Below are positions 1-64,000 of a stretch of 64,000 bases of DNA, piece after piece. The notes beneath the pieces were generated by a model. The model was not told where the DNA came from. It made no database searches and saw only the letters and a program-made list of their open reading frames with translations. Both the position numbers and the translations under genes were made by a program. This DNA is from Candidatus Woesearchaeota archaeon. GTDB lineage: Archaea > Nanobdellota > Nanobdellia > Woesearchaeales > GW2011-AR4. The stretch is from contig JAGVXT010000022.1 in NCBI GenBank assembly GCA_018303655.1, positions 2,633 through 66,632 of the forward strand, written 5' to 3'. Position 1 is the stretch's first letter; the number at the start of each line of letters is the position of its first letter.

Positions 1-666
1 ATTCTTCCGGATTATGCAATTGTAGACCCACAGTTTACAATGAGTTTGCCAAAAAGTCTTACTGCTTCAAGTGGTATAGACGCTTTTTCACAAGCAATAG
101 AGTCTTGTTGGAGCATTAACTCAACTAAGGAATCAAAAAAACATGCAAAAGAAGCAATTAAACTAACAATCAAATATCTTCCTAAGGATGTTGGCAATAC
201 TTCTGAGGAATCAAGAGAAGCAATGGCAAAAGCGGCACATTTGGCCGGAAAAGCAATAAATATCTCTAAAACAACCGCATGCCATGCTATATCTTACCCA
301 ATAACCTCTTATTTCAGTGTCCCTCATGGACACGCAGTAGCGTTAACACTTGCCAAAATGTTAGAATACAATTCAAAAGTCACAGAAAAAGACTTATTGG
401 ACAAAAGAGGGATTGATTACGTTAGAGATATCATTAAAGAAATTTCCAATTTAATTGGCGCTAAGAATACTGAAGAAGCAAGCAAAAAAATAACAAATTT
501 AATGAAAGAAATAGGATTGAAAACGAAATTAAGCAAATTAGGAATCAAAACAGATGAAGATATAGAGATAATAATAAAAAATGGATTTAATCCAGACAGG
601 GTTAAGAATAACCCAAGAAAATTGACTAAAAAAGCATTAAGGAAAATATTAAACAGCATAAGATGA
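1..666 (+). CDS. Iron-containing (group III) alcohol dehydrogenase family protein, C-terminal part; 5' end lies outside the window
   Basis: The frame is open from base 1 (ILPDYAIVDPQFT precedes Met at 40). Motifs SGIDAFSQAIES, TTACHAISYP and VPHGHAVAL match the metal/substrate-binding half of Fe-ADHs. Confidence 0.75.
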   Translation: MLPDYAIVDPQFTMSLPKSLTASSGIDAFSQAIESCWSINSTKESKKHAKEAIKLTIKYLPKDVGNTSEESREAMAKAAHLAGKAINISKTTACHAISYPITSYFSVPHGHAVALTLAKMLEYNSKVTEKDLLDKRGIDYVRDIIKEISNLIGAKNTEEASKKITNLMKEIGLKTKLSKLGIKTDEDIEIIIKNGFNPDRVKNNPRKLTKKALRKILNSIR

Positions 667-752
667 AAGCAATGACTCTAAATTCTGGAATTGGAAAGAG
701 ACTGCGTCCATTTACAAGTAAGAATCCAAAATGTTTAGGGCTCGCCTGTTAA
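663..752 (+). pseudogene. Stub of a sugar-1-phosphate nucleotidyltransferase (29 codons only)
   Basis: The ATG overlaps the ADH stop (ATGA). MKAMTLNSGIGKRLRPFTSKNPKCLGLAC is followed by TAA. GxGxRLxPxTxxxPK is the N-terminal signature of RmlA/GlmU-type nucleotidyltransferases, which are normally over 220 aa. No continuation is possible before the next gene. Confidence 0.45.
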
Positions 753-953
753 AGAAACCTCACTGACTTTAGTCCGCAGTATTTGCTCCACCACTAACAA
801 ACCTTATATTCTTTTTTCTTTCCAAGAACTGTGCATAGCATCGCTCCTTTATCTGCTTAAACAGAGGATAAGCCCAATTTTCACTGAAGCCAGCTTAAAC
901 GAAAAGTTTAAAAACAGCGTATATTTCACTATTTGGATGTAAGGATGGAAAAA

Positions 954-1172
954 ATGAAAAAAAAGCATTTGATTTTCTTTATGAACCTTATGATGGCTAT
1001 TTTGCTGGGAAGCAATGCATTAGCTTATTTAGATCCCAACACGGGTGGAGTAATTTTGAATACAATCTGGCCGTTTATTGTCGCTTTTTTTTCAGCAGTT
1101 GGAGCTTTTACCATAAAATATTTTTGGAAGCCTATTAAAAAAGCATTTTCAAAACTTATTACTAAGAATTAA
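954..1172 (+). CDS. Small membrane/secreted protein (two hydrophobic segments, LDPNTGG motif)
   Basis: The ORF track starts at TTG 933. ATG 954 has AGGATGG 6-13 nt upstream and gives MKKKHLIFFMNLMMAILLGSNALA, which is signal-like, followed by a second TM. Confidence 0.5.
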   Translation: MKKKHLIFFMNLMMAILLGSNALAYLDPNTGGVILNTIWPFIVAFFSAVGAFTIKYFWKPIKKAFSKLITKN

Positions 1173-1326
1173 TCAATAATCCCCAATTAGGAAACATCTC
1201 GGTGCTATTAAAATGCAATTTAGTCACGATCAAAAGCTAAATTCTTCAAATTTAAATCTTTTTATAGATTGCCAACATTTTTTTACTTCTCAATATGATG
1301 ACAAATTTATGCGGTGTTATTAAATA

Positions 1327-3195
1327 ATGAAAATACTAAATCACTTGAAGTTGGTCATTATTACAGGATTTTTGCTTGGATTATTGATGGGGACAGTGGA
1401 TGTCATAGCAAAGATATCAGTATGGAGTTTTCAATGGTTTGAATTTTACCAGACATTATCCTCATCTATAATTATCGTTACTATACTCTTCTTTTTGTTG
1501 TTAATATTTTTGCAACTTTTTATGAAAATCACAAAAATAAAATTTTCATTTGAAACACTCTATACTTTCTATTTTTCTGGCGCAGTATCATTTGCCTTAT
1601 TCTTTTATTTATTAGTCTTGATAAATAGGATATTCTTGATAAACCATACTTTTAGTGATTTCTTATCTATTAAATTTAATTTAGGAGCTTTAGCGTTATC
1701 TATTGGAATATTTGTTTTAACCCTATTTAAAGGCAAAAAACTTGTGCTTAAGACTATCGATTTTCTCAATAAAAAAACAACAAAAAAACTTTTAGAGAAT
1801 TACATTTTTATAGTGCTTGTATTTATCTTATCTTCATTTCTTTTAGATATCTATATTATTAATAAGACTCCGGTATTAAAATCAGACGAATCTGTTAGGG
1901 GATCCCCTAACATCTTGTTAATAGTGTTAGATACAGTCAGGGCAGATCACCTCACTACTTATGGATATGACCTAAATACCACTCCAAATCTTAATGAATT
2001 AGCAAAAAAATCTGTAGTCTTTGAAAATGCTGTTGTACCTTCTACATGGTCTTTACCTTCTCATACATCACTTTTTACTGGCAGATACCTTTTCAATCAT
2101 GGGACATCAAAAAAAAACCAATTTGTTGGAGAAGAAGAAACTTTATTACCAGAAATTCTAAAGGATGAAGGGTTTATAACATCGGGAATAACTGCGAATA
2201 CATACATAAAGTCGAGGTACGGAATAGCACAAGGAATGATGAGTTATGATGAAAGAGTGGATTTTTTTGAGTACGAGAATCAATATACTAAATTTGATAT
2301 AAGGAGCATTTTTATTGCCTTATTTTCGGACATAATAGAAAGATCAACCTCTTTTGGAGACAGAACAGCAAAGGAGATAAATGGAAAAATTTTTAAATGG
2401 CTGGATAAAAATAAAGATCAAACTTTCTATTTGTTTGTAAATTACGTAGATTTGCATCACCCTTATTATTTTCCGGAAGAGTTTATGTATAAGTTCACAG
2501 ATAAAGATTATGATTACGATTTAGTAGATAATGCTGTTGAAGTTACTGCTGAAAGAAGGTACGAATATGTGCCTGATGAAATTGTTGATTACACAACTAA
2601 TCTTTATGATGGAGGTCTAGCTTATTTGGACTACAATCTTGGAAAATTGTTTGAAAGGCTGGGTGAATTAGGGCTAATGAATAATACTATAGTAATTATA
2701 ACAGCAGACCATGGAGAGGAATTCTACGAGCATGGAGGATTTCTGCATGCAAGCACAATGTTTGAAGAACTTTTACATGTCCCTCTGATTATTTATTATC
2801 CAGAATTCTCCCCAAAACGAGTGGAAGAACGGGTAAGCCTTGTGGATATCTTTCCAACAGTATTAGACTTTCTTGATATAGAATATGCAAAAGATGAAAT
2901 TGACGGTATAAGTCTTCTTCCTCTACTAAGGGGAAACGGGAATTTTAAGAGGGATAATTTTGTGATCTCTGAAGACTATGGAAGGCCCGAGATAGGAGAG
3001 GCTACTTTAAGGGCATTATATGATGGTGATTGGAAAGTTATAGTGGTTAATCTAAGTGATCCTGATTACAAGCTTAACTCATCTTTGTTTAATTTGAAGA
3101 ATGATCCTAACGAGTCAAAAAATCTTTATAATTCTGACATTAAAAAAAGGGACATGCTTTTAGGTTACTTGGAAAGTATGAAAAAAGAGAGATAA
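1327..3195 (+). CDS. Membrane-anchored sulfatase / alkaline-phosphatase-superfamily enzyme (LtaS/EptA-like architecture)
   Basis: About 180 aa of N-terminal TM segments, then NILLIVLDTVRADHL, PSTWSLPSHTSLFTGRY, ITADHGEEF and a NDPNE tail. These are the sulfatase-fold metal site and nucleophile segment. Confidence 0.75.
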   Translation: MKILNHLKLVIITGFLLGLLMGTVDVIAKISVWSFQWFEFYQTLSSSIIIVTILFFLLLIFLQLFMKITKIKFSFETLYTFYFSGAVSFALFFYLLVLINRIFLINHTFSDFLSIKFNLGALALSIGIFVLTLFKGKKLVLKTIDFLNKKTTKKLLENYIFIVLVFILSSFLLDIYIINKTPVLKSDESVRGSPNILLIVLDTVRADHLTTYGYDLNTTPNLNELAKKSVVFENAVVPSTWSLPSHTSLFTGRYLFNHGTSKKNQFVGEEETLLPEILKDEGFITSGITANTYIKSRYGIAQGMMSYDERVDFFEYENQYTKFDIRSIFIALFSDIIERSTSFGDRTAKEINGKIFKWLDKNKDQTFYLFVNYVDLHHPYYFPEEFMYKFTDKDYDYDLVDNAVEVTAERRYEYVPDEIVDYTTNLYDGGLAYLDYNLGKLFERLGELGLMNNTIVIITADHGEEFYEHGGFLHASTMFEELLHVPLIIYYPEFSPKRVEERVSLVDIFPTVLDFLDIEYAKDEIDGISLLPLLRGNGNFKRDNFVISEDYGRPEIGEATLRALYDGDWKVIVVNLSDPDYKLNSSLFNLKNDPNESKNLYNSDIKKRDMLLGYLESMKKER

Positions 3196-3521
3196 TAAGA
3201 CTCGTTATCTTATAGGGCACCACATTACTTGAGTGTGGGGATTACTCAATAGTTTAAAGAAAAATCAAAATATAATATCTTTCTTAGTACATAAAATATA
3301 GTGTGGGGTAGGGGTACCTTGTTGGAGAAAACTTTAAAGATTTTATCATATCTTTGCCAGTAGGTAGGTTTAGTTGTCATTTGATATCACCAAAATATAC
3401 CTTCTGGCAACTACATACTTATTAATTAATCAACAAACTACGTTTTTCCACTTGACTTAAAGATACCGTTTGAGAAGAGGTTTTTTAAATGAACGGCATA
3501 ATCAAGCATTAAAAAGAGAAT

Positions 3522-3971
3522 ATGAAAAAAACTTTGAAAATCTTTAATTGTATTTGGTATTTTCTGTTGCTTATTCTATTGGTAAGTATTTTGCTGTTTG
3601 AGAATGTGAGAAACACTTACGAAAGTGAGGAAGGATTTACCGTAAAGAATTATATAGAAGACCCAGAAAAACATGGCAATTTCATATCAGAAAGGATGGT
3701 AAAGATTTACAATGTGAGCCAAGATCATTTTTATTTTGATACTGGCAACTTAAGTCTTAAAGTCATTGGTTCTAATGTTCAAAAGCCTGTTTTAGGAGAA
3801 ACAGTCGTTTATCTTAATTTTAGGAAAGACGGAGTTATAGAATTAATTGACTACCATAATTATGACTATAATTATTTCTTGTATGGTATTTCAGTAATTG
3901 CTCTGTTAATTTTTCTGATTTTATTCTTTAAAGAATGGAAACTTACATTGAGGGGATTTGAAGATGCCTGA
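3522..3971 (+). CDS. Hypothetical membrane protein (N- and C-terminal TM segments)
   Basis: The ORF has hydrophobic N-terminal (IFNCIWYFLLLILLVSILLF) and C-terminal (FLYGISVIALLIFLILFF) segments. No recognisable family. Confidence 0.45.
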   Translation: MKKTLKIFNCIWYFLLLILLVSILLFENVRNTYESEEGFTVKNYIEDPEKHGNFISERMVKIYNVSQDHFYFDTGNLSLKVIGSNVQKPVLGETVVYLNFRKDGVIELIDYHNYDYNYFLYGISVIALLIFLILFFKEWKLTLRGFEDA

Positions 3972-4464
3972 CTTAATGAGCCATCTTGTTATAGGGCTAA
4001 TATTAGCTGAATTGTTTAATATAAAGAAAAAGAGCCTAGTAGTGTTAGGGGCTTTAACACCGGACCTTTTGTCAAAAACAAATTTAATTACTCTTCATTT
4101 TGGAATGCCGTTACAGATTTCAACCACCCCATTCCATACTCCAATAGTGCTACTCTTAGCAAGCATACTTATAGCTCCTTTATTTAGGTATAGCAAAATC
4201 AAGACTATCATATTTTTCAACACAGGTGCATTAAGCCATTTTTTATCTGATATTACTATGAAACATTTTACCATAATTGGAACTCGCTTATTATATCCAT
4301 TTTCAAGGACAAATTACACTCTTAATTTGATATGGCCAGAACAATCAGTATATATTTTAGTTGTGAGTTTATTTATATACATAGCCATCAGGATTTACAA
4401 AAAAAATAAATTGAGATTGCGTTTTATTTTTCAAAAATTCTTTAAAAAATTCTCTAAATCTTGA
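3964..4464 (+). CDS. Membrane-bound metal-dependent hydrolase, YdjM/DUF457-like
   Basis: MPDLMSHLVIGLILAE at the N-terminus plus HTP and SHFLSD histidines in a 4-5 TM protein. The ATG at 3964 overlaps the upstream stop by 8 nt. Confidence 0.5.
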   Translation: MPDLMSHLVIGLILAELFNIKKKSLVVLGALTPDLLSKTNLITLHFGMPLQISTTPFHTPIVLLLASILIAPLFRYSKIKTIIFFNTGALSHFLSDITMKHFTIIGTRLLYPFSRTNYTLNLIWPEQSVYILVVSLFIYIAIRIYKKNKLRLRFIFQKFFKKFSKS

Positions 4465-4668
4465 TGTATGTGAAGCGGTTTATAGCCAAAGAGGCATTGT
4501 TTAATCTTCGGGATATGCTTTTTATAAGATTTAGAAGTTAATACGCTCCGCATCCTGCTGCGCTCTCACTCCACTTCGCTAATTATAGGACTCTTGTTCG
4601 ATTTTTTTAAAAGACGGATTAATTCTCTTATAGCAAGTTTTATATACGCCTCTGCAAAACAAAGGACC

Positions 4669-5391
4669 ATGAAAGTATTGATTACTGGAGGAACAGGTGC
4701 CTTGGGCAAATCCTTAAAAAAGGTTTTTGAAGGTGCTTTCTTCCCAACCCATTCAGAGATGGACATAACTAATGCTAATTCGGTCAATAAAATAATTTTG
4801 AGCTATAAACCAGATGCTTTAATTCATACGGCAGCATTGGTTGGTATAAGGGAATGCGAGGAAAATAAGAAAAAGGCATGGCTTACTAATGTCGAAGGCA
4901 CGCAAAATATAGTAAATGCTCTAAAAGAATTGAATAATAATTGTTATCTAATCTATACGTCTACAGCATGTGTTTTTGCCGGAGAGAAAGAGAAATACTA
5001 TGCCGAAGATGACATCCCATCTCCAAAAAATTATTATTCACTTACAAAATTATGTGGGGAGTTAGTAGTGAGGCAGTACAAAAATACATGTATTATCAGG
5101 ACTAATTTTGTGACAAAAGAGCAATGGAAATATCCAAAGGCATTTGTAGATAGATTTGGAACATATTTGCTCAGTGATAAAGTAGCCAAGGGCATATTCG
5201 ATATTTACAAAAAGAAGGAAACGGGAATAATACATATCGTTGGTAAAAAAAGAATTAGTATGTATGAACTGGCCTTATTAGCTGGTTCAAAAAATATTGA
5301 TAAAATGACATTAGATGAATATCAAGGTCCGCCTTTGACTGTCGATATGAGTCTTTCAACTAAAAGATGGAAAAAATATAAAATAAAATGA
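4669..5391 (+). CDS. SDR-family NAD(P)-dependent sugar reductase, RmlD (dTDP-4-dehydrorhamnose reductase)-like
   Basis: MKVLITGGTGALGKSL Rossmann start and YSLTK (YxxxK). Short (about 240 aa) RmlD-like format. The ORF-track start at 4594 adds 25 non-conserved residues. Confidence 0.65.
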   Translation: MKVLITGGTGALGKSLKKVFEGAFFPTHSEMDITNANSVNKIILSYKPDALIHTAALVGIRECEENKKKAWLTNVEGTQNIVNALKELNNNCYLIYTSTACVFAGEKEKYYAEDDIPSPKNYYSLTKLCGELVVRQYKNTCIIRTNFVTKEQWKYPKAFVDRFGTYLLSDKVAKGIFDIYKKKETGIIHIVGKKRISMYELALLAGSKNIDKMTLDEYQGPPLTVDMSLSTKRWKKYKIK

Positions 5392-5408
5392 AAAATTAAA
5401 GAGACTAA

Positions 5409-6140
5409 ATGCCAAAAATTGAATTGTCAGTTATCATCCCCGGGTACAATGAAGAAAAGATAATTGTAAATACAATAAATTCTGTTGAAAAAATTATTCG
5501 TTCGTTCAAGAAATCATTTGAGATACTAATAGTAGATGATGGATCAAATGATACAACATCTAAGATATTACAAAGATTAGTTAAAAGCAAAAAGCATCCT
5601 AATCTAAGGTTTGTTTCTTATAAAGATGGTCCATCTCGGCGTGAAAATCTAGCAAAATCTTTTAAGTTATTAAATGGCCGATATGTTATTCTTCTTGATA
5701 TGGACCTTTCTATGGATTTGAAACATTTAAGTAAGATGATATTTTGGCTTGAGCATGGGTATGGAATGGTGATTCCAAATAGGTACCATAAAAAATCAAA
5801 TATAAAAAGAGATCCAGGTAGGTATATAATAAGTAAAATGTATAATGCATTTATTAGGATGCTTTTTCGAACTGGGTTTAAAGATAATATATGTGGATTT
5901 AAGGCTTTTAAAAGGGAAGTAATCTTGCAAATCATCAGAGAAGCTGGGATAGATGAATCAAGAAGAAGAAGTGTATTTTGGGATACTGAAATTATTATTC
6001 ATGCCTTGCGTAAAGGAATTCGTATAAAAGAAATACCCATTCATTGGAAAGAGGGAAAAAGCTCCGCTCTTACTTTTAAGAAAGAAATAAAAATGATTCC
6101 TTATATAATCAAATTCTGGATGAAATCATCAAAAACTTAG
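5409..6140 (+). CDS. Family 2 glycosyltransferase (polyprenol-phosphate sugar synthase-like)
   Basis: LSVIIPGYNEEKII, ILIVDDGSNDTT and LDMDLS (DxD) give the GT2 signature. Confidence 0.8.
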   Translation: MPKIELSVIIPGYNEEKIIVNTINSVEKIIRSFKKSFEILIVDDGSNDTTSKILQRLVKSKKHPNLRFVSYKDGPSRRENLAKSFKLLNGRYVILLDMDLSMDLKHLSKMIFWLEHGYGMVIPNRYHKKSNIKRDPGRYIISKMYNAFIRMLFRTGFKDNICGFKAFKREVILQIIREAGIDESRRRSVFWDTEIIIHALRKGIRIKEIPIHWKEGKSSALTFKKEIKMIPYIIKFWMKSSKT

Positions 6141-6160
6141 TTTGGTATAGATTTTCATAG

Positions 6161-7195
6161 TTACGGAATTTTAACCTTAATTCTTGCTCCGTTGCTCCTT
6201 AAAGACTTTTGAACTGCTTCCAAAACACTTACTACTTTTAATCCCTCAACCCCATTTGTGATAGGTTCTTTATTGAAATTTATACAATCTAAAAAGTGCT
6301 GTAGTTGCCTGGTTAATGGTTTTCCGTCTTTAAATCTAGGAAAATAATATCCTGATTTTTTCATTGTAGTATCTTTTTCAGCAAGCGGTGGCTTATTTTT
6401 ATAATATTTCAACTTCCCATTTTTTCCATAATCATCAAAAGTCGCATAGAGGTTTTCACCTATAATAGTCATATCCATTTTCTTTATGGGATAAAGCCAA
6501 CTGACCATGGTTGTCGAAAAAACTTTGTTAGGGAATACCATATCTATAGTAACTACATCTTCAATATCTTTATTTAAAAAGCACTTACCATTTGAGCTGA
6601 CTTCTATAGGCAGTTCTTCAAGAAGATTCAAAAGGATAGATACGGTGTGGGGAAAAAAATCCCACATTGCATTCATATCACTACGTACTGGACCATTCCC
6701 AGCATGTACAGAATGAATATAATTTATTCTTCCAAAAATTCCTCGTTTGATATCCTCTTTCAGCTTATTAAAACAAGGATTAAATCGGTGAAGATGGCCA
6801 ACCATCAATTTTTTTCTTTTTTTATTTGAAATCTTAATCAATTCTTTAACCTGATAAGAAGAAAAAGCTAAAGGTTTTTCCACGATAACGTGCTTATTAG
6901 ACATTAGTGCTTCCTTGGCTAGTTTATAATGTGTACTACCCGGTGTGACTATTGCTACTGCATCAACTTTTTTATCGCCCAGTATATCTTTATCATTTGT
7001 TGTGGTTTTGATTGAAGATGGCAAATTTAGTTGATGGCTTACTCTATTAAGTGTGGTATTATTTGCTGCGCAGATCCATCTTACAACGGCGTTATCTAGC
7101 TGATTAAAAGTTTTTAGATAATTAATACCAAAGTGCCCAACCCCGATAATTCCAATATTTATCATTTTTTTCATTTTTCCTCTCATTTTTTTCAC
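6161..7195 (-). CDS. Gfo/Idh/MocA family NAD-dependent sugar oxidoreductase
   Basis: INIGIIGVGHFGINYL Rossmann motif and the EKPLA motif (VIVEKPLAFS). Several in-frame Met codons at the start, so the exact start is uncertain. Confidence 0.8.
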   Translation of the reverse strand: MKKMRGKMKKMINIGIIGVGHFGINYLKTFNQLDNAVVRWICAANNTTLNRVSHQLNLPSSIKTTTNDKDILGDKKVDAVAIVTPGSTHYKLAKEALMSNKHVIVEKPLAFSSYQVKELIKISNKKRKKLMVGHLHRFNPCFNKLKEDIKRGIFGRINYIHSVHAGNGPVRSDMNAMWDFFPHTVSILLNLLEELPIEVSSNGKCFLNKDIEDVVTIDMVFPNKVFSTTMVSWLYPIKKMDMTIIGENLYATFDDYGKNGKLKYYKNKPPLAEKDTTMKKSGYYFPRFKDGKPLTRQLQHFLDCINFNKEPITNGVEGLKVVSVLEAVQKSLRSNGARIKVKIP

Positions 7196-7295
7196 TTAAT
7201 AATATTTGCATGAAATGGACGAATATTTTTTGTTTAGGCAATTAATGATAAGTTATATGCAAAGAATTTATAAATTATGCGTTTATTCTTGTATT

Positions 7296-8516
7296 ATGAA
7301 ATGTAGAATCTGTAATCATAGTGATTTAAAGGAATTCCTTTCACTTGGAAAGTCTCCATTAGCAAACAGTTTCTTATCAAAAGAGAATTTAGAAAAAGAA
7401 GAGCCTGAGTATCCACTAGAACTGACTTTCTGCACTGACTGCAAGCTTGTACAATTAACTTATGTCGTTTCTCCAGAACTTATGTTTAGAAACTACCTAT
7501 ATGTTAGTTCGACTTCCGATACATTTAAAATTCATTTTACTAACATGGCAGAGAAAATCTCAAAAGATTTTAATCTCAATGAAAAATCCCTGGCGGTAGA
7601 TATAGGGAGCAATGATGGTCTTTTACTCAATGGATTTAAAAAATGTGGTTTGAAAACAATAGGTGTTGAACCTGCCACTAATCTAGCTAAACTAGCTGAA
7701 CAGAACGGCGTTGAAACAATAAATGACTTCTTTAATGGCTCTACTGTAAAAAATATAATAGAGAATAAGGGACATGCAGATGTAGTCACAGCAAATAATG
7801 TTTTTGCCCATGTAGATAACATTTTAGAATTTACAAAAAATGTAGGATCCCTGCTTAAAAGAGATGGAATTTTTGTTGTTGAAGTTCAATATCTGGTAGA
7901 TATGATCAATAAGATGACTTTTGATAATATCTATCATGAACATCTTTCTTATTTTACCTTAACTTCACTGTCAACCTTTTTTAAAAGACATGACATGGAA
8001 GTGTTCGATGCACAAAGAGTTGATTCGCATGGTGGATCTTTGAGAGTTTTTATCAAAAAATCCGAAGGTAAATTTGATGTCAACCCAGCAGTAAATCAAA
8101 TCCTGATGCATGAGAAAAAAATAGGCGTTGAGGATTTCAAATTGTACCAAAAATTTGCAGATAAAGTTTATGGGGTCAAACAAAAATTAACAGATAAAAT
8201 CGGAGCTATTAAAATTGAAGGAAAAAAAATTGCAGGATATGGTGCTCCTGCAAAATCAACAACTTTGCTTAATTTTTGCAGAATTGGTAAAGACCATCTT
8301 GATTATATAATAGACGAAAATAAACTAAAGCAGGGATTGTTTTCGCCTGGAACCCATATCCAAATTGTAGGTCCAAAGATCCTGGATATAAAGAAACCAG
8401 ATTATATCTTAATTCTTGCCTGGAACTTTGCTGAAGAAATATTGAAGAAAACAAAAAAATATGCAGATTCCAATGTAAAGTTCATAATACCATTGCCTGA
8501 GCCATTAATTATTTAA
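7296..8516 (+). CDS. SAM-dependent NDP-hexose C-methyltransferase-like protein
   Basis: MKCRICNH...CTDCKLVQL Zn-ribbon, VDIGSNDG SAM motif, and a long C-terminal domain as in TylC3-type sugar C-methyltransferases. ATG 7296 is chosen over 7206 because it leaves a 100-bp divergent promoter region. Confidence 0.65.
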   Translation: MKCRICNHSDLKEFLSLGKSPLANSFLSKENLEKEEPEYPLELTFCTDCKLVQLTYVVSPELMFRNYLYVSSTSDTFKIHFTNMAEKISKDFNLNEKSLAVDIGSNDGLLLNGFKKCGLKTIGVEPATNLAKLAEQNGVETINDFFNGSTVKNIIENKGHADVVTANNVFAHVDNILEFTKNVGSLLKRDGIFVVEVQYLVDMINKMTFDNIYHEHLSYFTLTSLSTFFKRHDMEVFDAQRVDSHGGSLRVFIKKSEGKFDVNPAVNQILMHEKKIGVEDFKLYQKFADKVYGVKQKLTDKIGAIKIEGKKIAGYGAPAKSTTLLNFCRIGKDHLDYIIDENKLKQGLFSPGTHIQIVGPKILDIKKPDYILILAWNFAEEILKKTKKYADSNVKFIIPLPEPLII

Positions 8517-8561
8517 GCAATAATAAAAGAGGCTAATTAAATATTATTCAATTCATTTATA

Positions 8562-9665
8562 CTAGTTAGTTTCAATTTCCTTATCCTTTATAACTGAGGC
8601 AAGAGGGGATTTGATGTTGAATTCTTCAATAGCCCATCTGATAAATCTTATTATTCCTGTAGTAATATCTACTTTAGGTTTGTAACCAAGCATTGTCTTA
8701 ATTTTTGATAAGTCAGGGCACCTCCTCTTTGGGTCAGCTTCTGCATAAGCATCTATAGGCCCACTCACATATCCTATCTTTACATTATTATCAAAAATAT
8801 CAGCTACTGTTTTTGCCAAAGCTAACATGCTAATCTCGTTATTATCATTTCCGACATTAAAAACTTCTCCATTATAATCTGAAAGCAAAACCTTAAAAAA
8901 TCCAGTTAAAGCATCTGTTGCATAACAAAAAGTTCTTGTATTATTCCCTGTTCCATAGACCGGGATAGAATTTCCTTTAAATACATTTGAGATAAAATTA
9001 GGAATAACACGATAATCATCAAGTCTCATTCCAGGACCATAGACATTAAATGGCCTAACTATTTTGACAGGAACTTTATGGGTTTGGCGGTAACTAATAC
9101 ATAGTGTCTCTCCAAGTCTTTTTGATTCATCATAATTAGCCCTTGGTCCTATACATGAAACATTACCAAAATAAGTCTCTGGAGTAGGAATAAATTGAGG
9201 ATCTGGGTCTCCATAAACTTCACTTGAACTAAAAAATATGAAGCTTTCAACTTTTTTTCTTTTTGCAAGTTCTAGCATATTTTTAGTTCCAAGAACAGCA
9301 ACATCAATTGTTTCTATAACAAATTTTCTATAGAATTCTGGCGAGGCTATACCAGCAGCACTTATTATAAAGTCTATATCATCATCTATTTTTATAGGTT
9401 TTGAAACATCATGTTTTATTGTTTTAAAATTAGAATTCTCCCCAATAGGATAATTTAAACCAGTTATAAAATTATCAATAGAAATTATTTTACATGGTTT
9501 TTCAAGAACATTTTTATTAAGATAATCTAAAGTTAGAATAAAATATTTGCCTAAAAAACCTGCGCCTCCGGTAATTAGCACAGTTTTACCATTTAATTTT
9601 CTTGACTCAGACGATATGCTTTCTGCAATTGCCCTAATATCTTCAATTAGAATTTTATTTTTCAT
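8562..9665 (-). CDS. NAD-dependent epimerase/dehydratase, UDP-glucuronate decarboxylase (UXS)-like
   Basis: VLITGGAGFLGKYF, SSSEVYG and YDESKRLGE (YxxxK). Extended SDR of about 367 aa. Confidence 0.75.
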   Translation of the reverse strand: MKNKILIEDIRAIAESISSESRKLNGKTVLITGGAGFLGKYFILTLDYLNKNVLEKPCKIISIDNFITGLNYPIGENSNFKTIKHDVSKPIKIDDDIDFIISAAGIASPEFYRKFVIETIDVAVLGTKNMLELAKRKKVESFIFFSSSEVYGDPDPQFIPTPETYFGNVSCIGPRANYDESKRLGETLCISYRQTHKVPVKIVRPFNVYGPGMRLDDYRVIPNFISNVFKGNSIPVYGTGNNTRTFCYATDALTGFFKVLLSDYNGEVFNVGNDNNEISMLALAKTVADIFDNNVKIGYVSGPIDAYAEADPKRRCPDLSKIKTMLGYKPKVDITTGIIRFIRWAIEEFNIKSPLASVIKDKEIETN

Positions 9666-9675
9666 AATATTAAAT

Positions 9676-10059
9676 TCAAATCAATTTGTATTTTTTTGTA
9701 TGCTCCGAATACTTATTAGGTTCCCTGTGACCAGTTGTTAAATTAAGCATGACAGAGTCCTCAAGGAATCTCATTGCATGCGCAACCATTGGAGGAGTTA
9801 TAACCAAATTTCTCGGTTTAATAATTTGTGATTCTATCTTAGAACTTTTTACTTTAAGATTTTTTGATACACTTTCATATTTTCCACTTATGAGATACAC
9901 ATGCTGAATCTGGTTTGGATGGTAATGATTAGCCCTGATAGAACCTGCTTTTGAGGTTATAATTGCAACGTGAACTATAGACTCTTTAAGGATATTTATA
10001 ATTTCCCCCCTTTCATCAACAAATTCAGGTTTAATCTCTATTACTTTTTCATTTGTCAA
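9676..10059 (-). CDS. Cupin-fold sugar epimerase/ketoisomerase-like protein
   Basis: 127 aa with DERGEIINIL and RANHYHPNQIQHVYLISG, a cupin motif as in RmlC/FdtA-like enzymes. Lies directly downstream of the UXS-like gene. Confidence 0.5.
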   Translation of the reverse strand: MTNEKVIEIKPEFVDERGEIINILKESIVHVAIITSKAGSIRANHYHPNQIQHVYLISGKYESVSKNLKVKSSKIESQIIKPRNLVITPPMVAHAMRFLEDSVMLNLTTGHREPNKYSEHTKKYKLI

Positions 10060-10157
10060 AATTTATCCTCCAGCATCTTTTTTAAATTTCTTTAATCAAA
10101 CGTGGAAAATAGATTAATTTTTAAAACTTTCTGTTTAATAAAGACTGCCAAGAGTTC

Positions 10158-10189
10158 GTCAGGTCTGGAGAGTAAGCGTAAGACCTGAC
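10158..10189. other. Perfect 9-bp inverted repeat (GTCAGGTCT / AGACCTGAC, 14-nt loop) in a 278-bp intergenic region
   Basis: Read directly from the sequence. A second 7-bp inverted repeat, ATGCAGG(10272-10278)/CCTGCAT(10309-10315), is followed by a T-run. Confidence 0.4.
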
Positions 10190-10337
10190 TGGTGAAGCAT
10201 TTTGAAGTGATTCTTATGACAAGACGATTAGATACAAGAAATAGCTGGATTACTCTGCAAACTTTGCCTAAATGCAGGTACAAGTGCTTCAGAAGGCAGA
10301 GATAGGCTCCTGCATTTTTCATTTTTATTAGTTACTT

Positions 10338-12050
10338 TTAATTTTTCTTAAATTTGTATATTTCAAAGACTTCTAATGGCAACTTCGAGAATGAATATGG
10401 AAGAAGACCATTAACATACACATAAAAACCTGCATGAGACTGCGGGTTATTTGTTCTGAATGGAAAATATGTATTGTACTCTATTTTATCTAATAAAATG
10501 AGATTATCTTTCAAGTGATCTAAGTTTCTAGGTACAGGAATTTTAGGTACAATGATTATGTCACCGTTTTTCAATTCCTGAGTATATGGATCATAGAAAA
10601 TATACCCTTTTTTCTCCATATAATATTTGAATCCTTCATGCCCTGTAAAAAATATCCTAGATTCAGCGTATTGGTATGGCATCTTCTGAGCAAAGTCCCT
10701 GTATACTTCAGCATATTGGTAGTCTGCAATGCTTACTGTTAGACTTACTAAAACATTCAATGCTACAGCAGCAATGAGCATAAAAGATATGCTGCGCGTT
10801 TTTATCTTATATATCTTAGCATGTTCTTCAATAATCATTAAAAATAATAAAATCGAAGGCGGCAGAATTATAATCAAGTATCTTGCATTTCCTCCGGCAA
10901 TGAATGTGTGAAAAATCAATCCCAAGAAAAACCAGCACCCAAGAAATATTTTATCTACTGAATTTTTTTCATACTTTCTTTTTTTTATCAGGTCGTAAAT
11001 CGATAGTGAAATGAACTGAATCATCTTTACAATAAAAAAAGATGAAGAAGTCATGAATAGGACAAGAAGGCTGAGCTGGAAGATACTATACTGGCCAGAT
11101 ATAAATTCTGCGGACTTAAAAAACAAAAAAATTGCAAATAAAGAATTAATTAGAATTAATGAGAGTAATAATACTTTATCCTTTCTTTGCTTGATGAAAG
11201 GATGTACTAAAAAAATAAAAAGTACAGTAGCTCCGCCAATGTAACTAAGATTTGCAATGGCATAAGGTATTATAAGATTAAAAATAATTGCGAGTATGCT
11301 CGAAGAAAAGATATCTGTAGTATGCCAATTAAAAAAGAAGTTGATACTATGAACCTTCCCATATTGGTGCCATTCAAACACAGACCATGCTAGTATTAGT
11401 AACAATGGAATAAATAAAAATAAGCTATATTTTGCTTTTTTTTTCATAAGAGCATAGACAATCAATAACGGAAATAAAATGATGGCATTATATTTGGTCA
11501 AAAAGGCTAGACTAATGAGCAATCCTGACAAAATCAAAAGGGATTTCTTGTCATTGTCAACACCTTTAACAAAGGTAAGAATTGAAAGAAGAAAAAATGC
11601 AAGCACCGGAAGATCATGCATAAAATTATGAGAGGTTACTGCGAATATTGGAGTTGTTATTAGCAAAAATACAGCAGCTATATACCAAATTGTGAATTTT
11701 TTGGATAGGTAAAACATACTTACTGCTGCAGTAATAGTAAATGCCATGAAAAATGAATGTATTATAAACTCATTTTTGCCGAAAAAATACTGTATCAGAG
11801 CATAGTAATAGGAAACAAGAGGCGGATTTGTATAATCAAAGGCACTGCCTAGTTTTCTATTTTGTATGTACATATCAAAGCCGTAAGGATCTAATGGCTC
11901 TTGCACCAGTTGATTGGCAATAGATGCAATATAGATATCATCAATGGCAAGAGCCCGATTTAAAAAAGGAAACGTTATAATAATTAAAACCAGAATTATA
12001 AACCCTATCATAGCAAATTCAGGTTTTTTCTTTGAAATCTTTATTGTCAT
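10338..12050 (-). CDS. GT-C fold membrane glycosyltransferase (GT39/GT83, ArnT/PMT-like)
   Basis: Polytopic membrane protein with an acidic first-loop motif (ALAIDDIYIAS) and an ArnT-like N-terminal third. ATG at 12050 is preferred to GTG at 12065. Confidence 0.65.
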   Translation of the reverse strand: MTIKISKKKPEFAMIGFIILVLIIITFPFLNRALAIDDIYIASIANQLVQEPLDPYGFDMYIQNRKLGSAFDYTNPPLVSYYYALIQYFFGKNEFIIHSFFMAFTITAAVSMFYLSKKFTIWYIAAVFLLITTPIFAVTSHNFMHDLPVLAFFLLSILTFVKGVDNDKKSLLILSGLLISLAFLTKYNAIILFPLLIVYALMKKKAKYSLFLFIPLLLILAWSVFEWHQYGKVHSINFFFNWHTTDIFSSSILAIIFNLIIPYAIANLSYIGGATVLFIFLVHPFIKQRKDKVLLLSLILINSLFAIFLFFKSAEFISGQYSIFQLSLLVLFMTSSSFFIVKMIQFISLSIYDLIKKRKYEKNSVDKIFLGCWFFLGLIFHTFIAGGNARYLIIILPPSILLFLMIIEEHAKIYKIKTRSISFMLIAAVALNVLVSLTVSIADYQYAEVYRDFAQKMPYQYAESRIFFTGHEGFKYYMEKKGYIFYDPYTQELKNGDIIIVPKIPVPRNLDHLKDNLILLDKIEYNTYFPFRTNNPQSHAGFYVYVNGLLPYSFSKLPLEVFEIYKFKKN

Positions 12051-12195
12051 AATGTCCCCGCCCACAATAAAATCTTATCATGGGTAACTCGGGAATTTAT
12101 AAAACTATCTTTGTGCTATTTATTCCTCTTAGACAAAATTTAAATAGTTGCCACTTTTTTAGCCTGTTAGTGCAGTTATGAAAATACATTGAAAA

Positions 12196-13149
12196 ATGAA
12201 AGTTTCAATCATTATTGTAAATTATAATGGAAAAGATCTGCTTGAAAAAGTTATAGCTTCAATACATAATTCAAAATTTAGAGATTATGAGGTAATAGTC
12301 CTGGACAATGCTTCCACTGATGGAAGCCAAGATTTCATTAAAAAAAATTACAAAAATGTTAATTTAGTGACCAATAAAACAAATTTAGGCTATTCTGGAA
12401 TAAACTCTGCTTTAAAATACTGCAAAGGGGAATATATCCTATTTTTAAATAATGATATGGAGATTGAAAAAGATTGCATAAGGAATCTTATTAAGGTTAT
12501 TGATTCAGACAAGGGTATTGCAATGGTTGCCCCGAAACTAGTAAATTTTTTTGAAAGAGAATGCAAATCTGGAGGAACATGGGTTTCCAGAGCCTTTTAT
12601 AATGGCCATATAAAAGATGATGGAAAGAATATAACTAAGGAAATACCTTATCTTGGCGTTGGCTTAATCAAAAAAGATTTTGTTGGTTTGTTTGGCTATT
12701 TATTTGATGATGATTATTTTATATACGCTGAAGATCTTGACTTAGGACTTAGGATAAGGCTTACTGGAAAAAAAGTCATGTTTGAGCCAGATGCCATTGC
12801 ATACCATATGCACTCCGTTACAACCTGGAAAACAGGCAAACATTTTAGCACATTTTTGATGGAGAGAAACCTGCTTACGACTTTTTTCAAGATATTTTCT
12901 GTAAAAAATATTGTTCTGTATCTGCCTTATGTGTTGTTTGGAAGGCTTGCTGCAATTATCAAAGACACTTTAAATTTTCAGTTTACAACTGCATTTTCTA
13001 GGATAAAAGCATTATTTTGGATTTTGTTTAATTTCAGTTCCATATCAAAAAAAAGGATGGAAACCCAGAAATTCAGAAAAGTAAACGATTCCTATATTTT
13101 TCAAGTTTTTAATGAGAAATACCTCTTCATGCCAAAATTCATTGTTTAG
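12196..13149 (+). CDS. Family 2 glycosyltransferase
   Basis: VSIIIVNYNGKDLL, VLDNASTDGS and YAEDLDLGLR give the GT2 rhamnosyltransferase-like pattern. Confidence 0.8.
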   Translation: MKVSIIIVNYNGKDLLEKVIASIHNSKFRDYEVIVLDNASTDGSQDFIKKNYKNVNLVTNKTNLGYSGINSALKYCKGEYILFLNNDMEIEKDCIRNLIKVIDSDKGIAMVAPKLVNFFERECKSGGTWVSRAFYNGHIKDDGKNITKEIPYLGVGLIKKDFVGLFGYLFDDDYFIYAEDLDLGLRIRLTGKKVMFEPDAIAYHMHSVTTWKTGKHFSTFLMERNLLTTFFKIFSVKNIVLYLPYVLFGRLAAIIKDTLNFQFTTAFSRIKALFWILFNFSSISKKRMETQKFRKVNDSYIFQVFNEKYLFMPKFIV

Positions 13150-14629
13150 TGCTGTAGATTATTGTTCCAGTTTTTTTATTGCTGTAAATAACGTTGTAAT
13201 TTTTAGCCTGCACATCCTTTAATAACTGCTCCTCAAAAATCGATCTTTTATCAAGCGCGAAGTTTTGATTTACCCAAATAAAACCCGCTTTTCCCAGGCT
13301 TTCATCATTTGCATATAATGCTGTCCTTTCTATATTGTAAGGGATGCACTGCCCATTTGCAACAAAGATAGCATCTGATTTTGTATTTGTTTTAACCCAA
13401 TCAAAGTCCCTGCTGTAAAATTCCCATGCATCTGCCGCAAGCCCCATCTTTGCAAACTCTGTGAATACAAAACCAATAACGACAAGAATAAAAACAACAT
13501 TCACCAGTTTACTGAAATTCTTGCTCTGCAGCTTCTCGAAGCCAAAAGCCCACAGGATAGCTATGGCGGGAAATGCAGGTAGCATCATTCTTGAGACAGC
13601 CCAACCTACATTAACTACATAGAGAAAAAACAAAATCAGGTAAGACAAAACCCATACAATGAGATAGCCTGTTTCTTTTTTTGTTTTAAACCCAATGAAC
13701 AGGGGCATCACAAAAATCAGTGTACCTATCAACCATATTGGTAGCAGAAGATTAAAATAATGTATGTCAAAAAAAGATAGCAGGCTGTAGTTGCCATCAG
13801 GAATGCCAAAAAATCCGAAATAGGCAAATAAAACCAAATTGTAATGAACCATCCTTGAAAAGTCCAGCGAAGAATAGGATTTTGCCTCAATGCCACTAAA
13901 GATCAAATTAAGAAATGGCCATATTGGATTGCCCAGCAGGATAAAGTTCCTTATGAGCCATGGCGACGCAATCAGCAGGGAAATTGCAACAACAGCAAAT
14001 GCATTTTTGTAAAATAATTTTTTATTGCCGTATTTTTTGTGCAGGATGTAAACCAGCACAGGCAATATGAATACACCATTATATTTTGCAAGGACGGAAA
14101 GGCCCGCAGCTATCCCTGATAAAACTGGCTTGTCATTAATCAGATAATAAACGCTCAATATCACAAAAAATGAAAGAGTGCTTTCTGTATAACTGATAAC
14201 GCTGTAGTCTATGAATATGGGGATGAATGCCAGGAATAAAACCGAATAAAATGCTATTTTGGAATTGACAAGCTTCCTTATGACCAAAAAGGAGAATATG
14301 ATGGACAAAATTCCGAATGCCGGAGAGACAAATTTAACTGCAGAATTTGCAATATTGTTGTTGAAAGCGTTGAAAACATAGTAAACAACTGCGACAAATA
14401 TATGATACAAGGGCGGGCTCCAGAAAGGCTCATCCCTTCCAAGCGGCTCGAATAACGGAAACCTAATATTGCTTGCAATGAATTTTCCCACAGGAATATG
14501 CCAGCAGCCGTCCCCTGAAACATGGTATATTGACGCCAATGACAAAATAATCATCGAGAAAATAAATATGGTATAGATCGAGTATTTTGTGTATTTCTCC
14601 AACTTGTTGAATTTTTTGATGAGGTTCAT
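13139..14629 (-). CDS. GT-C fold membrane glycosyltransferase (ArnT/PMT_2-like)
   Basis: 496 aa with more than 10 TM segments, an early loop with GDGCWH, and LAKYNG. Same layout as 10338-12050. Confidence 0.6.
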   Translation of the reverse strand: MNLIKKFNKLEKYTKYSIYTIFIFSMIILSLASIYHVSGDGCWHIPVGKFIASNIRFPLFEPLGRDEPFWSPPLYHIFVAVVYYVFNAFNNNIANSAVKFVSPAFGILSIIFSFLVIRKLVNSKIAFYSVLFLAFIPIFIDYSVISYTESTLSFFVILSVYYLINDKPVLSGIAAGLSVLAKYNGVFILPVLVYILHKKYGNKKLFYKNAFAVVAISLLIASPWLIRNFILLGNPIWPFLNLIFSGIEAKSYSSLDFSRMVHYNLVLFAYFGFFGIPDGNYSLLSFFDIHYFNLLLPIWLIGTLIFVMPLFIGFKTKKETGYLIVWVLSYLILFFLYVVNVGWAVSRMMLPAFPAIAILWAFGFEKLQSKNFSKLVNVVFILVVIGFVFTEFAKMGLAADAWEFYSRDFDWVKTNTKSDAIFVANGQCIPYNIERTALYANDESLGKAGFIWVNQNFALDKRSIFEEQLLKDVQAKNYNVIYSNKKTGTIIYSTKQ

Positions 14630-15636
14630 TTTAATAGTCTTATAACGACATTTGCAAATCCTTTAATATCATCCTTTTTTACCAATATCCCCTTTTTCAC
14701 AACTTCCGGATGCGAGCCTATGTCAAAAGCAACAACTTTTTTGCCGCAAGCCTGGGCTTCTGCAGCCGGCAGGTTAAACCCTTCCCACAAGGACGCAGTA
14801 ACATACAAGTCGCTGGCAGCATAATAATAAGGAAGCTCTTTGTCATCAACAAATCCCCTGAAAATGACTTTCTTGTTTGCCATTTTTTTTAATTTTTTAA
14901 TATAACCTGGAAATGTTTGCCTTCCTATAATCAGTAATTTCACATTTTGGGATTTTTCATTTACTAAGTCAAAAATCTTCAATAAAGTATGCACATTCTT
15001 ATGGGGCGATAATCTTCCGACGAATAATAATAATTTTTCATTCTCCTTAATATTCAATTTTTTTCTTATTTTATCCCCATTAATCCATTTTCTGAACCTT
15101 TTCCTGTCAATTTTATTGTAAACAACTTTGCTGTCCAAGCCAGTCTCTTTTTTTAATTCCTTTTGCATGAATTTGCTGATGGAAACTGCTGAATCCACAT
15201 TTTTTAATGATAATTTATTGAAAAAAGCGAACAACCTCATATACATTTTTTCAAAAATATTGGAGAATAATTCACTATACCCTATTCCGTGGTTATAATA
15301 GACATATTCCACATTATGCCTCTTCTTTGCATAATGCGCAATCCAGTTCATCGGATAAAAATGGCTTATTACAATGTCATAATTTTTTAATTTTTCAGCT
15401 GCATTCCTTATTTTGCTGAAGTCAAGAAAAAATAGCAATCTGTATAGCCTCTGCATAAACAATCCTTTTGGCATGCTCAGGATTTCCAAACTGAAATCTT
15501 TCGGCTTAATTTCCGCTTCAAGCGCAAAAACAGTAACTTTATTGCCTTTTTTTGCATATTCTGCTGCCTGGGATTCAACAACCCTGTCTATTCCGCTGAA
15601 ATGCGAGAATGTGGGTGTTAAAATTGCAATTTTCAT
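14626..15636 (-). CDS. Family 4 (GT-B) glycosyltransferase
   Basis: C-terminal EGFNLPAAEAQACGKKVVAFDIGSHPEVV (E-x7-E region). Overlaps both neighbours by 1-4 nt, consistent with an operon. Confidence 0.8.
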   Translation of the reverse strand: MKIAILTPTFSHFSGIDRVVESQAAEYAKKGNKVTVFALEAEIKPKDFSLEILSMPKGLFMQRLYRLLFFLDFSKIRNAAEKLKNYDIVISHFYPMNWIAHYAKKRHNVEYVYYNHGIGYSELFSNIFEKMYMRLFAFFNKLSLKNVDSAVSISKFMQKELKKETGLDSKVVYNKIDRKRFRKWINGDKIRKKLNIKENEKLLLFVGRLSPHKNVHTLLKIFDLVNEKSQNVKLLIIGRQTFPGYIKKLKKMANKKVIFRGFVDDKELPYYYAASDLYVTASLWEGFNLPAAEAQACGKKVVAFDIGSHPEVVKKGILVKKDDIKGFANVVIRLLK

Positions 15637-16352
15637 TAAATTCCACCAATCAATTTTAAAAATTTCAGTCTCAAAACCATGAAATAGCCTGCTGCCAGCT
15701 GCGGAATGCCGAGCTTTGAACGCCCTTTTGTCCTGTCCACAAATGTTATGGGGATTTCCTTTATTTTAAAGCCCTTAAGATGGGCCTTGAACAAAACTTC
15801 CTGCACGATTGCAGGCCCTTTTGACTCAAGCTTTTCCAGGTTTATTTTTTCCAGCACTTCCCTCCTGAAGCACCTGAAGCCGGAGTTGCAGTCCCTTACC
15901 TTTAATCCAAGCATCAGCCTTATGTAAAGGTTTGCGCCAAATGTCACAAATTTTCTTAACCAGATTCTTCCGATTTCTTTGCTGCCCTCAACCCTTCTTG
16001 AGCCAAGCACCAAGTCAGCAGTTTTAAGCTCCTTAAGCATCAAAGGTATGTATTTTGGGTCGTGGGAAAAGTCAGCATCCATTTCAACAACAACATCAGC
16101 ATCGTGATTTAAGCAATAGATAAACCCGTCCCTTCCTGCAGAGCCCCTTCCCCTGTCTTTTTTCCTCAATAAAAGGCGGACATTCTTGTTTTTTTTGGAA
16201 ATATCCCGCACAATTCTCCATGTCCCATCAGGGCTGTTGTCGTCTGCAACAACAATGCGCAGGTTTTTGATCCTTAACTTTAGTATTTTATCTATAAGAT
16301 TACCGATGTTTTCTCTTTCATTGTAGGTTGGGATCATGACGAAGGGTTTCAT
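15636..16352 (-). CDS. Polyprenol/dolichol-phosphate hexose (mannose) synthase-like GT2
   Basis: VMIPTYNERENI, VVADDNSPDGT and EMDADFSHDP give the DPM1/Ppm1-like signature. Confidence 0.8.
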   Translation of the reverse strand: MKPFVMIPTYNERENIGNLIDKILKLRIKNLRIVVADDNSPDGTWRIVRDISKKNKNVRLLLRKKDRGRGSAGRDGFIYCLNHDADVVVEMDADFSHDPKYIPLMLKELKTADLVLGSRRVEGSKEIGRIWLRKFVTFGANLYIRLMLGLKVRDCNSGFRCFRREVLEKINLEKLESKGPAIVQEVLFKAHLKGFKIKEIPITFVDRTKGRSKLGIPQLAAGYFMVLRLKFLKLIGGI

Positions 16353-16413
16353 ACTTTACAATGTCATATAGGGGCATTTATAAATTTAGTTGTCTTCTAT
16401 ATCAAAGGTAAAG

Positions 16414-16425
16414 ATTTAAATAAAT
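16414..16425 (+). promoter_or_regulatory. Candidate archaeal TATA box for the large surface-protein gene
   Basis: ATTTAAATAAAT lies 23-34 nt upstream of the GTG start at 16448, after a purine-rich stretch. This would imply a (near-)leaderless transcript. Confidence 0.3.
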
Positions 16426-16447
16426 ACGGGGCTTTGTATACTATAAA

Positions 16448-18811
16448 GTGGTAATAAGAAAGACTTTACTTATATGTCTGTTTTTGTTAGTTTTACCTAT
16501 AGTTAATAGTCAAGTACCAGAAATTGAATTTAACAAAACAATAGACGCAGGTAATACGGGAGGTATAGTCAGGCAGACTTCTGACAATGGGTATATTATC
16601 ATTGCTTCAAAAAATATTGGTAATGATAAGGATATACTTCTTATTAAAACAGATTTTAACGGAAATCCCCAATGGAACAAAACTTTTGGTGGTTCTGATT
16701 CGGATATTGCTTATTCAATTCAACAAACCTCAGATAGTGGTTACATTATGGCTGGACATAGATTTTCAGAAGGTGTAGGTGGTTTTAGACTTATTAAAAC
16801 AGACTCTGCTGGAAATCTTGAATGGGATAAATCCTATGGTTACTTAGGTAATGATTTTGCATTTTCAGTTTATCAAACATCCGATGGAGGTTACATTTCA
16901 ACAGGCTTAACACACTCATTAGATTCTGATGGAGATTTTTGGTTGATAAAAACTGGCAATAATGGAAATGAACTTTGGAACAAAACTTTTGGTGGTTCTG
17001 ATTCAGATTCAGCTAATTCAGCACAACAAACATCCGATGGAGGTTCCATTTTAGCTGGTTCTACATACTCATTTGGAGGAGGCTTAAGAGACGCTTGGAT
17101 TATAAAAACTGACAATAATGGAAATGAACTTTGGAATAAAACATTTCATGATTCTGGATTTGAATCTGCTGTATCAGCACAACAAACATCCGATGGAGGA
17201 TACATCTTTGTTGGTGACAAATATTCATCTGGAAATGATGGAATTTGGCTTGTGAAAATAGATACCAATGGAAATCAACAATGGAATAGAACATTTGGCA
17301 ATTCTCAGGATGACATTCCTTCTTCAGTACAGCAAACATCTGATGACGGATACCTAATTGGTGGGACTACTTCATTAGGTGCACCAAATTATAACGATTT
17401 CTGGCTTATTAAAACAGATTCTAATGGCAATGAAGAATGGAATAAAAAATTTGACAGTTCTGGTTCGGACATAGCAACTTCAGCACAACAAACATCCGAT
17501 GATGGTTATTTTATTGGAGGTGGTAGTATGTCTGTAACAACAGGTAAGCTCAATATTTGGCTTATAAAACTAAAACCTGAGAATTCTACTGGAAGTGGCA
17601 GTGGTGGCGTGAATGATACAGCACCATCAAATATAACAATTGCCAACCCATTAAATGGTTCAACAATAACAACAACTTCAACATGGTTGAATGTAACAAC
17701 TGATGAAGTAGCATCTTGCACATACAGTCAACATAAATGTCCAACAAGTAAGCCAATGCTTGCTTGTGAAATAGATCCTGTAACAAACATTTCCACAAAC
17801 AATGAAACTTTTCATTTTAAGGAAATAAGCTTACAAAGCGGTTATACTTACACTATCGATGTGAATTGTGCCGATAATTTTAGTAATGTTAATACAAAAT
17901 CAGTAACATTTTATGTTGCTTTTCCTCAGCCTGGTGGAGGTGGAGGGGGCGGAGGTGGACCAACTAATGTGTCAAATATCACAGTATCTAAAGGTTTTAT
18001 AAATCTAATTTTTCCTGAAAATAATTCTGTTGTTTCTGATAATTCAGTTTGGTTGTCTATTTTCACAAATAAGTATGGAAATTGTAATTATAGCTTAGAT
18101 TCAAGCGTTTTTACAGGTCTTCAAGAAGCAGAAGAAACCACAATCACATTACCACCGGGAATTGTAGTCGAAGGAGACGCTTGGCAGGTGCAGACATCAA
18201 ATCATTTGGAATTAAGCGAGGATGATTCATCAAGCGACACTATAGAAACATTAAGAAATATTACAACATATATCGGCAAAAACGAATTAAAGGCATTAGC
18301 ATCTGGAAGTGTAACAAATAGTAAGACGACATCACCTTACAATCAATATATATACTTGCTAGGTCCTGGAACAAACACCGCACTAGACGCAGGTTATGTA
18401 ATTTACACAGAAGCTGACGATGACGTTACAGCAGATTTCCTTTACTTTAAGTCAGGAAAGGAAATTGCCAGATATTTGCTTGAATTTACAACAGCATTGG
18501 AAAGCGATGTTGACGATTCAAGTGGTTCAGCATCCACAACTGGTTTATTTTTAACAGATTATCAAGATGTTGATATAAATTTATTTGGTAAGAGATATAC
18601 AATAGTTTCTGCAAAACGAGCAACAACTAACGGCAATAGTGTAGTACTAACTTTACTGGGAGGAGCAGCTAAGGATACTCTTTTAGAAAAACAGACAAAA
18701 ACATATACTATAAATGGAGTAGATTATGAAGTAACATTAAACTTCGTTGATGCAGATGAAGCGCAATTTGTCATAAACGGGCCAAACAACAAGAAAAATG
18801 AAGGATGGTGA
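16448..18811 (+). CDS. Secreted surface (S-layer-like) protein, N-terminal portion of a gene interrupted by a frameshift
   Basis: Signal peptide MVIRKTLLICLFLLVLPIVNSQ, seven propeller-type repeats, a G8 linker and many N-x-S/T sequons. The homology module continues in the +1 frame (see 18798-22967). Confidence 0.7.
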   Translation: MVIRKTLLICLFLLVLPIVNSQVPEIEFNKTIDAGNTGGIVRQTSDNGYIIIASKNIGNDKDILLIKTDFNGNPQWNKTFGGSDSDIAYSIQQTSDSGYIMAGHRFSEGVGGFRLIKTDSAGNLEWDKSYGYLGNDFAFSVYQTSDGGYISTGLTHSLDSDGDFWLIKTGNNGNELWNKTFGGSDSDSANSAQQTSDGGSILAGSTYSFGGGLRDAWIIKTDNNGNELWNKTFHDSGFESAVSAQQTSDGGYIFVGDKYSSGNDGIWLVKIDTNGNQQWNRTFGNSQDDIPSSVQQTSDDGYLIGGTTSLGAPNYNDFWLIKTDSNGNEEWNKKFDSSGSDIATSAQQTSDDGYFIGGGSMSVTTGKLNIWLIKLKPENSTGSGSGGVNDTAPSNITIANPLNGSTITTTSTWLNVTTDEVASCTYSQHKCPTSKPMLACEIDPVTNISTNNETFHFKEISLQSGYTYTIDVNCADNFSNVNTKSVTFYVAFPQPGGGGGGGGGPTNVSNITVSKGFINLIFPENNSVVSDNSVWLSIFTNKYGNCNYSLDSSVFTGLQEAEETTITLPPGIVVEGDAWQVQTSNHLELSEDDSSSDTIETLRNITTYIGKNELKALASGSVTNSKTTSPYNQYIYLLGPGTNTALDAGYVIYTEADDDVTADFLYFKSGKEIARYLLEFTTALESDVDDSSGSASTTGLFLTDYQDVDINLFGKRYTIVSAKRATTNGNSVVLTLLGGAAKDTLLEKQTKTYTINGVDYEVTLNFVDADEAQFVINGPNNKKNEGW
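16559..17575 (+). repeat. Seven tandem repeats of about 50 aa (beta-propeller-blade type) in coding sequence
   Basis: The consensus S.QQTSDGGYI..G......D.WLIKTD.NGNE.WNKTFGG is repeated seven times, the last copy truncated. Confidence 0.65.
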
Positions 18812-21774
18812 CACAGACAAGCTGGCAGATGGCACAACTGTTGGGGTAACAGATGTGTTGTACCAAGACTATGCTGGAGGTATTCACAGCGCAACATTCT
18901 TCTTGGGTGCAAATAAGCTGGAATTAAAAGACACAGATGTAACCGATGCTGGCTCAACTACTGCCCTAAAAGTAGATGATAATACAATTGACGATGCGCT
19001 TGTTACAATAGAAGGTTCTGACACCAACTCAACCTTTAAGATTACAAGAATTCATGTAAACATGACTGCTGATGACAACTATTTTGTGCCTGCAGGAGGA
19101 AAACTTAGCGATGCAATCAAGCAAGAAGGAGGAACATCTGCAGAACCAGAAGTGTTGTTCACACAAAACTGGAATATTGAATATAGAGGCTTAAAGAATG
19201 TAAACAGTGAAAAAATCAAGTTAAAGACAAGCGGCTCAAACCAATATAACTTAAAATTCATTGATGGTGACGGCAATAATGTAGATGTGCCAATTGCAAA
19301 AGCGCTAGCAGCCAATCAAACATTATTTGGAGAAATAGGTAAGGATTTCATTAATGTTGAGAACAGAGTTATTACAAAAGATGATTATTTTGTAGTGACT
19401 GATGGCTCTAGAAAGAGAGGAGAAAGAAAAACATATGTCTTGCAATACAAGGGTGCTGACAAAGTCACTGCTGACAACCCTGTACTTAAATTTAAGAACG
19501 TAGGAAGTGGCAATACTATAGAACAAACTTATTCCCAAGGCTCACCGCTTGCAACATTAAAGATAGGCGGTGCGGACTTTAGAGTTTATTCTGAGAGTGA
19601 TATATTTCAAAATGACTTTGACATTAAAGTTGATTTGGATGCAGATGGCGCAATCAATAATATAAATGACTCATTTGTCAACATAACAACAAGATACGGT
19701 GCAGAGATAGGATTGATTAATTTAAGCCTAGGTCAAAACATCCCTCCAAATATCATTCTGAGCATAAAGACACCAGACGAGAATAGAGATGGAAATGCAA
19801 AAGACAATACAGAAAACTTAATTGCTATAGACTTTGTGGTGAACATAACAAGCGATTCAAATGCCAAAGTTTCACACACAAAATTATCAGGATTTACATC
19901 AGGCCAAAAAGGGCAACAGCTAAGTTTAAGGACACCGGATGGGAAAACTAATGTTGAGTATGGCTACACAAGCTATGGTGCTTTCATAACAAGAGAAACA
20001 CCAACAAATGACCCAACAACGTTTGAGGTAGATTATCCAGAAAGCCAGAGATATTCATTGGTTTACATTACCACTGGAAACTCTAATGTTATAGAGGAAC
20101 CAGGCTCAAATATAACTATTAGTAACAGTAAACGTAAATGGAAAGTAGAAACATCAAACCACTTAGAATTAGGCGAAGAATTTAGAAATGGCAATAAACA
20201 AGTGGAAACATTAAGAAATATTACAACCTATATTGATAAAAGCAATTTAGACATATTAGCTTCTGGCAGTGTTACGAATAATAAATCAACATATCCTTAC
20301 AATCAGTACATGTATTTCCTAGGTCCAGGAACAGAGAGTGCATTAGACGCAGGTTATGTAATTTATACTGAAAATGATAATGATATTGTAGCAGATTTCT
20401 TGCATTATAAATCAGGAAAAGAGATAGGCAGATGGTTGCTTGAATTTACGACCGCATTTGAATCAGGTATTTATGATGATTCTGGCAATCCTTCACTGAC
20501 TGGTTTATCTTTAAAAGATTTTGAAGGCTCTATATTAAAAATATTAGGAAAGAATTATACAATCTCGACTGCTAAAAGAACATCAACAGACGGAAATGGT
20601 GTAGAATTGACACTAATCAATGGTGCAGATAAATTAGAATTAAATGATACTGACATAAAAGACGTTGCTTCCACAGATACATTAAAGGTGAATGATAACA
20701 ATATAGATGACGCATTCGTAATAATAGAAGGCTCTGATGACAATTCAACATTCAAGATTACCAGATTACATGTAAACATGACTGCTGATGACAACTTCTT
20801 TATCCCGGCAGGCGGCAGGCTTGGTGATATAATCACCGAGGAAGGAGGCTCAGGTGCTGAACCAGGGGTACTATTCACACAAAATTGGGATATTGCATAT
20901 CTCGGATTAAATAATCCAGATACTCAAAAAATAAAACTTAGCAATAGCGATTCGAATCAATATAATTTAAAATTTGTAGATGGTAATGGGAATTTAGTAA
21001 CTGTTCCAATAGCAAAAAGTTCAGGTGGCAATGAAATTTCAATGGGAGGTGCAAATGGATTATCTAATGGGCAATTCATTAATAGTGAAAGCTTGAGTAT
21101 TCCAAAAGACGCATACTTTATAATTACAGATGCAAGCAGAAAGAGAGGAGAAAGGCCAACATTGGTATTGCAATATAAAGGTGCAGACAAAATAACTGCT
21201 GACAATCCATTACTTAAATTTAAAGAATTAGGAAGCGGGAACACAATAGAGCAAATTTACACTAATTCATCCCCTTTGGCAACACTGAATATTGAAGGTG
21301 CTAACTACGATGTATATGCAATAGATGATCCGATGAGGGCTGTTTTATCTTCTGATGACTTTAGTATAAGAGTTGACATGGATAGCAACAACATACTAAA
21401 TAATGACTCAAAATCAAATATAGTAATAACATCATTATTTGGCGCTGAAATAAACATAACAAATCAGACAAATCGTTCTATATTATTAAGAATTAGAACT
21501 CCGGACGAGAATATTGATGGGTTTGCTAAAAATTCTATAGAAAATCTTTACCCTTCTGTTTTGATGTTCAACATAACAGCGGAATCTGGCATGATTAATC
21601 ACGTAAAATATGGAAATTTAAATTTTAGAACTCCGGATGGGCAACCTAATGTTGAGCAAACTTATACAAGCTATGGGACCTTTGTAAAAAGAGAATTTCC
21701 AGACGGTCAGCCAGCAACACTTGATATTGATTATCCATCTGCTCAAAGAGAACCTTTAGTTTATTACGAAAGTG
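18176..21774 (+). repeat. Tandem duplication of a 550-630-aa protein module (A: 18176-20075, B: 20139-21774)
   Basis: WQVQTSNHLEL..ETLRNITTYI..ASGSVTN..LDAGYVIYTE..FKITRIHVNMTADDN..RKRGER..LQYKGADK..RTPD..SYG appears twice in the same order. Confidence 0.7.
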
Positions 21775-22967
21775 GCAGTTCCCAATCAAAACTTTTAGAA
21801 AATCTTCCACAAGGAAATCATAGTATCTCGATCATTTGTAGTGACATATTTGATAACATTTTTGATGATTATATAGCATTTACTGTTAATTTTACTGACA
21901 AAGATAATGATGGAATTCCTGACGCAGAAGATACACTCTTAGGGAATTCTAGCAGCATAAATACTTCCACAATAAATCCAATTATTGAGGTTGACAGTTC
22001 AACTAATCTGAGTAAAGAACTTAGTGAAACTAAACTGGTTAAGATCAAGAATAACAACCAAACAATAGCAGAATTTGAATTTAATTTCAGTAATGGCACA
22101 CTTGATCTAAGTAATATTAACATTGACATTCAAATAAACTCGACAAATGGCATGACAATCATAAGCTTAAAAGGATTGTCAATAATCGGCACAAAAACCG
22201 TTTATGTAGGTAATGTGAATAATCTAACAACATTATGCATAAAGGACGCTGAAGTAACTTCAATAACCCAGATTTCTTCTTTATGCAACGGAGCAAATGA
22301 ATTTGGAATCAACTGCCCTGGAACTGCTAATAACAACCAATATAATTGTACCTTTGCAGATGAAACTAATTCAACTTTCAAAATAACTGGATTAATCCAT
22401 TCTGGTATACAGCAGCAATCTTATTGCGGAGATGGGATAGTTAATAGTGGTGAAGATTGTTCAAACTGTCCCTCTGATGCTGGTAGTTGTCCATCTGGTG
22501 GAGGCGGTGGAAGCTCTGGCGGAGGCTCTTCAGGAGGCGGTGGTGGTGGAGGCGGAGGTCTAGCCTTCGTCTGCAACATGGATTGGCAATGTGGAGAATG
22601 GTCGGAGTGCATCAACAGCGTACAAGCAAGGCAATGTGAATTTGCAAAAGTGCCGCAGCACGTATCTGGTACAGAATGCCCGTCACAGGAAAAGTCGCCT
22701 GCAGCAAGCCAAAGCTGTGAAGTAAAGGCTCAAGAGCTAGTCACAGGACAAGCAATTTCAACACCAGAATCAAAATCAACGACAGAAACTGCTGCTCAGC
22801 AGATTTCAAGTGAAGAGCAAGAATTTACTTCTGGTTTAAGCGCTATTTCAGGAGCTGTGACAAAAGTGTTTTCCAATCCAAAAGCTGTAAAGGAGCTTGC
22901 TATTGGTGGATTAATATTGGCTATAGCTGGAGTTCTTGGCTATCACTTTTTATATAAAAGAAAATAA
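18798..22967 (+). CDS. Surface (S-layer-like) protein, C-terminal portion; Cys-rich region, poly-Gly, C-terminal TM anchor
   Basis: Continues module A begun in the upstream ORF. Contains DKDNDGIPDAED (Ca-binding-like), CGDGIVNSGEDCSNCPSD, a G/S run, and the terminal LAIGGLILAIAGVLGYHFLYKRK. Confidence 0.7.
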   Translation: MKDGDTDKLADGTTVGVTDVLYQDYAGGIHSATFFLGANKLELKDTDVTDAGSTTALKVDDNTIDDALVTIEGSDTNSTFKITRIHVNMTADDNYFVPAGGKLSDAIKQEGGTSAEPEVLFTQNWNIEYRGLKNVNSEKIKLKTSGSNQYNLKFIDGDGNNVDVPIAKALAANQTLFGEIGKDFINVENRVITKDDYFVVTDGSRKRGERKTYVLQYKGADKVTADNPVLKFKNVGSGNTIEQTYSQGSPLATLKIGGADFRVYSESDIFQNDFDIKVDLDADGAINNINDSFVNITTRYGAEIGLINLSLGQNIPPNIILSIKTPDENRDGNAKDNTENLIAIDFVVNITSDSNAKVSHTKLSGFTSGQKGQQLSLRTPDGKTNVEYGYTSYGAFITRETPTNDPTTFEVDYPESQRYSLVYITTGNSNVIEEPGSNITISNSKRKWKVETSNHLELGEEFRNGNKQVETLRNITTYIDKSNLDILASGSVTNNKSTYPYNQYMYFLGPGTESALDAGYVIYTENDNDIVADFLHYKSGKEIGRWLLEFTTAFESGIYDDSGNPSLTGLSLKDFEGSILKILGKNYTISTAKRTSTDGNGVELTLINGADKLELNDTDIKDVASTDTLKVNDNNIDDAFVIIEGSDDNSTFKITRLHVNMTADDNFFIPAGGRLGDIITEEGGSGAEPGVLFTQNWDIAYLGLNNPDTQKIKLSNSDSNQYNLKFVDGNGNLVTVPIAKSSGGNEISMGGANGLSNGQFINSESLSIPKDAYFIITDASRKRGERPTLVLQYKGADKITADNPLLKFKELGSGNTIEQIYTNSSPLATLNIEGANYDVYAIDDPMRAVLSSDDFSIRVDMDSNNILNNDSKSNIVITSLFGAEINITNQTNRSILLRIRTPDENIDGFAKNSIENLYPSVLMFNITAESGMINHVKYGNLNFRTPDGQPNVEQTYTSYGTFVKREFPDGQPATLDIDYPSAQREPLVYYESGSSQSKLLENLPQGNHSISIICSDIFDNIFDDYIAFTVNFTDKDNDGIPDAEDTLLGNSSSINTSTINPIIEVDSSTNLSKELSETKLVKIKNNNQTIAEFEFNFSNGTLDLSNINIDIQINSTNGMTIISLKGLSIIGTKTVYVGNVNNLTTLCIKDAEVTSITQISSLCNGANEFGINCPGTANNNQYNCTFADETNSTFKITGLIHSGIQQQSYCGDGIVNSGEDCSNCPSDAGSCPSGGGGGSSGGGSSGGGGGGGGGLAFVCNMDWQCGEWSECINSVQARQCEFAKVPQHVSGTECPSQEKSPAASQSCEVKAQELVTGQAISTPESKSTTETAAQQISSEEQEFTSGLSAISGAVTKVFSNPKAVKELAIGGLILAIAGVLGYHFLYKRK

Positions 22968-22968
22968 A

Positions 22969-23979
22969 TTAAATTAATTTTTTAACAGCGTCAACAATCT
23001 CCCCAATATCCCATTTTGGAGTATAGTAGCATCTAGGCTTGTACGAGCAACAGTCTTTTCCTTTCCCAATAATCTTTATCCCCCTGCCATATAGCTCAAT
23101 CTCATTTGCGCTAGTGACATAAAAAAACACAACAATCTTCTTCTTCAAGGCAACCCCGATGTGCAAAGCCAAGCTGTCGCTTGTCACAAGCACTTTGCAC
23201 AAATTAACCAATGAGGCAAACTCCATCAGGGAATTGCCGCATCCGGCATCTATAACATTTGTTTTGGCTATTTTTTTTATTTCTTTGTTTCTTTCTGCCT
23301 CTTCCGGACCGCCGAAAAGTATTATTTTTATATTTTTTATTTGTTTATTTAATGAGTCTATTAATTTTGCAGTTTTCTCTTCACTTAATTTCTTATCCTG
23401 CCATCTCCCCCCAGCTCCTGTATTGATTCCGATAACCAAATCACTGTTTTTTATCCCGTGTTTTTTCGCAAACCTTTTTCCAAAATCCAATTCTTTTTTA
23501 TTCAAACTTAATATCGGCTCCTGCTTTTTATAATTTAAATCAATAATTCCGTATATGATTGACTGGTAAGTTTTCCTGTTTTTTGCCTTTAAAATATCAG
23601 CTTTCTGCTTTCCAAATTTTGAAATAAGCCCCATGTCAAACCATAAGGATGAATTATTAGTGTATGTTTTCTGGTTCTTTTTTAAATAGGAGCCAATGAT
23701 TTCTTTAGAACTAATTTTTGATGCCAATTCACACGCTTCCTGATCATCATCCAAGCAAATTACCAGATCATATCTTTTATTTTTTAGTTGGTTTTTTGCA
23801 TTGTTGTTTATTATGAATGTTTTGCTTATTAAGTCATTACCTTTCAAGACATCAAAAGACCCTTTCTTTGTAATCCAGTCTATTTTGCAGTTCATGAATT
23901 TGGATTTTAATCCGGGAAGAATAGAAGTTGTCCTAATCACATCCCCAACCGCTCCAAGCTTGATTACCAGCACCCTCAT
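22969..23979 (-). CDS. Family 9 glycosyltransferase (heptosyltransferase-like)
   Basis: MRVLVIKLGAVGDVIRTTSILPGLK start and C-terminal LVTSDSLALHIGVAL give the RfaF/RfaC-type GT9 pattern. Confidence 0.75.
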   Translation of the reverse strand: MRVLVIKLGAVGDVIRTTSILPGLKSKFMNCKIDWITKKGSFDVLKGNDLISKTFIINNNAKNQLKNKRYDLVICLDDDQEACELASKISSKEIIGSYLKKNQKTYTNNSSLWFDMGLISKFGKQKADILKAKNRKTYQSIIYGIIDLNYKKQEPILSLNKKELDFGKRFAKKHGIKNSDLVIGINTGAGGRWQDKKLSEEKTAKLIDSLNKQIKNIKIILFGGPEEAERNKEIKKIAKTNVIDAGCGNSLMEFASLVNLCKVLVTSDSLALHIGVALKKKIVVFFYVTSANEIELYGRGIKIIGKGKDCCSYKPRCYYTPKWDIGEIVDAVKKLI

Positions 23980-24025
23980 TATAGAGAATAATCTATAGCC
24001 TGTTTTAAAGCTTTTTCTTTCAACT

Positions 24026-25666
24026 ATGGAAATTCTACCAAATATTTATAAAGCCAAAAACTTGACCAATGGCATGAAACTAAGTGTTAAAAAAATTGAA
24101 TTTATCCTGATAGTCATCCTATATTTGTCAGCGCTTTACATCTGGACGCTGCCTATTCAAAAAAATAAGCTGCCGTTTGGCGATGTGGACGCAAGCTCAC
24201 ATTTCACCATTGGAGATTATATGGTGGCTTATGACAAGTCCATAGCTAAGATACCCTATCCTATAACTTTTCGGTACAATGGCCAAAATGCCATGTTTCC
24301 GGATTACTTGTGGTATCCGCCGCAGTACTGGACTAATCTAGGAATTGCGCAGGTGCTTGGCGGGGACAGGATATTGCCTCCTTTCATTATAGTTGCAATC
24401 TTTAGCTCTTTGATAATACTTTCATCTTATTTTTTAATAAGAAGCCTTTTTGGCTTCTGGCCGGCTTTTTTATCAAGCTTTTTATTGATAGTTTCCACAA
24501 GAGATTACATGATTTATCTCTGGGGGCAATGGCCTCAATCGCTGTCTTTTGCGTTTACTCCCATGATTCTGTACTGTTTTTACCGCTATTGCAAAAATTA
24601 TAAAGAAAGCCAAAATAAGCCAATCTATCTTTATGTCATGGCTATATTCCTGTCAGGCCAATTTTTCTTTCATCCGCAGGGAATGATAGCTTCGGTTGCA
24701 GCCTTAATCATATTTGTTGCGATATTGATCTTCAAGGACAAAAAAATTCCATTTAGCATCAAACACCTAATTATATCTGTTATTTTGTTTGCATTTGTTT
24801 CTGCTGCATTTGCGCCTTTGAATATTGGGGAATTCTTCTCTTCCTTAGGAGAAAAGCAGTCAAATGCGCAATCTTTTCAATTTGATAAGTTGTTTAAGTG
24901 GTACCAGGGAATAAAGAATGACCCGGGACTGCCGGATTTTTATTTTGAATACAATAAAGCCCATGGATCATTACAAGGCGGCTTGTTGTCGTGGTGGACT
25001 TTGCCGTTTTTGCTTATTGGGCTGTTTGCCCTGGCTTACAGAAGGAAGGAAGAGGATTTGCTGCTGCTGGGCTGGTTTGCGTCATTTTACTTCCTTACAA
25101 GGCTAGTGGTTTTTGGATTTGGCAGCAGGGACATAAGGATGTTTGCGTATGAAGCGCATGTGTTTTATCCCATCATTGCAGTTGGTTTGCTTTCAATAAG
25201 CTCTTTTTCCAGACGGAACATCCTCAGGAAATACTTAAAATACGGATTAATTGCACTGTTCTTAATTTTGGCAGTTTCTGTAAACGGCAAATCGACTTAT
25301 GGCGTTTTAAAAGGGCAGCAGTATTCTATAGGAAGAATAAATCCTGCACAATACGAAGCAGCAGAATGGCTGAGGAGCAACGTGGAGGAAAAAGCGGACA
25401 TATACAACATTGGGACACTGGGCTACCAATATTATGGGGCAAAGATAAAATGGCTTGGTGTTTTATCCCAGCGCCATTTCATAATTAATGCCGAGGAAAT
25501 CAACTCCACAGATTACATATTTTTGGATTATACAGATGCCCTGCTGTTGAGGGACCAAAATTATGCCAATGCACTGCAAAACGTTGAAAAAAATTTCCAG
25601 AATGCATCAGCCATCTACAATAAAAACAGCATAAAGGTGTACAAAGTTGCCGGAATTAAAATCTGA
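24026..25666 (+). CDS. Polytopic membrane protein, putative GT-C-type glycosyltransferase
   Basis: 546 aa. First external loop has GDVDASSHF, then about 12 TM segments and a C-terminal soluble tail. Paralog-like to 26320-27957. The start could be 24074. Confidence 0.5.
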   Translation: MEILPNIYKAKNLTNGMKLSVKKIEFILIVILYLSALYIWTLPIQKNKLPFGDVDASSHFTIGDYMVAYDKSIAKIPYPITFRYNGQNAMFPDYLWYPPQYWTNLGIAQVLGGDRILPPFIIVAIFSSLIILSSYFLIRSLFGFWPAFLSSFLLIVSTRDYMIYLWGQWPQSLSFAFTPMILYCFYRYCKNYKESQNKPIYLYVMAIFLSGQFFFHPQGMIASVAALIIFVAILIFKDKKIPFSIKHLIISVILFAFVSAAFAPLNIGEFFSSLGEKQSNAQSFQFDKLFKWYQGIKNDPGLPDFYFEYNKAHGSLQGGLLSWWTLPFLLIGLFALAYRRKEEDLLLLGWFASFYFLTRLVVFGFGSRDIRMFAYEAHVFYPIIAVGLLSISSFSRRNILRKYLKYGLIALFLILAVSVNGKSTYGVLKGQQYSIGRINPAQYEAAEWLRSNVEEKADIYNIGTLGYQYYGAKIKWLGVLSQRHFIINAEEINSTDYIFLDYTDALLLRDQNYANALQNVEKNFQNASAIYNKNSIKVYKVAGIKI

Positions 25667-25994
25667 AAACAACATTTTATTTGGAATTGCGCTGCTTTTG
25701 GTAATTTTAGTATCATTTGCAATGCTTGGACTTGCAGGGCTAAGAACCATGCTTGGAATCATTATTGTAATGTTCCTGCCTTTCTACCTTATTCTTGATA
25801 ATCTTGGCATGGAGCAAAGAGAAAAGATTTTCTTTTCTTTTTTTATCAGCATTATATTGTTCCCGTCTCTAGTTTATTGGCTTGGTTTTGTTGCGCCATT
25901 CAAGATATCCATTTTTGTGATTTTTGCAGCGCTACTTATTGCAGCCTATACAATAAAAAAATTTTCAAAGAGAGAAAGGCAGCTATTTTTTTAA
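25647..25994 (+). CDS. Small 4-TM membrane protein coupled to the upstream GT-C-like gene
   Basis: TTG start overlaps the upstream gene by 20 nt. FLPFYL...EKIFF..ISIILFPSLVYWLG resembles the convergent 123-aa neighbour. Confidence 0.45.
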   Translation: MPELKSENNILFGIALLLVILVSFAMLGLAGLRTMLGIIIVMFLPFYLILDNLGMEQREKIFFSFFISIILFPSLVYWLGFVAPFKISIFVIFAALLIAAYTIKKFSKRERQLFF

Positions 25995-26354
25995 ATTGAT
26001 TACTATGCCAGCCAAGATCAAAACTAATGGCAGTATAGCAGCATGGTATTTAAGATTTAATCCAGCCAATCCCAAATAATAGCTAACTATCCCAATTAAG
26101 CCTGCTGCTAGGACTATTCCAATAATAAATCTCTCTGTGAAATCAATCTTTTCCATCCAATAAAGCATCATAAAATAGCCAGGCAATGCAAACAGCCAAA
26201 ACAATGATAAAACAAGCCTAAATAATACAACCAGATTTTCCTTAAAAAACACAACCCTGAATATCACTAAGAATACTAAGAACAGCAACCCAATATATTT
26301 CAACTCTTTTTTCATTATGTCAAAAGCTTCTTTCCTCAATGCAATCTCCTCCAA
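25983..26354 (-). CDS. Small 4-TM membrane protein coupled to the upstream GT-C-like gene
   Basis: Overlaps 26320-27957 by 35 nt. FALPGYF...EKIDFTERFIIGIVLAAGLIGIVSYYLG resembles 25647-25994. Confidence 0.5.
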   Translation of the reverse strand: MEEIALRKEAFDIMKKELKYIGLLFLVFLVIFRVVFFKENLVVLFRLVLSLFWLFALPGYFMMLYWMEKIDFTERFIIGIVLAAGLIGIVSYYLGLAGLNLKYHAAILPLVLILAGIVINLKK

Positions 26355-27957
26355 CCTTATTATTTTTCAGTATGATCACAACATCGTTCTCAAAAACCTT
26401 TTGAGAGCCTCTTTTCAGCATATCATTTGCTATTAATAAGTTATAATCCGCCAAAATCTTTTGCCTGCTGGCCTTGTCAAATATAAAATAATCAAAAATA
26501 CATACATCAAATGAATCACCCCACATTATGTAAGTTTTGGCGTTATCCTCTACTTGATGCAGGCCGATATTTAAAAATGATTTTTTATAAGGCATTCCTG
26601 CTCCATGGTCAGCAGGCACCTCGCTTGTGTATACCCTTTTAACTGATCTGTTTTGCAGAGCCGCGAAAAAATCCTGCGGAACAACCTGGGCATGCGTCCT
26701 TTTTGAATTCCGCAATATCGCATCCTGGTCATAAACGTCGCCGTAAAAAAAATACAGCCTTGCGCCTTTTGGAGTGTTCTGGCCCAGCCACTGGAAAGCC
26801 TGCCAGTGCCATGGATCCATAAGCCCTGAAGAGGAAATTTTGTAATAAGTGGGAATATTTGGCACCGGAATGATATTTGACAATAAAAGCATAATAGCAA
26901 TGCCTGTTCCAAAAACAGAAATTGACCTGAATGCCGAAGGAATAAGCTTGATTAATGCATACAGCCCCATCCCAAAGAAGAAAGAAAAGTAAACCGGCCA
27001 AAGCAGCCTTGGCTGGAATGCCCTTATTCCAAACCCTATATAATTAGTGTAGCCAATGCCCAGCATGTACAACCCAGCTATGACTGGCACATCAAACTTC
27101 TTTAACAGCATAAAGCCTGAAACAACTCCTATCATCATGAAAATAAGCAGCAGTTTGAAGTCTGTCAAATAGAAAATTGGAGTTCCGCCCCAGTCATTTG
27201 AAATTTCAAAATGGTAAGGGTTTATGATGGCAAAGCTTTTGGTAAAGATGAATATAGTGTAAAATGACACTACTCCAGATATAATGCCCGCAATTGAGAC
27301 CTTCTTCACGAATTTTAAGTCAAATTTCCTGAAAAACAGCAGAAATATAGCATAAACAAAAATGAATCCAACGCCATATACCAATTCTGATGTATGCGAT
27401 AATGCAAGAGCGCCTATGAATATCCCAAGCAAAATCTCGGATTTGGATAATTCTATCCTGCTTACGGACCAAAATATGCAAATAAGGAACAATTGCCCGG
27501 TTATTGATGCCCAGTGCCCAAATAAAAAGCCTATGTAAGATTTGCTTGAAAACAGCAGGATGGACAATGGCAAAGACAACATTGCTATTTGTTTGTTGAA
27601 TGTGCGAATCAAAATATACATGACAAATGATGATAATATTGCGCTTAAAAAAGCCATAAAGTATATTGTGTCATAGAGGGGAATGCCTGACGAGAAATGA
27701 AGAATAATCCCCAAATGATGAATAACAGAAGGATAGTAGCCTATTACATCCTGGTAGCCTTTTACTATGTAAAAAGGCTCAAGCCTGTAATTTCCAGCGT
27801 CCTTAATTCCTTCTGCCCTGGTTTGCTGCTGGAAGGTGTCAGAAGCCATGTATCCATATGGGAATTCATGCTGCAGCCTGTGGTCCCAAAGTGTTGAAAC
27901 ACCTAAAAATAGCAATGCGCCGAAAACAACTGCCAAATATGGTTTTTCCAGATTCAT
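26320..27957 (-). CDS. Polytopic membrane protein, putative GT-C-type glycosyltransferase
   Basis: 545 aa. First loop has YMASDTFQQ, then about 12 TM segments and a soluble C-terminal domain. Same length and layout as 24026-25666. Confidence 0.5.
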   Translation of the reverse strand: MNLEKPYLAVVFGALLFLGVSTLWDHRLQHEFPYGYMASDTFQQQTRAEGIKDAGNYRLEPFYIVKGYQDVIGYYPSVIHHLGIILHFSSGIPLYDTIYFMAFLSAILSSFVMYILIRTFNKQIAMLSLPLSILLFSSKSYIGFLFGHWASITGQLFLICIFWSVSRIELSKSEILLGIFIGALALSHTSELVYGVGFIFVYAIFLLFFRKFDLKFVKKVSIAGIISGVVSFYTIFIFTKSFAIINPYHFEISNDWGGTPIFYLTDFKLLLIFMMIGVVSGFMLLKKFDVPVIAGLYMLGIGYTNYIGFGIRAFQPRLLWPVYFSFFFGMGLYALIKLIPSAFRSISVFGTGIAIMLLLSNIIPVPNIPTYYKISSSGLMDPWHWQAFQWLGQNTPKGARLYFFYGDVYDQDAILRNSKRTHAQVVPQDFFAALQNRSVKRVYTSEVPADHGAGMPYKKSFLNIGLHQVEDNAKTYIMWGDSFDVCIFDYFIFDKASRQKILADYNLLIANDMLKRGSQKVFENDVVIILKNNKVGGDCIEERSF

Positions 27958-27999
27958 TTCTTTTAATTGAATGCAATTAACAGCTTGTGAATATGGGAA

Positions 28000-28980
28000 T
28001 TATTTAATCTTCCTTGCGTACATGGTCATCTTATAGCGAGGGTCAACATAAATCCTCTTGTCGCTTAATCCAAGAGAATCCGAAATCTTCCCAACCAGAA
28101 TAAATATAGCCTTGTTATAAAGCTTTCCTCTTTCCACAGCCATTTTGACCGAGAAGTATCTGCCTGCGCTTTCTGTCCTCAGCACTTCAAAGCCGAGAGA
28201 TTCCAGGATTTTTTTTAAGGTGCTTTTGGAAAAGAAATATATGTGTTCCCTGACCCTTCTAACCTCTTCCCAATTTTTCCATAGAATCTTTGCTGTCATG
28301 CTTCCGATATTAGGCGTTGTTATGACAACAAACCCATTTGGCTTTAGCACTCTTCTTATCTCTTTCAGCGTGGCCTTTGGATCCGGCAGGTGCTCAATCA
28401 CATCAAATATTGTTACAACATCAAAGCTATCGCTCTTGAGCTTTGCTTTTTCAAGCGTTTTATTCATCACGGGCAGCTTTAAAACATTTTTTGCGTAGCT
28501 GTACGCATATTCTGATATTTCAAGCCCCTGAACATCCCATCCATCATCTCTTGCCAGCTCGAGAAAAAAACCAAAAGCGCATCCTATGTCCAATAAGCGC
28601 CCTTTTCCTGAAAGCTTGTTTATTATTTTCAGGCGCCTCCTGAAAGTGTCTTTTATGCAGTCTTCCTCCTCCAGATATTTGCCGTAGCCGTAAAAAGATG
28701 TTTTAGCACCGTTAAATGCCTTATTGCTAAAATATTTTTTATCATATATCTCATGCAGCTTTCTCTCTTTCAGCCTTGGGTTGACATACGCCAAGCCGCA
28801 ATTTTTGCATTTCACAATATTGAAGCCTCCGATTGCCATTAATTTCCTTGTGGAACTGGAATTGCACAGATTGCAGTTTACAAATTCTGTAACTTCGCTT
28901 TTTGAATTGGTTTTCATTTTCAGAAAGAAAAACAGTCCATATATAAAGATTATTGATGGTACATAAATTCTTCTTACCAA
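28000..28980 (-). CDS. Class I SAM-dependent methyltransferase with N-terminal Zn-ribbon
   Basis: CNLCNS...CKNCGLAYVNP and LLDIGCAFGFF (motif I). The start may be Met22 (28917). Confidence 0.7.
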   Translation of the reverse strand: MVRRIYVPSIIFIYGLFFFLKMKTNSKSEVTEFVNCNLCNSSSTRKLMAIGGFNIVKCKNCGLAYVNPRLKERKLHEIYDKKYFSNKAFNGAKTSFYGYGKYLEEEDCIKDTFRRRLKIINKLSGKGRLLDIGCAFGFFLELARDDGWDVQGLEISEYAYSYAKNVLKLPVMNKTLEKAKLKSDSFDVVTIFDVIEHLPDPKATLKEIRRVLKPNGFVVITTPNIGSMTAKILWKNWEEVRRVREHIYFFSKSTLKKILESLGFEVLRTESAGRYFSVKMAVERGKLYNKAIFILVGKISDSLGLSDKRIYVDPRYKMTMYARKIK

Positions 28981-29241
28981 TATCCAGCCTAAACCGTCCC
29001 ATACATATTATAAATTCTTAAATTTGCATCATAAGGCACAACAGTTAGGTTTTTTGTATCTACAAAAACAACACAAACCTTTTATGGTACGTAAAGTTCT
29101 TTTTGCTAATATCCTATTATACGTCAGAAAAGCCTTTATACTTCTAAAATTTAAGGTGATTTAATGTATTCTGTAAGACAAATCCTAAAAGAAAACTGGA
29201 AACCTTATCTTAAGGTACATAATCCAACAGAATACATAAAA

Positions 29242-29694
29242 TCAACACTCATCGCTATTGCCACCAGCCTCGTTAAGTTTTCTGCATAACTCGTTAACCC
29301 TTGCTGTCAGCCTGCTGATCTGCTCATTGGCTGCAATCAGGCTGTTTTGCACTTGCTGAAATTGCTCTTGCAGTTTGTTAAAGCTTGTTTTTGCGCTTTC
29401 AAGCTCTGATTTTAATGAATTTAACTCAGCCTGCAGATTGTCTTTGTCTGCTTTAAGCTCCTCATTCTCGGTTTTTAAGTCAAAATACCCTTTTTCCAAA
29501 GCTTCTTTGCCTTTCTGAAAGCTTTCTTTTAATTGGACAGTTTCGTTAAATTTTTCCAAAACCACTTTTCCCGTTGAGTCCTGAAACTTTTCCAAATTTT
29601 TATTGTACTGCATTGAGACATTTTTCAAAGCATTATCGTAATAAGCGGTGCTCCATGCAAATACCAGCAATAGAACTATTATAAGCAACAGCAA
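29242..29694 (-). CDS. Membrane-anchored coiled-coil protein
   Basis: N-terminal TM LLLIIVLLLVFAW, then heptad-rich NEELKADKDNLQAELNSLKSELESAKTSFNKLQEQFQQVQ. Non-ATG start, so the exact start is uncertain. Confidence 0.5.
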   Translation of the reverse strand: MLLLIIVLLLVFAWSTAYYDNALKNVSMQYNKNLEKFQDSTGKVVLEKFNETVQLKESFQKGKEALEKGYFDLKTENEELKADKDNLQAELNSLKSELESAKTSFNKLQEQFQQVQNSLIAANEQISRLTARVNELCRKLNEAGGNSDEC

Positions 29695-29866
29695 AAACCT
29701 GTTAACATCTTTTTTGATGATAATCAGCCACCCTTACAGCAACTATAGAAGAGCAAATATAAATATTTGCCCATCAGGGCATCATTCACCTATCAACAAG
29801 TGCCGCGGAACAAGCAGCGTATCGTAAAAGAAATGTTTTTATAGAATCTCGTTGGGCAGATTCATA

Positions 29867-30205
29867 ATGAATACTACCAAGATTATAAAAGAAGTGAGTT
29901 TAGAAGAATTTAAGGGTATAATATCTAAATATAAAGCTAATATTTTCACTAATCCTCATTCTCTCGACCATTTGAGTGATGCTTAAAGAAAAGTATTTAA
30001 AGAACAGAGCTTAATTGATACTTTATTAAAAGAAAATCCCAGAGGAGTTGGCTTGCAGCGAAATGGCAGGTATGCAGCCTTTTACAGAAGAAATTGGGGC
30101 TTCCTTAGAATAATACTGGAAATAAAAGACCCTAAACTTGAGATAATAACTTTTATAAACACAGAAACTATGCCTAATCTAAAGAGACTCGAAAATGGAA
30201 AGTAA
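29867..30205 (+). pseudogene. DUF4258-like toxin gene interrupted by an in-frame TAA (29984-29986)
   Basis: MNTTKIIKEVSLEEFKGIISKYKANIFTNPHSLDHLSDA*RKVFKEQSLIDTLLKENPRGVGLQRNGRYAAFYRRNWGFLRIILEIKDPKLEIITFINTE... The same frame runs on both sides of the stop. The 3' end overlaps the next ATG by 11 nt. Confidence 0.5.
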
Positions 30206-30596
30206 ACATCTTGATGCAAGAGGAAAGGGAGAATATACATACGATTTTAGAAATGATATACTACTTTTTAAGATTAAAAATAGAGAATATAATATGTCTA
30301 TTGAATTTGAAAATTTGGTTGTAGATATTGATAAAGAAGGGTTCATTACAGGATTAAGGATATTTGATGCTTCTCAATTATTTAAGTTGTCCAAGATTGC
30401 TTTAAATAAAGTTAGAAGTTTTGAATTTAATACAAAAGTAGAAACTGGAGATAAAAAAGAAAAGGTTATTACAATACAATTAAGATTTGTTCCGATGTTA
30501 AGAAATAAGCCTATGATAAAGCAAGGGCAAGATATAGTTAGAGAAGCATTTAGCTCACAGATTAAGAATTCTGAAGTTCTTTGCACAGTTGCTTAA
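30195..30596 (+). CDS. DUF2283 (YuzE-like) protein, putative antitoxin partner
   Basis: YTYDFRNDILLFKIKN...ENLVVDIDKEGFITGLRIFDASQLF matches the YDxxxDxLYI...vDxDxxGxixGiEIlxAS pattern. Confidence 0.55.
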   Translation: MESKHLDARGKGEYTYDFRNDILLFKIKNREYNMSIEFENLVVDIDKEGFITGLRIFDASQLFKLSKIALNKVRSFEFNTKVETGDKKEKVITIQLRFVPMLRNKPMIKQGQDIVREAFSSQIKNSEVLCTVA

Positions 30597-30726
30597 AGCT
30601 GGATATATTATTTCTATGATGGTTTTGCTAATAGTGCAGATTAAAAGCCCAGCAGATACAGAGCAAGCAGCACAATATAATAAACTATTTAAATGGTGGC
30701 TTTGAGCTAAAATAAGCTGTTTTGCT

Positions 30727-31284
30727 ATGATTGGCTTTATAGACTTTATCAGAAAAAAGCACCATTATGGAAGGTACAAGATAGTTAAAAGCCTGATAAA
30801 AAACAAGAGCAAAAACCTGCTGGACATAGGATGCGGGGCGCCTGCAAAATGCATGAAGGACGGAAGCTTTTTAAGATACCTTGGGTACGGGCAGGGGATA
30901 GACATCGAGCCAAGAAAAATAGAATTCAAGTTCAAATTGGGGAGCATAACAGACATACCTCATAAAGACAGGCAATTTAATGTTGTTACTGCAATAGAGG
31001 TTATAGAGCATATTGATAATCCAATGCCTGCGCTAAAGGAGATTCACAGGGTTTTAAAGGACAAGGGAACTTTTGTAATGACTACCCCGAACAACAACTT
31101 ATTTTTCAAAACATTTTGGTGGCTTTGGGAAAAAACATTCGGGCAGGAATGGCACTCCACGCACCTGACAACATACAAGAAAAATGAATGGCTCTCTCTT
31201 ATTAAAAAGAGCGGCTGCTTCAATATAAAAAAAGTAATAGATTACTGGCACATAAACACAATTATTGAGATGGAAAAAGCCTAA
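30727..31284 (+). CDS. Class I SAM-dependent methyltransferase
   Basis: LLDIGCGAP (motif I), VVTAIEVIEHI and GTFVMTTPN. Confidence 0.7.
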   Translation: MIGFIDFIRKKHHYGRYKIVKSLIKNKSKNLLDIGCGAPAKCMKDGSFLRYLGYGQGIDIEPRKIEFKFKLGSITDIPHKDRQFNVVTAIEVIEHIDNPMPALKEIHRVLKDKGTFVMTTPNNNLFFKTFWWLWEKTFGQEWHSTHLTTYKKNEWLSLIKKSGCFNIKKVIDYWHINTIIEMEKA

Positions 31285-31292
31285 GGCATTTT

Positions 31293-33602
31293 ATGCAAAT
31301 GATTTCTAAAATAATAAAAAACAACAAGGGGCACACCATATCCATAGCATTGTTGTTTCTGCTGAGCGTATTTTTATTGCGCGATTACGCATTCGGCCCT
31401 TACTGGATACCAATGAGAGGAGATCCTGATCTGCCGGGTACAGGCACTGATTTTGTGTACCATGCGTCAAATTCCTACGTACTCAAAAAAGGAATGTCAA
31501 ATTTTGACATTCCCTTATGGAGCCCTTATACATTAGGCGGAATGCCTTTCTTTGCAAAGCCGCAGGTGCAGGTGTTTGATTTAACTTGGCTATTGCTGCT
31601 TATAGCTCCTAATGCATGGCTTGGCTTAAAATGGAGCTATCTTTTTCATTTTTTCCTGGCAGGAGTCGGCATGTATTTGTTTATGTATATTTACATGAAG
31701 CAGGATCCAAAAATCTCTTTTTTGACTGCATTGATATACATGTTCAATGGAAATATTCTTGCTGAAATTGCATCTGGGCATATGAATGTGCTTAATGTCT
31801 ACACATGGCTGCCTTTTATTCTGTTGTTTGCGTTATTGGCATTAAGCAGCAGGGAATGGGTGTTATTTTCAATTCTGGCCGGATTTACATTTTCATTTTT
31901 GATACTTGGAGGCAGCCCGCAGGAAGCGCTGTTCGCATCTTTTTTGTTTGCATTCATTTTACTAATCCACATAATCGGAAAAAACTTCTTCAAAAGGCTT
32001 GTTAAGGCATTTTTGATTGGAATTATTGTGCTTACGATCTTTTTGGGCATATCTGCAATAAAAATACTGCCTACACTGGAGATGCTGAAAATCACAGGCA
32101 CCAGAGAACAAGGCCTATCTTTTGACAGCCTTGTAGGTGATGGCATCTTCAATATCAAGAATTTTGCAACCACCTACATATCATTTTTCGGGATTATCGG
32201 AATCCTTTTGCTGCCATTCGCATTCTTAAGCATCAGGAAAAGGAAAACTGTTTTGTTTGCTGCTTTGCTCCTGTTTTCAATTGCAGTCCTGTCAAGGTCG
32301 CCTTTAATATACCTTATTTGGAAATATGTGCCTTTTGTCAGCAAAATCAGGGGCATTTTCAAAGTAATCTTTTTATTCACATTTCCTGCTTCTGTGTTGC
32401 TTGGAATAGGAGTTTCCAATGCCCTATCCAGCCTGCAAAATAAATTCAGGATAAACGGCAAACATTACCTGAATGCCATTTACTTGCTTGTTCTGATAGC
32501 AATAACAGTAAATTTAGCCGTTTTTGGGCCAAAGCAAATGCTATTTGACAACATAAATTCCCAGCTTGAGAAAAACCAGGTTATGAAGTACATGAGCGAA
32601 GATAAAGACCTCTTTAGGTTCAAGTCTTATGAAACAAACGGCATAGACTGGGGAACCGATTTTTATTCAATTCCCTTGAGCCTGCAGGATATATACGGCT
32701 ATGACAACATCTGGCTCTATAATTATATGCCTGTATTCTTGAGCGCTGCAAACAGCCAGCCTGCAAAAATGTTTGGAATACTGAACATGAAATACATGAC
32801 TTCCATGCAGCCAATCAACATTTCCGGCTTCGGCTTTGTCAAGAAATTTGAAGAGTGCGGCTTTCATGAGAATGGATATGACATATGCCAGCCAAAAAAA
32901 TCAGACGGCCCATATTTATACAAAAATGAGCTTTTCCTGCCGCGGGCTTATTTTGTAGACAATGCTGTATTGATCTTAGGCAACCCAAGCAATGTCGACA
33001 ATATGGTGTATATTTTGATGCTGAATGATAATTTTGACCCTTCCAATGCAGCAATAGTAATCGAAAACACGCTTGATAAAATGGAACTGGAAATTTTGCA
33101 AAAGTTTAAAGCTGTTATATTGCTAAATAACCCAAATGAGGCGGATGCCTATAAATTAAGGGAATACGCCAACAAAGGAGGAAAATTATTGCCCGATATT
33201 TTTGCCGGAGAAAACCAGCTGTCGGAAGCGAAAATAAACAGCTTATTATCCTCATTAAATGCAAATTACTCAAAAATAAAAAAGATTGATATTGATTACG
33301 ACTCGTATGACAGCTCTTTTGCAAGGCTTGATGGGCAAAGGGGCTTCTTAGTCTTAAGCGAGCAGTATTCCCAGTATCCTGGATGGGAAGCAGCCATCAA
33401 TGGCAAAGAGCTTGAAATTTTAAGGGCAAACAATTTGCTGACTGCAGTCTATGTCAACAATGAAAAAGGCACCTTAACCTTCAAATACAGGCCAAAGCCA
33501 TTTATGCATGGGGCATGGATAACTGTTGCTGCACTTTCCATCATGGTTTTATTTCTTTTAATAAAACTTTTTTACAGAAAGAAAAACAGCAGCGCAAAAT
33601 AA
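31293..33602 (+). CDS. YfhO-like GT-C membrane glycosyltransferase
   Basis: N-terminal GTDFVYHASNSYVLKKGMSNFDIPLWSPYTLGGMPFFAKPQ, about 12 TM segments, and a C-terminal YPGWEAAINGKELEILRANNLLTAVYV plus a final TM. This is the YfhO layout. Confidence 0.6.
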   Translation: MQMISKIIKNNKGHTISIALLFLLSVFLLRDYAFGPYWIPMRGDPDLPGTGTDFVYHASNSYVLKKGMSNFDIPLWSPYTLGGMPFFAKPQVQVFDLTWLLLLIAPNAWLGLKWSYLFHFFLAGVGMYLFMYIYMKQDPKISFLTALIYMFNGNILAEIASGHMNVLNVYTWLPFILLFALLALSSREWVLFSILAGFTFSFLILGGSPQEALFASFLFAFILLIHIIGKNFFKRLVKAFLIGIIVLTIFLGISAIKILPTLEMLKITGTREQGLSFDSLVGDGIFNIKNFATTYISFFGIIGILLLPFAFLSIRKRKTVLFAALLLFSIAVLSRSPLIYLIWKYVPFVSKIRGIFKVIFLFTFPASVLLGIGVSNALSSLQNKFRINGKHYLNAIYLLVLIAITVNLAVFGPKQMLFDNINSQLEKNQVMKYMSEDKDLFRFKSYETNGIDWGTDFYSIPLSLQDIYGYDNIWLYNYMPVFLSAANSQPAKMFGILNMKYMTSMQPINISGFGFVKKFEECGFHENGYDICQPKKSDGPYLYKNELFLPRAYFVDNAVLILGNPSNVDNMVYILMLNDNFDPSNAAIVIENTLDKMELEILQKFKAVILLNNPNEADAYKLREYANKGGKLLPDIFAGENQLSEAKINSLLSSLNANYSKIKKIDIDYDSYDSSFARLDGQRGFLVLSEQYSQYPGWEAAINGKELEILRANNLLTAVYVNNEKGTLTFKYRPKPFMHGAWITVAALSIMVLFLLIKLFYRKKNSSAK

Positions 33603-33691
33603 GCTAGCTTGAAATCAATAAATTTTTAAAAGATTTTGATTTTGATGCATAGGAATGGGGGCTCATAAATTATCTTATAACATGAATTAAC

Positions 33692-36235
33692 ATGAAAATA
33701 AAAATTTTGCAGATACTGGCAATAATATATTTTTTATTGATTTTTTTAATACTGAAAGCACACAGCATTTACCCTCTTATTTTTCTTATTGCAGCGTTGC
33801 TCATAGATAACTTCACAAAAATAAGAAACGGGATAAAAAATCTCTTTTATGTGACTGCGGCACTGTCCGTTTTTCCAAGCGTATTGGGCATTTTTTTGCT
33901 TTACCTGCCTTTTTGCGTGTTTGGGGCTTTGCTGTCAAAAAGAAGCTTTCTCAGAAATTATATATTTGCATTTGCCCTTTCATTCATACCGGTAAACATC
34001 ATCTATTTCGTAACAACCTACTTTTCAGTGCCATTAAGCTATCCTGTCATATTCCTTATTTTTTATTCCATTCCAATTGTCGGAATTATTCTGCTGAGAA
34101 CAAAGGCATTTGATTATATTGAGGTAGAAAACAGCGAATGCATCTGCATATTTATAGTGCTTTTTTTCACGGGCATAATAGCTTCGGGCATAATTGACGA
34201 TAAAAGCCTTTTCATGGCCAATGGCGTAAGGATTTTCACAAGAGTCCAGATTGCTGTTGAAGGGCTAAACAACAATGGATTGGTTCCGATATACAACCCA
34301 GGAATTGCAATGGGAGAGGCAACTTACCTGTGGAATGCGCCGTCATTCAAGGTTCATGCAGCCATAAATGATTATCTGCTCCAGCCCAAGTCGCACATAC
34401 ATTTTTTTAACTCATTGTCATTCTTTATTCTGCTTCTTTCCACCCTGTCTTTAAGCATATTATTCCGGTCAATAATAAATCAGGAAGAAACATATTCAAA
34501 TATGCTGATGGTTTCATCAGTTGCAGTCCTGACCGGGCTCAATTTCTATTTTTTGCAGATGCTTGAGAGCTTTAAGGCAAATTATCTTTATCCGATGGCG
34601 TACCTTTTTTTAAGCATAATACTTGACAATCCCAAGAAGTACAATGACTATCTGATCCTGATGTATTTTTCAGCGCTGTTCATCATCATTCACCTTCCCT
34701 ATGGCAGCGGGGTGCTCGTGATTGGGGCATGCCTATTTTTAATTACTAAAATTTATTATTTAAAAGACAAATCAGAGTTGCTTCATTTTTTCAATTGGGC
34801 AGTCAAAAATAAACTTATTATTACGATTACAATTGGCGTCATCTTATTATTTCCGATTTTCTACCTGTCGTCTGGGATTATTTACAAGGAATTTATTTAC
34901 CAGGAATTTGACACTACTTTGGGCCAGAAGATAACTATTGGCTCTGTAATATCTGAAAGCGCTAATTTTTTCAAGGGGTTTTATGGCAGGTCTAAAGAAT
35001 TTTTTTCAATAAAATATCCTGATGTCAACAGGATAGATGACCATAAAATAGGCTTTTTCCTCTCAGTTTTTGGGCTCTTATCCTTTTTTCTGCTGTTTGC
35101 ATTTTATAAGCTGGAACGGGCCGGAAAATTCAGGATATTTGCATTGGCATTTCTGCTGAACTTATTTTTATCCTCCTTGTTTTACAACAGGCTTAGCATA
35201 CTGCTTGGCGGGTTTTTCAGAACAACTCTTCCGTACCTTTTGATATTGATGGGTGCTTCGATCCTGGCATTTACATACCTGTTTAAAAATAAGCACATCA
35301 AGTATTTTTTGATTATTGCAATATTTATTGCCTTTATCCACACAATTCCGTATGCAAAGCAAAACATAAACAATATCCACAAGGAATATTTTGCAGGCGG
35401 GGACGTGTATAGGGAAGAAATTGAATTCATAAAAAAACTGCCTGCGGATGGAAGGATACTGACCTATGGGCTGTTCAACAATGCAGTTGATTTTGGAGGA
35501 AACTATCTCACAAAGGGATATTTTTCAAGGAATGAGCGATACGAGCTTGTTCTCGTCAGGACTCCTTTTGAGAAGGTTCACGGCCAGAATTCATTTGGAG
35601 ACGCGGAAATTATTCTAAACAAATCAGGCACTGAATTATCAAATTACCTGATAATAGGGGGATACAAATACTTATTCATTAATGCCTGCCATCCCATAGG
35701 AAACTACGTTGTTTCAGTACTTTACCCGAATTTTACATACCCAATATACCAAAATGGCTGCCTGCTGTTTTTAATTGTTAACAACACAAATTACATAGAA
35801 AAGGCGGAATTGGCAAAAAATGCTCCTGATGGAATATACAAGCAAAAAGACGGGTACAAATACATCACTCTAAGCACATACTACAATTTTGACAGAAACT
35901 TAAATTTCAGGGAAACTCCAAAAAAGCCGGAGGCGTTAAAGTTCCAGAGGCCATCGCCCACAGAAATCCAGATATCTGGAAATTTCGAAAAAGACGATTT
36001 TGTCGTGTTCAAGGAGCAGTACTTTGCCAGATGGAAGGCTTACATGAACAATAAGGAAGTTCCTGTGATGACAACTGCACAGGAAATGGTATTGATCAAA
36101 ACAGACAAAGGAAATAATATCCTGCTGAAATATATGGTTCTTCCAAAAGAAAAAATATTTGGCGTATTGTCACTTATCGCCCATCTGGGTTTGATTATTC
36201 TTTTTATTTATTTATTAAGGCAATCTATTTTGTGA
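33692..36235 (+). CDS. Large polytopic membrane protein, putative GT-C glycosyltransferase with YfhO-like C-terminus
   Basis: 847 aa with more than 14 TM segments. C-terminal YFARWKAYMNNKEVPVMTTAQEMVLIKTDKG plus a final TM mirrors the tail of 31293-33602. Confidence 0.45.
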   Translation: MKIKILQILAIIYFLLIFLILKAHSIYPLIFLIAALLIDNFTKIRNGIKNLFYVTAALSVFPSVLGIFLLYLPFCVFGALLSKRSFLRNYIFAFALSFIPVNIIYFVTTYFSVPLSYPVIFLIFYSIPIVGIILLRTKAFDYIEVENSECICIFIVLFFTGIIASGIIDDKSLFMANGVRIFTRVQIAVEGLNNNGLVPIYNPGIAMGEATYLWNAPSFKVHAAINDYLLQPKSHIHFFNSLSFFILLLSTLSLSILFRSIINQEETYSNMLMVSSVAVLTGLNFYFLQMLESFKANYLYPMAYLFLSIILDNPKKYNDYLILMYFSALFIIIHLPYGSGVLVIGACLFLITKIYYLKDKSELLHFFNWAVKNKLIITITIGVILLFPIFYLSSGIIYKEFIYQEFDTTLGQKITIGSVISESANFFKGFYGRSKEFFSIKYPDVNRIDDHKIGFFLSVFGLLSFFLLFAFYKLERAGKFRIFALAFLLNLFLSSLFYNRLSILLGGFFRTTLPYLLILMGASILAFTYLFKNKHIKYFLIIAIFIAFIHTIPYAKQNINNIHKEYFAGGDVYREEIEFIKKLPADGRILTYGLFNNAVDFGGNYLTKGYFSRNERYELVLVRTPFEKVHGQNSFGDAEIILNKSGTELSNYLIIGGYKYLFINACHPIGNYVVSVLYPNFTYPIYQNGCLLFLIVNNTNYIEKAELAKNAPDGIYKQKDGYKYITLSTYYNFDRNLNFRETPKKPEALKFQRPSPTEIQISGNFEKDDFVVFKEQYFARWKAYMNNKEVPVMTTAQEMVLIKTDKGNNILLKYMVLPKEKIFGVLSLIAHLGLIILFIYLLRQSIL

Positions 36236-36899
36236 ACCTGTCTCTTATAATCCGCCAGGTTATTATCAAGCCGTCCCTGTAGCGTATCTTTGACCTTCCC
36301 CTTCTTTTATCTCCATGCCGGTCATTATAGGGAATTATCACCTCTTTTATTTTACACCCATTTTTTAGTGCAGCAGTTATTGTCTGCACAGTTGAATCGC
36401 ATCCGGTTGCTGTGATTTTGCCGACAAACCTGCCTATCTTCATGAGCTTCATGCCTGAATTCACATCGGTAATATTGCCTCCGTACAGCAGCCTAACTAA
36501 AAATGTGTGGAACATGTTAGGCAGCCTGTTTAGGCGCCTTATATCTCTCATCATTCTTCCCGCATTTACAAGCTCATAGCCTTGTTTTGCAAATCCTGCC
36601 AGTGTTTTGATATAGCTTATGGGGTATGTCCTGTCGCAGTCAATAACAATAAGATGCGTATGGCCAAGTTTCTTCGCATTGGCTAATGACTCTATTATGC
36701 CGCTTCCATACCCTGGCTTTTTTCTTGAAAAAACCTTTACGCCCATGGATCTTGCAATCTTGCCGGTTCCATCAGTTGAATGCTCGTCGCTTACAATAAT
36801 CCCGTAATTGCAGCGCTTCCTGATGTTCCCAATCATGAACCTTATATTCTCTTTTTCATTTTTGGTTGGCAATTCTATGCAGAAGCTGTATTTCGTCAT
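36225..36899 (-). CDS. Family 2 glycosyltransferase (polyprenol-phosphate sugar synthase-like)
   Basis: FCIELPTKNEKENI, VSDEHSTDGTG and VIDCDRTYP (DxD). Confidence 0.7.
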   Translation of the reverse strand: MTKYSFCIELPTKNEKENIRFMIGNIRKRCNYGIIVSDEHSTDGTGKIARSMGVKVFSRKKPGYGSGIIESLANAKKLGHTHLIVIDCDRTYPISYIKTLAGFAKQGYELVNAGRMMRDIRRLNRLPNMFHTFLVRLLYGGNITDVNSGMKLMKIGRFVGKITATGCDSTVQTITAALKNGCKIKEVIIPYNDRHGDKRRGRSKIRYRDGLIITWRIIRDRFTK

Positions 36900-36956
36900 T
36901 GTAATTTTACTGCAAAAACAAAAAATTATAAAAACCTATCTGTTTGCTGACCAGCA

Positions 36957-37916
36957 ATGAAGAATGCCCTAATCACAGGCGCCACCGGATTTATAGGCGC
37001 GAATCTGGCAAGGGAATTAGCCAGCAGGAAGTTTAATGTTAATGTTTTAACACGGCACACTTCAAATTTATGGAGGCTTTCTGACATTAAGGATAAAATT
37101 AGAGCGCATAATGCTGATATTTTGGATGCTGACAAGCTGTCTGATGTTGTGCACGGCATCAAGCCTGATTATATATTCCACCTTGCCGCATACGGCGCTT
37201 ACCCGCGCATTGAAACTGACAAAAAAGCTATTCTTGAGACTAACATGATTGGCACGTATAACCTGCTTAAAGCTACCCTGGATATTCCGTACAGATGCTT
37301 CATAAATACCGGAAGCTCGTCTGAATACGGCACAAAAAACAAGGCAATGAAAGAGTCCGATGCCCCGGAGCCAAATACATTTTATGGCGCAGCCAAAGCA
37401 GCTGCAACAATGCTCTGCCAGAACTTTGCAAGGCAATACAAAAAGCCAATTATAACATTAAGGCCCTTTTCTGCTTATGGCTATTATGAAGAGCCATTTA
37501 GGTTAATACCTGATGTGATAATCAAATGCATCAACCAAAAAGACGTTCACTTGACAAGCGGCGGGCAGAAGCGGGATTTTGTTTTCATTGAAGACGTGAT
37601 TGATGCATACATGAAAGCGATTGAAAGGCCATCATCCGGGCTTGTGCTGAATGTAGGCTCCGGCTCTGATGTTTCTGTCAAGGAAGTTGCCAGCCTAATT
37701 CATAGGTTAATTAAATCAAAAAATAAGCTGCTCTTTGGCAAAAAGAGAAAAGAGCAATTCGAAACTGACATTTGCTGGAAAGCAGACACAGCAGCGATTA
37801 AAAAAGCGCTCAACTGGAAGGCTGAAACAAGCTTAATTTCAGGCTTAAAGAAGACAATCGAATGGTTCAGTCAGAATATGGAGCTTTATGGGAAAAAAAA
37901 GCAAGGAAATAATTAG
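36957..37916 (+). CDS. NAD-dependent sugar epimerase/reductase (extended SDR)
   Basis: ALITGATGFIGANLAREL, GSSSEYG and YGAAKAAA (YxxxK). Convergent with rfbH. Confidence 0.75.
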   Translation: MKNALITGATGFIGANLARELASRKFNVNVLTRHTSNLWRLSDIKDKIRAHNADILDADKLSDVVHGIKPDYIFHLAAYGAYPRIETDKKAILETNMIGTYNLLKATLDIPYRCFINTGSSSEYGTKNKAMKESDAPEPNTFYGAAKAAATMLCQNFARQYKKPIITLRPFSAYGYYEEPFRLIPDVIIKCINQKDVHLTSGGQKRDFVFIEDVIDAYMKAIERPSSGLVLNVGSGSDVSVKEVASLIHRLIKSKNKLLFGKKRKEQFETDICWKADTAAIKKALNWKAETSLISGLKKTIEWFSQNMELYGKKKQGNN

Positions 37917-39238
37917 CCATATTTCCGGAAAAATTCGTCAAAAGATTCCAGCATGAACTTTAATTTCTCCTGCGTTATTCCAGGATACACGCCGACAAAA
38001 AATGTATCGCGCATGACCTTGTCGGTGTTGGCAAGAGAGCCCCTGATTTCTTTGTCTATGTCGATATAAGCCGGTTGCTTCAGTATATTTCCTGCAAACA
38101 CCATCCTGGTTTCAATTTTCCTTGATTCCAGAAATGAGGTGATGTCCTGCCTGGTAAATCCACAATCATCCTTCAAGGTTATTGTGAACGCAAACCATGA
38201 CGGGTTTGCTTTGTTGTGCCATATGGGAAGAATTATCTTGTCTTCATATTTCTTTAGGTGGCTGTATATTGCTTTGAAATTGTCCCTTCTTTTTTTCACA
38301 AATTCCGGAAGCTTCTTCAGCTGCTCAATGCCTATTGCAGCCTGGAGATCAAGAACTTTTAGATTGTATCCTATCTCAGAATAGATGTATTTGTGGTCAT
38401 AGCCTTCAGGCAAATCTCCCAGATTCCATCCAAACCTTTTGTTGCATGTGTTTGAGAGTCCGGGCAAACACCAGCAATCCCTGCCCCATTCCCTGATTGA
38501 TTTCAAAATCTTGGCAGTCATTCCGTCTTGGGTTAAAACAGCGCCTCCTTCCCCCATTGTAATATGATGCGCAGGGTAAAAGCTTACAGTGCCAACATCT
38601 CCAAAAGTTCCGACATTTTTATTGCCAAAAGTTCCGCCGATTGCATCGCAGGTGTCCTCCATCAGCACAAGGCTATGATCTTCCTTCAAGTCCATCAAAA
38701 GGTCCATGTTGTTTGGGTTGCCTAAAGTATGGGGAATAACCATTGCTTTGATGTCGCTGCTAACAGCCTCTTTCAGAGCCTCTTCGCTTATGTTGCAAGT
38801 TCCTACATCAATGTCCACAAACACGGGCTTTAGGCTGTTCTGTATTATCGGCGCTAATGTTGTAGGGAAGGTAGTTGCTGGTGTTATCACCTTGTCACCG
38901 TTTTTTAATGGGCTGGGCATTCTTTTTGATTTAAGGGCAGTAACCGCAATCAAATTTGCGGATGAGCCTGAATTGGCAAGCACGGAAAACCTTGAGCCAA
39001 GCGCGGCAGCAAACTCCCTTTCAAATTTCACTCCTTTATCGCCATATGTAAGTGTAAAGTCAAGAAGATTGTCCACTGCCTCAATCATCTCATGCTCGTC
39101 AAAAACCCTTCCGGCATAATTTAGCTTGTCAATGCCAGGCTTGAATTCCTTATTTTCAAATTTAACATGATAAAGCTTTTTTACAAGCTCTTTTATCCTG
39201 TCCCTTATGGCATCTTCTGGCTCGTTCAATTTTTGCAC
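37913..39238 (-). CDS. rfbH: CDP-6-deoxy-D-xylo-4-hexulose-3-dehydrase (E1, RfbH/DdhC-like, PMP-dependent)
   Basis: DegT/DnrJ/EryC1 fold of about 440 aa with the long RfbH N-terminus. SFYPAHHITMGEGG carries His in place of the aminotransferase Lys, as in E1/ColD dehydrases. Confidence 0.8.
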   Translation of the reverse strand: MQKLNEPEDAIRDRIKELVKKLYHVKFENKEFKPGIDKLNYAGRVFDEHEMIEAVDNLLDFTLTYGDKGVKFEREFAAALGSRFSVLANSGSSANLIAVTALKSKRMPSPLKNGDKVITPATTFPTTLAPIIQNSLKPVFVDIDVGTCNISEEALKEAVSSDIKAMVIPHTLGNPNNMDLLMDLKEDHSLVLMEDTCDAIGGTFGNKNVGTFGDVGTVSFYPAHHITMGEGGAVLTQDGMTAKILKSIREWGRDCWCLPGLSNTCNKRFGWNLGDLPEGYDHKYIYSEIGYNLKVLDLQAAIGIEQLKKLPEFVKKRRDNFKAIYSHLKKYEDKIILPIWHNKANPSWFAFTITLKDDCGFTRQDITSFLESRKIETRMVFAGNILKQPAYIDIDKEIRGSLANTDKVMRDTFFVGVYPGITQEKLKFMLESFDEFFRKYG

Positions 39239-39311
39239 CCCGCTTTAAATTAATTATGCAACCAAATATTCGCCGAATATATTTAAATGTTTTCACCAAT
39301 AAACACAGCTT

Positions 39312-40298
39312 CTAATTATGCTTAAAGAACTCCTTATACCAGCTGATGGTCTTTTTCAGGCCATCATCAATCTGGGTGCCTGCTTTCCATCCAAGCATTT
39401 TGCTGGCTTTGCCACAATCCAGATACTGCTTCTTTATCTCATTTTTTGCCTCTGCAAGAATCTTCGGCTTCATCTTTGAATCGGAAATTTTAAGTATCTT
39501 ATTGACCAGCTCAATCACGCTCATCGGATTTTCAGGGCCAAAATTAAAGGCATTTCCCTGTATCTCTTTTCTATCCAGCGCTTCTGCCAGCGTCAAAAAT
39601 GCATCAACAGTGTCCTCGACATAAAAATAGTCCCTTATGTAGGTTCCGTCGCTTCTTATTACGGGGTTTTCATTTTGCAGTATGGATTTTATTGTGCCGG
39701 GCACAATCCTGCTGAAATTCAAATCTCCTCCCCCATATATGTTGCCGCATCTTGCTATCCCTATAGGCATTTTATAAGTATGCGCATATGCCTGTGCAAT
39801 CAGATCGCAGCAGCTTTTTGAGACATCATACGGATGCAGCCCTGACAAAGGGGAACAATCTTCCTTGTATGGCAGGTTTTTCTGATCGCCATATGCCTTA
39901 TCGCTTGAAGATATAACAATTCTTTTTGCCAATATATTATTTTGCAATGCCTCCAGTAAATTCCATGTTCCCCTGATGTTAGCCTCAAAAGTTGGCAAAG
40001 GGCTTCTGTTGGCAGCCTGGACTATTGCCTGCGCAGCAAGGTGAAAGCAGGTGTCAATCTCGTACTCATTCAATGCCCTCTCAACTGTCCAATAATCTTC
40101 TAAGCTTCCATGGACAATATTGACTTTTTTGATTAAACCCGAATGCTCCAGCTCTGATTTTGGCACATGGTCTCTTTTTAAAATTGTTACATTGGCATTG
40201 TCTTTAAGCAGCCTCTTCACAAGCCAGCTTCCCAATATGCCGGTTGCTCCTGTTACAAATACATTTTTGCCTTTCCAGTACCCAGAATTTTTTTCCAT
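39312..40298 (-). CDS. rfbG: CDP-glucose 4,6-dehydratase
   Basis: [26 protein letters not shown] and YDVSKSC. ATG 40298 (MEKNSGYW) is chosen. The ORF-track start at 40421 would overlap rfbF by 116 nt. Confidence 0.8.
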
Positions 40299-40305
40299 TG
40301 TAGCG

Positions 40306-41094
40306 CTAGCCTTTCCATACTTTCCATGGCGCTTCATTCTTCTGCCATAATTCATTAAGCATGTCAACCTGCTGCTGGATATCCATGCATTGCCAAAAGC
40401 CATTATGCATGTAGGCAACAAACTGCTTGTCTTTTGCCAGCATTTTCAAAGGCTTATTCTCAAGCATGCAGTCATTGTCCATTGTCAAATAATCAAATAT
40501 GTGCTTTTTGAAGATAAAATAGCCGCCGTCAATCCTGCTGCCATGCACAATGTCCCTTTTTGTAAAATCAACCACCATGCCGTTTTGCAGCTGAAGCACA
40601 CCGAATTTTGCCAATGGCGTAACAGCGGTGACCGTTGCTATTTTGCCATGCTTCTTGTGGAACATGGACAGCTTGCTTATGTCAACATCAGAAACCCCAT
40701 CTCCATAAGTCAAAAAGAAGCTGTCTTCATCAATATATTTCTCTATCTTCTTGACCCTTCCGCCTGTGCCCGTGTCCAGGCCGGTATCGGCAAAAGTGAT
40801 GCTCCACTCGTCAGGCTTTTTATTTGAGTGATATTTCACATTTTTTGTTTTTGTGTTGAATGTGACATCAGTCTGATACATATCCAAATTCAGGAAGAAA
40901 TCCTTTATCATCTGCCCTTTGTAGCCCAGGCACAGGACAAAATCTTTTACCCCGTAATGTGAATATATCTTCATTATATGCCACAAAATTGGCATCCCTC
41001 CAACCTCTATCAATGGCTTTGGCTTAAATTCAGTTTCATCCCTTAATCTGGTACCGCGGCCACCGCATAAAATTACAGCTTTCATAAACTTCAT
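40306..41094 (-). CDS. rfbF: Glucose-1-phosphate cytidylyltransferase
   Basis: [44 protein letters not shown] and GFWQCMD. RfbF/DdhA signature. Confidence 0.85.
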
Positions 41095-41192
41095 GACACC
41101 CCCTCGAACATCTTAATTGGCTGGATAACTTAGGCAATCTATTTAAATTTTTTCTATATGCCGGAACAGAAAATAATTCCAGCCAATCATCA

Positions 41193-42269
41193 TTAGAACG
41201 GCCCGCTAAAGCTTTCATCAGGAACATCCAGATGCTTTGGATCTTTTTTCCGTTCGGATTCAAGCAGCTTCTCAACTTCATTTGAAGGCTTGCCAAGCAT
41301 TTCACATACTTTTTGTATTATGTTTATATGCCTAGGATAATAATATCTTGCCAAAGCAGGCGTGGATGGCGTTGGAATGTCCGGCAAGGTAATTCTTTGC
41401 GGAGCAGCGTTCAAAAATTCAAATGCCTTTTCAGACACCCTTGTTATGATCTCTCCTGCAAAACCATTAGTATAATAGCCTGAGTCTATAGCGAGCAGCT
41501 TTCCTGTTTTTTTAATAGAATTTATAATCAACGTGTCATCAAGCGGCTTTAATGTCCTTAAGTCTATAACCTCGGCTGAAATCCCGTATTTTTCAAGAAC
41601 ATTTATGGCTTTTAGGGTTTCTGCAGTCATATAAGATGTAGAGACAATAGTCAAATCTTTGCCAGAAGAAACCATTTTGGCTTTGCCTATTGGAACAGCA
41701 TACAGCTCTTCCGGCACATGCCCCCAGGTGTTATACAGCCAGCGATGCTCAATAAATACAACAGGATTATTGTCCCTTATGCTGGAAATCAGCAGTCCTT
41801 TGGCATCATAAGGAGTAGCTGGCATCACAACCTTCAATCCCGGAATATGCGCGAAAATTGCCTGAAGATTCTGGGAATGCTGCGCACCCTGGCCCCATCC
41901 CATGCCTATTATAGCCCTGAAAACCAAAGGCACATTTGCTTTGCCCCCAAACATGTAATGCCATTTGGCAGCGTTGTTCACAATCTGGTCAAACGCCAGC
42001 AAAAGAAAATCAAGCCTTAAATGAACCATGATTGGCCGCATCCCCATTAATGCAGCGCCAATGCAAACCCCGCTCATGCCGTTTTCAGACAAAGGCATGT
42101 CCATGACCCTATTCCCGTATTTTTCTGCCAATCCTTTGGTTGTTCCAAAAACGGATTTGATGTCAGGCACCCCTTCTCCAATCACAAACACAGATGGATC
42201 ATCTTCCATACTCTGGTCTATCGCTTCCCTTATCGCTTCACCATACGTAATTTTACGCATATTTGGCAT
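41193..42269 (-). CDS. Thiamine-diphosphate-dependent 2-oxoacid dehydrogenase E1 component, beta subunit-like
   Basis: ITYGEAIREAI, FVIGEGV, DMPLSENGMSGVCIGAALMGMRPI and HSQN. Transketolase pyrimidine-binding plus C-terminal domain. Confidence 0.8.
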   Translation of the reverse strand: MPNMRKITYGEAIREAIDQSMEDDPSVFVIGEGVPDIKSVFGTTKGLAEKYGNRVMDMPLSENGMSGVCIGAALMGMRPIMVHLRLDFLLLAFDQIVNNAAKWHYMFGGKANVPLVFRAIIGMGWGQGAQHSQNLQAIFAHIPGLKVVMPATPYDAKGLLISSIRDNNPVVFIEHRWLYNTWGHVPEELYAVPIGKAKMVSSGKDLTIVSTSYMTAETLKAINVLEKYGISAEVIDLRTLKPLDDTLIINSIKKTGKLLAIDSGYYTNGFAGEIITRVSEKAFEFLNAAPQRITLPDIPTPSTPALARYYYPRHINIIQKVCEMLGKPSNEVEKLLESERKKDPKHLDVPDESFSGPF

Positions 42270-42287
42270 AGTTTTTCACATTAAATT

Positions 42288-43301
42288 TTATTCAGCATAA
42301 ACATGCTTTGAGAGGCTTTCTTTTTCAGGAAAAGGGCTGTTCTTTGCGAATTTCACGGCATTGTTTACCTTATCCAGTATTTCAAGCTCGATTTTTTCAA
42401 GCAAATCATTTCCTATTATTTTTTCTTTAATCATTTTTTCCTTAAGCATTTTTATAGGGTCTTTTTTTTTCCATTCAATGACCTCTTCTTCTGTCCTGTA
42501 ACCCAGATTAACATCATCATTGGGTCCGCAGTGCTCCAGCCACCTGTACGTCATGCATTCTATCAGCACAGGGCCTTTGCCGGATTTGATGTGCCTGAGC
42601 GCTTCTTTAGCTGCTTCGCATACTTTCAGTACATCATTGCCATCTGCTTGGCAAGCAAGAATATCATGCCCCTGGGCTATTTTGAATATTTCCCTTTGCG
42701 GCTGGCGGTCTTTCAAAGGGGTAAGGACAGAATAGAGATTATTCTCGCATATGAAAAGAACATTCAGCTTGTGCAATGAAGAAAAATTTACAGTCTCGCT
42801 GAAAACACCTTCTTCCACAGCAGAGTCGCCAAAGAAAGCAACTGAAACATTATTCTTATTTTGAAATTTGGAAGCCAATGCAGATCCTGCGGTAAGAGGT
42901 ATGGTGCCTCCAACAATAGGGGTGGCTCCTATAAAATTGGCAGAAAGGTCTATGAGGTGCATTGAGCCTCCCCTGCCTTTTGAGCATCCCTCGGCTTTTC
43001 CATAAAGTTCAGCAAGCATGCGGTTTATATCGCCGCCTTTGGCAATATAATGGCTGTGCGCCCGATGATTGGAAAATACAGTATCTTCTTTAGATAAATT
43101 CATGCAAACTCCGACAGCAACAGCTTCCTGGCCAATGGATAAGTGAACAGGGCATCTCATCTCTCTTTCCGAGTATAATTCAGCAATCTTTTCTTCAACA
43201 CGCCTGATCAACAGCATATTTTTATAAGAATCTATAAGAAAACCAGCATTTGCTCCTTTGCCTGAAATGTCCCCATGAACCACTCCCATTCTGGGCTTCA
43301 A
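42288..43301 (-). CDS. Thiamine-diphosphate-dependent 2-oxoacid dehydrogenase E1 component, alpha subunit-like
   Basis: MLLIRRVEEKI, GQEAVAVG, GGSMH and FFGDSAVEEGVFSETVNFSSLHKLNVLFICENNLYS (the GDG-x-N TPP motif). Confidence 0.8.
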   Translation of the reverse strand: MKPRMGVVHGDISGKGANAGFLIDSYKNMLLIRRVEEKIAELYSEREMRCPVHLSIGQEAVAVGVCMNLSKEDTVFSNHRAHSHYIAKGGDINRMLAELYGKAEGCSKGRGGSMHLIDLSANFIGATPIVGGTIPLTAGSALASKFQNKNNVSVAFFGDSAVEEGVFSETVNFSSLHKLNVLFICENNLYSVLTPLKDRQPQREIFKIAQGHDILACQADGNDVLKVCEAAKEALRHIKSGKGPVLIECMTYRWLEHCGPNDDVNLGYRTEEEVIEWKKKDPIKMLKEKMIKEKIIGNDLLEKIELEILDKVNNAVKFAKNSPFPEKESLSKHVYAE

Positions 43302-43325
43302 AAATAACCACGAATTTATAAAACT

Positions 43326-44024
43326 TTAGTCAAAAAGCCTGTATTTCAGCAAATAAAAGGCAGCCTTTATCCCATCAATCCATGTAATTTTTTTGCCTTG
43401 CTCAAACTTTCTTCCAACAAAATTTATGGGAACCTCATGGATTTTGCAGCCTTTCTTAAGTATTTTTGCCGTGATTTCAGGCTCAAAATCAAAGCGGTTA
43501 GCCTTTAAATTTATGCCCTTAATCACTTCTCTTGTGAATACCTTGTAGCAGGTTTCCATGTCAGTTATCTTTGTACCATATAACAGGTTTGTCAGCAATG
43601 TAAGAAACAAATTGCCAATATAGTGCAGCTTGTACATGCTTTTTGCATTTTTTCTTATGGATTCCAGTCTTGAGCCATAAACAACCTTTGCCTTGTTTTC
43701 CATAATCGGCTTTAATAATTTTGAATAGTCATTGGGATCGTACTCCAAGTCAGCATCCTGGATTATTATCAAATCTCCAGTTGAGTTTTTTATGCCTGTT
43801 CTTATAGCGGCGCCTTTCCCCATATTTTTTTTATGATAGAAGACTTTTAGTGATTTATTTTCCAAATTTTTCAGAATATTCCCCGTATTGTCTGTTGAGA
43901 AGTCATCAACTACAATTATTTCTTTCTTAATATTCCATATTCTTGCCCTTTTTACCCTGCCTATGATTTTTTTTATAGTCTTTTCTTCATTGTAAACAGG
44001 GATTATAACCGAAAGCTTTGCCAT
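43326..44024 (-). CDS. Family 2 glycosyltransferase
   Basis: MAKLSVIIPVYNEEKTI, VVDDFSTDNT and IQDADLEYDP. ATG 44024 is chosen because 44078 would overlap hldC. Confidence 0.8.
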   Translation of the reverse strand: MAKLSVIIPVYNEEKTIKKIIGRVKRARIWNIKKEIIVVDDFSTDNTGNILKNLENKSLKVFYHKKNMGKGAAIRTGIKNSTGDLIIIQDADLEYDPNDYSKLLKPIMENKAKVVYGSRLESIRKNAKSMYKLHYIGNLFLTLLTNLLYGTKITDMETCYKVFTREVIKGINLKANRFDFEPEITAKILKKGCKIHEVPINFVGRKFEQGKKITWIDGIKAAFYLLKYRLFD

Positions 44025-44055
44025 AGCGCAGAAAAACTGTAAAATATTTAAAAAA

Positions 44056-44547
44056 CTATTGATTTCTATAAGCGTCAAGAATCCTGCTTATCAGCCCTGT
44101 TGTGGAGTATCCTTTTTCCACTTTGGCGATTGCAATTTTTCCGTTATTTTTCTCTACAACACCTTTCTCAATAATCTGATGGATTTTATAATCCCCGGCT
44201 TTCACATGAAAATCAGGCTTTATCTTTTCCAGCCATTTTACAGGATCATTTTCATCAAAAAGGAAAACAAAATCAACGCTTTCCAATGCAGCCAGCACAA
44301 AAATTCTTGACTTTTCATCATTAATCGGCCTCTTGTCGCCTTTGTTTATCTTTACAGATTTGTCTGTGTTGACCCCAACAATTAAAAAATCCCCAAGCTT
44401 CTTTGCCTCCTCAAGATATTTAACATGCCCAAGATGGAGAATATCAAAAACGCCGTTTGTTGTCACAATTTTTTTATTTTGTTTTTTTAGTTTATTGACT
44501 ATGGGAATTAATTTTTTTAATGTGATGATTTTTTTATTGATTGTCAT
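44056..44547 (-). CDS. hldC: D-glycero-beta-D-manno-heptose 1-phosphate adenylyltransferase (RfaE domain II type)
   Basis: KIVTTNGVFDILHLGHVKYLEEAKKLGDFLIVGVNTD. Cytidylyltransferase-fold HxGH motif at stand-alone size (163 aa). Confidence 0.8.
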   Translation of the reverse strand: MTINKKIITLKKLIPIVNKLKKQNKKIVTTNGVFDILHLGHVKYLEEAKKLGDFLIVGVNTDKSVKINKGDKRPINDEKSRIFVLAALESVDFVFLFDENDPVKWLEKIKPDFHVKAGDYKIHQIIEKGVVEKNNGKIAIAKVEKGYSTTGLISRILDAYRNQ

Positions 44548-45064
44548 TTTTAACTATCCATTTGGCAGCTTCCATCAAGTCCTTAGCTATGAAATCAGGC
44601 TTGGCCTCTTTTATTGTCTTTTTTCCGTCACCAGTCAATACAAGTATGGATTTGCAGTTCGCATTTTTTCCTAATTCAACATCGGCTTTTTTGTCCCCAA
44701 TGACAAAGGATTTCTTCAAATCTATCCTGAATTTTTTCTCTGCAACCTTTAAAAATTTTGTTTTTGGCTTCCTGCAGCTGCAGTTATCTTCCGGCTTGTG
44801 CGGGCAGTAATATGTTTTTTCTATTTTTATGTTGTGTTTTTTCAATTCAGCTAAAACTTCTTTATTATAATTGAAAAACTCCTTTAGTGTAAAAAAGCCC
44901 TTTCCTATGCCAGACTGATTTGTGACTATGAATATTTTAAAATTTCTTAATAGCTTCAGGCCTTTAACCGCATTTGGCAACAGCTTGAAATCCCCTATTT
45001 TGTGGGCATATCCAATGTCATGCGTGATTGTGCCGTCCCTGTCGATAAAAACAGCTGCTGTCAT
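44534..45064 (-). CDS. gmhB: D-glycero-D-manno-heptose 1,7-bisphosphate phosphatase
   Basis: AVFIDRDGTI, VTNQSGIGKG, CPHKPEDNCSCRKP (Zn loop) and GDKKAD. HAD-IIIA GmhB signature. Confidence 0.85.
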   Translation of the reverse strand: MTAAVFIDRDGTITHDIGYAHKIGDFKLLPNAVKGLKLLRNFKIFIVTNQSGIGKGFFTLKEFFNYNKEVLAELKKHNIKIEKTYYCPHKPEDNCSCRKPKTKFLKVAEKKFRIDLKKSFVIGDKKADVELGKNANCKSILVLTGDGKKTIKEAKPDFIAKDLMEAAKWIVKNDNQ

Positions 45065-46035
45065 AATTCCTCAATTCCCCTTTTGATTTCCTCAATGCTG
45101 ACAGAGGCGGTCCCTATTTTCCCGACTTTTATTCCGGCTGCAATGTTTGCTATTACTGCAGCCTCCTCAAGGCTTGCTCCTGATGCAAGCGCAAGCGCTA
45201 TCGCGGCAACAACAGTGTCGCCTGCGCCTATTAAGCTGTAAACTTCCTTGGCTTTTGCAGGAATATGCACAACCTTTCCGTCTTTCTCGAACAAAGACAT
45301 GCCTTTTTCCCCCCTTGTGATCAAAACATTTGAATTAAGGTATTTCATAAGCTTGGGGCCCATCTCCAATACAGCATCGTCGCTGCCATCCTCAATGCCT
45401 GTCATCTCGCTTGCTTCTGCATTATTTGGAGTAATCAAGGTAGCATTTGAGTAAAGATCCCTGTGCTTTGGCTTTGGATCTACTATCACAGGCTTGTTGC
45501 TGCTCCTTGCCATTTCAATAAGCCTGCCGCACACAGCTTGATTTATAACGCCCTTTGCATAGTCGGAAATAACCACAACATCCACATCTTTGATTGCATT
45601 TTCTAGAAATTTTACCATATCTTTTTCTATATTTTGATGGATATTATCTTTCTTTTCATAGTCAACCCTCAGCAGCTGCTGGCTTCTTCCGACAATTCTC
45701 ACTTTTTGAGTTGTTGGCTTGTCGGCGTCGATAATAATTCCATCTGTGTTGACGCCCATGCCCTTCAATTCCCTGATAAGAATATTTTTTGCTTCGTCAT
45801 TTCCCGCAATGCCTGCCATGTAAACTTTTCCGTTTAGAGCAGATGCATTGCTTGCAACATTGGAAGCGCCACCAGGCGCATATGTTTCTTTTGATACATT
45901 TACAACCTGAACAGGGGCTTCAGGGCTTATCCTTGAGACATCCCCCCAGATGTATTTGTCAAGCATGATGTCGCCTATTACGAGGATTTTTTTATTTTTA
46001 AAATTTTCCAGTATTTTTAACAGCCTTTGCTTCAT
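45061..46035 (-). CDS. hldA: D-glycero-D-manno-heptose 7-phosphate kinase (RfaE domain I type, PfkB family)
   Basis: ILVIGDIMLDKYIWGDVSRISPEAPVQVVNV, GGASNVASN and GAGDTVVA. Confidence 0.8.
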   Translation of the reverse strand: MKQRLLKILENFKNKKILVIGDIMLDKYIWGDVSRISPEAPVQVVNVSKETYAPGGASNVASNASALNGKVYMAGIAGNDEAKNILIRELKGMGVNTDGIIIDADKPTTQKVRIVGRSQQLLRVDYEKKDNIHQNIEKDMVKFLENAIKDVDVVVISDYAKGVINQAVCGRLIEMARSSNKPVIVDPKPKHRDLYSNATLITPNNAEASEMTGIEDGSDDAVLEMGPKLMKYLNSNVLITRGEKGMSLFEKDGKVVHIPAKAKEVYSLIGAGDTVVAAIALALASGASLEEAAVIANIAAGIKVGKIGTASVSIEEIKRGIEEL

Positions 46036-46036
46036 T

Positions 46037-46948
46037 TCAAATCCCCTCCATTACCGCCCTGTGCAGTGTTGGAACTGTTTTTTCATGCTTTTCAATGATT
46101 ATAAATCCTTTTCCCCCCAATGAAGTCGGCCTCTGGACAACATTCTCCCTTGGCCTGTAATGGTCTATCATGTCAAAGTTTGCCGCTGTTATGTTTTCAA
46201 CTTTATAGCCAAGATTTCTTGCGATTGTCAAAGCTTTTAGAAAAACTTCCGGCAGTATTACAGCGCAGCCTATGTTTAATATGACACCGCCTTCCATCCT
46301 GCTTACGCTTTCTGCAAAAATTTTAAAATCTTTATATGAAGTCTTTCCGACAGCAGCGCCGTCGCAGCTGGGATGCTGGTGTATAATGTCAGTTCCGATT
46401 GCAACATGCACAGTAACTGGAATATTTAAGTTGTATGCATTATATAAAATGCTGCATTCCTTGTTTGGAAGATTTAAATCGCTTATTTTCTTTCCAATGG
46501 AATAACCCAAGCCATAATTATTTTCAGCGCCTTCCTTGATTGCCTCATTTAGCATTCTGCCGGTTTCCTCTATCATTCCAAATGTGCCGTATTCAATTGT
46601 CTGCTCAACATATTCTGAAGTTTCTCCAATCAAAGCCAATTCAAAATCATGGATTGGGCCTGCGCCGTTCATTGCAATGTGCTTTATAACCCCTTTTTTC
46701 ATCAGGTCAATTATCAAAAGGCTCATGCCTACCTTGATAACATGGGCTCCCATCATCAGGATAATTTGCTTTTTGTTTTTGTAAGCATTGATTATATGAT
46801 TTGACAATTCATTGAACTCTTTTGTATTTATCAAAACTTTAGAATTTTCAGGCTTGATCAAATCATTCAATTTTACCTTATTTTTCCTTTTTTTTATGGA
46901 GATTGTTTTTATCCTGCTGAAGTCAAGCATTTTTATCACTTTTTCCAT
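46037..46948 (-). CDS. Conserved-looking protein of unknown function embedded in the heptose operon
   Basis: 303 aa and soluble, with MMGAHVIKVGMS, NGAGPIHDFELALIG and HVAIGTDIIHQHP. Only a vague resemblance to the deoxyhypusine-synthase-like Rossmann fold by eye. Ends 1 nt before the hldA start. Confidence 0.4.
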   Translation of the reverse strand: MEKVIKMLDFSRIKTISIKKRKNKVKLNDLIKPENSKVLINTKEFNELSNHIINAYKNKKQIILMMGAHVIKVGMSLLIIDLMKKGVIKHIAMNGAGPIHDFELALIGETSEYVEQTIEYGTFGMIEETGRMLNEAIKEGAENNYGLGYSIGKKISDLNLPNKECSILYNAYNLNIPVTVHVAIGTDIIHQHPSCDGAAVGKTSYKDFKIFAESVSRMEGGVILNIGCAVILPEVFLKALTIARNLGYKVENITAANFDMIDHYRPRENVVQRPTSLGGKGFIIIEKHEKTVPTLHRAVMEGI

Positions 46949-47187
46949 TTTTGTAATATAAGCATAAAAATAATTATGGCGATAAATATAATCGCGGTTA
47001 TTATTATCAACAATTTTTTTCTTAATAATAGAGATGTTATCAGCAATAATATATCAATGATTAGAATCAAATCTAGGTAAAAAATAGTTTTACCCTTTTC
47101 GTACGAGTCGACTAAAAATCCAACTTCTTTCCAAACCATTTTATTAAAAAATCTATCTTTTTTATTTTCCAAACAATTCTTTTTCAA
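46936..47187 (-). CDS. Small membrane protein
   Basis: 83 aa with two hydrophobic segments. Overlaps both neighbours in the same-strand gene string. Confidence 0.35.
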   Translation of the reverse strand: MKKNCLENKKDRFFNKMVWKEVGFLVDSYEKGKTIFYLDLILIIDILLLITSLLLRKKLLIIITAIIFIAIIIFMLILQKWKK

Positions 47188-47728
47188 CTAATTCACAAAT
47201 AATATGTCCTGCTAGCATGTAACCCTCCTGAATTCTTGGAGTATCATTGGAGGGTACATTTAAACAAATATCTACTTTATTTTTCAATACTCCCCCACTT
47301 TTGCCTGTAAATGCAACAGTGATTCCTCCTAACTCTTTGGCTTTCTCTATTCCTTTAATTACATTCTTTGAATTACCACTTGTGCTAATTCCTATTACAA
47401 TGTCTCCTTTTTTTACAAATCCCTCAACCTGTTTTGCAAACACATCTTCATAATCATAATCATTTCCTATAGCAGTTAAGCTTACATTATCAGTCAAAGC
47501 TATTGCAGGAAGAGATTTTCTGTTGAAATAATAACGAGATACAAACTCAGTTGCTAGATGCATACTATCAGAACAGCTGCCGCCATTACCAAATAAAATA
47601 ACTTTGCCATCATGTTTATAGCAATGTATAATCGTTTCCGCTATTTTTTGTACCGTTTCTTTGCTCCCTGATAGTCTCTCTATTGCTTCTTTATGTTCAT
47701 TTATTCTTTTTAGTATTAAATCTTCCAT
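47162..47728 (-). CDS. gmhA: Phosphoheptose (sedoheptulose-7-phosphate) isomerase
   Basis: SIS domain with GKVILFGNGGSCSDSMHLATEFVSRY and GISTSGNS. MEDLILKRINEH at 47728 matches the usual GmhA N-terminus. Confidence 0.85.
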   Translation of the reverse strand: MEDLILKRINEHKEAIERLSGSKETVQKIAETIIHCYKHDGKVILFGNGGSCSDSMHLATEFVSRYYFNRKSLPAIALTDNVSLTAIGNDYDYEDVFAKQVEGFVKKGDIVIGISTSGNSKNVIKGIEKAKELGGITVAFTGKSGGVLKNKVDICLNVPSNDTPRIQEGYMLAGHIICELVEKELFGK

Positions 47729-48254
47729 TTTTAATGTCCTCCAATATTTTATCAACATTGGCTTTTGGCTTTATGATTATAAACTTTAAGTTATTCTTCC
47801 TATACACTTCTAATTTTCCTTTCCAATCTTCTTCTGTTTCCTTACGCATGCCATCTACTTCTATAAAAACATCATTAACTAAGAAGTCTGCATATTTTGT
47901 GGAATTTGGTATGTGTGGATGTATGATGTGTCTCAAGTTATGCTCTGTTAATTTCTCGTCAACCCACAATTCCAGAGACGAATAACACAAGTGACCATCT
48001 GAAACGGTAGAATAAGTTCCGAAGCCATAAGTTCCGCTGTTTACCCACGGTTCCATATATTTTCTTGCTAATTCAGGATGATTTTTAATCCACTCTTTCT
48101 TCTTTTGACTTATTCTTTGTCTAATTGTTTTTAGGCTTACCGTAGCCGACCTTTGAGTTTCAAAGGGAAAAACATAATGAGCGAAAAAATCACATTCTAG
48201 GTGATTAGTAAGTTTAAATACTTTGTCCGCAGATGTCCAGTGGTATGCTAACAT
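47697..48254 (-). CDS. PD-(D/E)xK (Vsr/DUF559-like) nuclease-fold protein
   Basis: SSLELWVDEKL...YADFLVNDVFIEVDGM fits the S-x-x-E ... D-F ... (I/V)E(V)DG core of DUF559/Vsr-like endonucleases. Its 3' end overlaps the gmhA start by 32 nt. Confidence 0.4.
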   Translation of the reverse strand: MLAYHWTSADKVFKLTNHLECDFFAHYVFPFETQRSATVSLKTIRQRISQKKKEWIKNHPELARKYMEPWVNSGTYGFGTYSTVSDGHLCYSSLELWVDEKLTEHNLRHIIHPHIPNSTKYADFLVNDVFIEVDGMRKETEEDWKGKLEVYRKNNLKFIIIKPKANVDKILEDIKNGRFNTKKNK

Positions 48255-48297
48255 AGTATGAACTTTTCATACCTTATTTATAAACTTTTCGCTACTC

Positions 48298-49050
48298 ATG
48301 AGCAAGGCAAAAATTGCAATATCCCTGGACAATTCGCTGTTAAAGCTAGTTGATTCCAAAGTAGACGGCTCTGTGATGAGAAGCAGATCGCAGGCAATAG
48401 AATACTTTTTAAAAAAAGGGCTTCAGGAGCAATCAGTCAATACTGCTGTACTGCTGCTTAAGGGCGAGCATCAGGCAGCTGCATTGAAGAAAATCAAGGG
48501 CGTTTCATTAATAAGGCACCAAATTGATTTCTTTTCGAAATACGGCATAAAAACAATATACATCATAACGCAGCACACTAAAAATATGAATTTGCTTCTT
48601 GATGAAGTCTCCAATTCCAAAATTAATGTTGAAATTGCTGAAAAACAGGCAAAGGGGAATGCAGATGCATTGTATGCTGTAAGGGATAAGATAAGCAACA
48701 GCTTTGTTGTGATGTCCGGCGACACTTACAATAATTTTGACCTGCTTAAAATGATAAAAAAGCACATGGAATCAGAAAAGCTGGCAACAATGGGCTTAAT
48801 GACAAGAGAAAAAACAAGCAACTACGGCACGGCAATCCTTGACGGTGACTTAATTGTTGATTTCCAGGAAAAGCCAAAGCACTACTCCACAAATATAGTC
48901 AATGCCGGAATCTATGTCATTAAGCCCGAGGCGTTTGAGCTTTTTGATAATGCAAACAGCCTGGAAAAAGACCTATTCCCGAAATTGGCAAGAATGAAGC
49001 AGCTGATTGGATTTTTTACATATGGGGAATATGTACATGTTGGAATTTGA
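48298..49050 (+). CDS. Ribbon-helix-helix domain fused to a sugar-nucleotidyltransferase-like domain lacking the G-rich loop
   Basis: N-terminus KIAISLDNSLLKLVDSKV...RSRSQAIEYFLKKGL is CopG/NikR-type RHH. The rest (GNADALYAV, VMSGDTYNNFDL, YGTAILDG..VDFQEKP, NAGIYVIKPE) is RmlA-like, but the GxGxR motif is replaced by LLLKGEHQ. Confidence 0.6.
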   Translation: MSKAKIAISLDNSLLKLVDSKVDGSVMRSRSQAIEYFLKKGLQEQSVNTAVLLLKGEHQAAALKKIKGVSLIRHQIDFFSKYGIKTIYIITQHTKNMNLLLDEVSNSKINVEIAEKQAKGNADALYAVRDKISNSFVVMSGDTYNNFDLLKMIKKHMESEKLATMGLMTREKTSNYGTAILDGDLIVDFQEKPKHYSTNIVNAGIYVIKPEAFELFDNANSLEKDLFPKLARMKQLIGFFTYGEYVHVGI

Positions 49051-49177
49051 CATTACAAAAGATTAATTAATGTTTCTCCTTGAGGATAATATTACCTCTT
49101 AAACGATATATTTATAAATTCATTTTTTTCCCTGAGAAAAAAATTAAACGCGAAAATAAGCTTTTTTAACTGCTGAA

Positions 49178-50344
49178 ATGAGATACCTGAAATATATTGT
49201 TAACGGACTTAATCCTAAGAAATTCTATTATATTTCATCTATATCTCTTAGAGACTCCTTAAAAAGAAGGTATCCCGCTTACGATAATGAAAAGCATATC
49301 AAAGGTGCTATGGAGTGGATGAGCTATGCGCAAAAGCAAAATAATGACGGCGGGGTAAGCGCCATGTACTCCTTGCTTGAGGGCTGGCACCCTTCCTATA
49401 TCGAAACAACAGGCTACATAATACCCACATTCCTAAACTATGGGGAAATATCAAAAAATTTTATTTACAAGAAAGAAGCAATAGAGATGGCTGATTTTGA
49501 GCTTAGAAGCCAGCTTGCTTCAGGCGCTTTTCCGGGCGGCGGGAAAAAAGACATGCCCATAGTATTCAACACCGGCCAAGTTCTTTTCGGGCTTTGCAGG
49601 GCATATGAAGAAACCAAAGACGAAAAATACAGGAAAGCAGCTGATAAAGCAGCAGACTGGCTGCTTTCAGTCATGGATGAAGACGGATGCTGGAGAAAAA
49701 ATGATTATCTTAATTACCCGCATTCGTACAATACAAGGAGCTCCCATGCGCTTTTGTATGCCTATAAAATAAGCGGAAATGCAGCATACCAAAAATCTGC
49801 GGAAAAGAACATTGACTGGAGTTTGACGCAACAACTGGAAAACGGGTGGCTGCAGAATAATGGGTTTTATCCCGAGCAGGAGCCTTTGGTTCACACAATC
49901 GCGTACTCCATCATTGGAATATTGGAAGCAGCAATCCATTCAAGAAAAAAGAAATATCTTGATGCTGCTGTCAAAGCTGCAACTGCACTAATGCACGTTC
50001 AAAGAGATGACGGCTCGCTCCAGGGCAGCTTCAACAAAGATTGGAAAAGCAGCGTAAAATGGTCATGTTTGACAGGAAACTCGCAGATGTCAATAATATG
50101 GCAGAAGCTTTTCATGGCAACAAAGCGAAAAGAATTCCTGGACGCTGCAAAAAAAAGCAATGAGTACATGAAGACAGTTCAAAACATGGCTTCTCCAAAC
50201 CCCGGAATCAGAGGCGGGATTCCAGGAGCGTATCCAATATACGGGTGGTATGCACCTTTCTGCTTTCCGAATTGGGCTGCAAAGTTCTTTGTGGATGCTA
50301 TGATGCTTGAGATGCACCCTGAAATGCATGCGAAGATTATGTGA
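49178..50344 (+). CDS. (alpha/alpha)6-toroid protein, prenyltransferase/terpene-cyclase-repeat-like
   Basis: Recurrent DGG/DGC-W/DGS-containing helical repeats: QNNDGGVS, ASGAFPGGG, DEDGCWRK, LENGWLQ, RDDGSLQGSF. Family assignment is tentative. Confidence 0.4.
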   Translation: MRYLKYIVNGLNPKKFYYISSISLRDSLKRRYPAYDNEKHIKGAMEWMSYAQKQNNDGGVSAMYSLLEGWHPSYIETTGYIIPTFLNYGEISKNFIYKKEAIEMADFELRSQLASGAFPGGGKKDMPIVFNTGQVLFGLCRAYEETKDEKYRKAADKAADWLLSVMDEDGCWRKNDYLNYPHSYNTRSSHALLYAYKISGNAAYQKSAEKNIDWSLTQQLENGWLQNNGFYPEQEPLVHTIAYSIIGILEAAIHSRKKKYLDAAVKAATALMHVQRDDGSLQGSFNKDWKSSVKWSCLTGNSQMSIIWQKLFMATKRKEFLDAAKKSNEYMKTVQNMASPNPGIRGGIPGAYPIYGWYAPFCFPNWAAKFFVDAMMLEMHPEMHAKIM

Positions 50345-50379
50345 CAAATACAACAAAATCCTAACAAAATTCCCCCAAA

Positions 50380-51273
50380 CTATTGATTCAGGAAGAACTT
50401 TCTTTCAATAAATTTGTTCAGTTTCTTCAGGATCTTCGGCTCCCTTTTAAGAAAGAAGCAGCTGAATGTGTTGAATATTCTGAAAATCTTCGGTTCGTTT
50501 TTTAGGAAGAAAAAAATGTCCTTGTCCAGCAGCTTTTGCCCTTCCTTAAAAAAAGCGCCAGCCTCCACCATTGATATTCTGCCATGGCCTAATTTGGCCT
50601 CTTTCAGCAGTTTTTTCCCAATAAGATGTTTTTCAAGATTTGACAAGAGGGTAAAAAATACCACATACTTCACATAAAAAGTAATTTCATCTTCGTATTC
50701 TTTATCGCTGTCAACTATTTTGCCCCTGATTTTTTTCATGTACCTGTATGGCACTCCGTGCATCTGCTCAATGTAGTGGACAAAAGTGCAGGACTGGAAT
50801 GGCGCGCCAAAAAATATTATTTTGCCGTTTAGCTTGTGGAGCTTTCCAAAAATGGAGTCATTGCCAAATGTGTCTTTTCCTATTCTTAATAGCTCACTCT
50901 TGTATTTGCCCCACACAGCCACCGAATGATCTGCATGAGTTGTTCTGCCGACATCAGGCAGCTTTCTAAAATATTCAGTAAGAATGCCAACTTTTGATTT
51001 GGAATTTGCCATGTCGTAAGGCTTGTTTTCTGTGAAGCTGTAAGTAAAGGTCGGCATTATTATTGTTCCAGCGCTACCGACGCTTTCTTTGAGAGTGCCT
51101 ATCAGTGTTTTCAGAAGAAATGCCGCATCAAGTGTTGATAGCTTTCCAAATGCAGAAATGTCAGAGTGTACAAAAAGGATATCGCCTTTTTTTATTCCGC
51201 ATCTCCTAAGAGCCTTGGCAATATCGGCTTGATATATACACCTCTCATTGGCTTTGTATAATGGTTTCATCAT
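50380..51273 (-). CDS. AAC(3)-family (Antibiotic_NAT-like) acyltransferase
   Basis: IKKGDILFVHSDISAFGKL, GTIIMPTFTYSF and FVHYIE. Layout of aminoglycoside 3-N-acetyltransferase-like proteins. Confidence 0.55.
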   Translation of the reverse strand: MMKPLYKANERCIYQADIAKALRRCGIKKGDILFVHSDISAFGKLSTLDAAFLLKTLIGTLKESVGSAGTIIMPTFTYSFTENKPYDMANSKSKVGILTEYFRKLPDVGRTTHADHSVAVWGKYKSELLRIGKDTFGNDSIFGKLHKLNGKIIFFGAPFQSCTFVHYIEQMHGVPYRYMKKIRGKIVDSDKEYEDEITFYVKYVVFFTLLSNLEKHLIGKKLLKEAKLGHGRISMVEAGAFFKEGQKLLDKDIFFFLKNEPKIFRIFNTFSCFFLKREPKILKKLNKFIERKFFLNQ

Positions 51274-51276
51274 TTT

Positions 51277-51714
51277 TTAGAATAATACCTGCACAATGCC
51301 CGCTCCTTTAAACACAAGCTCTTTTCCGTTCCTATACATTTCAATATTAATCTCTATTAAATTAGTTGATTTGATATTATTAACAACTTTGCCGACAATC
51401 TTAATTTTGTCGCCGATAAAAAAGGGTTTTATGAACTTGGCGTCCTGCTTGATGCAAATTGAGCTTCCTCCTGGCAGATATTCCCCGTACAGCCTCGAGA
51501 GAAAGCCGGTCAGCATGAACCCGTAGCCAATCTTCCTTTTAAATTTGGTTTTTGAGCAGAATTTGTCATCGCAATGAATCGGGCTGAAATCTCCGAATAA
51601 TTTTGCGAAAGAAGCATGGCTTTCTTCATTGATTTCAACTTCAAACTGGGCTTTATCGCCAATTTTAATATCTGAAAAAGATCTGGCTTGCCTGTGGCTT
51701 GCTGCTCTATCCAT
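51277..51714 (-). CDS. MaoC-like hotdog-fold (de)hydratase
   Basis: FAKLFGDFSPIHCDDKF and IGYGFMLTGFLSRLYG. ATG 51714 lies 1 nt after the ACP stop. Confidence 0.65.
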   Translation of the reverse strand: MDRAASHRQARSFSDIKIGDKAQFEVEINEESHASFAKLFGDFSPIHCDDKFCSKTKFKRKIGYGFMLTGFLSRLYGEYLPGGSSICIKQDAKFIKPFFIGDKIKIVGKVVNNIKSTNLIEINIEMYRNGKELVFKGAGIVQVLF

Positions 51715-51715
51715 T

Positions 51716-51934
51716 TTATTTCCTCTTTTTTGAGACAACTTCCTGCAGTTCCTTAAATGTCTTAATTTGCTCGACTTCAAGCATAGTGAACTTGACTTTC
51801 AGTTCTTTTTCAATTTCGCTGATAAGCAGGAGGTGATTAAATGAATCCCACTCTTCCGTGTTGTTGCGGGATACGTTTTCATTAATACTATCTATATTAA
51901 GCACCCTTGATACAATTTGTTTTAAGCTGTCCAT
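51716..51934 (-). CDS. Acyl carrier protein
   Basis: 72 aa and acidic. EEWDSFNHLLLISEIEKEL contains the DS(L/F) phosphopantetheine-attachment serine followed by an amphipathic helix. Confidence 0.7.
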   Translation of the reverse strand: MDSLKQIVSRVLNIDSINENVSRNNTEEWDSFNHLLLISEIEKELKVKFTMLEVEQIKTFKELQEVVSKKRK

Positions 51935-51938
51935 AATG

Positions 51939-53750
51939 CTACCTTTTTACCACTTTAATGAAATCAGGAGACTTATATTTCTTTGCGAGGTCATATTCCC
52001 AAACCTCAGTACCTGAATCTTTACTTGCTAATTTAAAGCCATTATTTTTGTAGAAATCCAGAGCAGGCGCATTCTTTTTAGTATGGACAAACTCTCCAGC
52101 CAGCACCTTGGCACCCTCATTTCCTGCCTGTTCAATGACATTCGCAAGCAAGACTTCCTCAACCTTTCTGCCAATTACCCTGCAGCTCAGCAAAAAGGTG
52201 TCTATTCTCCAGCCCTCATTTCCCTTTTCTACTATAACTGCCCCGGTTATGCCATTGTCTCCGAATTTATCCTCGATTTTTACCGATAAAACAAGAAAAT
52301 TATCGCTTCTGGAAAATTTATTGATGTCCTCTTCAGCATACCTTCTTGTTGTCATATTAAACTGGTTTGTTTTCTGCGTAAGCTGGGAAATTCTTGGTAT
52401 GCTAAAAGAATTGGCCTTTTTTATTGTAGCAACCATCTTAAGATTTTTGAGGTATCCTGTGATGTCTGATGCAGCATTTTGAAATTTATTTCTTTTTCTT
52501 TGCTCTGCGTACATTCTTCCCCTTTTCCTGTCTTCTTCTGTAAGCTGGTAGGTATCAAATTCATTTAGCTCCATTAATTTTTTAAGATAAAGGGCGGCAT
52601 CTTCAGGCATATCCACAACAAGCACTTCCGGCAAAGCGTTGCTTACAATTTCCCTGTTTAATTTATCATCATCGAAAAAAACCAGGCTGTCCATGCCTAT
52701 GTTTATCTCCTCAGCAATAGCCTTCATGTTTGATATTTTATCGTTCCAGTTTACCTGCATTGCCGCAAAATGCTCCTCCTTTAAAATCATGTACGGATGT
52801 TCCCGAAAAACCTTTAATGCGTCCTCAGGATTATTGCTGCTGTTTATTGCCAATGCAACGCCCCGGTTGAAGAGTGAAAGCAAATATTTTTGGAACTCTA
52901 AAAATGGCTTTCCTTCAGGATCAGGCCCAAGCTTTATGCCTTTGATTCCATCTTCGCCTATAATCCCGCCCCATAATATATTATCAAGATCTAAAACAAT
53001 GCATTTTCTTGTAGCCTGCACTAACGGCTTTATGTATGCAAGGTATTTATCGCATAATTCAGGCATGTATTGCAGATCTATTTTAATGTCGCCCAAAAAG
53101 TACATTTTATAATCCATGATATTCTGCCTGCCAATGCCAGAGCAAAATGAGTCGTAATCCAGGATATGCACTTGAGGATCCCTTTTGAAAGCATCCCTTA
53201 AGCCGGTATTGATTTTTTCTATGGATTCTATAAACCCAAATTCCTGCTTATTTTCAAGAATGCCCAAAGGGGAATGCAGCGGGATTTCAAAATTATGAAG
53301 TAAAATTTTTGCAGAGGAGTTATCATTTATTTTTTTTATCAAGGATACAATCTCCTTTAATTTTTCATCTACCCAAGCCTTTCTTTGTTCATTGGAAATT
53401 TGATAAGGCAAAAGATAATTATTGCCTAACAATGTTATGGTGTCTATAAAAATAATTATTAAATCAGGCTTGAATTCATAAAGCCTGCCCTTAGAGTCCA
53501 GAATCTCCTGCGAATACTGGTTGTAGTCGCCAACATAAATCTCCGGAACAACGCCAATCTCGCAGCATTTTATAAATAGAGTTTCTTTTACGCCTTTAAC
53601 GGTAAAGCTTGACAACAGAGCGATTTTAATGATTTTGCTGTTTTGCAATTGCAGCCTTTTAATTTCCCCTTCCACATCCCTATACAGGCTAAAGTAATCT
53701 GCAATTCCCCTGATTTCTTTTGAAGAAATTATTTCTTTTATGGTCTTCAT
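51939..53750 (-). CDS. FkbH-like HAD-IIIC phosphatase/loader with C-terminal GNAT-like domain
   Basis: CIVLDLDNILWGGIIGEDGIKGIKLG (DxDxT-type HAD motif of FkbH proteins), ALAINSSNN and FFDDDKLN. The C-terminus carries the VIGRKVEE... motif. Confidence 0.7.
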   Translation of the reverse strand: MKTIKEIISSKEIRGIADYFSLYRDVEGEIKRLQLQNSKIIKIALLSSFTVKGVKETLFIKCCEIGVVPEIYVGDYNQYSQEILDSKGRLYEFKPDLIIIFIDTITLLGNNYLLPYQISNEQRKAWVDEKLKEIVSLIKKINDNSSAKILLHNFEIPLHSPLGILENKQEFGFIESIEKINTGLRDAFKRDPQVHILDYDSFCSGIGRQNIMDYKMYFLGDIKIDLQYMPELCDKYLAYIKPLVQATRKCIVLDLDNILWGGIIGEDGIKGIKLGPDPEGKPFLEFQKYLLSLFNRGVALAINSSNNPEDALKVFREHPYMILKEEHFAAMQVNWNDKISNMKAIAEEINIGMDSLVFFDDDKLNREIVSNALPEVLVVDMPEDAALYLKKLMELNEFDTYQLTEEDRKRGRMYAEQRKRNKFQNAASDITGYLKNLKMVATIKKANSFSIPRISQLTQKTNQFNMTTRRYAEEDINKFSRSDNFLVLSVKIEDKFGDNGITGAVIVEKGNEGWRIDTFLLSCRVIGRKVEEVLLANVIEQAGNEGAKVLAGEFVHTKKNAPALDFYKNNGFKLASKDSGTEVWEYDLAKKYKSPDFIKVVKR

Positions 53751-53752
53751 AG

Positions 53753-54148
53753 TCAGTCAACTTCAATCACAACAGCAAATGCTATAGCCTTATCCCCGCA
53801 ATGCGATAAACTGAGGTGTACCTGCAAATTACGAAAATCTATGTCATTAATTGTTGCTATTGGAACTCCCTTTTCATTATTAAATATTTCTAATGCCTTG
53901 TAATCCAGACTTGCTTTGCCCATGCTGCTTAACGCCTTAACAATTGCTTCCTTGCCAGCATATCTTGCAGCCAGACAGGAAGCATGCACTTCCTTTGAAA
54001 AGCAATAGTCCAGCTCATTTTTTGTGAAAACCTTATTCAAAAATATATCATGATCTGTGTGATTAAGCTTTCTGAACCTGCCTATAGATTCAATGTCTGT
54101 GCCAATTGCAAAATTCTTAATCTCCATCATATTAAACCAATTTTTCAA
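53753..54148 (-). CDS. acpS: Holo-[acyl-carrier-protein] synthase (4'-phosphopantetheinyl transferase, AcpS type)
   Basis: FAIGTDIESIGRF, FTKNELDYC, LAARYAGKEAIVKAL and LSLSHCGDKAIAFAV. The start may be Met8 (54127). Confidence 0.75.
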   Translation of the reverse strand: MKNWFNMMEIKNFAIGTDIESIGRFRKLNHTDHDIFLNKVFTKNELDYCFSKEVHASCLAARYAGKEAIVKALSSMGKASLDYKALEIFNNEKGVPIATINDIDFRNLQVHLSLSHCGDKAIAFAVVIEVD

Positions 54149-55286
54149 CTTCTTTCAAAACATCGTCAATGCTGATGTTTTTCATGCATTTCTGGTAGTC
54201 ATTGCTGTTTCTTGGGTATAAACAATCCGGAACCTGGCCTTTGTGCACATTAATGCACGGGCTGAACTCGCAATTGTAGCCTTTGTACAATCCAATGTTT
54301 CCTTTTCCATAGGGTCCAAACCTTACCGGCAGATTAGGCCCAAACAACCCAAGAGTTTTAATTCCCTGGGCAGCTGCAACATGCATAGGCCCTGAATCAT
54401 TGCCGATGAAAAGCTTGCATTTGCTGATCAAATAGAACAGCTGGTTTAATGCCACCTTTCCGGCTGCATTTATTGTCTTGCCTTTTTTGTCCATTTTTTT
54501 TTGTATATTATCTATTGCTTCATTTTCATTTAAAGCGCCGACGAAAATAATTTTTACATCGTGCTTGGCTATTATCTCATCGCAAAGCTCAGCGTACTTG
54601 TCATAAGGCCACATTCTTGCTTTTGCGGACTCGGCAGCGCCAGGGGCAACGCAGGCAACAAAATCATTGCTTTTTATTCCGTTATCCTTTAAAAACTTAT
54701 CAACAAGATTCCTGTCGCTCTTGGAGAAATTTAATCTTGGCAATTTCTCAAAGTTGTAAACTATCCCCAAGGACCTCACTAAATCAAGAAATGTCTGCGC
54801 AGCATGCTGCCGGTCGTTGTATTTAATTTTTGCATCATACAATTTTGCCCTTGAATTGTGGGAATAGCCAATAATTCTTCTTCCTGCAAAAAATGAGATT
54901 ATCGCTGAAATATTCAGGTATTCCTCCATGTCTATGACCAAATCATATTTTTTAACATTCTTTAAGACAAACCCGAGAATTGACAGAGGATTCAATTTTA
55001 TTGTAATTATTCTGCTGATGTTTTTATTGCTGAAATAAACATCCTTGTTCCTTGATGTTGCCAGCACATTTACCTCTGCATTTGGAAAATCCTTTCTCAG
55101 CGCTTCAATAGAAGGCAAGGTCAAAACAGTTTCCCCTATCCCCCAAAGCTGCACAACCAGGATTTTATCAATTTTCAGCTTATTGCCATTTTTTTTTGCC
55201 TTGAATAAGCCAAGAAAATTGCACACAAAATTCCCGATATATCTGTCAATAAATTTGATTATGGCTACCATAGCCCGGAGTAACAA
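54132..55286 (-). CDS. Family 9 glycosyltransferase (heptosyltransferase-like)
   Basis: ILVVQLWGIGETVLTLPSIEALRKDFP, APGAAESAKARMWP and FIGNDSGPMHVAAAQG. Confidence 0.75.
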   Translation of the reverse strand: MLLRAMVAIIKFIDRYIGNFVCNFLGLFKAKKNGNKLKIDKILVVQLWGIGETVLTLPSIEALRKDFPNAEVNVLATSRNKDVYFSNKNISRIITIKLNPLSILGFVLKNVKKYDLVIDMEEYLNISAIISFFAGRRIIGYSHNSRAKLYDAKIKYNDRQHAAQTFLDLVRSLGIVYNFEKLPRLNFSKSDRNLVDKFLKDNGIKSNDFVACVAPGAAESAKARMWPYDKYAELCDEIIAKHDVKIIFVGALNENEAIDNIQKKMDKKGKTINAAGKVALNQLFYLISKCKLFIGNDSGPMHVAAAQGIKTLGLFGPNLPVRFGPYGKGNIGLYKGYNCEFSPCINVHKGQVPDCLYPRNSNDYQKCMKNISIDDVLKEVEKLV

Positions 55287-55317
55287 TGGACATTATTTAA
55301 ATATTATCAGAAAAACC

Positions 55318-55650
55318 TTATTTCCTGTATTTCCTCATTGCAATGTCCCGAACTACGGTCTCGAGCTTTTTCTGCACTTTTCTTGTGACAGTGTATGTAT
55401 AAAAAATGGCCGCAATTAGGAAAAGAAAGCCGCTGATAATGAGCAAATCAAGAGCCCTTAAAAACCCCCCTATTTTGACTATTGGGTCTAAGATATTCGG
55501 GAATAATGATATGGCAATGAACAATATCCATACGACAGACCAAAAGAATATTTCCTTTGATGTGAATTCCCTTCTTTTGTAGTTCAGAAAAGAGTAATAA
55601 ATCATAAACAATCCGAATAAAATGCCAGCTATCTGAATTCCCAGCACCAT
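55318..55650 (-). CDS. DUF2304-family small membrane protein
   Basis: 110 aa with 3 TM segments and a basic C-terminal helix. YKRREFTSKEIFFWSVVWILFIAISLFPNIL. Typical partner of the adjacent GT2. Confidence 0.6.
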   Translation of the reverse strand: MVLGIQIAGILFGLFMIYYSFLNYKRREFTSKEIFFWSVVWILFIAISLFPNILDPIVKIGGFLRALDLLIISGFLFLIAAIFYTYTVTRKVQKKLETVVRDIAMRKYRK

Positions 55651-55651
55651 T

Positions 55652-56320
55652 TTACCTATTGTTGAACAATTTCCACCAAACCATGTTCAGGACTATTTTT
55701 ATGCCGTCTATTATTGTCGTGCCCTTGTACTTGTCGGAGTATATTGTTTGTATGGGAATCTGCACGTATTTTAAACTTTGCTTTCCTGCCCTTGATATCA
55801 TTTCGGACTCCATTGAATAGTCTGGAGCATTCCACCTTATCCTCTTGTATGCCTCTTTTGAAAAAGCGCGGAATCCGCATTGGGTGTCATTCAACCCGAT
55901 TCCATACAAAACTTTCACAACATTGGATATAAACAAGTTTCCCAGGCGAAGCACCAAGGGCATTTTGCTGCTTGCTTTCCTGTAGCTGAAAACTATGTCA
56001 TATTTTTGCAATTTCTCGATAAAGCGCGGTATGTCTTCAGGCCTGTGCTGGGAATCAGCGTCCAGAACAATAGCATATCCTGCGCCGTTTTTGAAGGCAT
56101 AATCGCATCCGGTTTTAAGGGCAGCGCCTTTGCCAAGATTTACTATATGGACAAGCACAACAGCGCCTGATTTTTCAGCAAGCTTCTTTGTATTGTCTGT
56201 GCTGCCGTCATCAACAATCACAACATTGCCTACATATTTCTTAGTCTTCTTTATTACATCTGCAATGTTCTTCTGCTCATTGCGGGCAGGTATCACAGCC
56301 CATACATCGCTTATTTTCAT
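55652..56320 (-). CDS. Family 2 glycosyltransferase (polyprenol-phosphate sugar synthase-like)
   Basis: WAVIPARNEQKNI, VIVDDGSTDNT, VLDADSQHRP and NDTQCGFRAF. Confidence 0.8.
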   Translation of the reverse strand: MKISDVWAVIPARNEQKNIADVIKKTKKYVGNVVIVDDGSTDNTKKLAEKSGAVVLVHIVNLGKGAALKTGCDYAFKNGAGYAIVLDADSQHRPEDIPRFIEKLQKYDIVFSYRKASSKMPLVLRLGNLFISNVVKVLYGIGLNDTQCGFRAFSKEAYKRIRWNAPDYSMESEMISRAGKQSLKYVQIPIQTIYSDKYKGTTIIDGIKIVLNMVWWKLFNNR

Positions 56321-59300
56321 TTAAGAATTATTTGTTTTGTTTTGTGTCAGGTTTATGCTTCCGATCACAGTTTCTTCCTTGACCGGAGCGTTCAGGATAT
56401 TTACATAATCTTCAACAATAGCCGGATTTCTGCCTTCCCAATCCACTTTGTAAATATATATGTTTGTTCCAGTCAATCCGCGCTGGTGATTAAATAACTT
56501 GAAATATCTGAGGCCGTGGCCCTGCATGTAAAACATTCTCGTGAACATTGAGCCTGTTAATTCATTGCTTGATATGACAACATCAAGCTCATTTTCATTT
56601 TTTGGTATTACAGTCATGCCAAAGTCAAGGGTACTGCCGTTGAAACTCTTCTTAATAAAGATGCCACTTTCTGTTGTGAATGCAGCTACTTTAGGCCTTA
56701 TAATGCCTTGCTGGCCTACTCCAAAAATATCATAGTTGCTTAGGTTTACCTGAAGGCCGTTGCCGCAAACATAAACCTCTTGAGTGTTTTTGCTGCAGCT
56801 AGTAGTGCCTCCATAACCAGGCCATGGAGCAACCCATGTATTGGCCTCGCTGTCACTTGATATAGCCTGTATTTCAAAATAAATGTTTTCAGCCCTTTCT
56901 TTTGTGTAATTGAATTTATCCATCATATATCCAACAGCCTTCTCTTGGGACATTTTTTTTGCATTAAACCATATGTCAGCCCTTTCAAAATTCCAGCTGC
57001 CAAAATGGCTCCATACGCCGCTTTTGCCAATCATGTCTTCTGAGGCTATGAAATAAGCTTCCGGCGGCTCACAGTGCGTGAAAGAAAGAATTTTTTCAAT
57101 TTGTTTTTCATTAAATCCGAATGATTTTAGTTTTTTTTCCGCTTCTTTTTTATTCATTAATATGATTTGATTTAATATTTTTAATGATAGATGAGTATCG
57201 TTATTGGCCTCATATAGTGTATTGAAAGCTTTATTGCTTCCGCAGTCAAGCATTCTTAAAATAGCCACAGCTTCTGATTCGTTTTGTGACATTAGCAGCT
57301 TTCCAACCCAGTGCGCAGGAGGGTGGGTTTGGGTAGTCCCGTCAAATGTGACTCTTCTTTCAGCAATAGATTTGAAGTGGTGCCCAAAATCCCACCACGA
57401 TGTTATAATTGCATTTTCGCTTGAGTTTTGTTTTATTGCAATCAAGGCGTTATACCAAGCGTCATTGATGATTGGTATGTCAGCTCCGGCACTGCTGACA
57501 GCGCCCCTAATAGGATTGGCGTACATCAAAAGCAATAATGCAATCAAAATGACACTGCTTATAATTTTATGAATTTTTAGCTCTTTGGTCAGCACGCTTG
57601 ATAGATAAACATAGATTTTTCCAAGAGCAGCCCCAAATGCAACGCTGAAGGCAGGAGCAAGCAATAGGGTAAATCTTATGCCCTTGATGCTTGCAAAAAT
57701 CGTCGAGACTATCCAGAGGGACAACAATAAAGAAAGTTTGAAATCATAGGATGAGTCTTTTTTATAGACTGAAATTCCAATTCTTATAAAAATGGGCAGC
57801 ATTATCCAAACCAACAAACCGAAAACAGATAGGTCAAACCCAATCCTTCTGAGTAAAAAGTACGAGCCATAAAAAATAATTGTGCCGATTATGTAAAAAA
57901 AATCAAACCTTCTTATCCCTCCAGTCATGGATATTGCCAGAATCAAACCAAGCAAGCTTATAAAAAAAAGAAATTGGCCCCCTATTGAATTTATAATCCC
58001 ATCAATTGATCCCTCATTTAATTCCGCAACAGTTGTAAGCACATTTGGCCATAATGAAGAACCGCCAACTGGATCTTTAATTGACGGAAAGCTTAATGGT
58101 CCCAGAAAGCTTTTTCTAAATGTGCGCCATCCTGAAAATAGAACAATAAATGCCAGTGTTGAGAGGAAATAAAGAAAACCCACTATAATTATATTCCTAA
58201 CGGCGGTGTTAGAACTCAATACTCTGGGGTTTCTTTTTATTTCACCAAAGTTTATCAGAACCAAATATAAAAATGTTATTCCAATAGTTGCCAGCAAAAA
58301 GTCAAATATATACCACCATCCGCTCCATGCCAATGTAAACAATCCCGTCATAAACCCGGCAAGCAGGGATATAGCCGCGATTTTTAAAGTGTTTTTGGCG
58401 TCTATTGTTGTTACAAACAGCCAAGTTATCATCAATGGAAAAAATATAACCCATATATCATTGTCAGGATGAAGGGACCTTGACAAGAAAGCGCCATTAA
58501 CAGCCATTATCATTCCAGCAAAAAATCCTCCAATATTGCCGGCGATCTTTTTTGCAATTAAAAATACAAGCAACACGCATAAAGCTGAAAAAAATATTAC
58601 TAGGAAAAAACCAGAGCGGATTAATGACAGGTCAGGCATAAAAAAATGAAGGAATTTGTAAAAATAAGCCCATGAATACGAATGGAACGTGTCGGGATAT
58701 ACAAATCTTCCAAGAGGGGCTAATTGCAGATTGTCAAATGATTTGCCGTCTTTCAGCACATCACCAGGGTGTCCATGCTCAACAATATTTTCTGCATACC
58801 TGAGCCAGTAATATGGATCGATGTCGGGCATGTAGTTCTTTCCGTTTTCATCCTGGAAAAATGCCTTGAAGTATTGAGATGTTGCCTTGACCTGCTGGTC
58901 AATCTGCGCTTTGTTTTGGGTTAAAATCTTCTGCAGCTCCGTATCAACAAGCGCATTTTTGTTTGCATCAGGCAAGTTTGGATATTGCTGGTCGATCGAA
59001 GACATTATTTGGGACTTAATTCCATTTATCACGCTGTTCGCAGCCCAGTCATCGGTTACAGGCAGGAATCCGGCCTGCATCCTGACGTAGATTGAAAGGA
59101 CTATTGGAATAAGCGCGATAAAAATAATGCCGTATTTTTTGAAGAAGTCAATAACTTTGCCCCATTCTATTGCTGTATCATCCTCTTCATTTCCAGCTTC
59201 TTTTTCACCGGATTTAAAAAATTTTTTAACTTTGTCAAAGTCAAAAGACAGCTCCATGTTTTCGTCGTCTTTTGCTGTGTGGCTTGCTTTTGTTTCCTCT

Positions 59301-59479
59301 TTTTTTTCACTCTTAAAGAAACTTTTTACCTTGCCAAAGTCAATGGATATTTCATCATCTTCTTTTTTTTCAGCCACCGAGATTTCTTCTTCTTTCTTCT
59401 CCTCTTTCTTATCGCTCTTAAAGAATTTCTTTATTTTGCCAAAGTCGATAGATATTTCTTCATCTTCTTTTGAATCCAT
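56321..59479 (-). CDS. aglB: Archaeal oligosaccharyltransferase, STT3/AglB family
   Basis: 1052 aa. Repeat-bearing N-terminal extension of about 115 aa, then a 13-TM-like core, the ITSWWDFGHH (WWDxG) catalytic motif, and a large C-terminal soluble domain. Confidence 0.85.
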   Translation of the reverse strand: MDSKEDEEISIDFGKIKKFFKSDKKEEKKEEEISVAEKKEDDEISIDFGKVKSFFKSEKKEETKASHTAKDDENMELSFDFDKVKKFFKSGEKEAGNEEDDTAIEWGKVIDFFKKYGIIFIALIPIVLSIYVRMQAGFLPVTDDWAANSVINGIKSQIMSSIDQQYPNLPDANKNALVDTELQKILTQNKAQIDQQVKATSQYFKAFFQDENGKNYMPDIDPYYWLRYAENIVEHGHPGDVLKDGKSFDNLQLAPLGRFVYPDTFHSYSWAYFYKFLHFFMPDLSLIRSGFFLVIFFSALCVLLVFLIAKKIAGNIGGFFAGMIMAVNGAFLSRSLHPDNDIWVIFFPLMITWLFVTTIDAKNTLKIAAISLLAGFMTGLFTLAWSGWWYIFDFLLATIGITFLYLVLINFGEIKRNPRVLSSNTAVRNIIIVGFLYFLSTLAFIVLFSGWRTFRKSFLGPLSFPSIKDPVGGSSLWPNVLTTVAELNEGSIDGIINSIGGQFLFFISLLGLILAISMTGGIRRFDFFYIIGTIIFYGSYFLLRRIGFDLSVFGLLVWIMLPIFIRIGISVYKKDSSYDFKLSLLLSLWIVSTIFASIKGIRFTLLLAPAFSVAFGAALGKIYVYLSSVLTKELKIHKIISSVILIALLLLMYANPIRGAVSSAGADIPIINDAWYNALIAIKQNSSENAIITSWWDFGHHFKSIAERRVTFDGTTQTHPPAHWVGKLLMSQNESEAVAILRMLDCGSNKAFNTLYEANNDTHLSLKILNQIILMNKKEAEKKLKSFGFNEKQIEKILSFTHCEPPEAYFIASEDMIGKSGVWSHFGSWNFERADIWFNAKKMSQEKAVGYMMDKFNYTKERAENIYFEIQAISSDSEANTWVAPWPGYGGTTSCSKNTQEVYVCGNGLQVNLSNYDIFGVGQQGIIRPKVAAFTTESGIFIKKSFNGSTLDFGMTVIPKNENELDVVISSNELTGSMFTRMFYMQGHGLRYFKLFNHQRGLTGTNIYIYKVDWEGRNPAIVEDYVNILNAPVKEETVIGSINLTQNKTNNS
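59135..59470 (-). repeat. Four degenerate repeats (D/E-rich spacer plus [S/E][IF]DFGK[IV]K.FFKS) in the AglB N-terminal extension
   Basis: EISIDFGKIKKFFKSDKKEE / EISIDFGKVKSFFKSEKKEE / ELSFDFDKVKKFFKSGEKE / AIEWGKVIDFFKKYG. Confidence 0.7.
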
Positions 59480-59489
59480 AAGTTGTGAC

Positions 59490-59496
59490 CACCTCC
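59490..59496 (-). promoter_or_regulatory. Shine-Dalgarno-like GGAGGTG upstream of aglB
   Basis: The reverse strand reads GGAGGTG, then a 10-nt spacer, then ATG (59479). Confidence 0.5.
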
Positions 59497-59544
59497 ATCA
59501 AGGTAAAGAGCGCGTTTTAAAAAGCTTTTGTTAAGCAGTGGCAT

Positions 59545-59597
59545 GCGAGGTTCTAGATGTCCGCGAGCGTGTGCAGACTCACACGCAGGTACCTCGC
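59545..59597. other. GC-rich nested stem-loop between the GGR-like gene and aglB
   Basis: Outer stem GCGAGGT(59545-51)/ACCTCGC(59591-97). Inner stem CGTGTG(59568-73)/CACACG(59580-85). A second GCGAG copy allows an alternative pairing. Confidence 0.45.
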
Positions 59598-59645
59598 TCA
59601 CCATCTCACAATCATTTTTGAAAATATAGCCGAACAACAAAGTAA

Positions 59646-60788
59646 TTAGGCATTATCAATTGTTTGTTGTCGGCTATCTTGCAAACCACAACAATACCTA
59701 ATAATTTTTGCGGTTGGCAATAATAAAAACCTTGGCTCTTTAAGCAATAGGTTGGCAACCAATGGTATTGGCGTGTCCCTGTCATATTTTTTCAGTATTT
59801 TTCTTACTTTTTCCTTGCCCATAAGATGAAGCAATTTGTCATAGTCTTTATCTGAAAATTTGTTTAATATATTCCTTATCCTCAGGTGCAAGAGGAGCTC
59901 CTTTCCGGATTGCTTTTTGAATTCCTTGTTGTAGTCTTTGCTGTTGATGATGCACTCGCACAATGTCTGAGCTGCCTTGAGCGAAGGTATTATTCCCCCT
60001 CCTGTTGTCGCTTTTACCTGGAAAGCAGCATCCCCAATCAAATAGACATTGCCTTTTTGTATGATTTTTTTCGGGTTGTACAATGGAATCAAGCCGGATT
60101 CCCAGCATAAAACATCCTTTTTTCCAGTTTTGCTTTTCAGGAACCTGTAGAAATGCTCCTGGGCATTTTCAAAGCAGCCGATGCCAAGCCTTACAGTATT
60201 ATCAGATTCTGGAACGCACCACCCAAAAAAATCTGGAAAATCATTTCCAAAATGAGTTTCAAATGCTGTTGTGTCCATTGCAAGCCTTACTTTTGCCTGC
60301 ATTCCTATGTAGTTCTTTGAGCCTGAGTCAATGCCGGCGGTATTTGCAACAGCTGAATACGGACCGTCAGCTCCAACAACAACATCTGTTTTTATTTTTT
60401 TTATCTTATTGTTTTTTTTGTCTTTTGCTATTATTGTGCTTTCTCCTTCAAATCCCATAAACTTGTGGTTTAATGATATTTCAGCTCCAGCATCCTGAGC
60501 CATATCAGCGACAAACCTGTCAAATTTATCGCGCCACATAACAATCTCATTGACATTAACCGTAATTCTGTTGTTCTTGCTGACAACAACCACTTTGTCA
60601 AGCTTTTTTGCTATAACCTCATTTTTGAGCCTGAAGAACTTTTCAATGGAATGTGTTACAATGCCAGTGCATTGGACAGGCGCTCCAACTTTGCTGTGCT
60701 CTTCAAGAATTGTCACTTCTTTGCCTTGTTTTGCCAATAAGTACGCCAGATAAGAGCCTGCAGGCCCAGCCCCGACTATGGTTATCAT
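59646..60788 (-). CDS. Geranylgeranyl reductase family flavoprotein
   Basis: MITIVGAGPAGSYLAYLLAKQGKEVTILEE FAD motif and VYLIGDAA. About 380 aa, as in archaeal GGRs. Confidence 0.75.
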   Translation of the reverse strand: MITIVGAGPAGSYLAYLLAKQGKEVTILEEHSKVGAPVQCTGIVTHSIEKFFRLKNEVIAKKLDKVVVVSKNNRITVNVNEIVMWRDKFDRFVADMAQDAGAEISLNHKFMGFEGESTIIAKDKKNNKIKKIKTDVVVGADGPYSAVANTAGIDSGSKNYIGMQAKVRLAMDTTAFETHFGNDFPDFFGWCVPESDNTVRLGIGCFENAQEHFYRFLKSKTGKKDVLCWESGLIPLYNPKKIIQKGNVYLIGDAAFQVKATTGGGIIPSLKAAQTLCECIINSKDYNKEFKKQSGKELLLHLRIRNILNKFSDKDYDKLLHLMGKEKVRKILKKYDRDTPIPLVANLLLKEPRFLLLPTAKIIRYCCGLQDSRQQTIDNA

Positions 60789-60920
60789 GATTTTGGGGAA
60801 TATTTATTGTTTATATAGCTAATGCCAAGCATGTCCAAATTATAGCTGATTTTGTACCTACTATCCAATAACGAAAACTTTAAAAAGGGGTATATACTAC
60901 CAGTAAGCGTTGGGGTCATA

Positions 60921-62609
60921 ATGAATATTAAAACCATTGTTTTGGGAGCATTTTTGCTTGTATTAATAGGATTATTCAGCCCTATTGCCAATGCCGATGT
61001 TTTTGGCGATGCATCTGATGTTTCTATAGACAGAGTAAAGGCAAACGGCAAGTCTCTTGCTGACGGCAGGACAAACTTCCTTGAGGATGAAGATGAGATT
61101 GACATTCAGGCAAGCCTGACTGCTACAGAGGACATAAGCAATATGCATGTTGAGGCTATTCTGACTGATTTAACCACAGGCAACACGGTTGCTGACTCAA
61201 CGGGCACTTTTACATTGAGGACAAACCAGAGCACTCTGGTGGCTTTGAACCTGAAGCTTATTGACTTACTTAAAAGGCAAAAAGACTTCAGGCTTGAGCT
61301 AAGGATTGTTGATGTTGAAGGAGGCATAGAGCAGAAGTCTTATGGAATAAAGTTTACAGGCGCGGGAGGCGCAGGCGCAGGGGCAAGGGGCACAGAGGAG
61401 CTTGATGTTTCAATAGATAGCGTGCAGCTGGAAAACAATGCTCTTGCAGAGAATGAAAACAACTTTGTAATAATTGACAAGGGCAGCAGAGAGCTTGATT
61501 TGAAGGTAAGGCTTACATCGCTTGGAAACATTGAGGATGCCCATGTTGATGCTGTTCTTGCCTTTGAAAACGGCGATGTTGTTGCAGATGCAACTCTCAC
61601 ATTTGACATTGCAGATGGCGAAAACACATTCAAGGACCTTGAGCTGCCTTTAATCGGCAAATTTGAGCAGAACAGCTTTAAACTTAAGGTAAAAGTTACT
61701 GATGCAGAGGGTGATTCAGAAGAAAAGTTATATGGACTGAAAATAAGCCAGAAAAAGTTTCCTTTTGTCATAAGCAGCGTTGAATTAATGCCGGATAATG
61801 CAGAAGCAGGCAAGAATCTTATCGCAAGAGTAATTTTCAAAAACAGCGGGGTTGTTCCGCTTGAGGGAATCAATGCGAAAGTAAGCATTCCCGAGCTTGG
61901 AATTTCATCCACAAAATTTGTTGACCAGATAAAAAATAGCGGGCTTTTTGAAGTAAGTGAAGACTTCATACTAAAAATTTTGGACAGCACGCCAACAGGA
62001 ACATACACTTTAAGGTCTGAAATTGCCTCGCAGTTTGGAGGCGACAGCGAAGTCAAGGAACTGCCTGTTTTTATTGTTGGCAAAGGCGAGCAGGGCATGC
62101 AGATAGTCAATGACAAATTGGTGATTAATATTCCGATAGTAAAGCAGGACATTTATAATGACGGCAGCGAAGTCATCTATCCGATTATATTGACAAATGA
62201 AGGGCATGACTCAAACGCATACACCCTATTGATGGACGGCGCAAGCTGGGCTGATTTGAGGCTAAGCGAGTCAAACACATTCATCTTAAAGCCAAAGGAA
62301 TCAAAGACAATAAACATTTTTGCCTCGACAAATGCAGATGCAACAGGCGAGCAGATATTTTTAACAACAGTCAAAAGCAATGACAATGTTTTGAAGCAGA
62401 TCCCGCTAAAAGGAAATGTTATTGCCGCAAAGGGCCTGTTGGCTGCCAGGCTCAAGGGCGTCTTGGAAACAGCATTAATAGCCATTGTAATTTTCCTTGC
62501 TGCTATAGGCTTGTTTTTCGGAGTTAAAAAATACATGGAGAGCAATGGCAGCGAAGAAGCAAGCGATAAGGAAGTTGCAACCATAGAAAGCGAACCTTAT
62601 TATTACTAA
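60921..62609 (+). CDS. Secreted, C-terminally anchored surface protein with repeated Ig-like modules
   Basis: Signal peptide MNIKTIVLGAFLLVLIGLFSPIANA. Two similar modules of about 115 aa (DVSIDRVKANG.. / DVSIDSVQLEN..). C-terminal TM ALIAIVIFLAAIGLFFGV and an acidic tail. Confidence 0.65.
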   Translation: MNIKTIVLGAFLLVLIGLFSPIANADVFGDASDVSIDRVKANGKSLADGRTNFLEDEDEIDIQASLTATEDISNMHVEAILTDLTTGNTVADSTGTFTLRTNQSTLVALNLKLIDLLKRQKDFRLELRIVDVEGGIEQKSYGIKFTGAGGAGAGARGTEELDVSIDSVQLENNALAENENNFVIIDKGSRELDLKVRLTSLGNIEDAHVDAVLAFENGDVVADATLTFDIADGENTFKDLELPLIGKFEQNSFKLKVKVTDAEGDSEEKLYGLKISQKKFPFVISSVELMPDNAEAGKNLIARVIFKNSGVVPLEGINAKVSIPELGISSTKFVDQIKNSGLFEVSEDFILKILDSTPTGTYTLRSEIASQFGGDSEVKELPVFIVGKGEQGMQIVNDKLVINIPIVKQDIYNDGSEVIYPIILTNEGHDSNAYTLLMDGASWADLRLSESNTFILKPKESKTINIFASTNADATGEQIFLTTVKSNDNVLKQIPLKGNVIAAKGLLAARLKGVLETALIAIVIFLAAIGLFFGVKKYMESNGSEEASDKEVATIESEPYYY

Positions 62610-62677
62610 CTATTTTAATTCTTTTTTATTTTTTTAATTGTTTTTGATTTATCCTAGGGAACCTATTATATAAACCC

Positions 62678-63643
62678 ATGAAAAAAACAAAAAAAATATT
62701 AACGGTTTTTGCCATATTTTTATATTTTATCAGCTTTGCCTATGCCCAAGATTTTGCATTATTCTCCGGCAAATTTTACGGCTTAAAAGACGGGAAGCAA
62801 AAAATAGAATTTGAATTCTACAATGGAACTTATGACATCTGTGAAAATGAGAAAAAAACAATACCAATCCTGATTGTAAATAATGCAAACAGTGACGATA
62901 ACTATTCCTTAAGCGCATCTGGCGTTGGCTGGGCGGTTTTTAATCTTAAGGAATTTTCATTGCCAAAAAAGCAGGATGGAATTATATTTCTTGAATTAAG
63001 GCCAACTGCAAATGCAAAAGGCAATTACTATATTGGTGTAATTGCATTCTCTTCAGAAGGCATCAGGCAAAATTTGCTATTCAATATTAATGTAAACAGA
63101 TGCTATTCTTTGAGCTTGGAGCTTGAAAAAGAAAAAGACAAGGTTTGCGGCGGCATAAAAAAGCAATATAGTGGAGAAATAACAAATGCCGGGGAACAAG
63201 AAATTAGCGTTGAATTAAGTTTAAAGAGCCCGAACTGGATAAGCTTAGACAAAAATATTATTTCTGTTGTTGCAAATAACACGCAATACTTCAGGCTAAA
63301 TGCAGATGTGCCGGCAAACGCAAAAGGCATTTTTGATGTCATTGTAAATGCCGCAATAAAAAATCCGCCGTCAATAAATGAAGAAAAAAGACTAAGCATA
63401 GAGGTTGTGCCTAAATACGACTGCTATAAAGCCGATGCTTTAGCTGAAGATAGCGTTTATTCAAAAAAGATTGATGTAGTTTTAAGCAAAGAAAATAAAT
63501 TTCTGAAAGGAGCGAAATCATTTTTTGTTTTTTATAAATTTTATTTGATAAGCGGAATTTTAATATCATTGTTTGTCATATTTTTAATTGAATTCTACAG
63601 GCCGATGTTTAAATTGCTGAAAAGCATAGGCAAGAAAAAATAA
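62678..63643 (+). CDS. Secreted, C-terminally anchored surface protein
   Basis: Signal peptide MKKTKKILTVFAIFLYFISFAYAQ, a beta-rich middle, and C-terminal TM FYLISGILISLFVIFLIEF plus a basic tail. Confidence 0.6.
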   Translation: MKKTKKILTVFAIFLYFISFAYAQDFALFSGKFYGLKDGKQKIEFEFYNGTYDICENEKKTIPILIVNNANSDDNYSLSASGVGWAVFNLKEFSLPKKQDGIIFLELRPTANAKGNYYIGVIAFSSEGIRQNLLFNINVNRCYSLSLELEKEKDKVCGGIKKQYSGEITNAGEQEISVELSLKSPNWISLDKNIISVVANNTQYFRLNADVPANAKGIFDVIVNAAIKNPPSINEEKRLSIEVVPKYDCYKADALAEDSVYSKKIDVVLSKENKFLKGAKSFFVFYKFYLISGILISLFVIFLIEFYRPMFKLLKSIGKKK

Positions 63644-63644
63644 G

Positions 63645-63821
63645 TGGGGGCGCGGCGACTTGCATGCGCAAGCATGCTCGCTTGCAACAATTTGAACGCC
63701 GATCCGACGGTATAGCCCGTTTTTCCTTTCATTGGGATATTCCTCAAAGCTCCAAACGACTGGAGCCGTCTATACTAGCCAGGATGTACGGATTTTTTAT
63801 AGTCCATTATACTACGCCCCC
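63645..63821 (-). tRNA. tRNA-Trp(CCA): tRNA-Trp (anticodon CCA) interrupted by three putative introns (D-loop, 37/38, T-loop)
   Basis: The reverse strand reads GGGGGCG TA GTAT AATGG[about 24 nt]CTA GTAT A GACGG CTCCAG[48 nt]A CCGTC GGAT CGGCG TTCAAAT[32 nt]CGCCG CGCCCCC A. It has a 7-bp acceptor stem, U8, A14, GG, A21, U33, G53:C61 and discriminator A. No CCA is encoded. Confidence 0.7.
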
Positions 63822-63846
63822 GTCAGAATCAGAATTAATTAGCGTT

Positions 63847-63854
63847 ATTTAAAA
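63847..63854 (-). promoter_or_regulatory. Candidate archaeal TATA box of the tRNA-Trp gene
   Basis: The reverse strand reads TTTTAAAT 26-33 nt upstream of tRNA position 1, which is the canonical archaeal spacing. Confidence 0.45.
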
Positions 63855-63864
63855 GTTGTTGTTT

Positions 63865-64000
63865 TTATTCTAAAATTATGACGTTGTCTAACCCCCTAAA
63901 ATGACTGTCGCCTGATACTAAAACAGCATTATTCAGCAAAGCAGAGCTATATATCAAACTGTCTACTGTATGCAGTTTATGGCGAATAGAAATTGTGGCT
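63865..64000 (-). CDS. PIN-domain (VapC-like) protein, C-terminal 44 codons; the rest lies outside the window
   Basis: The reverse frame gives ATISIRHKLHTVDSLIYSSALLNNAVLVSGDSHFRGLDNVIILE*. The D-S-L-I..A....A.LV(S/T).D..F pattern is the C-terminal acidic motif of PIN toxins. Confidence 0.5.
   Translation of the reverse strand, partial: ATISIRHKLHTVDSLIYSSALLNNAVLVSGDSHFRGLDNVIILE

Follow-up and report, generated by a model that had tools for sequence, protein, structure and literature searches.

A woesearchaeal tRNA-Trp(CCA) gene with three probable BHB-type introns

Does a stretch of minus-strand DNA in which standard tRNA finders see nothing encode a tRNA that becomes recognizable only once three insertions are removed? 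The stretch in question spans 177 nt (positions 63821-63645, - strand) of the window, by which we mean the whole 64-kb piece of DNA that was analysed. A preliminary description, made from the sequence alone, had read it as an archaeal tRNA-Trp(CCA) gene interrupted at 37/38 and in both the D- and the T-loop. Orthologous genes, a close relative (L147) that lacks one of the insertions, covariation across 54 sequences and BHB motifs at the D- and T-loop junctions all bear this reading out. We conclude that the segment is, with high probability, a three-intron gene for tRNA-Trp(CCA) with BHB-type introns at 15/16, 37/38 and 59/60, and that it belongs to a tiny groundwater archaeon of the Woesearchaeota (DPANN), from the Rifle aquifer. 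Genes of this type have been described before, and that of the window is one more of its kind, common within its lineage.

Gene, spliced product and orthologues

Excision of the three insertions leaves a 74-nt tRNA-Trp(CCA) rather than the 73-nt species previously given. All four exons lie on the - strand. Exon 1 (GGGGGCGUAGUAUAA, 63807-63821) provides positions 1-15, comprising the 5' strand of the acceptor stem, U8 and A9, the 5' strand of the D-stem and A14 and A15. Exon 2 (63760-63783) provides positions 16-37, with the remaining D-loop CCUGGCUA, the D-stem 3' strand GUAU, A26, GACGG and C32 U33 C34 C35 A36 G37. Positions 38-59 come from exon 3 (63691-63711), which contains A38, the anticodon-stem 3' strand CCGUC, the variable loop GGAU, the T-stem 5' strand CGGCG and UUCAAA, and positions 60-73 come from exon 4 (63645-63658), which contains U60, the T-stem 3' strand CGCCG, the acceptor 3' strand CGCCCCC and A73; CCA is not encoded. 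The acceptor stem (GGGGGCG/CGCCCCC, discriminator A73), the anticodon arm (GACGG-CUCCAG...A-CCGUC, with a spliced loop of C32 U33 C34 C35 A36 G37 A38), the variable loop GGAU and the T arm (CGGCG-UUCAAAU...CGCCG) are as first described; after splicing the D-loop reads AACCUGGCUA. The product forms a cloverleaf with 7/4/5/5-bp stems and a 7-nt anticodon loop containing U33, the anticodon CCA and a purine (G37). The tertiary nucleotides (U8, A14, G18 G19, A21, G53:C61 and the T-loop UUCRAAU, UUCAAAU in the window) are all present in the 74-nt product and are almost invariant across 54 orthologues. A73 and G1:C72, both of which are read in the window gene, constitute what we take to be the archaeal/eukaryal Trp identity set.

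A TATA-like promoter box (TTTTAAAT, 63847-63854, - strand) is located at -33 to -26 relative to tRNA position 1, where the preliminary description had placed it; a comparable A/T box starting between -24 and -40 is found in 53 of the 70 orthologues and is almost identical in L147. An oligo-T run (TTTTTT, 63635-63640, - strand), likely to be an archaeal terminator, follows 5 nt past the discriminator. Runs of at least four T within 20 nt downstream occur in 54/70 orthologues, and the run in L147 is identical. A split or permuted tRNA gene was considered and ruled out, as the four exons lie in order along 177 nt and are served by one promoter and one terminator.

The unspliced DNA yields no tRNA call with ARAGORN, whether the intron option is on or off, and no tRNA match with Rfam at the gathering or E <= 10 thresholds; every relative with at least two introns that was tested was likewise missed by Rfam. 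ARAGORN, which had been proposed as a check, called tRNA-Trp(CCA) in 37/37 of the spliced variants that we built. A free-intron alignment of the orthologue profile to the window gene scored 93.0 bits, compared with a top score of 47.0 for 80 non-tRNA loci sharing the same starting 15-mer and a maximum of 43.0 (mean 26.5) for 60 shuffles. The same gene, T-loop insertion included, is present in identical form in five independent assemblies and is therefore not an assembly artefact. A T-loop motif search of the 64-kb window revealed no further plausible hidden tRNAs.

The exon 1 15-mer begins about 70 distinct Woesearchaeota-type tRNA-Trp genes. From metagenomes and species-representative genomes we assembled 70 unique orthologous genes, which have the exons in common and 0-4 introns each, at seven or more sites. 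Nearly all are from Woesearchaeota (DPANN), with the named genomes nearly all titled Woesearchaeota or Nanoarchaeota, and the nearest relatives of the window gene are Candidatus Woesearchaeota MAGs, in agreement with the earlier view that the contig is archaeal. At least two introns are found in 25 of the 70 genes, three or four in 10 and four in three relatives, so that the rarity previously attributed to such a gene does not hold within the lineage. The cloverleaf is supported by covariation: in 54 spliced orthologues 95% of the cells are paired, eight pairs are changed on both sides (103 cells), and 0 of 500 shuffles reach the observed covariation score. The variable loop is 4 nt long in every parsed orthologue.

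L147 is syntenic with the window and provides the closest comparison. Its flanking DNA is 72-81% identical, whereas the tRNA locus is almost identical from promoter to terminator, the sole gap being the 32-nt T-loop insertion; the exons are identical and the locus apart from the T-loop intron is about 98% identical. This excess of identity at the tRNA locus over its flanks indicates purifying selection.

Splice junctions and intron folds

The junctions at 15/16, 37/38 and 59/60 are set by five intron-less orthologues (L044, L052, L133, L167 and L012). The BHB geometry coincides exactly with these homology-derived junctions, and it also describes over 60 canonical introns at 37/38 in the family. 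Inspection of the three junctions for BHB motifs, as had been suggested, gave a positive result at 15/16 (HBh', H 4/4) and 59/60 (H 3/4) and a weak one at 37/38 (H 2/4). At the D- and T-loop junctions, the intron helices beside the motifs co-vary among the relatives.

Intron 1 (UGGACUAUAAAAAAUCCGUACAU, 63784-63806, - strand) is located in the D-loop at 15/16. It had been estimated at about 24 nt with an ambiguous junction; it is 23 nt long, and the junction is fixed because the intron-less orthologues read the D-loop as AA↓CCUGGCUA (arrows mark junctions), making the first TGG intronic. The alternative D-loop AAUGGCUA, which would keep the first TGG, is ruled out by these orthologues and by the BHB rule, both of which give AA↓CCUGGCUA. 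The intron folds as a relaxed HBh' BHB, in which the central helix H pairs G10-U13 with GUAC (GUAU:GUAC, 4/4), the bulges are AA↓U and AU↓C and h' is GGA/UCC (3 bp). The outer helix h is absent, and a motif of this kind would therefore need a broad-specificity endonuclease. H is 4/4 and h' co-varies in 15 of the 16 orthologous genes with an intron at this site, and each of the first three h' pairs occurs as 2-4 pair types. Intron 1 is 100% identical in L147.

Intron 3 (UUGUUGCAAGCGAGCAUGCUUGCGCAUGCAAG, 63659-63690, - strand) is located in the T-loop. Its length of 32 nt stands as first given; of the two junctions that had been offered, the intron-less orthologues select 59/60 and reject 60/61. 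The fold is a full hBHBh', with the T stem as h (5 bp), H formed by U54-A57 with UGCA (3/4, with one U.C mismatch), bulges AA↓U and AG↓U, and h' consisting of UGU/GCA running into a 6-bp hairpin GCAAGC/GCUUGC. This is the strong hairpin noted previously within the insertion, which is now seen to be part of the h' extension. Ten other orthologues also have an intron at 59/60; across these 11 genes the four H pairs are formed in 8-11, and H4 co-varies (A:U, G:C). At the 53/54 site, introns in relatives have H 4/4 in 4/4 genes. L147 is an exact empty site for intron 3 (CGGCG UUCAAAU CGCCG). Searches of the window, the retrieved loci and viral contigs turned up no further copy of the introns, and there is thus no evidence for transposition.

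Intron 2 (63712-63759, - strand) occupies the canonical 37/38 site, and the intron-less orthologues confirm the 48-nt insertion that had been placed after G37. Its BHB is relaxed: h is the anticodon stem (5 bp) and h' is CGUUU/AAACG (5 bp), with only 2/4 pairs in H (C34:G and C35:G are paired, C32.U and U33.C are mismatched). Its bulges read AG↓U and AU↓A. On the 5' side the bulge (AGU) is well formed, while the 3' splice site, owing to the incomplete H, lies in a 2x5 internal loop and not in a 3-nt bulge. A GGCY-AW↓A 3' end together with a long co-varying h' is shared by nine unique orthologous genes including that of the window, and the intron of L147 is 94% identical. The all-BHB conformer of the transcript has a calculated energy of about -43 to -47 kcal/mol, compared with -63.2 kcal/mol for the MFE fold, which is dominated by a guide hairpin GCUCCA/UGGAGC. 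We propose that this hairpin competes with the 37/38 BHB fold.

Several other arrangements of intron 2 were discarded. The preliminary description had taken UGGAG, paired with the anticodon-loop CUCCA, for the canonical BHB. The canonical BHB instead pairs positions 32-35 with the 3' end of the intron, and UGGAG, at a distance of 5 nt from the 5' splice site, forms a hairpin and not a helix beside the 3' bulge; it belongs to the candidate box C/D-type guide discussed below. Alternative anticodon-loop registers, one giving the anticodon CUA (an amber suppressor) and another giving U at position 37, are at odds with the orthologues, all of which read CUCCAG↓...↓A. An alternative BHB within the intron (H = AGCU:GGCU, h = UGG:CCG) gives no valid product.

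Candidate C34 methylation guide in the canonical intron

Intron 2 contains the element UGGAGC (63749-63754, - strand), which is complementary to G31-A36. It is followed by a K-turn of the box C'/D' type (63727-63747, - strand) consisting of a D'-like box UUGA (63747-63744), the hairpin GGAAUAUCCC (63743-63734) and a C'-like box AAUGAAA (63733-63727). In box C/D guides, the target nucleotide is that opposite the fifth guide position upstream of the box (the N+5 rule). Counting upstream from the D'-like box, the guide G at 63752 is the fifth nucleotide, and it pairs with C34. The order NUGA, hairpin, RAUGA recurs in 64 related 37/38 introns, in 62 of which GGAG stands exactly 2 nt upstream of the NUGA box. 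Furthermore, D' position 1 and C' position 6 co-vary across the 64 introns (A-U in 36, U-A in six and C-G in five), an association matched by 0 of 10000 permutations. The window K-turn is of the U-A type and is a variant, UUGA/AAUGAAA having either a marginal 2-bp C stem or else a 4-nt bulge.

The fixed GGAG-NUGA spacing, the co-varying K-turn and the pairing of the fifth nucleotide with C34 lead us to read UGGAGC and the K-turn as a box C/D-type guide that is placed for, and by its sequence would direct, 2'-O-methylation of C34. The 48-nt window intron has a single K-turn, with no second one found within it, and no conserved complement that could serve as a guide for position 39 was detected in the introns compared. 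In relatives with longer introns (about 80 nt), a second K-turn may be present. Rfam returned C/D-box matches for the intron of one relative (L127), all of them sub-threshold, and nothing useful for the window at a permissive threshold.

A broader interpretation can be put forward tentatively, as a possibility that we ourselves rather doubt. Woesearchaeal tRNA-Trp might be a live hotspot of BHB-intron turnover, with 0-4 introns at seven or more sites, perhaps the first four-intron archaeal tRNA genes, and a T-loop intron that is present or absent between near-identical loci. Its canonical intron might represent a box C/D guide for Cm34 in minimal form, with a single K-turn (guide, D', hairpin, C'), in which the C box and the guide would become contiguous only once the excised intron had been circularized.

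Alternative readings, proposed maturation and known systems

The locus could be a decaying pseudogene that was inactivated by its insertions, or at least by the recent one in the T-loop, with the work being done by another tRNA-Trp gene. The T-loop insertion is indeed missing in L147, which marks it as recent in evolutionary terms or as dispensable, the BHB at 37/38 is degenerate, and a second, intron-less tRNA-Trp might lie elsewhere, the sequence covered amounting to about 74 kb of the 111-kb scaffold. However, we consider decay improbable in view of the near-identity of exons, promoter and terminator to those of L147 between far more divergent coding flanks. Additionally, the T-loop is perfect once the insertion is excised, the insertion bears a BHB of its own (H 3/4, h 5 bp, h' 9 bp), ten orthologues are interrupted at the same site, and the gene is fixed in all five assemblies. 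Each of 44 matched species-representative genomes yielded a single locus, which argues weakly in the same direction, as the search pattern was restrictive and the MAGs are incomplete.

Slightly less credible still is a functional gene in which at least one insertion is not cut by a BHB endonuclease and is either retained as an expansion or removed by another route. Such a gene would account for the lack of an outer helix at 15/16, for a central helix of only 2/4 at 37/38 and for a BHB conformer that is not the thermodynamic optimum, and the genes of the window do not establish the endonuclease type of the host. Against this, an insert of 32 nt in the T-loop or 23 nt in the D-loop would wreck the D/T-loop tertiary core, every junction fits the BHB geometry of the canonical introns of the family, and the D-loop HBh' belongs to a substrate class whose cleavage has been shown experimentally (PMC5829648). 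Finally, the blindness of standard tools and a 62-aa ORF on the opposite (+) strand (63664-63852) that overlaps the gene might suggest that the likeness to a tRNA is fortuitous, arising in AT-rich intergenic DNA, or that the stretch is coding. Both readings are refuted by a profile score of 93 bits against a control maximum of 47, by compensatory changes among 70 orthologues and by the exact empty site in L147; the ORF is spurious, as had been supposed.

For the three-intron gene that we favour, we infer from sequence a course of transcription, cleavage, ligation and methylation; the orthology, junctions, structural motifs and covariation on which it builds are observed. Transcription would begin downstream of the TATA box at -33 to -26 and end at the oligo-T run. 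Each insertion with its flanking exon would fold locally into a BHB-like motif, the one at 15/16 as HBh', the one at 37/38 as a relaxed hBHBh' and the one at 59/60 as hBHBh', and the tRNA splicing endonuclease would cleave past the second nucleotide of each 3-nt bulge. The four exons would be joined by an RtcB-type ligase and CCA added post-transcriptionally to give the 74-nt tRNA-Trp, and the UGGAGC guide of the 37/38 intron would direct L7Ae, Nop5 and fibrillarin to 2'-O-methylate C34. The 64-kb window is a glycan-biosynthesis cluster. None of 51 ORFs searched in it encodes a splicing endonuclease, RtcB ligase, L7Ae, Nop5 or fibrillarin.

The current understanding of archaeal tRNA genes is not overturned by a three-intron tRNA-Trp gene. 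The gene may be the only tRNA-Trp of the organism, yet it is missed by ARAGORN and Rfam, and misses of this kind give rise to tRNA sets that look incomplete, as has been reported for DPANN genomes. Comparison of the window with L147 isolates the T-loop intron cleanly, one having it and the other not, and the 70 orthologues are a natural series on the gain and loss of BHB introns and on the endonuclease relaxation that these require. A search of the literature found no comparative picture of a tRNA-Trp with 0-4 introns at seven or more sites.

Multiple-intron tRNA genes are known from Thermoproteales, with up to three introns per gene (Sugahara et al. 2007/2008; Fujishima et al. 2010; PMC4033280, a 2014 review). 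The window gene resembles them in its short BHB-type introns, which occupy non-canonical sites, the D- and T-loops among them, in the blindness of standard finders and in rapid gain and loss. It differs in belonging to DPANN/Woesearchaeota rather than Crenarchaeota and in the lack of evidence for transposition between tRNAs, and some of its relatives have four introns as opposed to the maximum of three in the review (PMC4033280). Within DPANN, disrupted tRNA genes and relaxed-specificity splicing endonucleases have been reported for ARMAN (epsilon2; PMC3239211), alpha4 endonucleases bearing an L3 loop are found in Pace-/Woesearchaeota, and multi-intron tRNAs with relaxed-specificity endonucleases have been described, one Woesearchaeota genome included; undetected disrupted tRNA genes were explicitly expected in Pace-/Woesearchaeota genomes (PMC5829648). 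The window gene shares with these cases the superphylum and the multiple, non-canonical introns; a search for its own endonuclease gene found none in the 64-kb window. Pre-tRNA-Glu(UUC) of Methanopyrus kandleri, for which cleavage by a broad-specificity endonuclease was shown experimentally (PMC5829648), combines a D-loop HBh' with a canonical intron, as does the window gene, which concerns another tRNA in another phylum and has a third intron in the T-loop.

The candidate guide has its counterpart in the pre-tRNA-Trp intron of the Euryarchaeota Haloferax volcanii and Pyrococcus, which is described as a box C/D guide (Clouet d'Orval 2001, Singh 2004, cited through PMC3326292 and PMC11408192). 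The tRNA and the site are the same, and in both cases a complement of the anticodon loop sets C34 at the methylation position beside a K-turn box. The H. volcanii intron, as given there, is 105 nt long and has C/D and C'/D' motifs and a guide for position 39, whereas the window intron is 48 nt long and has one K-turn with variant boxes, no position-39 guide having been found in it, and a function that is predicted. The guide comes first in it, followed by the D'-like box, the hairpin and the C'-like box. With this K-turn and C34 guide, the methylation guide of the tRNA-Trp intron would reach beyond Euryarchaeota into DPANN, where it is much smaller.

The tRNA-Trp gene and its surroundings

The segment at 63821–63645 (reverse strand) is a multi-intron archaeal tRNA gene in a DPANN genome, a kind already known, with its splicing predicted from sequence. 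It reads GGGGGCG-UA-GUAU-AA-(UGGACUAUAAAAAAUCCGUACAU)-CCUGGCUA-GUAU-A-GACGG, continued by CUCCAG-(UCGUUUGGAGCUUUGAGGAAUAUCCCAAUGAAAGGAAAAACGGGCUAU)-A-CCGUC-GGAU-CGGCG and UUCAAA-(UUGUUGCAAGCGAGCAUGCUUGCGCAUGCAAG)-U-CGCCG-CGCCCCC-A, where parentheses enclose the D-loop, 37/38 and T-loop insertions; the CCA end is not encoded. No tRNA was found in the unspliced DNA by ARAGORN (default, intron option and relaxed threshold) or Rfam (gathering score and E ≤ 10). Once the three insertions were excised, tRNA-Trp(CCA) was called for 37/37 D-loop junction variants, and the predicted final product is a 74-nt cloverleaf. The preliminary description, which had proposed a three-insertion tRNA-Trp(CCA) and ARAGORN as a check, was right in its main interpretation. 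It was also correct about a spurious 62-aa ORF, which lies on the opposite strand (63664–63852) and is explained away by the tRNA gene, and about an upstream box, a TATA box (TTTTAAAT) at −33 to −26. A T6 run follows 5 nt beyond the discriminator. Of 70 orthologues, 53 have a similar A/T box and 54 a T-run.

The gene lies between a gene for a 321-aa protein and a PIN-domain gene that crosses the window end. Copies of the 321-aa gene are found on 16 public contigs (including ENA ERZ28563625 scaffold_287, 111 kb; JGI 3300002502; and three Logan assemblies), all from Rifle-aquifer-type groundwater data among the places listed. All five fetched copies carry an identical tRNA-Trp gene, T-loop insertion included, which rules out an artefact of assembly. 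The PIN-domain gene (129 aa) and a preceding 66-aa ORF share the strand of the tRNA gene and lie immediately upstream of its promoter (63865–64000 and beyond; 11188–11761 in L001, a locus extending past the window end) and look like a VapBC-type toxin–antitoxin pair.

Positions 1–60800 are almost entirely a cell-surface glycan/glycosylation cluster, with AglB/STT3 (56321–59479, reverse strand), a sulfatase (1327–3195), an Antibiotic_NAT-family acetyltransferase (50380–51273) and a heptose-activation set (SIS isomerase, PfkB kinase, cytidylyltransferase and HAD phosphatase; 44056–47758, reverse strand) accompanied by GT9 heptosyltransferase-like genes. It also holds many GT2/GT4/GT9 and PMT_2-type transferases, sugar epimerases/dehydratases, a DegT aminotransferase, a C-methyltransferase and an FkbH-like protein. 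Five large ORFs (787, 1389, 545, 847 and 585 aa; 16448–22967, 26320–27957, 33692–36235 and 60852–62609) matched no Pfam family at E ≤ 0.001 and may be surface proteins of the cluster. The G+C content is ∼31–32% at 1–12000 versus 39–42% at ∼36–46 kb, and GC skew tracks gene orientation. No tRNA splicing endonuclease gene is present within the 64-kb window.

Orthologues and intron junctions

A scan of metagenome contigs gave 119 loci matching exon 1 (GGGGGCGTAGTATAA), and one of species-representative genomes gave 44 in which this exon is joined to the D-loop sequence. Roughly half of these genomes bear the name Candidatus Woesearchaeota, Nanoarchaeota or Nanobdellati in their record titles; most others are third-party MAGs titled ‘uncultured Methanosarcinales’. 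Some twenty such third-party-annotated MAGs (L125, L132, L133, L139–L145 and others) carry the Woesearchaeota-type tRNA-Trp family, and their titles may be taxonomic mislabels. Profile alignment with free introns recovered 70 distinct genes; the window gene scored 93.0 bits, compared with 47.0 for the best of 80 non-tRNA loci beginning with the same 15-mer and a maximum of 43.0 (mean 26.5) for 60 shuffles. Among 54 distinct spliced sequences, 95.0% of cloverleaf cells are paired versus 42–53% with slid partners, eight pairs show two-sided changes (103 cells), and the observed covariation score is attained by 0/500 shuffles. Compensatory changes affect four of five pairs in both the anticodon and T stems, and a 4-nt variable loop is common to every parsed gene. 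A second tRNA-Trp gene may exist elsewhere in this organism's genome, although the 44 representative genomes yielded one match apiece, to a pattern that is itself restrictive. L008 (C687J35174_10372675), a contig from the same JGI sample as the window, ends in a different tRNA-Trp gene start with the same 15-mer and an apparent 15/16 intron, and presumably comes from another Woesearchaeota population of the aquifer sample.

The intron-less orthologues (L044, L052, L133, L167 and L012) read GUAU AACCWGGCUA ... UUCAAAU. This sets the D-loop insertion at 23 nt, between positions 15 and 16, with the first UGG intronic and the second holding G18G19, and places the 32 nt of the T-loop insertion at 59/60. 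Thus, the insertion recognized earlier in the D-loop stands, its length of about 24 nt and ambiguous junction do not, and of the two T-loop junctions offered for 32 nt, 59/60 is retained and 60/61 discarded.

The most telling comparison is with L147 (JACPMT010000064.1, Ca. Woesearchaeota archaeon NC_groundwater_556), which is syntenic with the window across ∼8 kb at 70–81% nucleotide identity. The tRNA loci are near-identical from TATA box through terminator (exons and D-loop intron 100%, 37/38 intron 94%), and the L147 T arm is CGGCG UUCAAAU CGCCG, without the insertion; its T loop is an exact empty site for the 59/60 intron. Over 63630–63865 (6475–6678 in L147), promoter, leader, two introns and terminator are ∼98% identical amid flanking genes at 70–81%, and the intron sequences thus appear to be under constraint. 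The T-loop intron may be a gain on the branch leading to the window or a precise loss from L147; from one relative to another, introns at 59/60 mostly cannot be aligned.

Splicing motifs and a candidate guide in the 37/38 intron

The standard bulge–helix–bulge (BHB) geometry, in which 4 bp lie between two 3-nt bulges (PMC4033280), was applied with cleavage after the second bulge nucleotide; at a canonical site, C32 then faces the third-last nucleotide of the intron. With H as the central 4-bp helix, h the exon-side outer helix and h′ the helix within the intron, this rule fits the family's canonical introns, over 60 in number (anticodon stem as h), and coincides exactly with the homology-derived junctions at non-canonical sites. 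BHB-like structures, on which the preliminary description had made its reading depend in part, were found at both the D- and T-loop insertions. At 15/16, H pairs G10–U13 with GUAC (4/4), the bulges are AA↓U and AU↓C, h is absent and h′ is GGA/UCC, a relaxed HBh′ form; H is 4/4 in 15 of 16 orthologous introns, with varying h′ (GGAU/AUCC, GGGC/GUCC, CCAU/AUGG, CUAAA/UUUAG and others). At 59/60, an hBHBh′ motif has U54–A57 paired with UGCA (3/4), bulges AA↓U and AG↓U, the T stem (5 bp) as h and UGU/GCA plus a GCAAGC/GCUUGC hairpin as h′; this intron is present in 11 genes and its last H pair co-varies (A57:U, G57:C). The 37/38 motif is a relaxed hBHBh′ in which H comprises only C34:G and C35:G (2/4), with bulges AG↓U and AU↓A, the anticodon stem (5 bp) as h, CGUUU/AAACG (5 bp) as h′ and the 3′ splice site within a 2 × 5 internal loop. 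Its 3′ end, GGCY-AW↓A, is common to nine unique genes including the window's, always with a long co-varying h′ (5–8 bp in eight; 3 bp in L152). C34 lies opposite A in the central helix of 31 of 61 introns. A fold with every BHB formed, at about −43 to −47 kcal/mol, is thermodynamically disfavoured relative to the MFE of −63.2 kcal/mol, mainly because of the stable hairpin GCUCCA/UGGAGC.

The UGGAG stretch, previously taken as a BHB partner of CUCCA, is instead a candidate guide by its fixed spacing: GGAG, exactly two nucleotides and NUGA (mostly AUGA; CUGA in seven introns; UUGA in the window) occur in 62 of 64 related 37/38 introns, followed by a short hairpin and RAUGA. The family motif UGGAGC-N-NUGA-hairpin-RAUGA, seen in 64 loci (e.g. 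L024, L108, L127), lies at 63727–63754 in the window. The NUGA-hairpin-RAUGA arrangement is a predicted K-turn layout of box D′/C′ type, in the window UUGA / GGAAUAUCCC / AAUGAAA. The nucleotide preceding UGA co-varies with the second nucleotide past the downstream GA (A–U 36, U–A 6, C–G 5), a pairing matched by 0/10000 permutations. In box C/D RNAs, the fifth nucleotide upstream of the D-type box pairs with the methylated position; here, the fifth nucleotide back from NUGA is a G pairing with C34. On balance we slightly favour UGGAG as a C34 methylation guide beside a K-turn, a reduced version of the euryarchaeal type. The guide hairpin and the 37/38 BHB would be mutually exclusive because both use U68. 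For the relative L127, 9/14 sub-threshold Rfam matches to non-tRNA families were to C/D-box families, none significant. Introns of ∼80 nt (L127, L138, L142, L148 and L154) have an apparent second K-turn-like hairpin near the 3′ end. The euryarchaeal tRNA-Trp intron is described as encoding a box C/D RNA guiding Cm34 and Um39 (PMC3326292, PMC11408192); by comparison the window intron seems much reduced, with a single K-turn and a single guide, and nothing recognisable as a guide for position 39.

Intron numbers and known multi-intron tRNAs

Introns number zero in four, one in 41, two in 15, three in seven and four in three of the 70 unique genes, at 15/16, two sites around the D-loop/D-stem 3′ junction, 37/38, 45/46, 53/54 and 59/60. 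The window gene is therefore one of ten with at least three introns, and 25 have at least two, so that the rarity first claimed does not hold within this lineage. As the preliminary description had it, multi-intron tRNAs are known from Thermoproteales and DPANN: they are classic in the former (PMC4033280), and in DPANN, including one Woesearchaeota genome, they are linked to extra-loop endonucleases, with undetected disrupted tRNA genes predicted for such genomes (PMC5829648). In a control, the Rfam tRNA model detected the intron-less relatives tested and 3/4 single-intron relatives (41–72 bits), and 0/6 tested relatives with at least two introns.

Four BHB-type introns were parsed in each of L135 (JACPMQ010000081.1), L013 (CEPX01070094.1) and L074 (Ga0209541_10144228); those of L135 are at 15/16 (18 nt), 37/38 (42 nt), 53/54 (28 nt) and 59/60 (30 nt), with H of 4/4, 3/4, 4/4 and 4/4, respectively. 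Our literature search found no case of an archaeal four-intron tRNA, and these three genes, as parsed, exceed the maximum of three introns per archaeal tRNA given in a 2014 review (PMC4033280).
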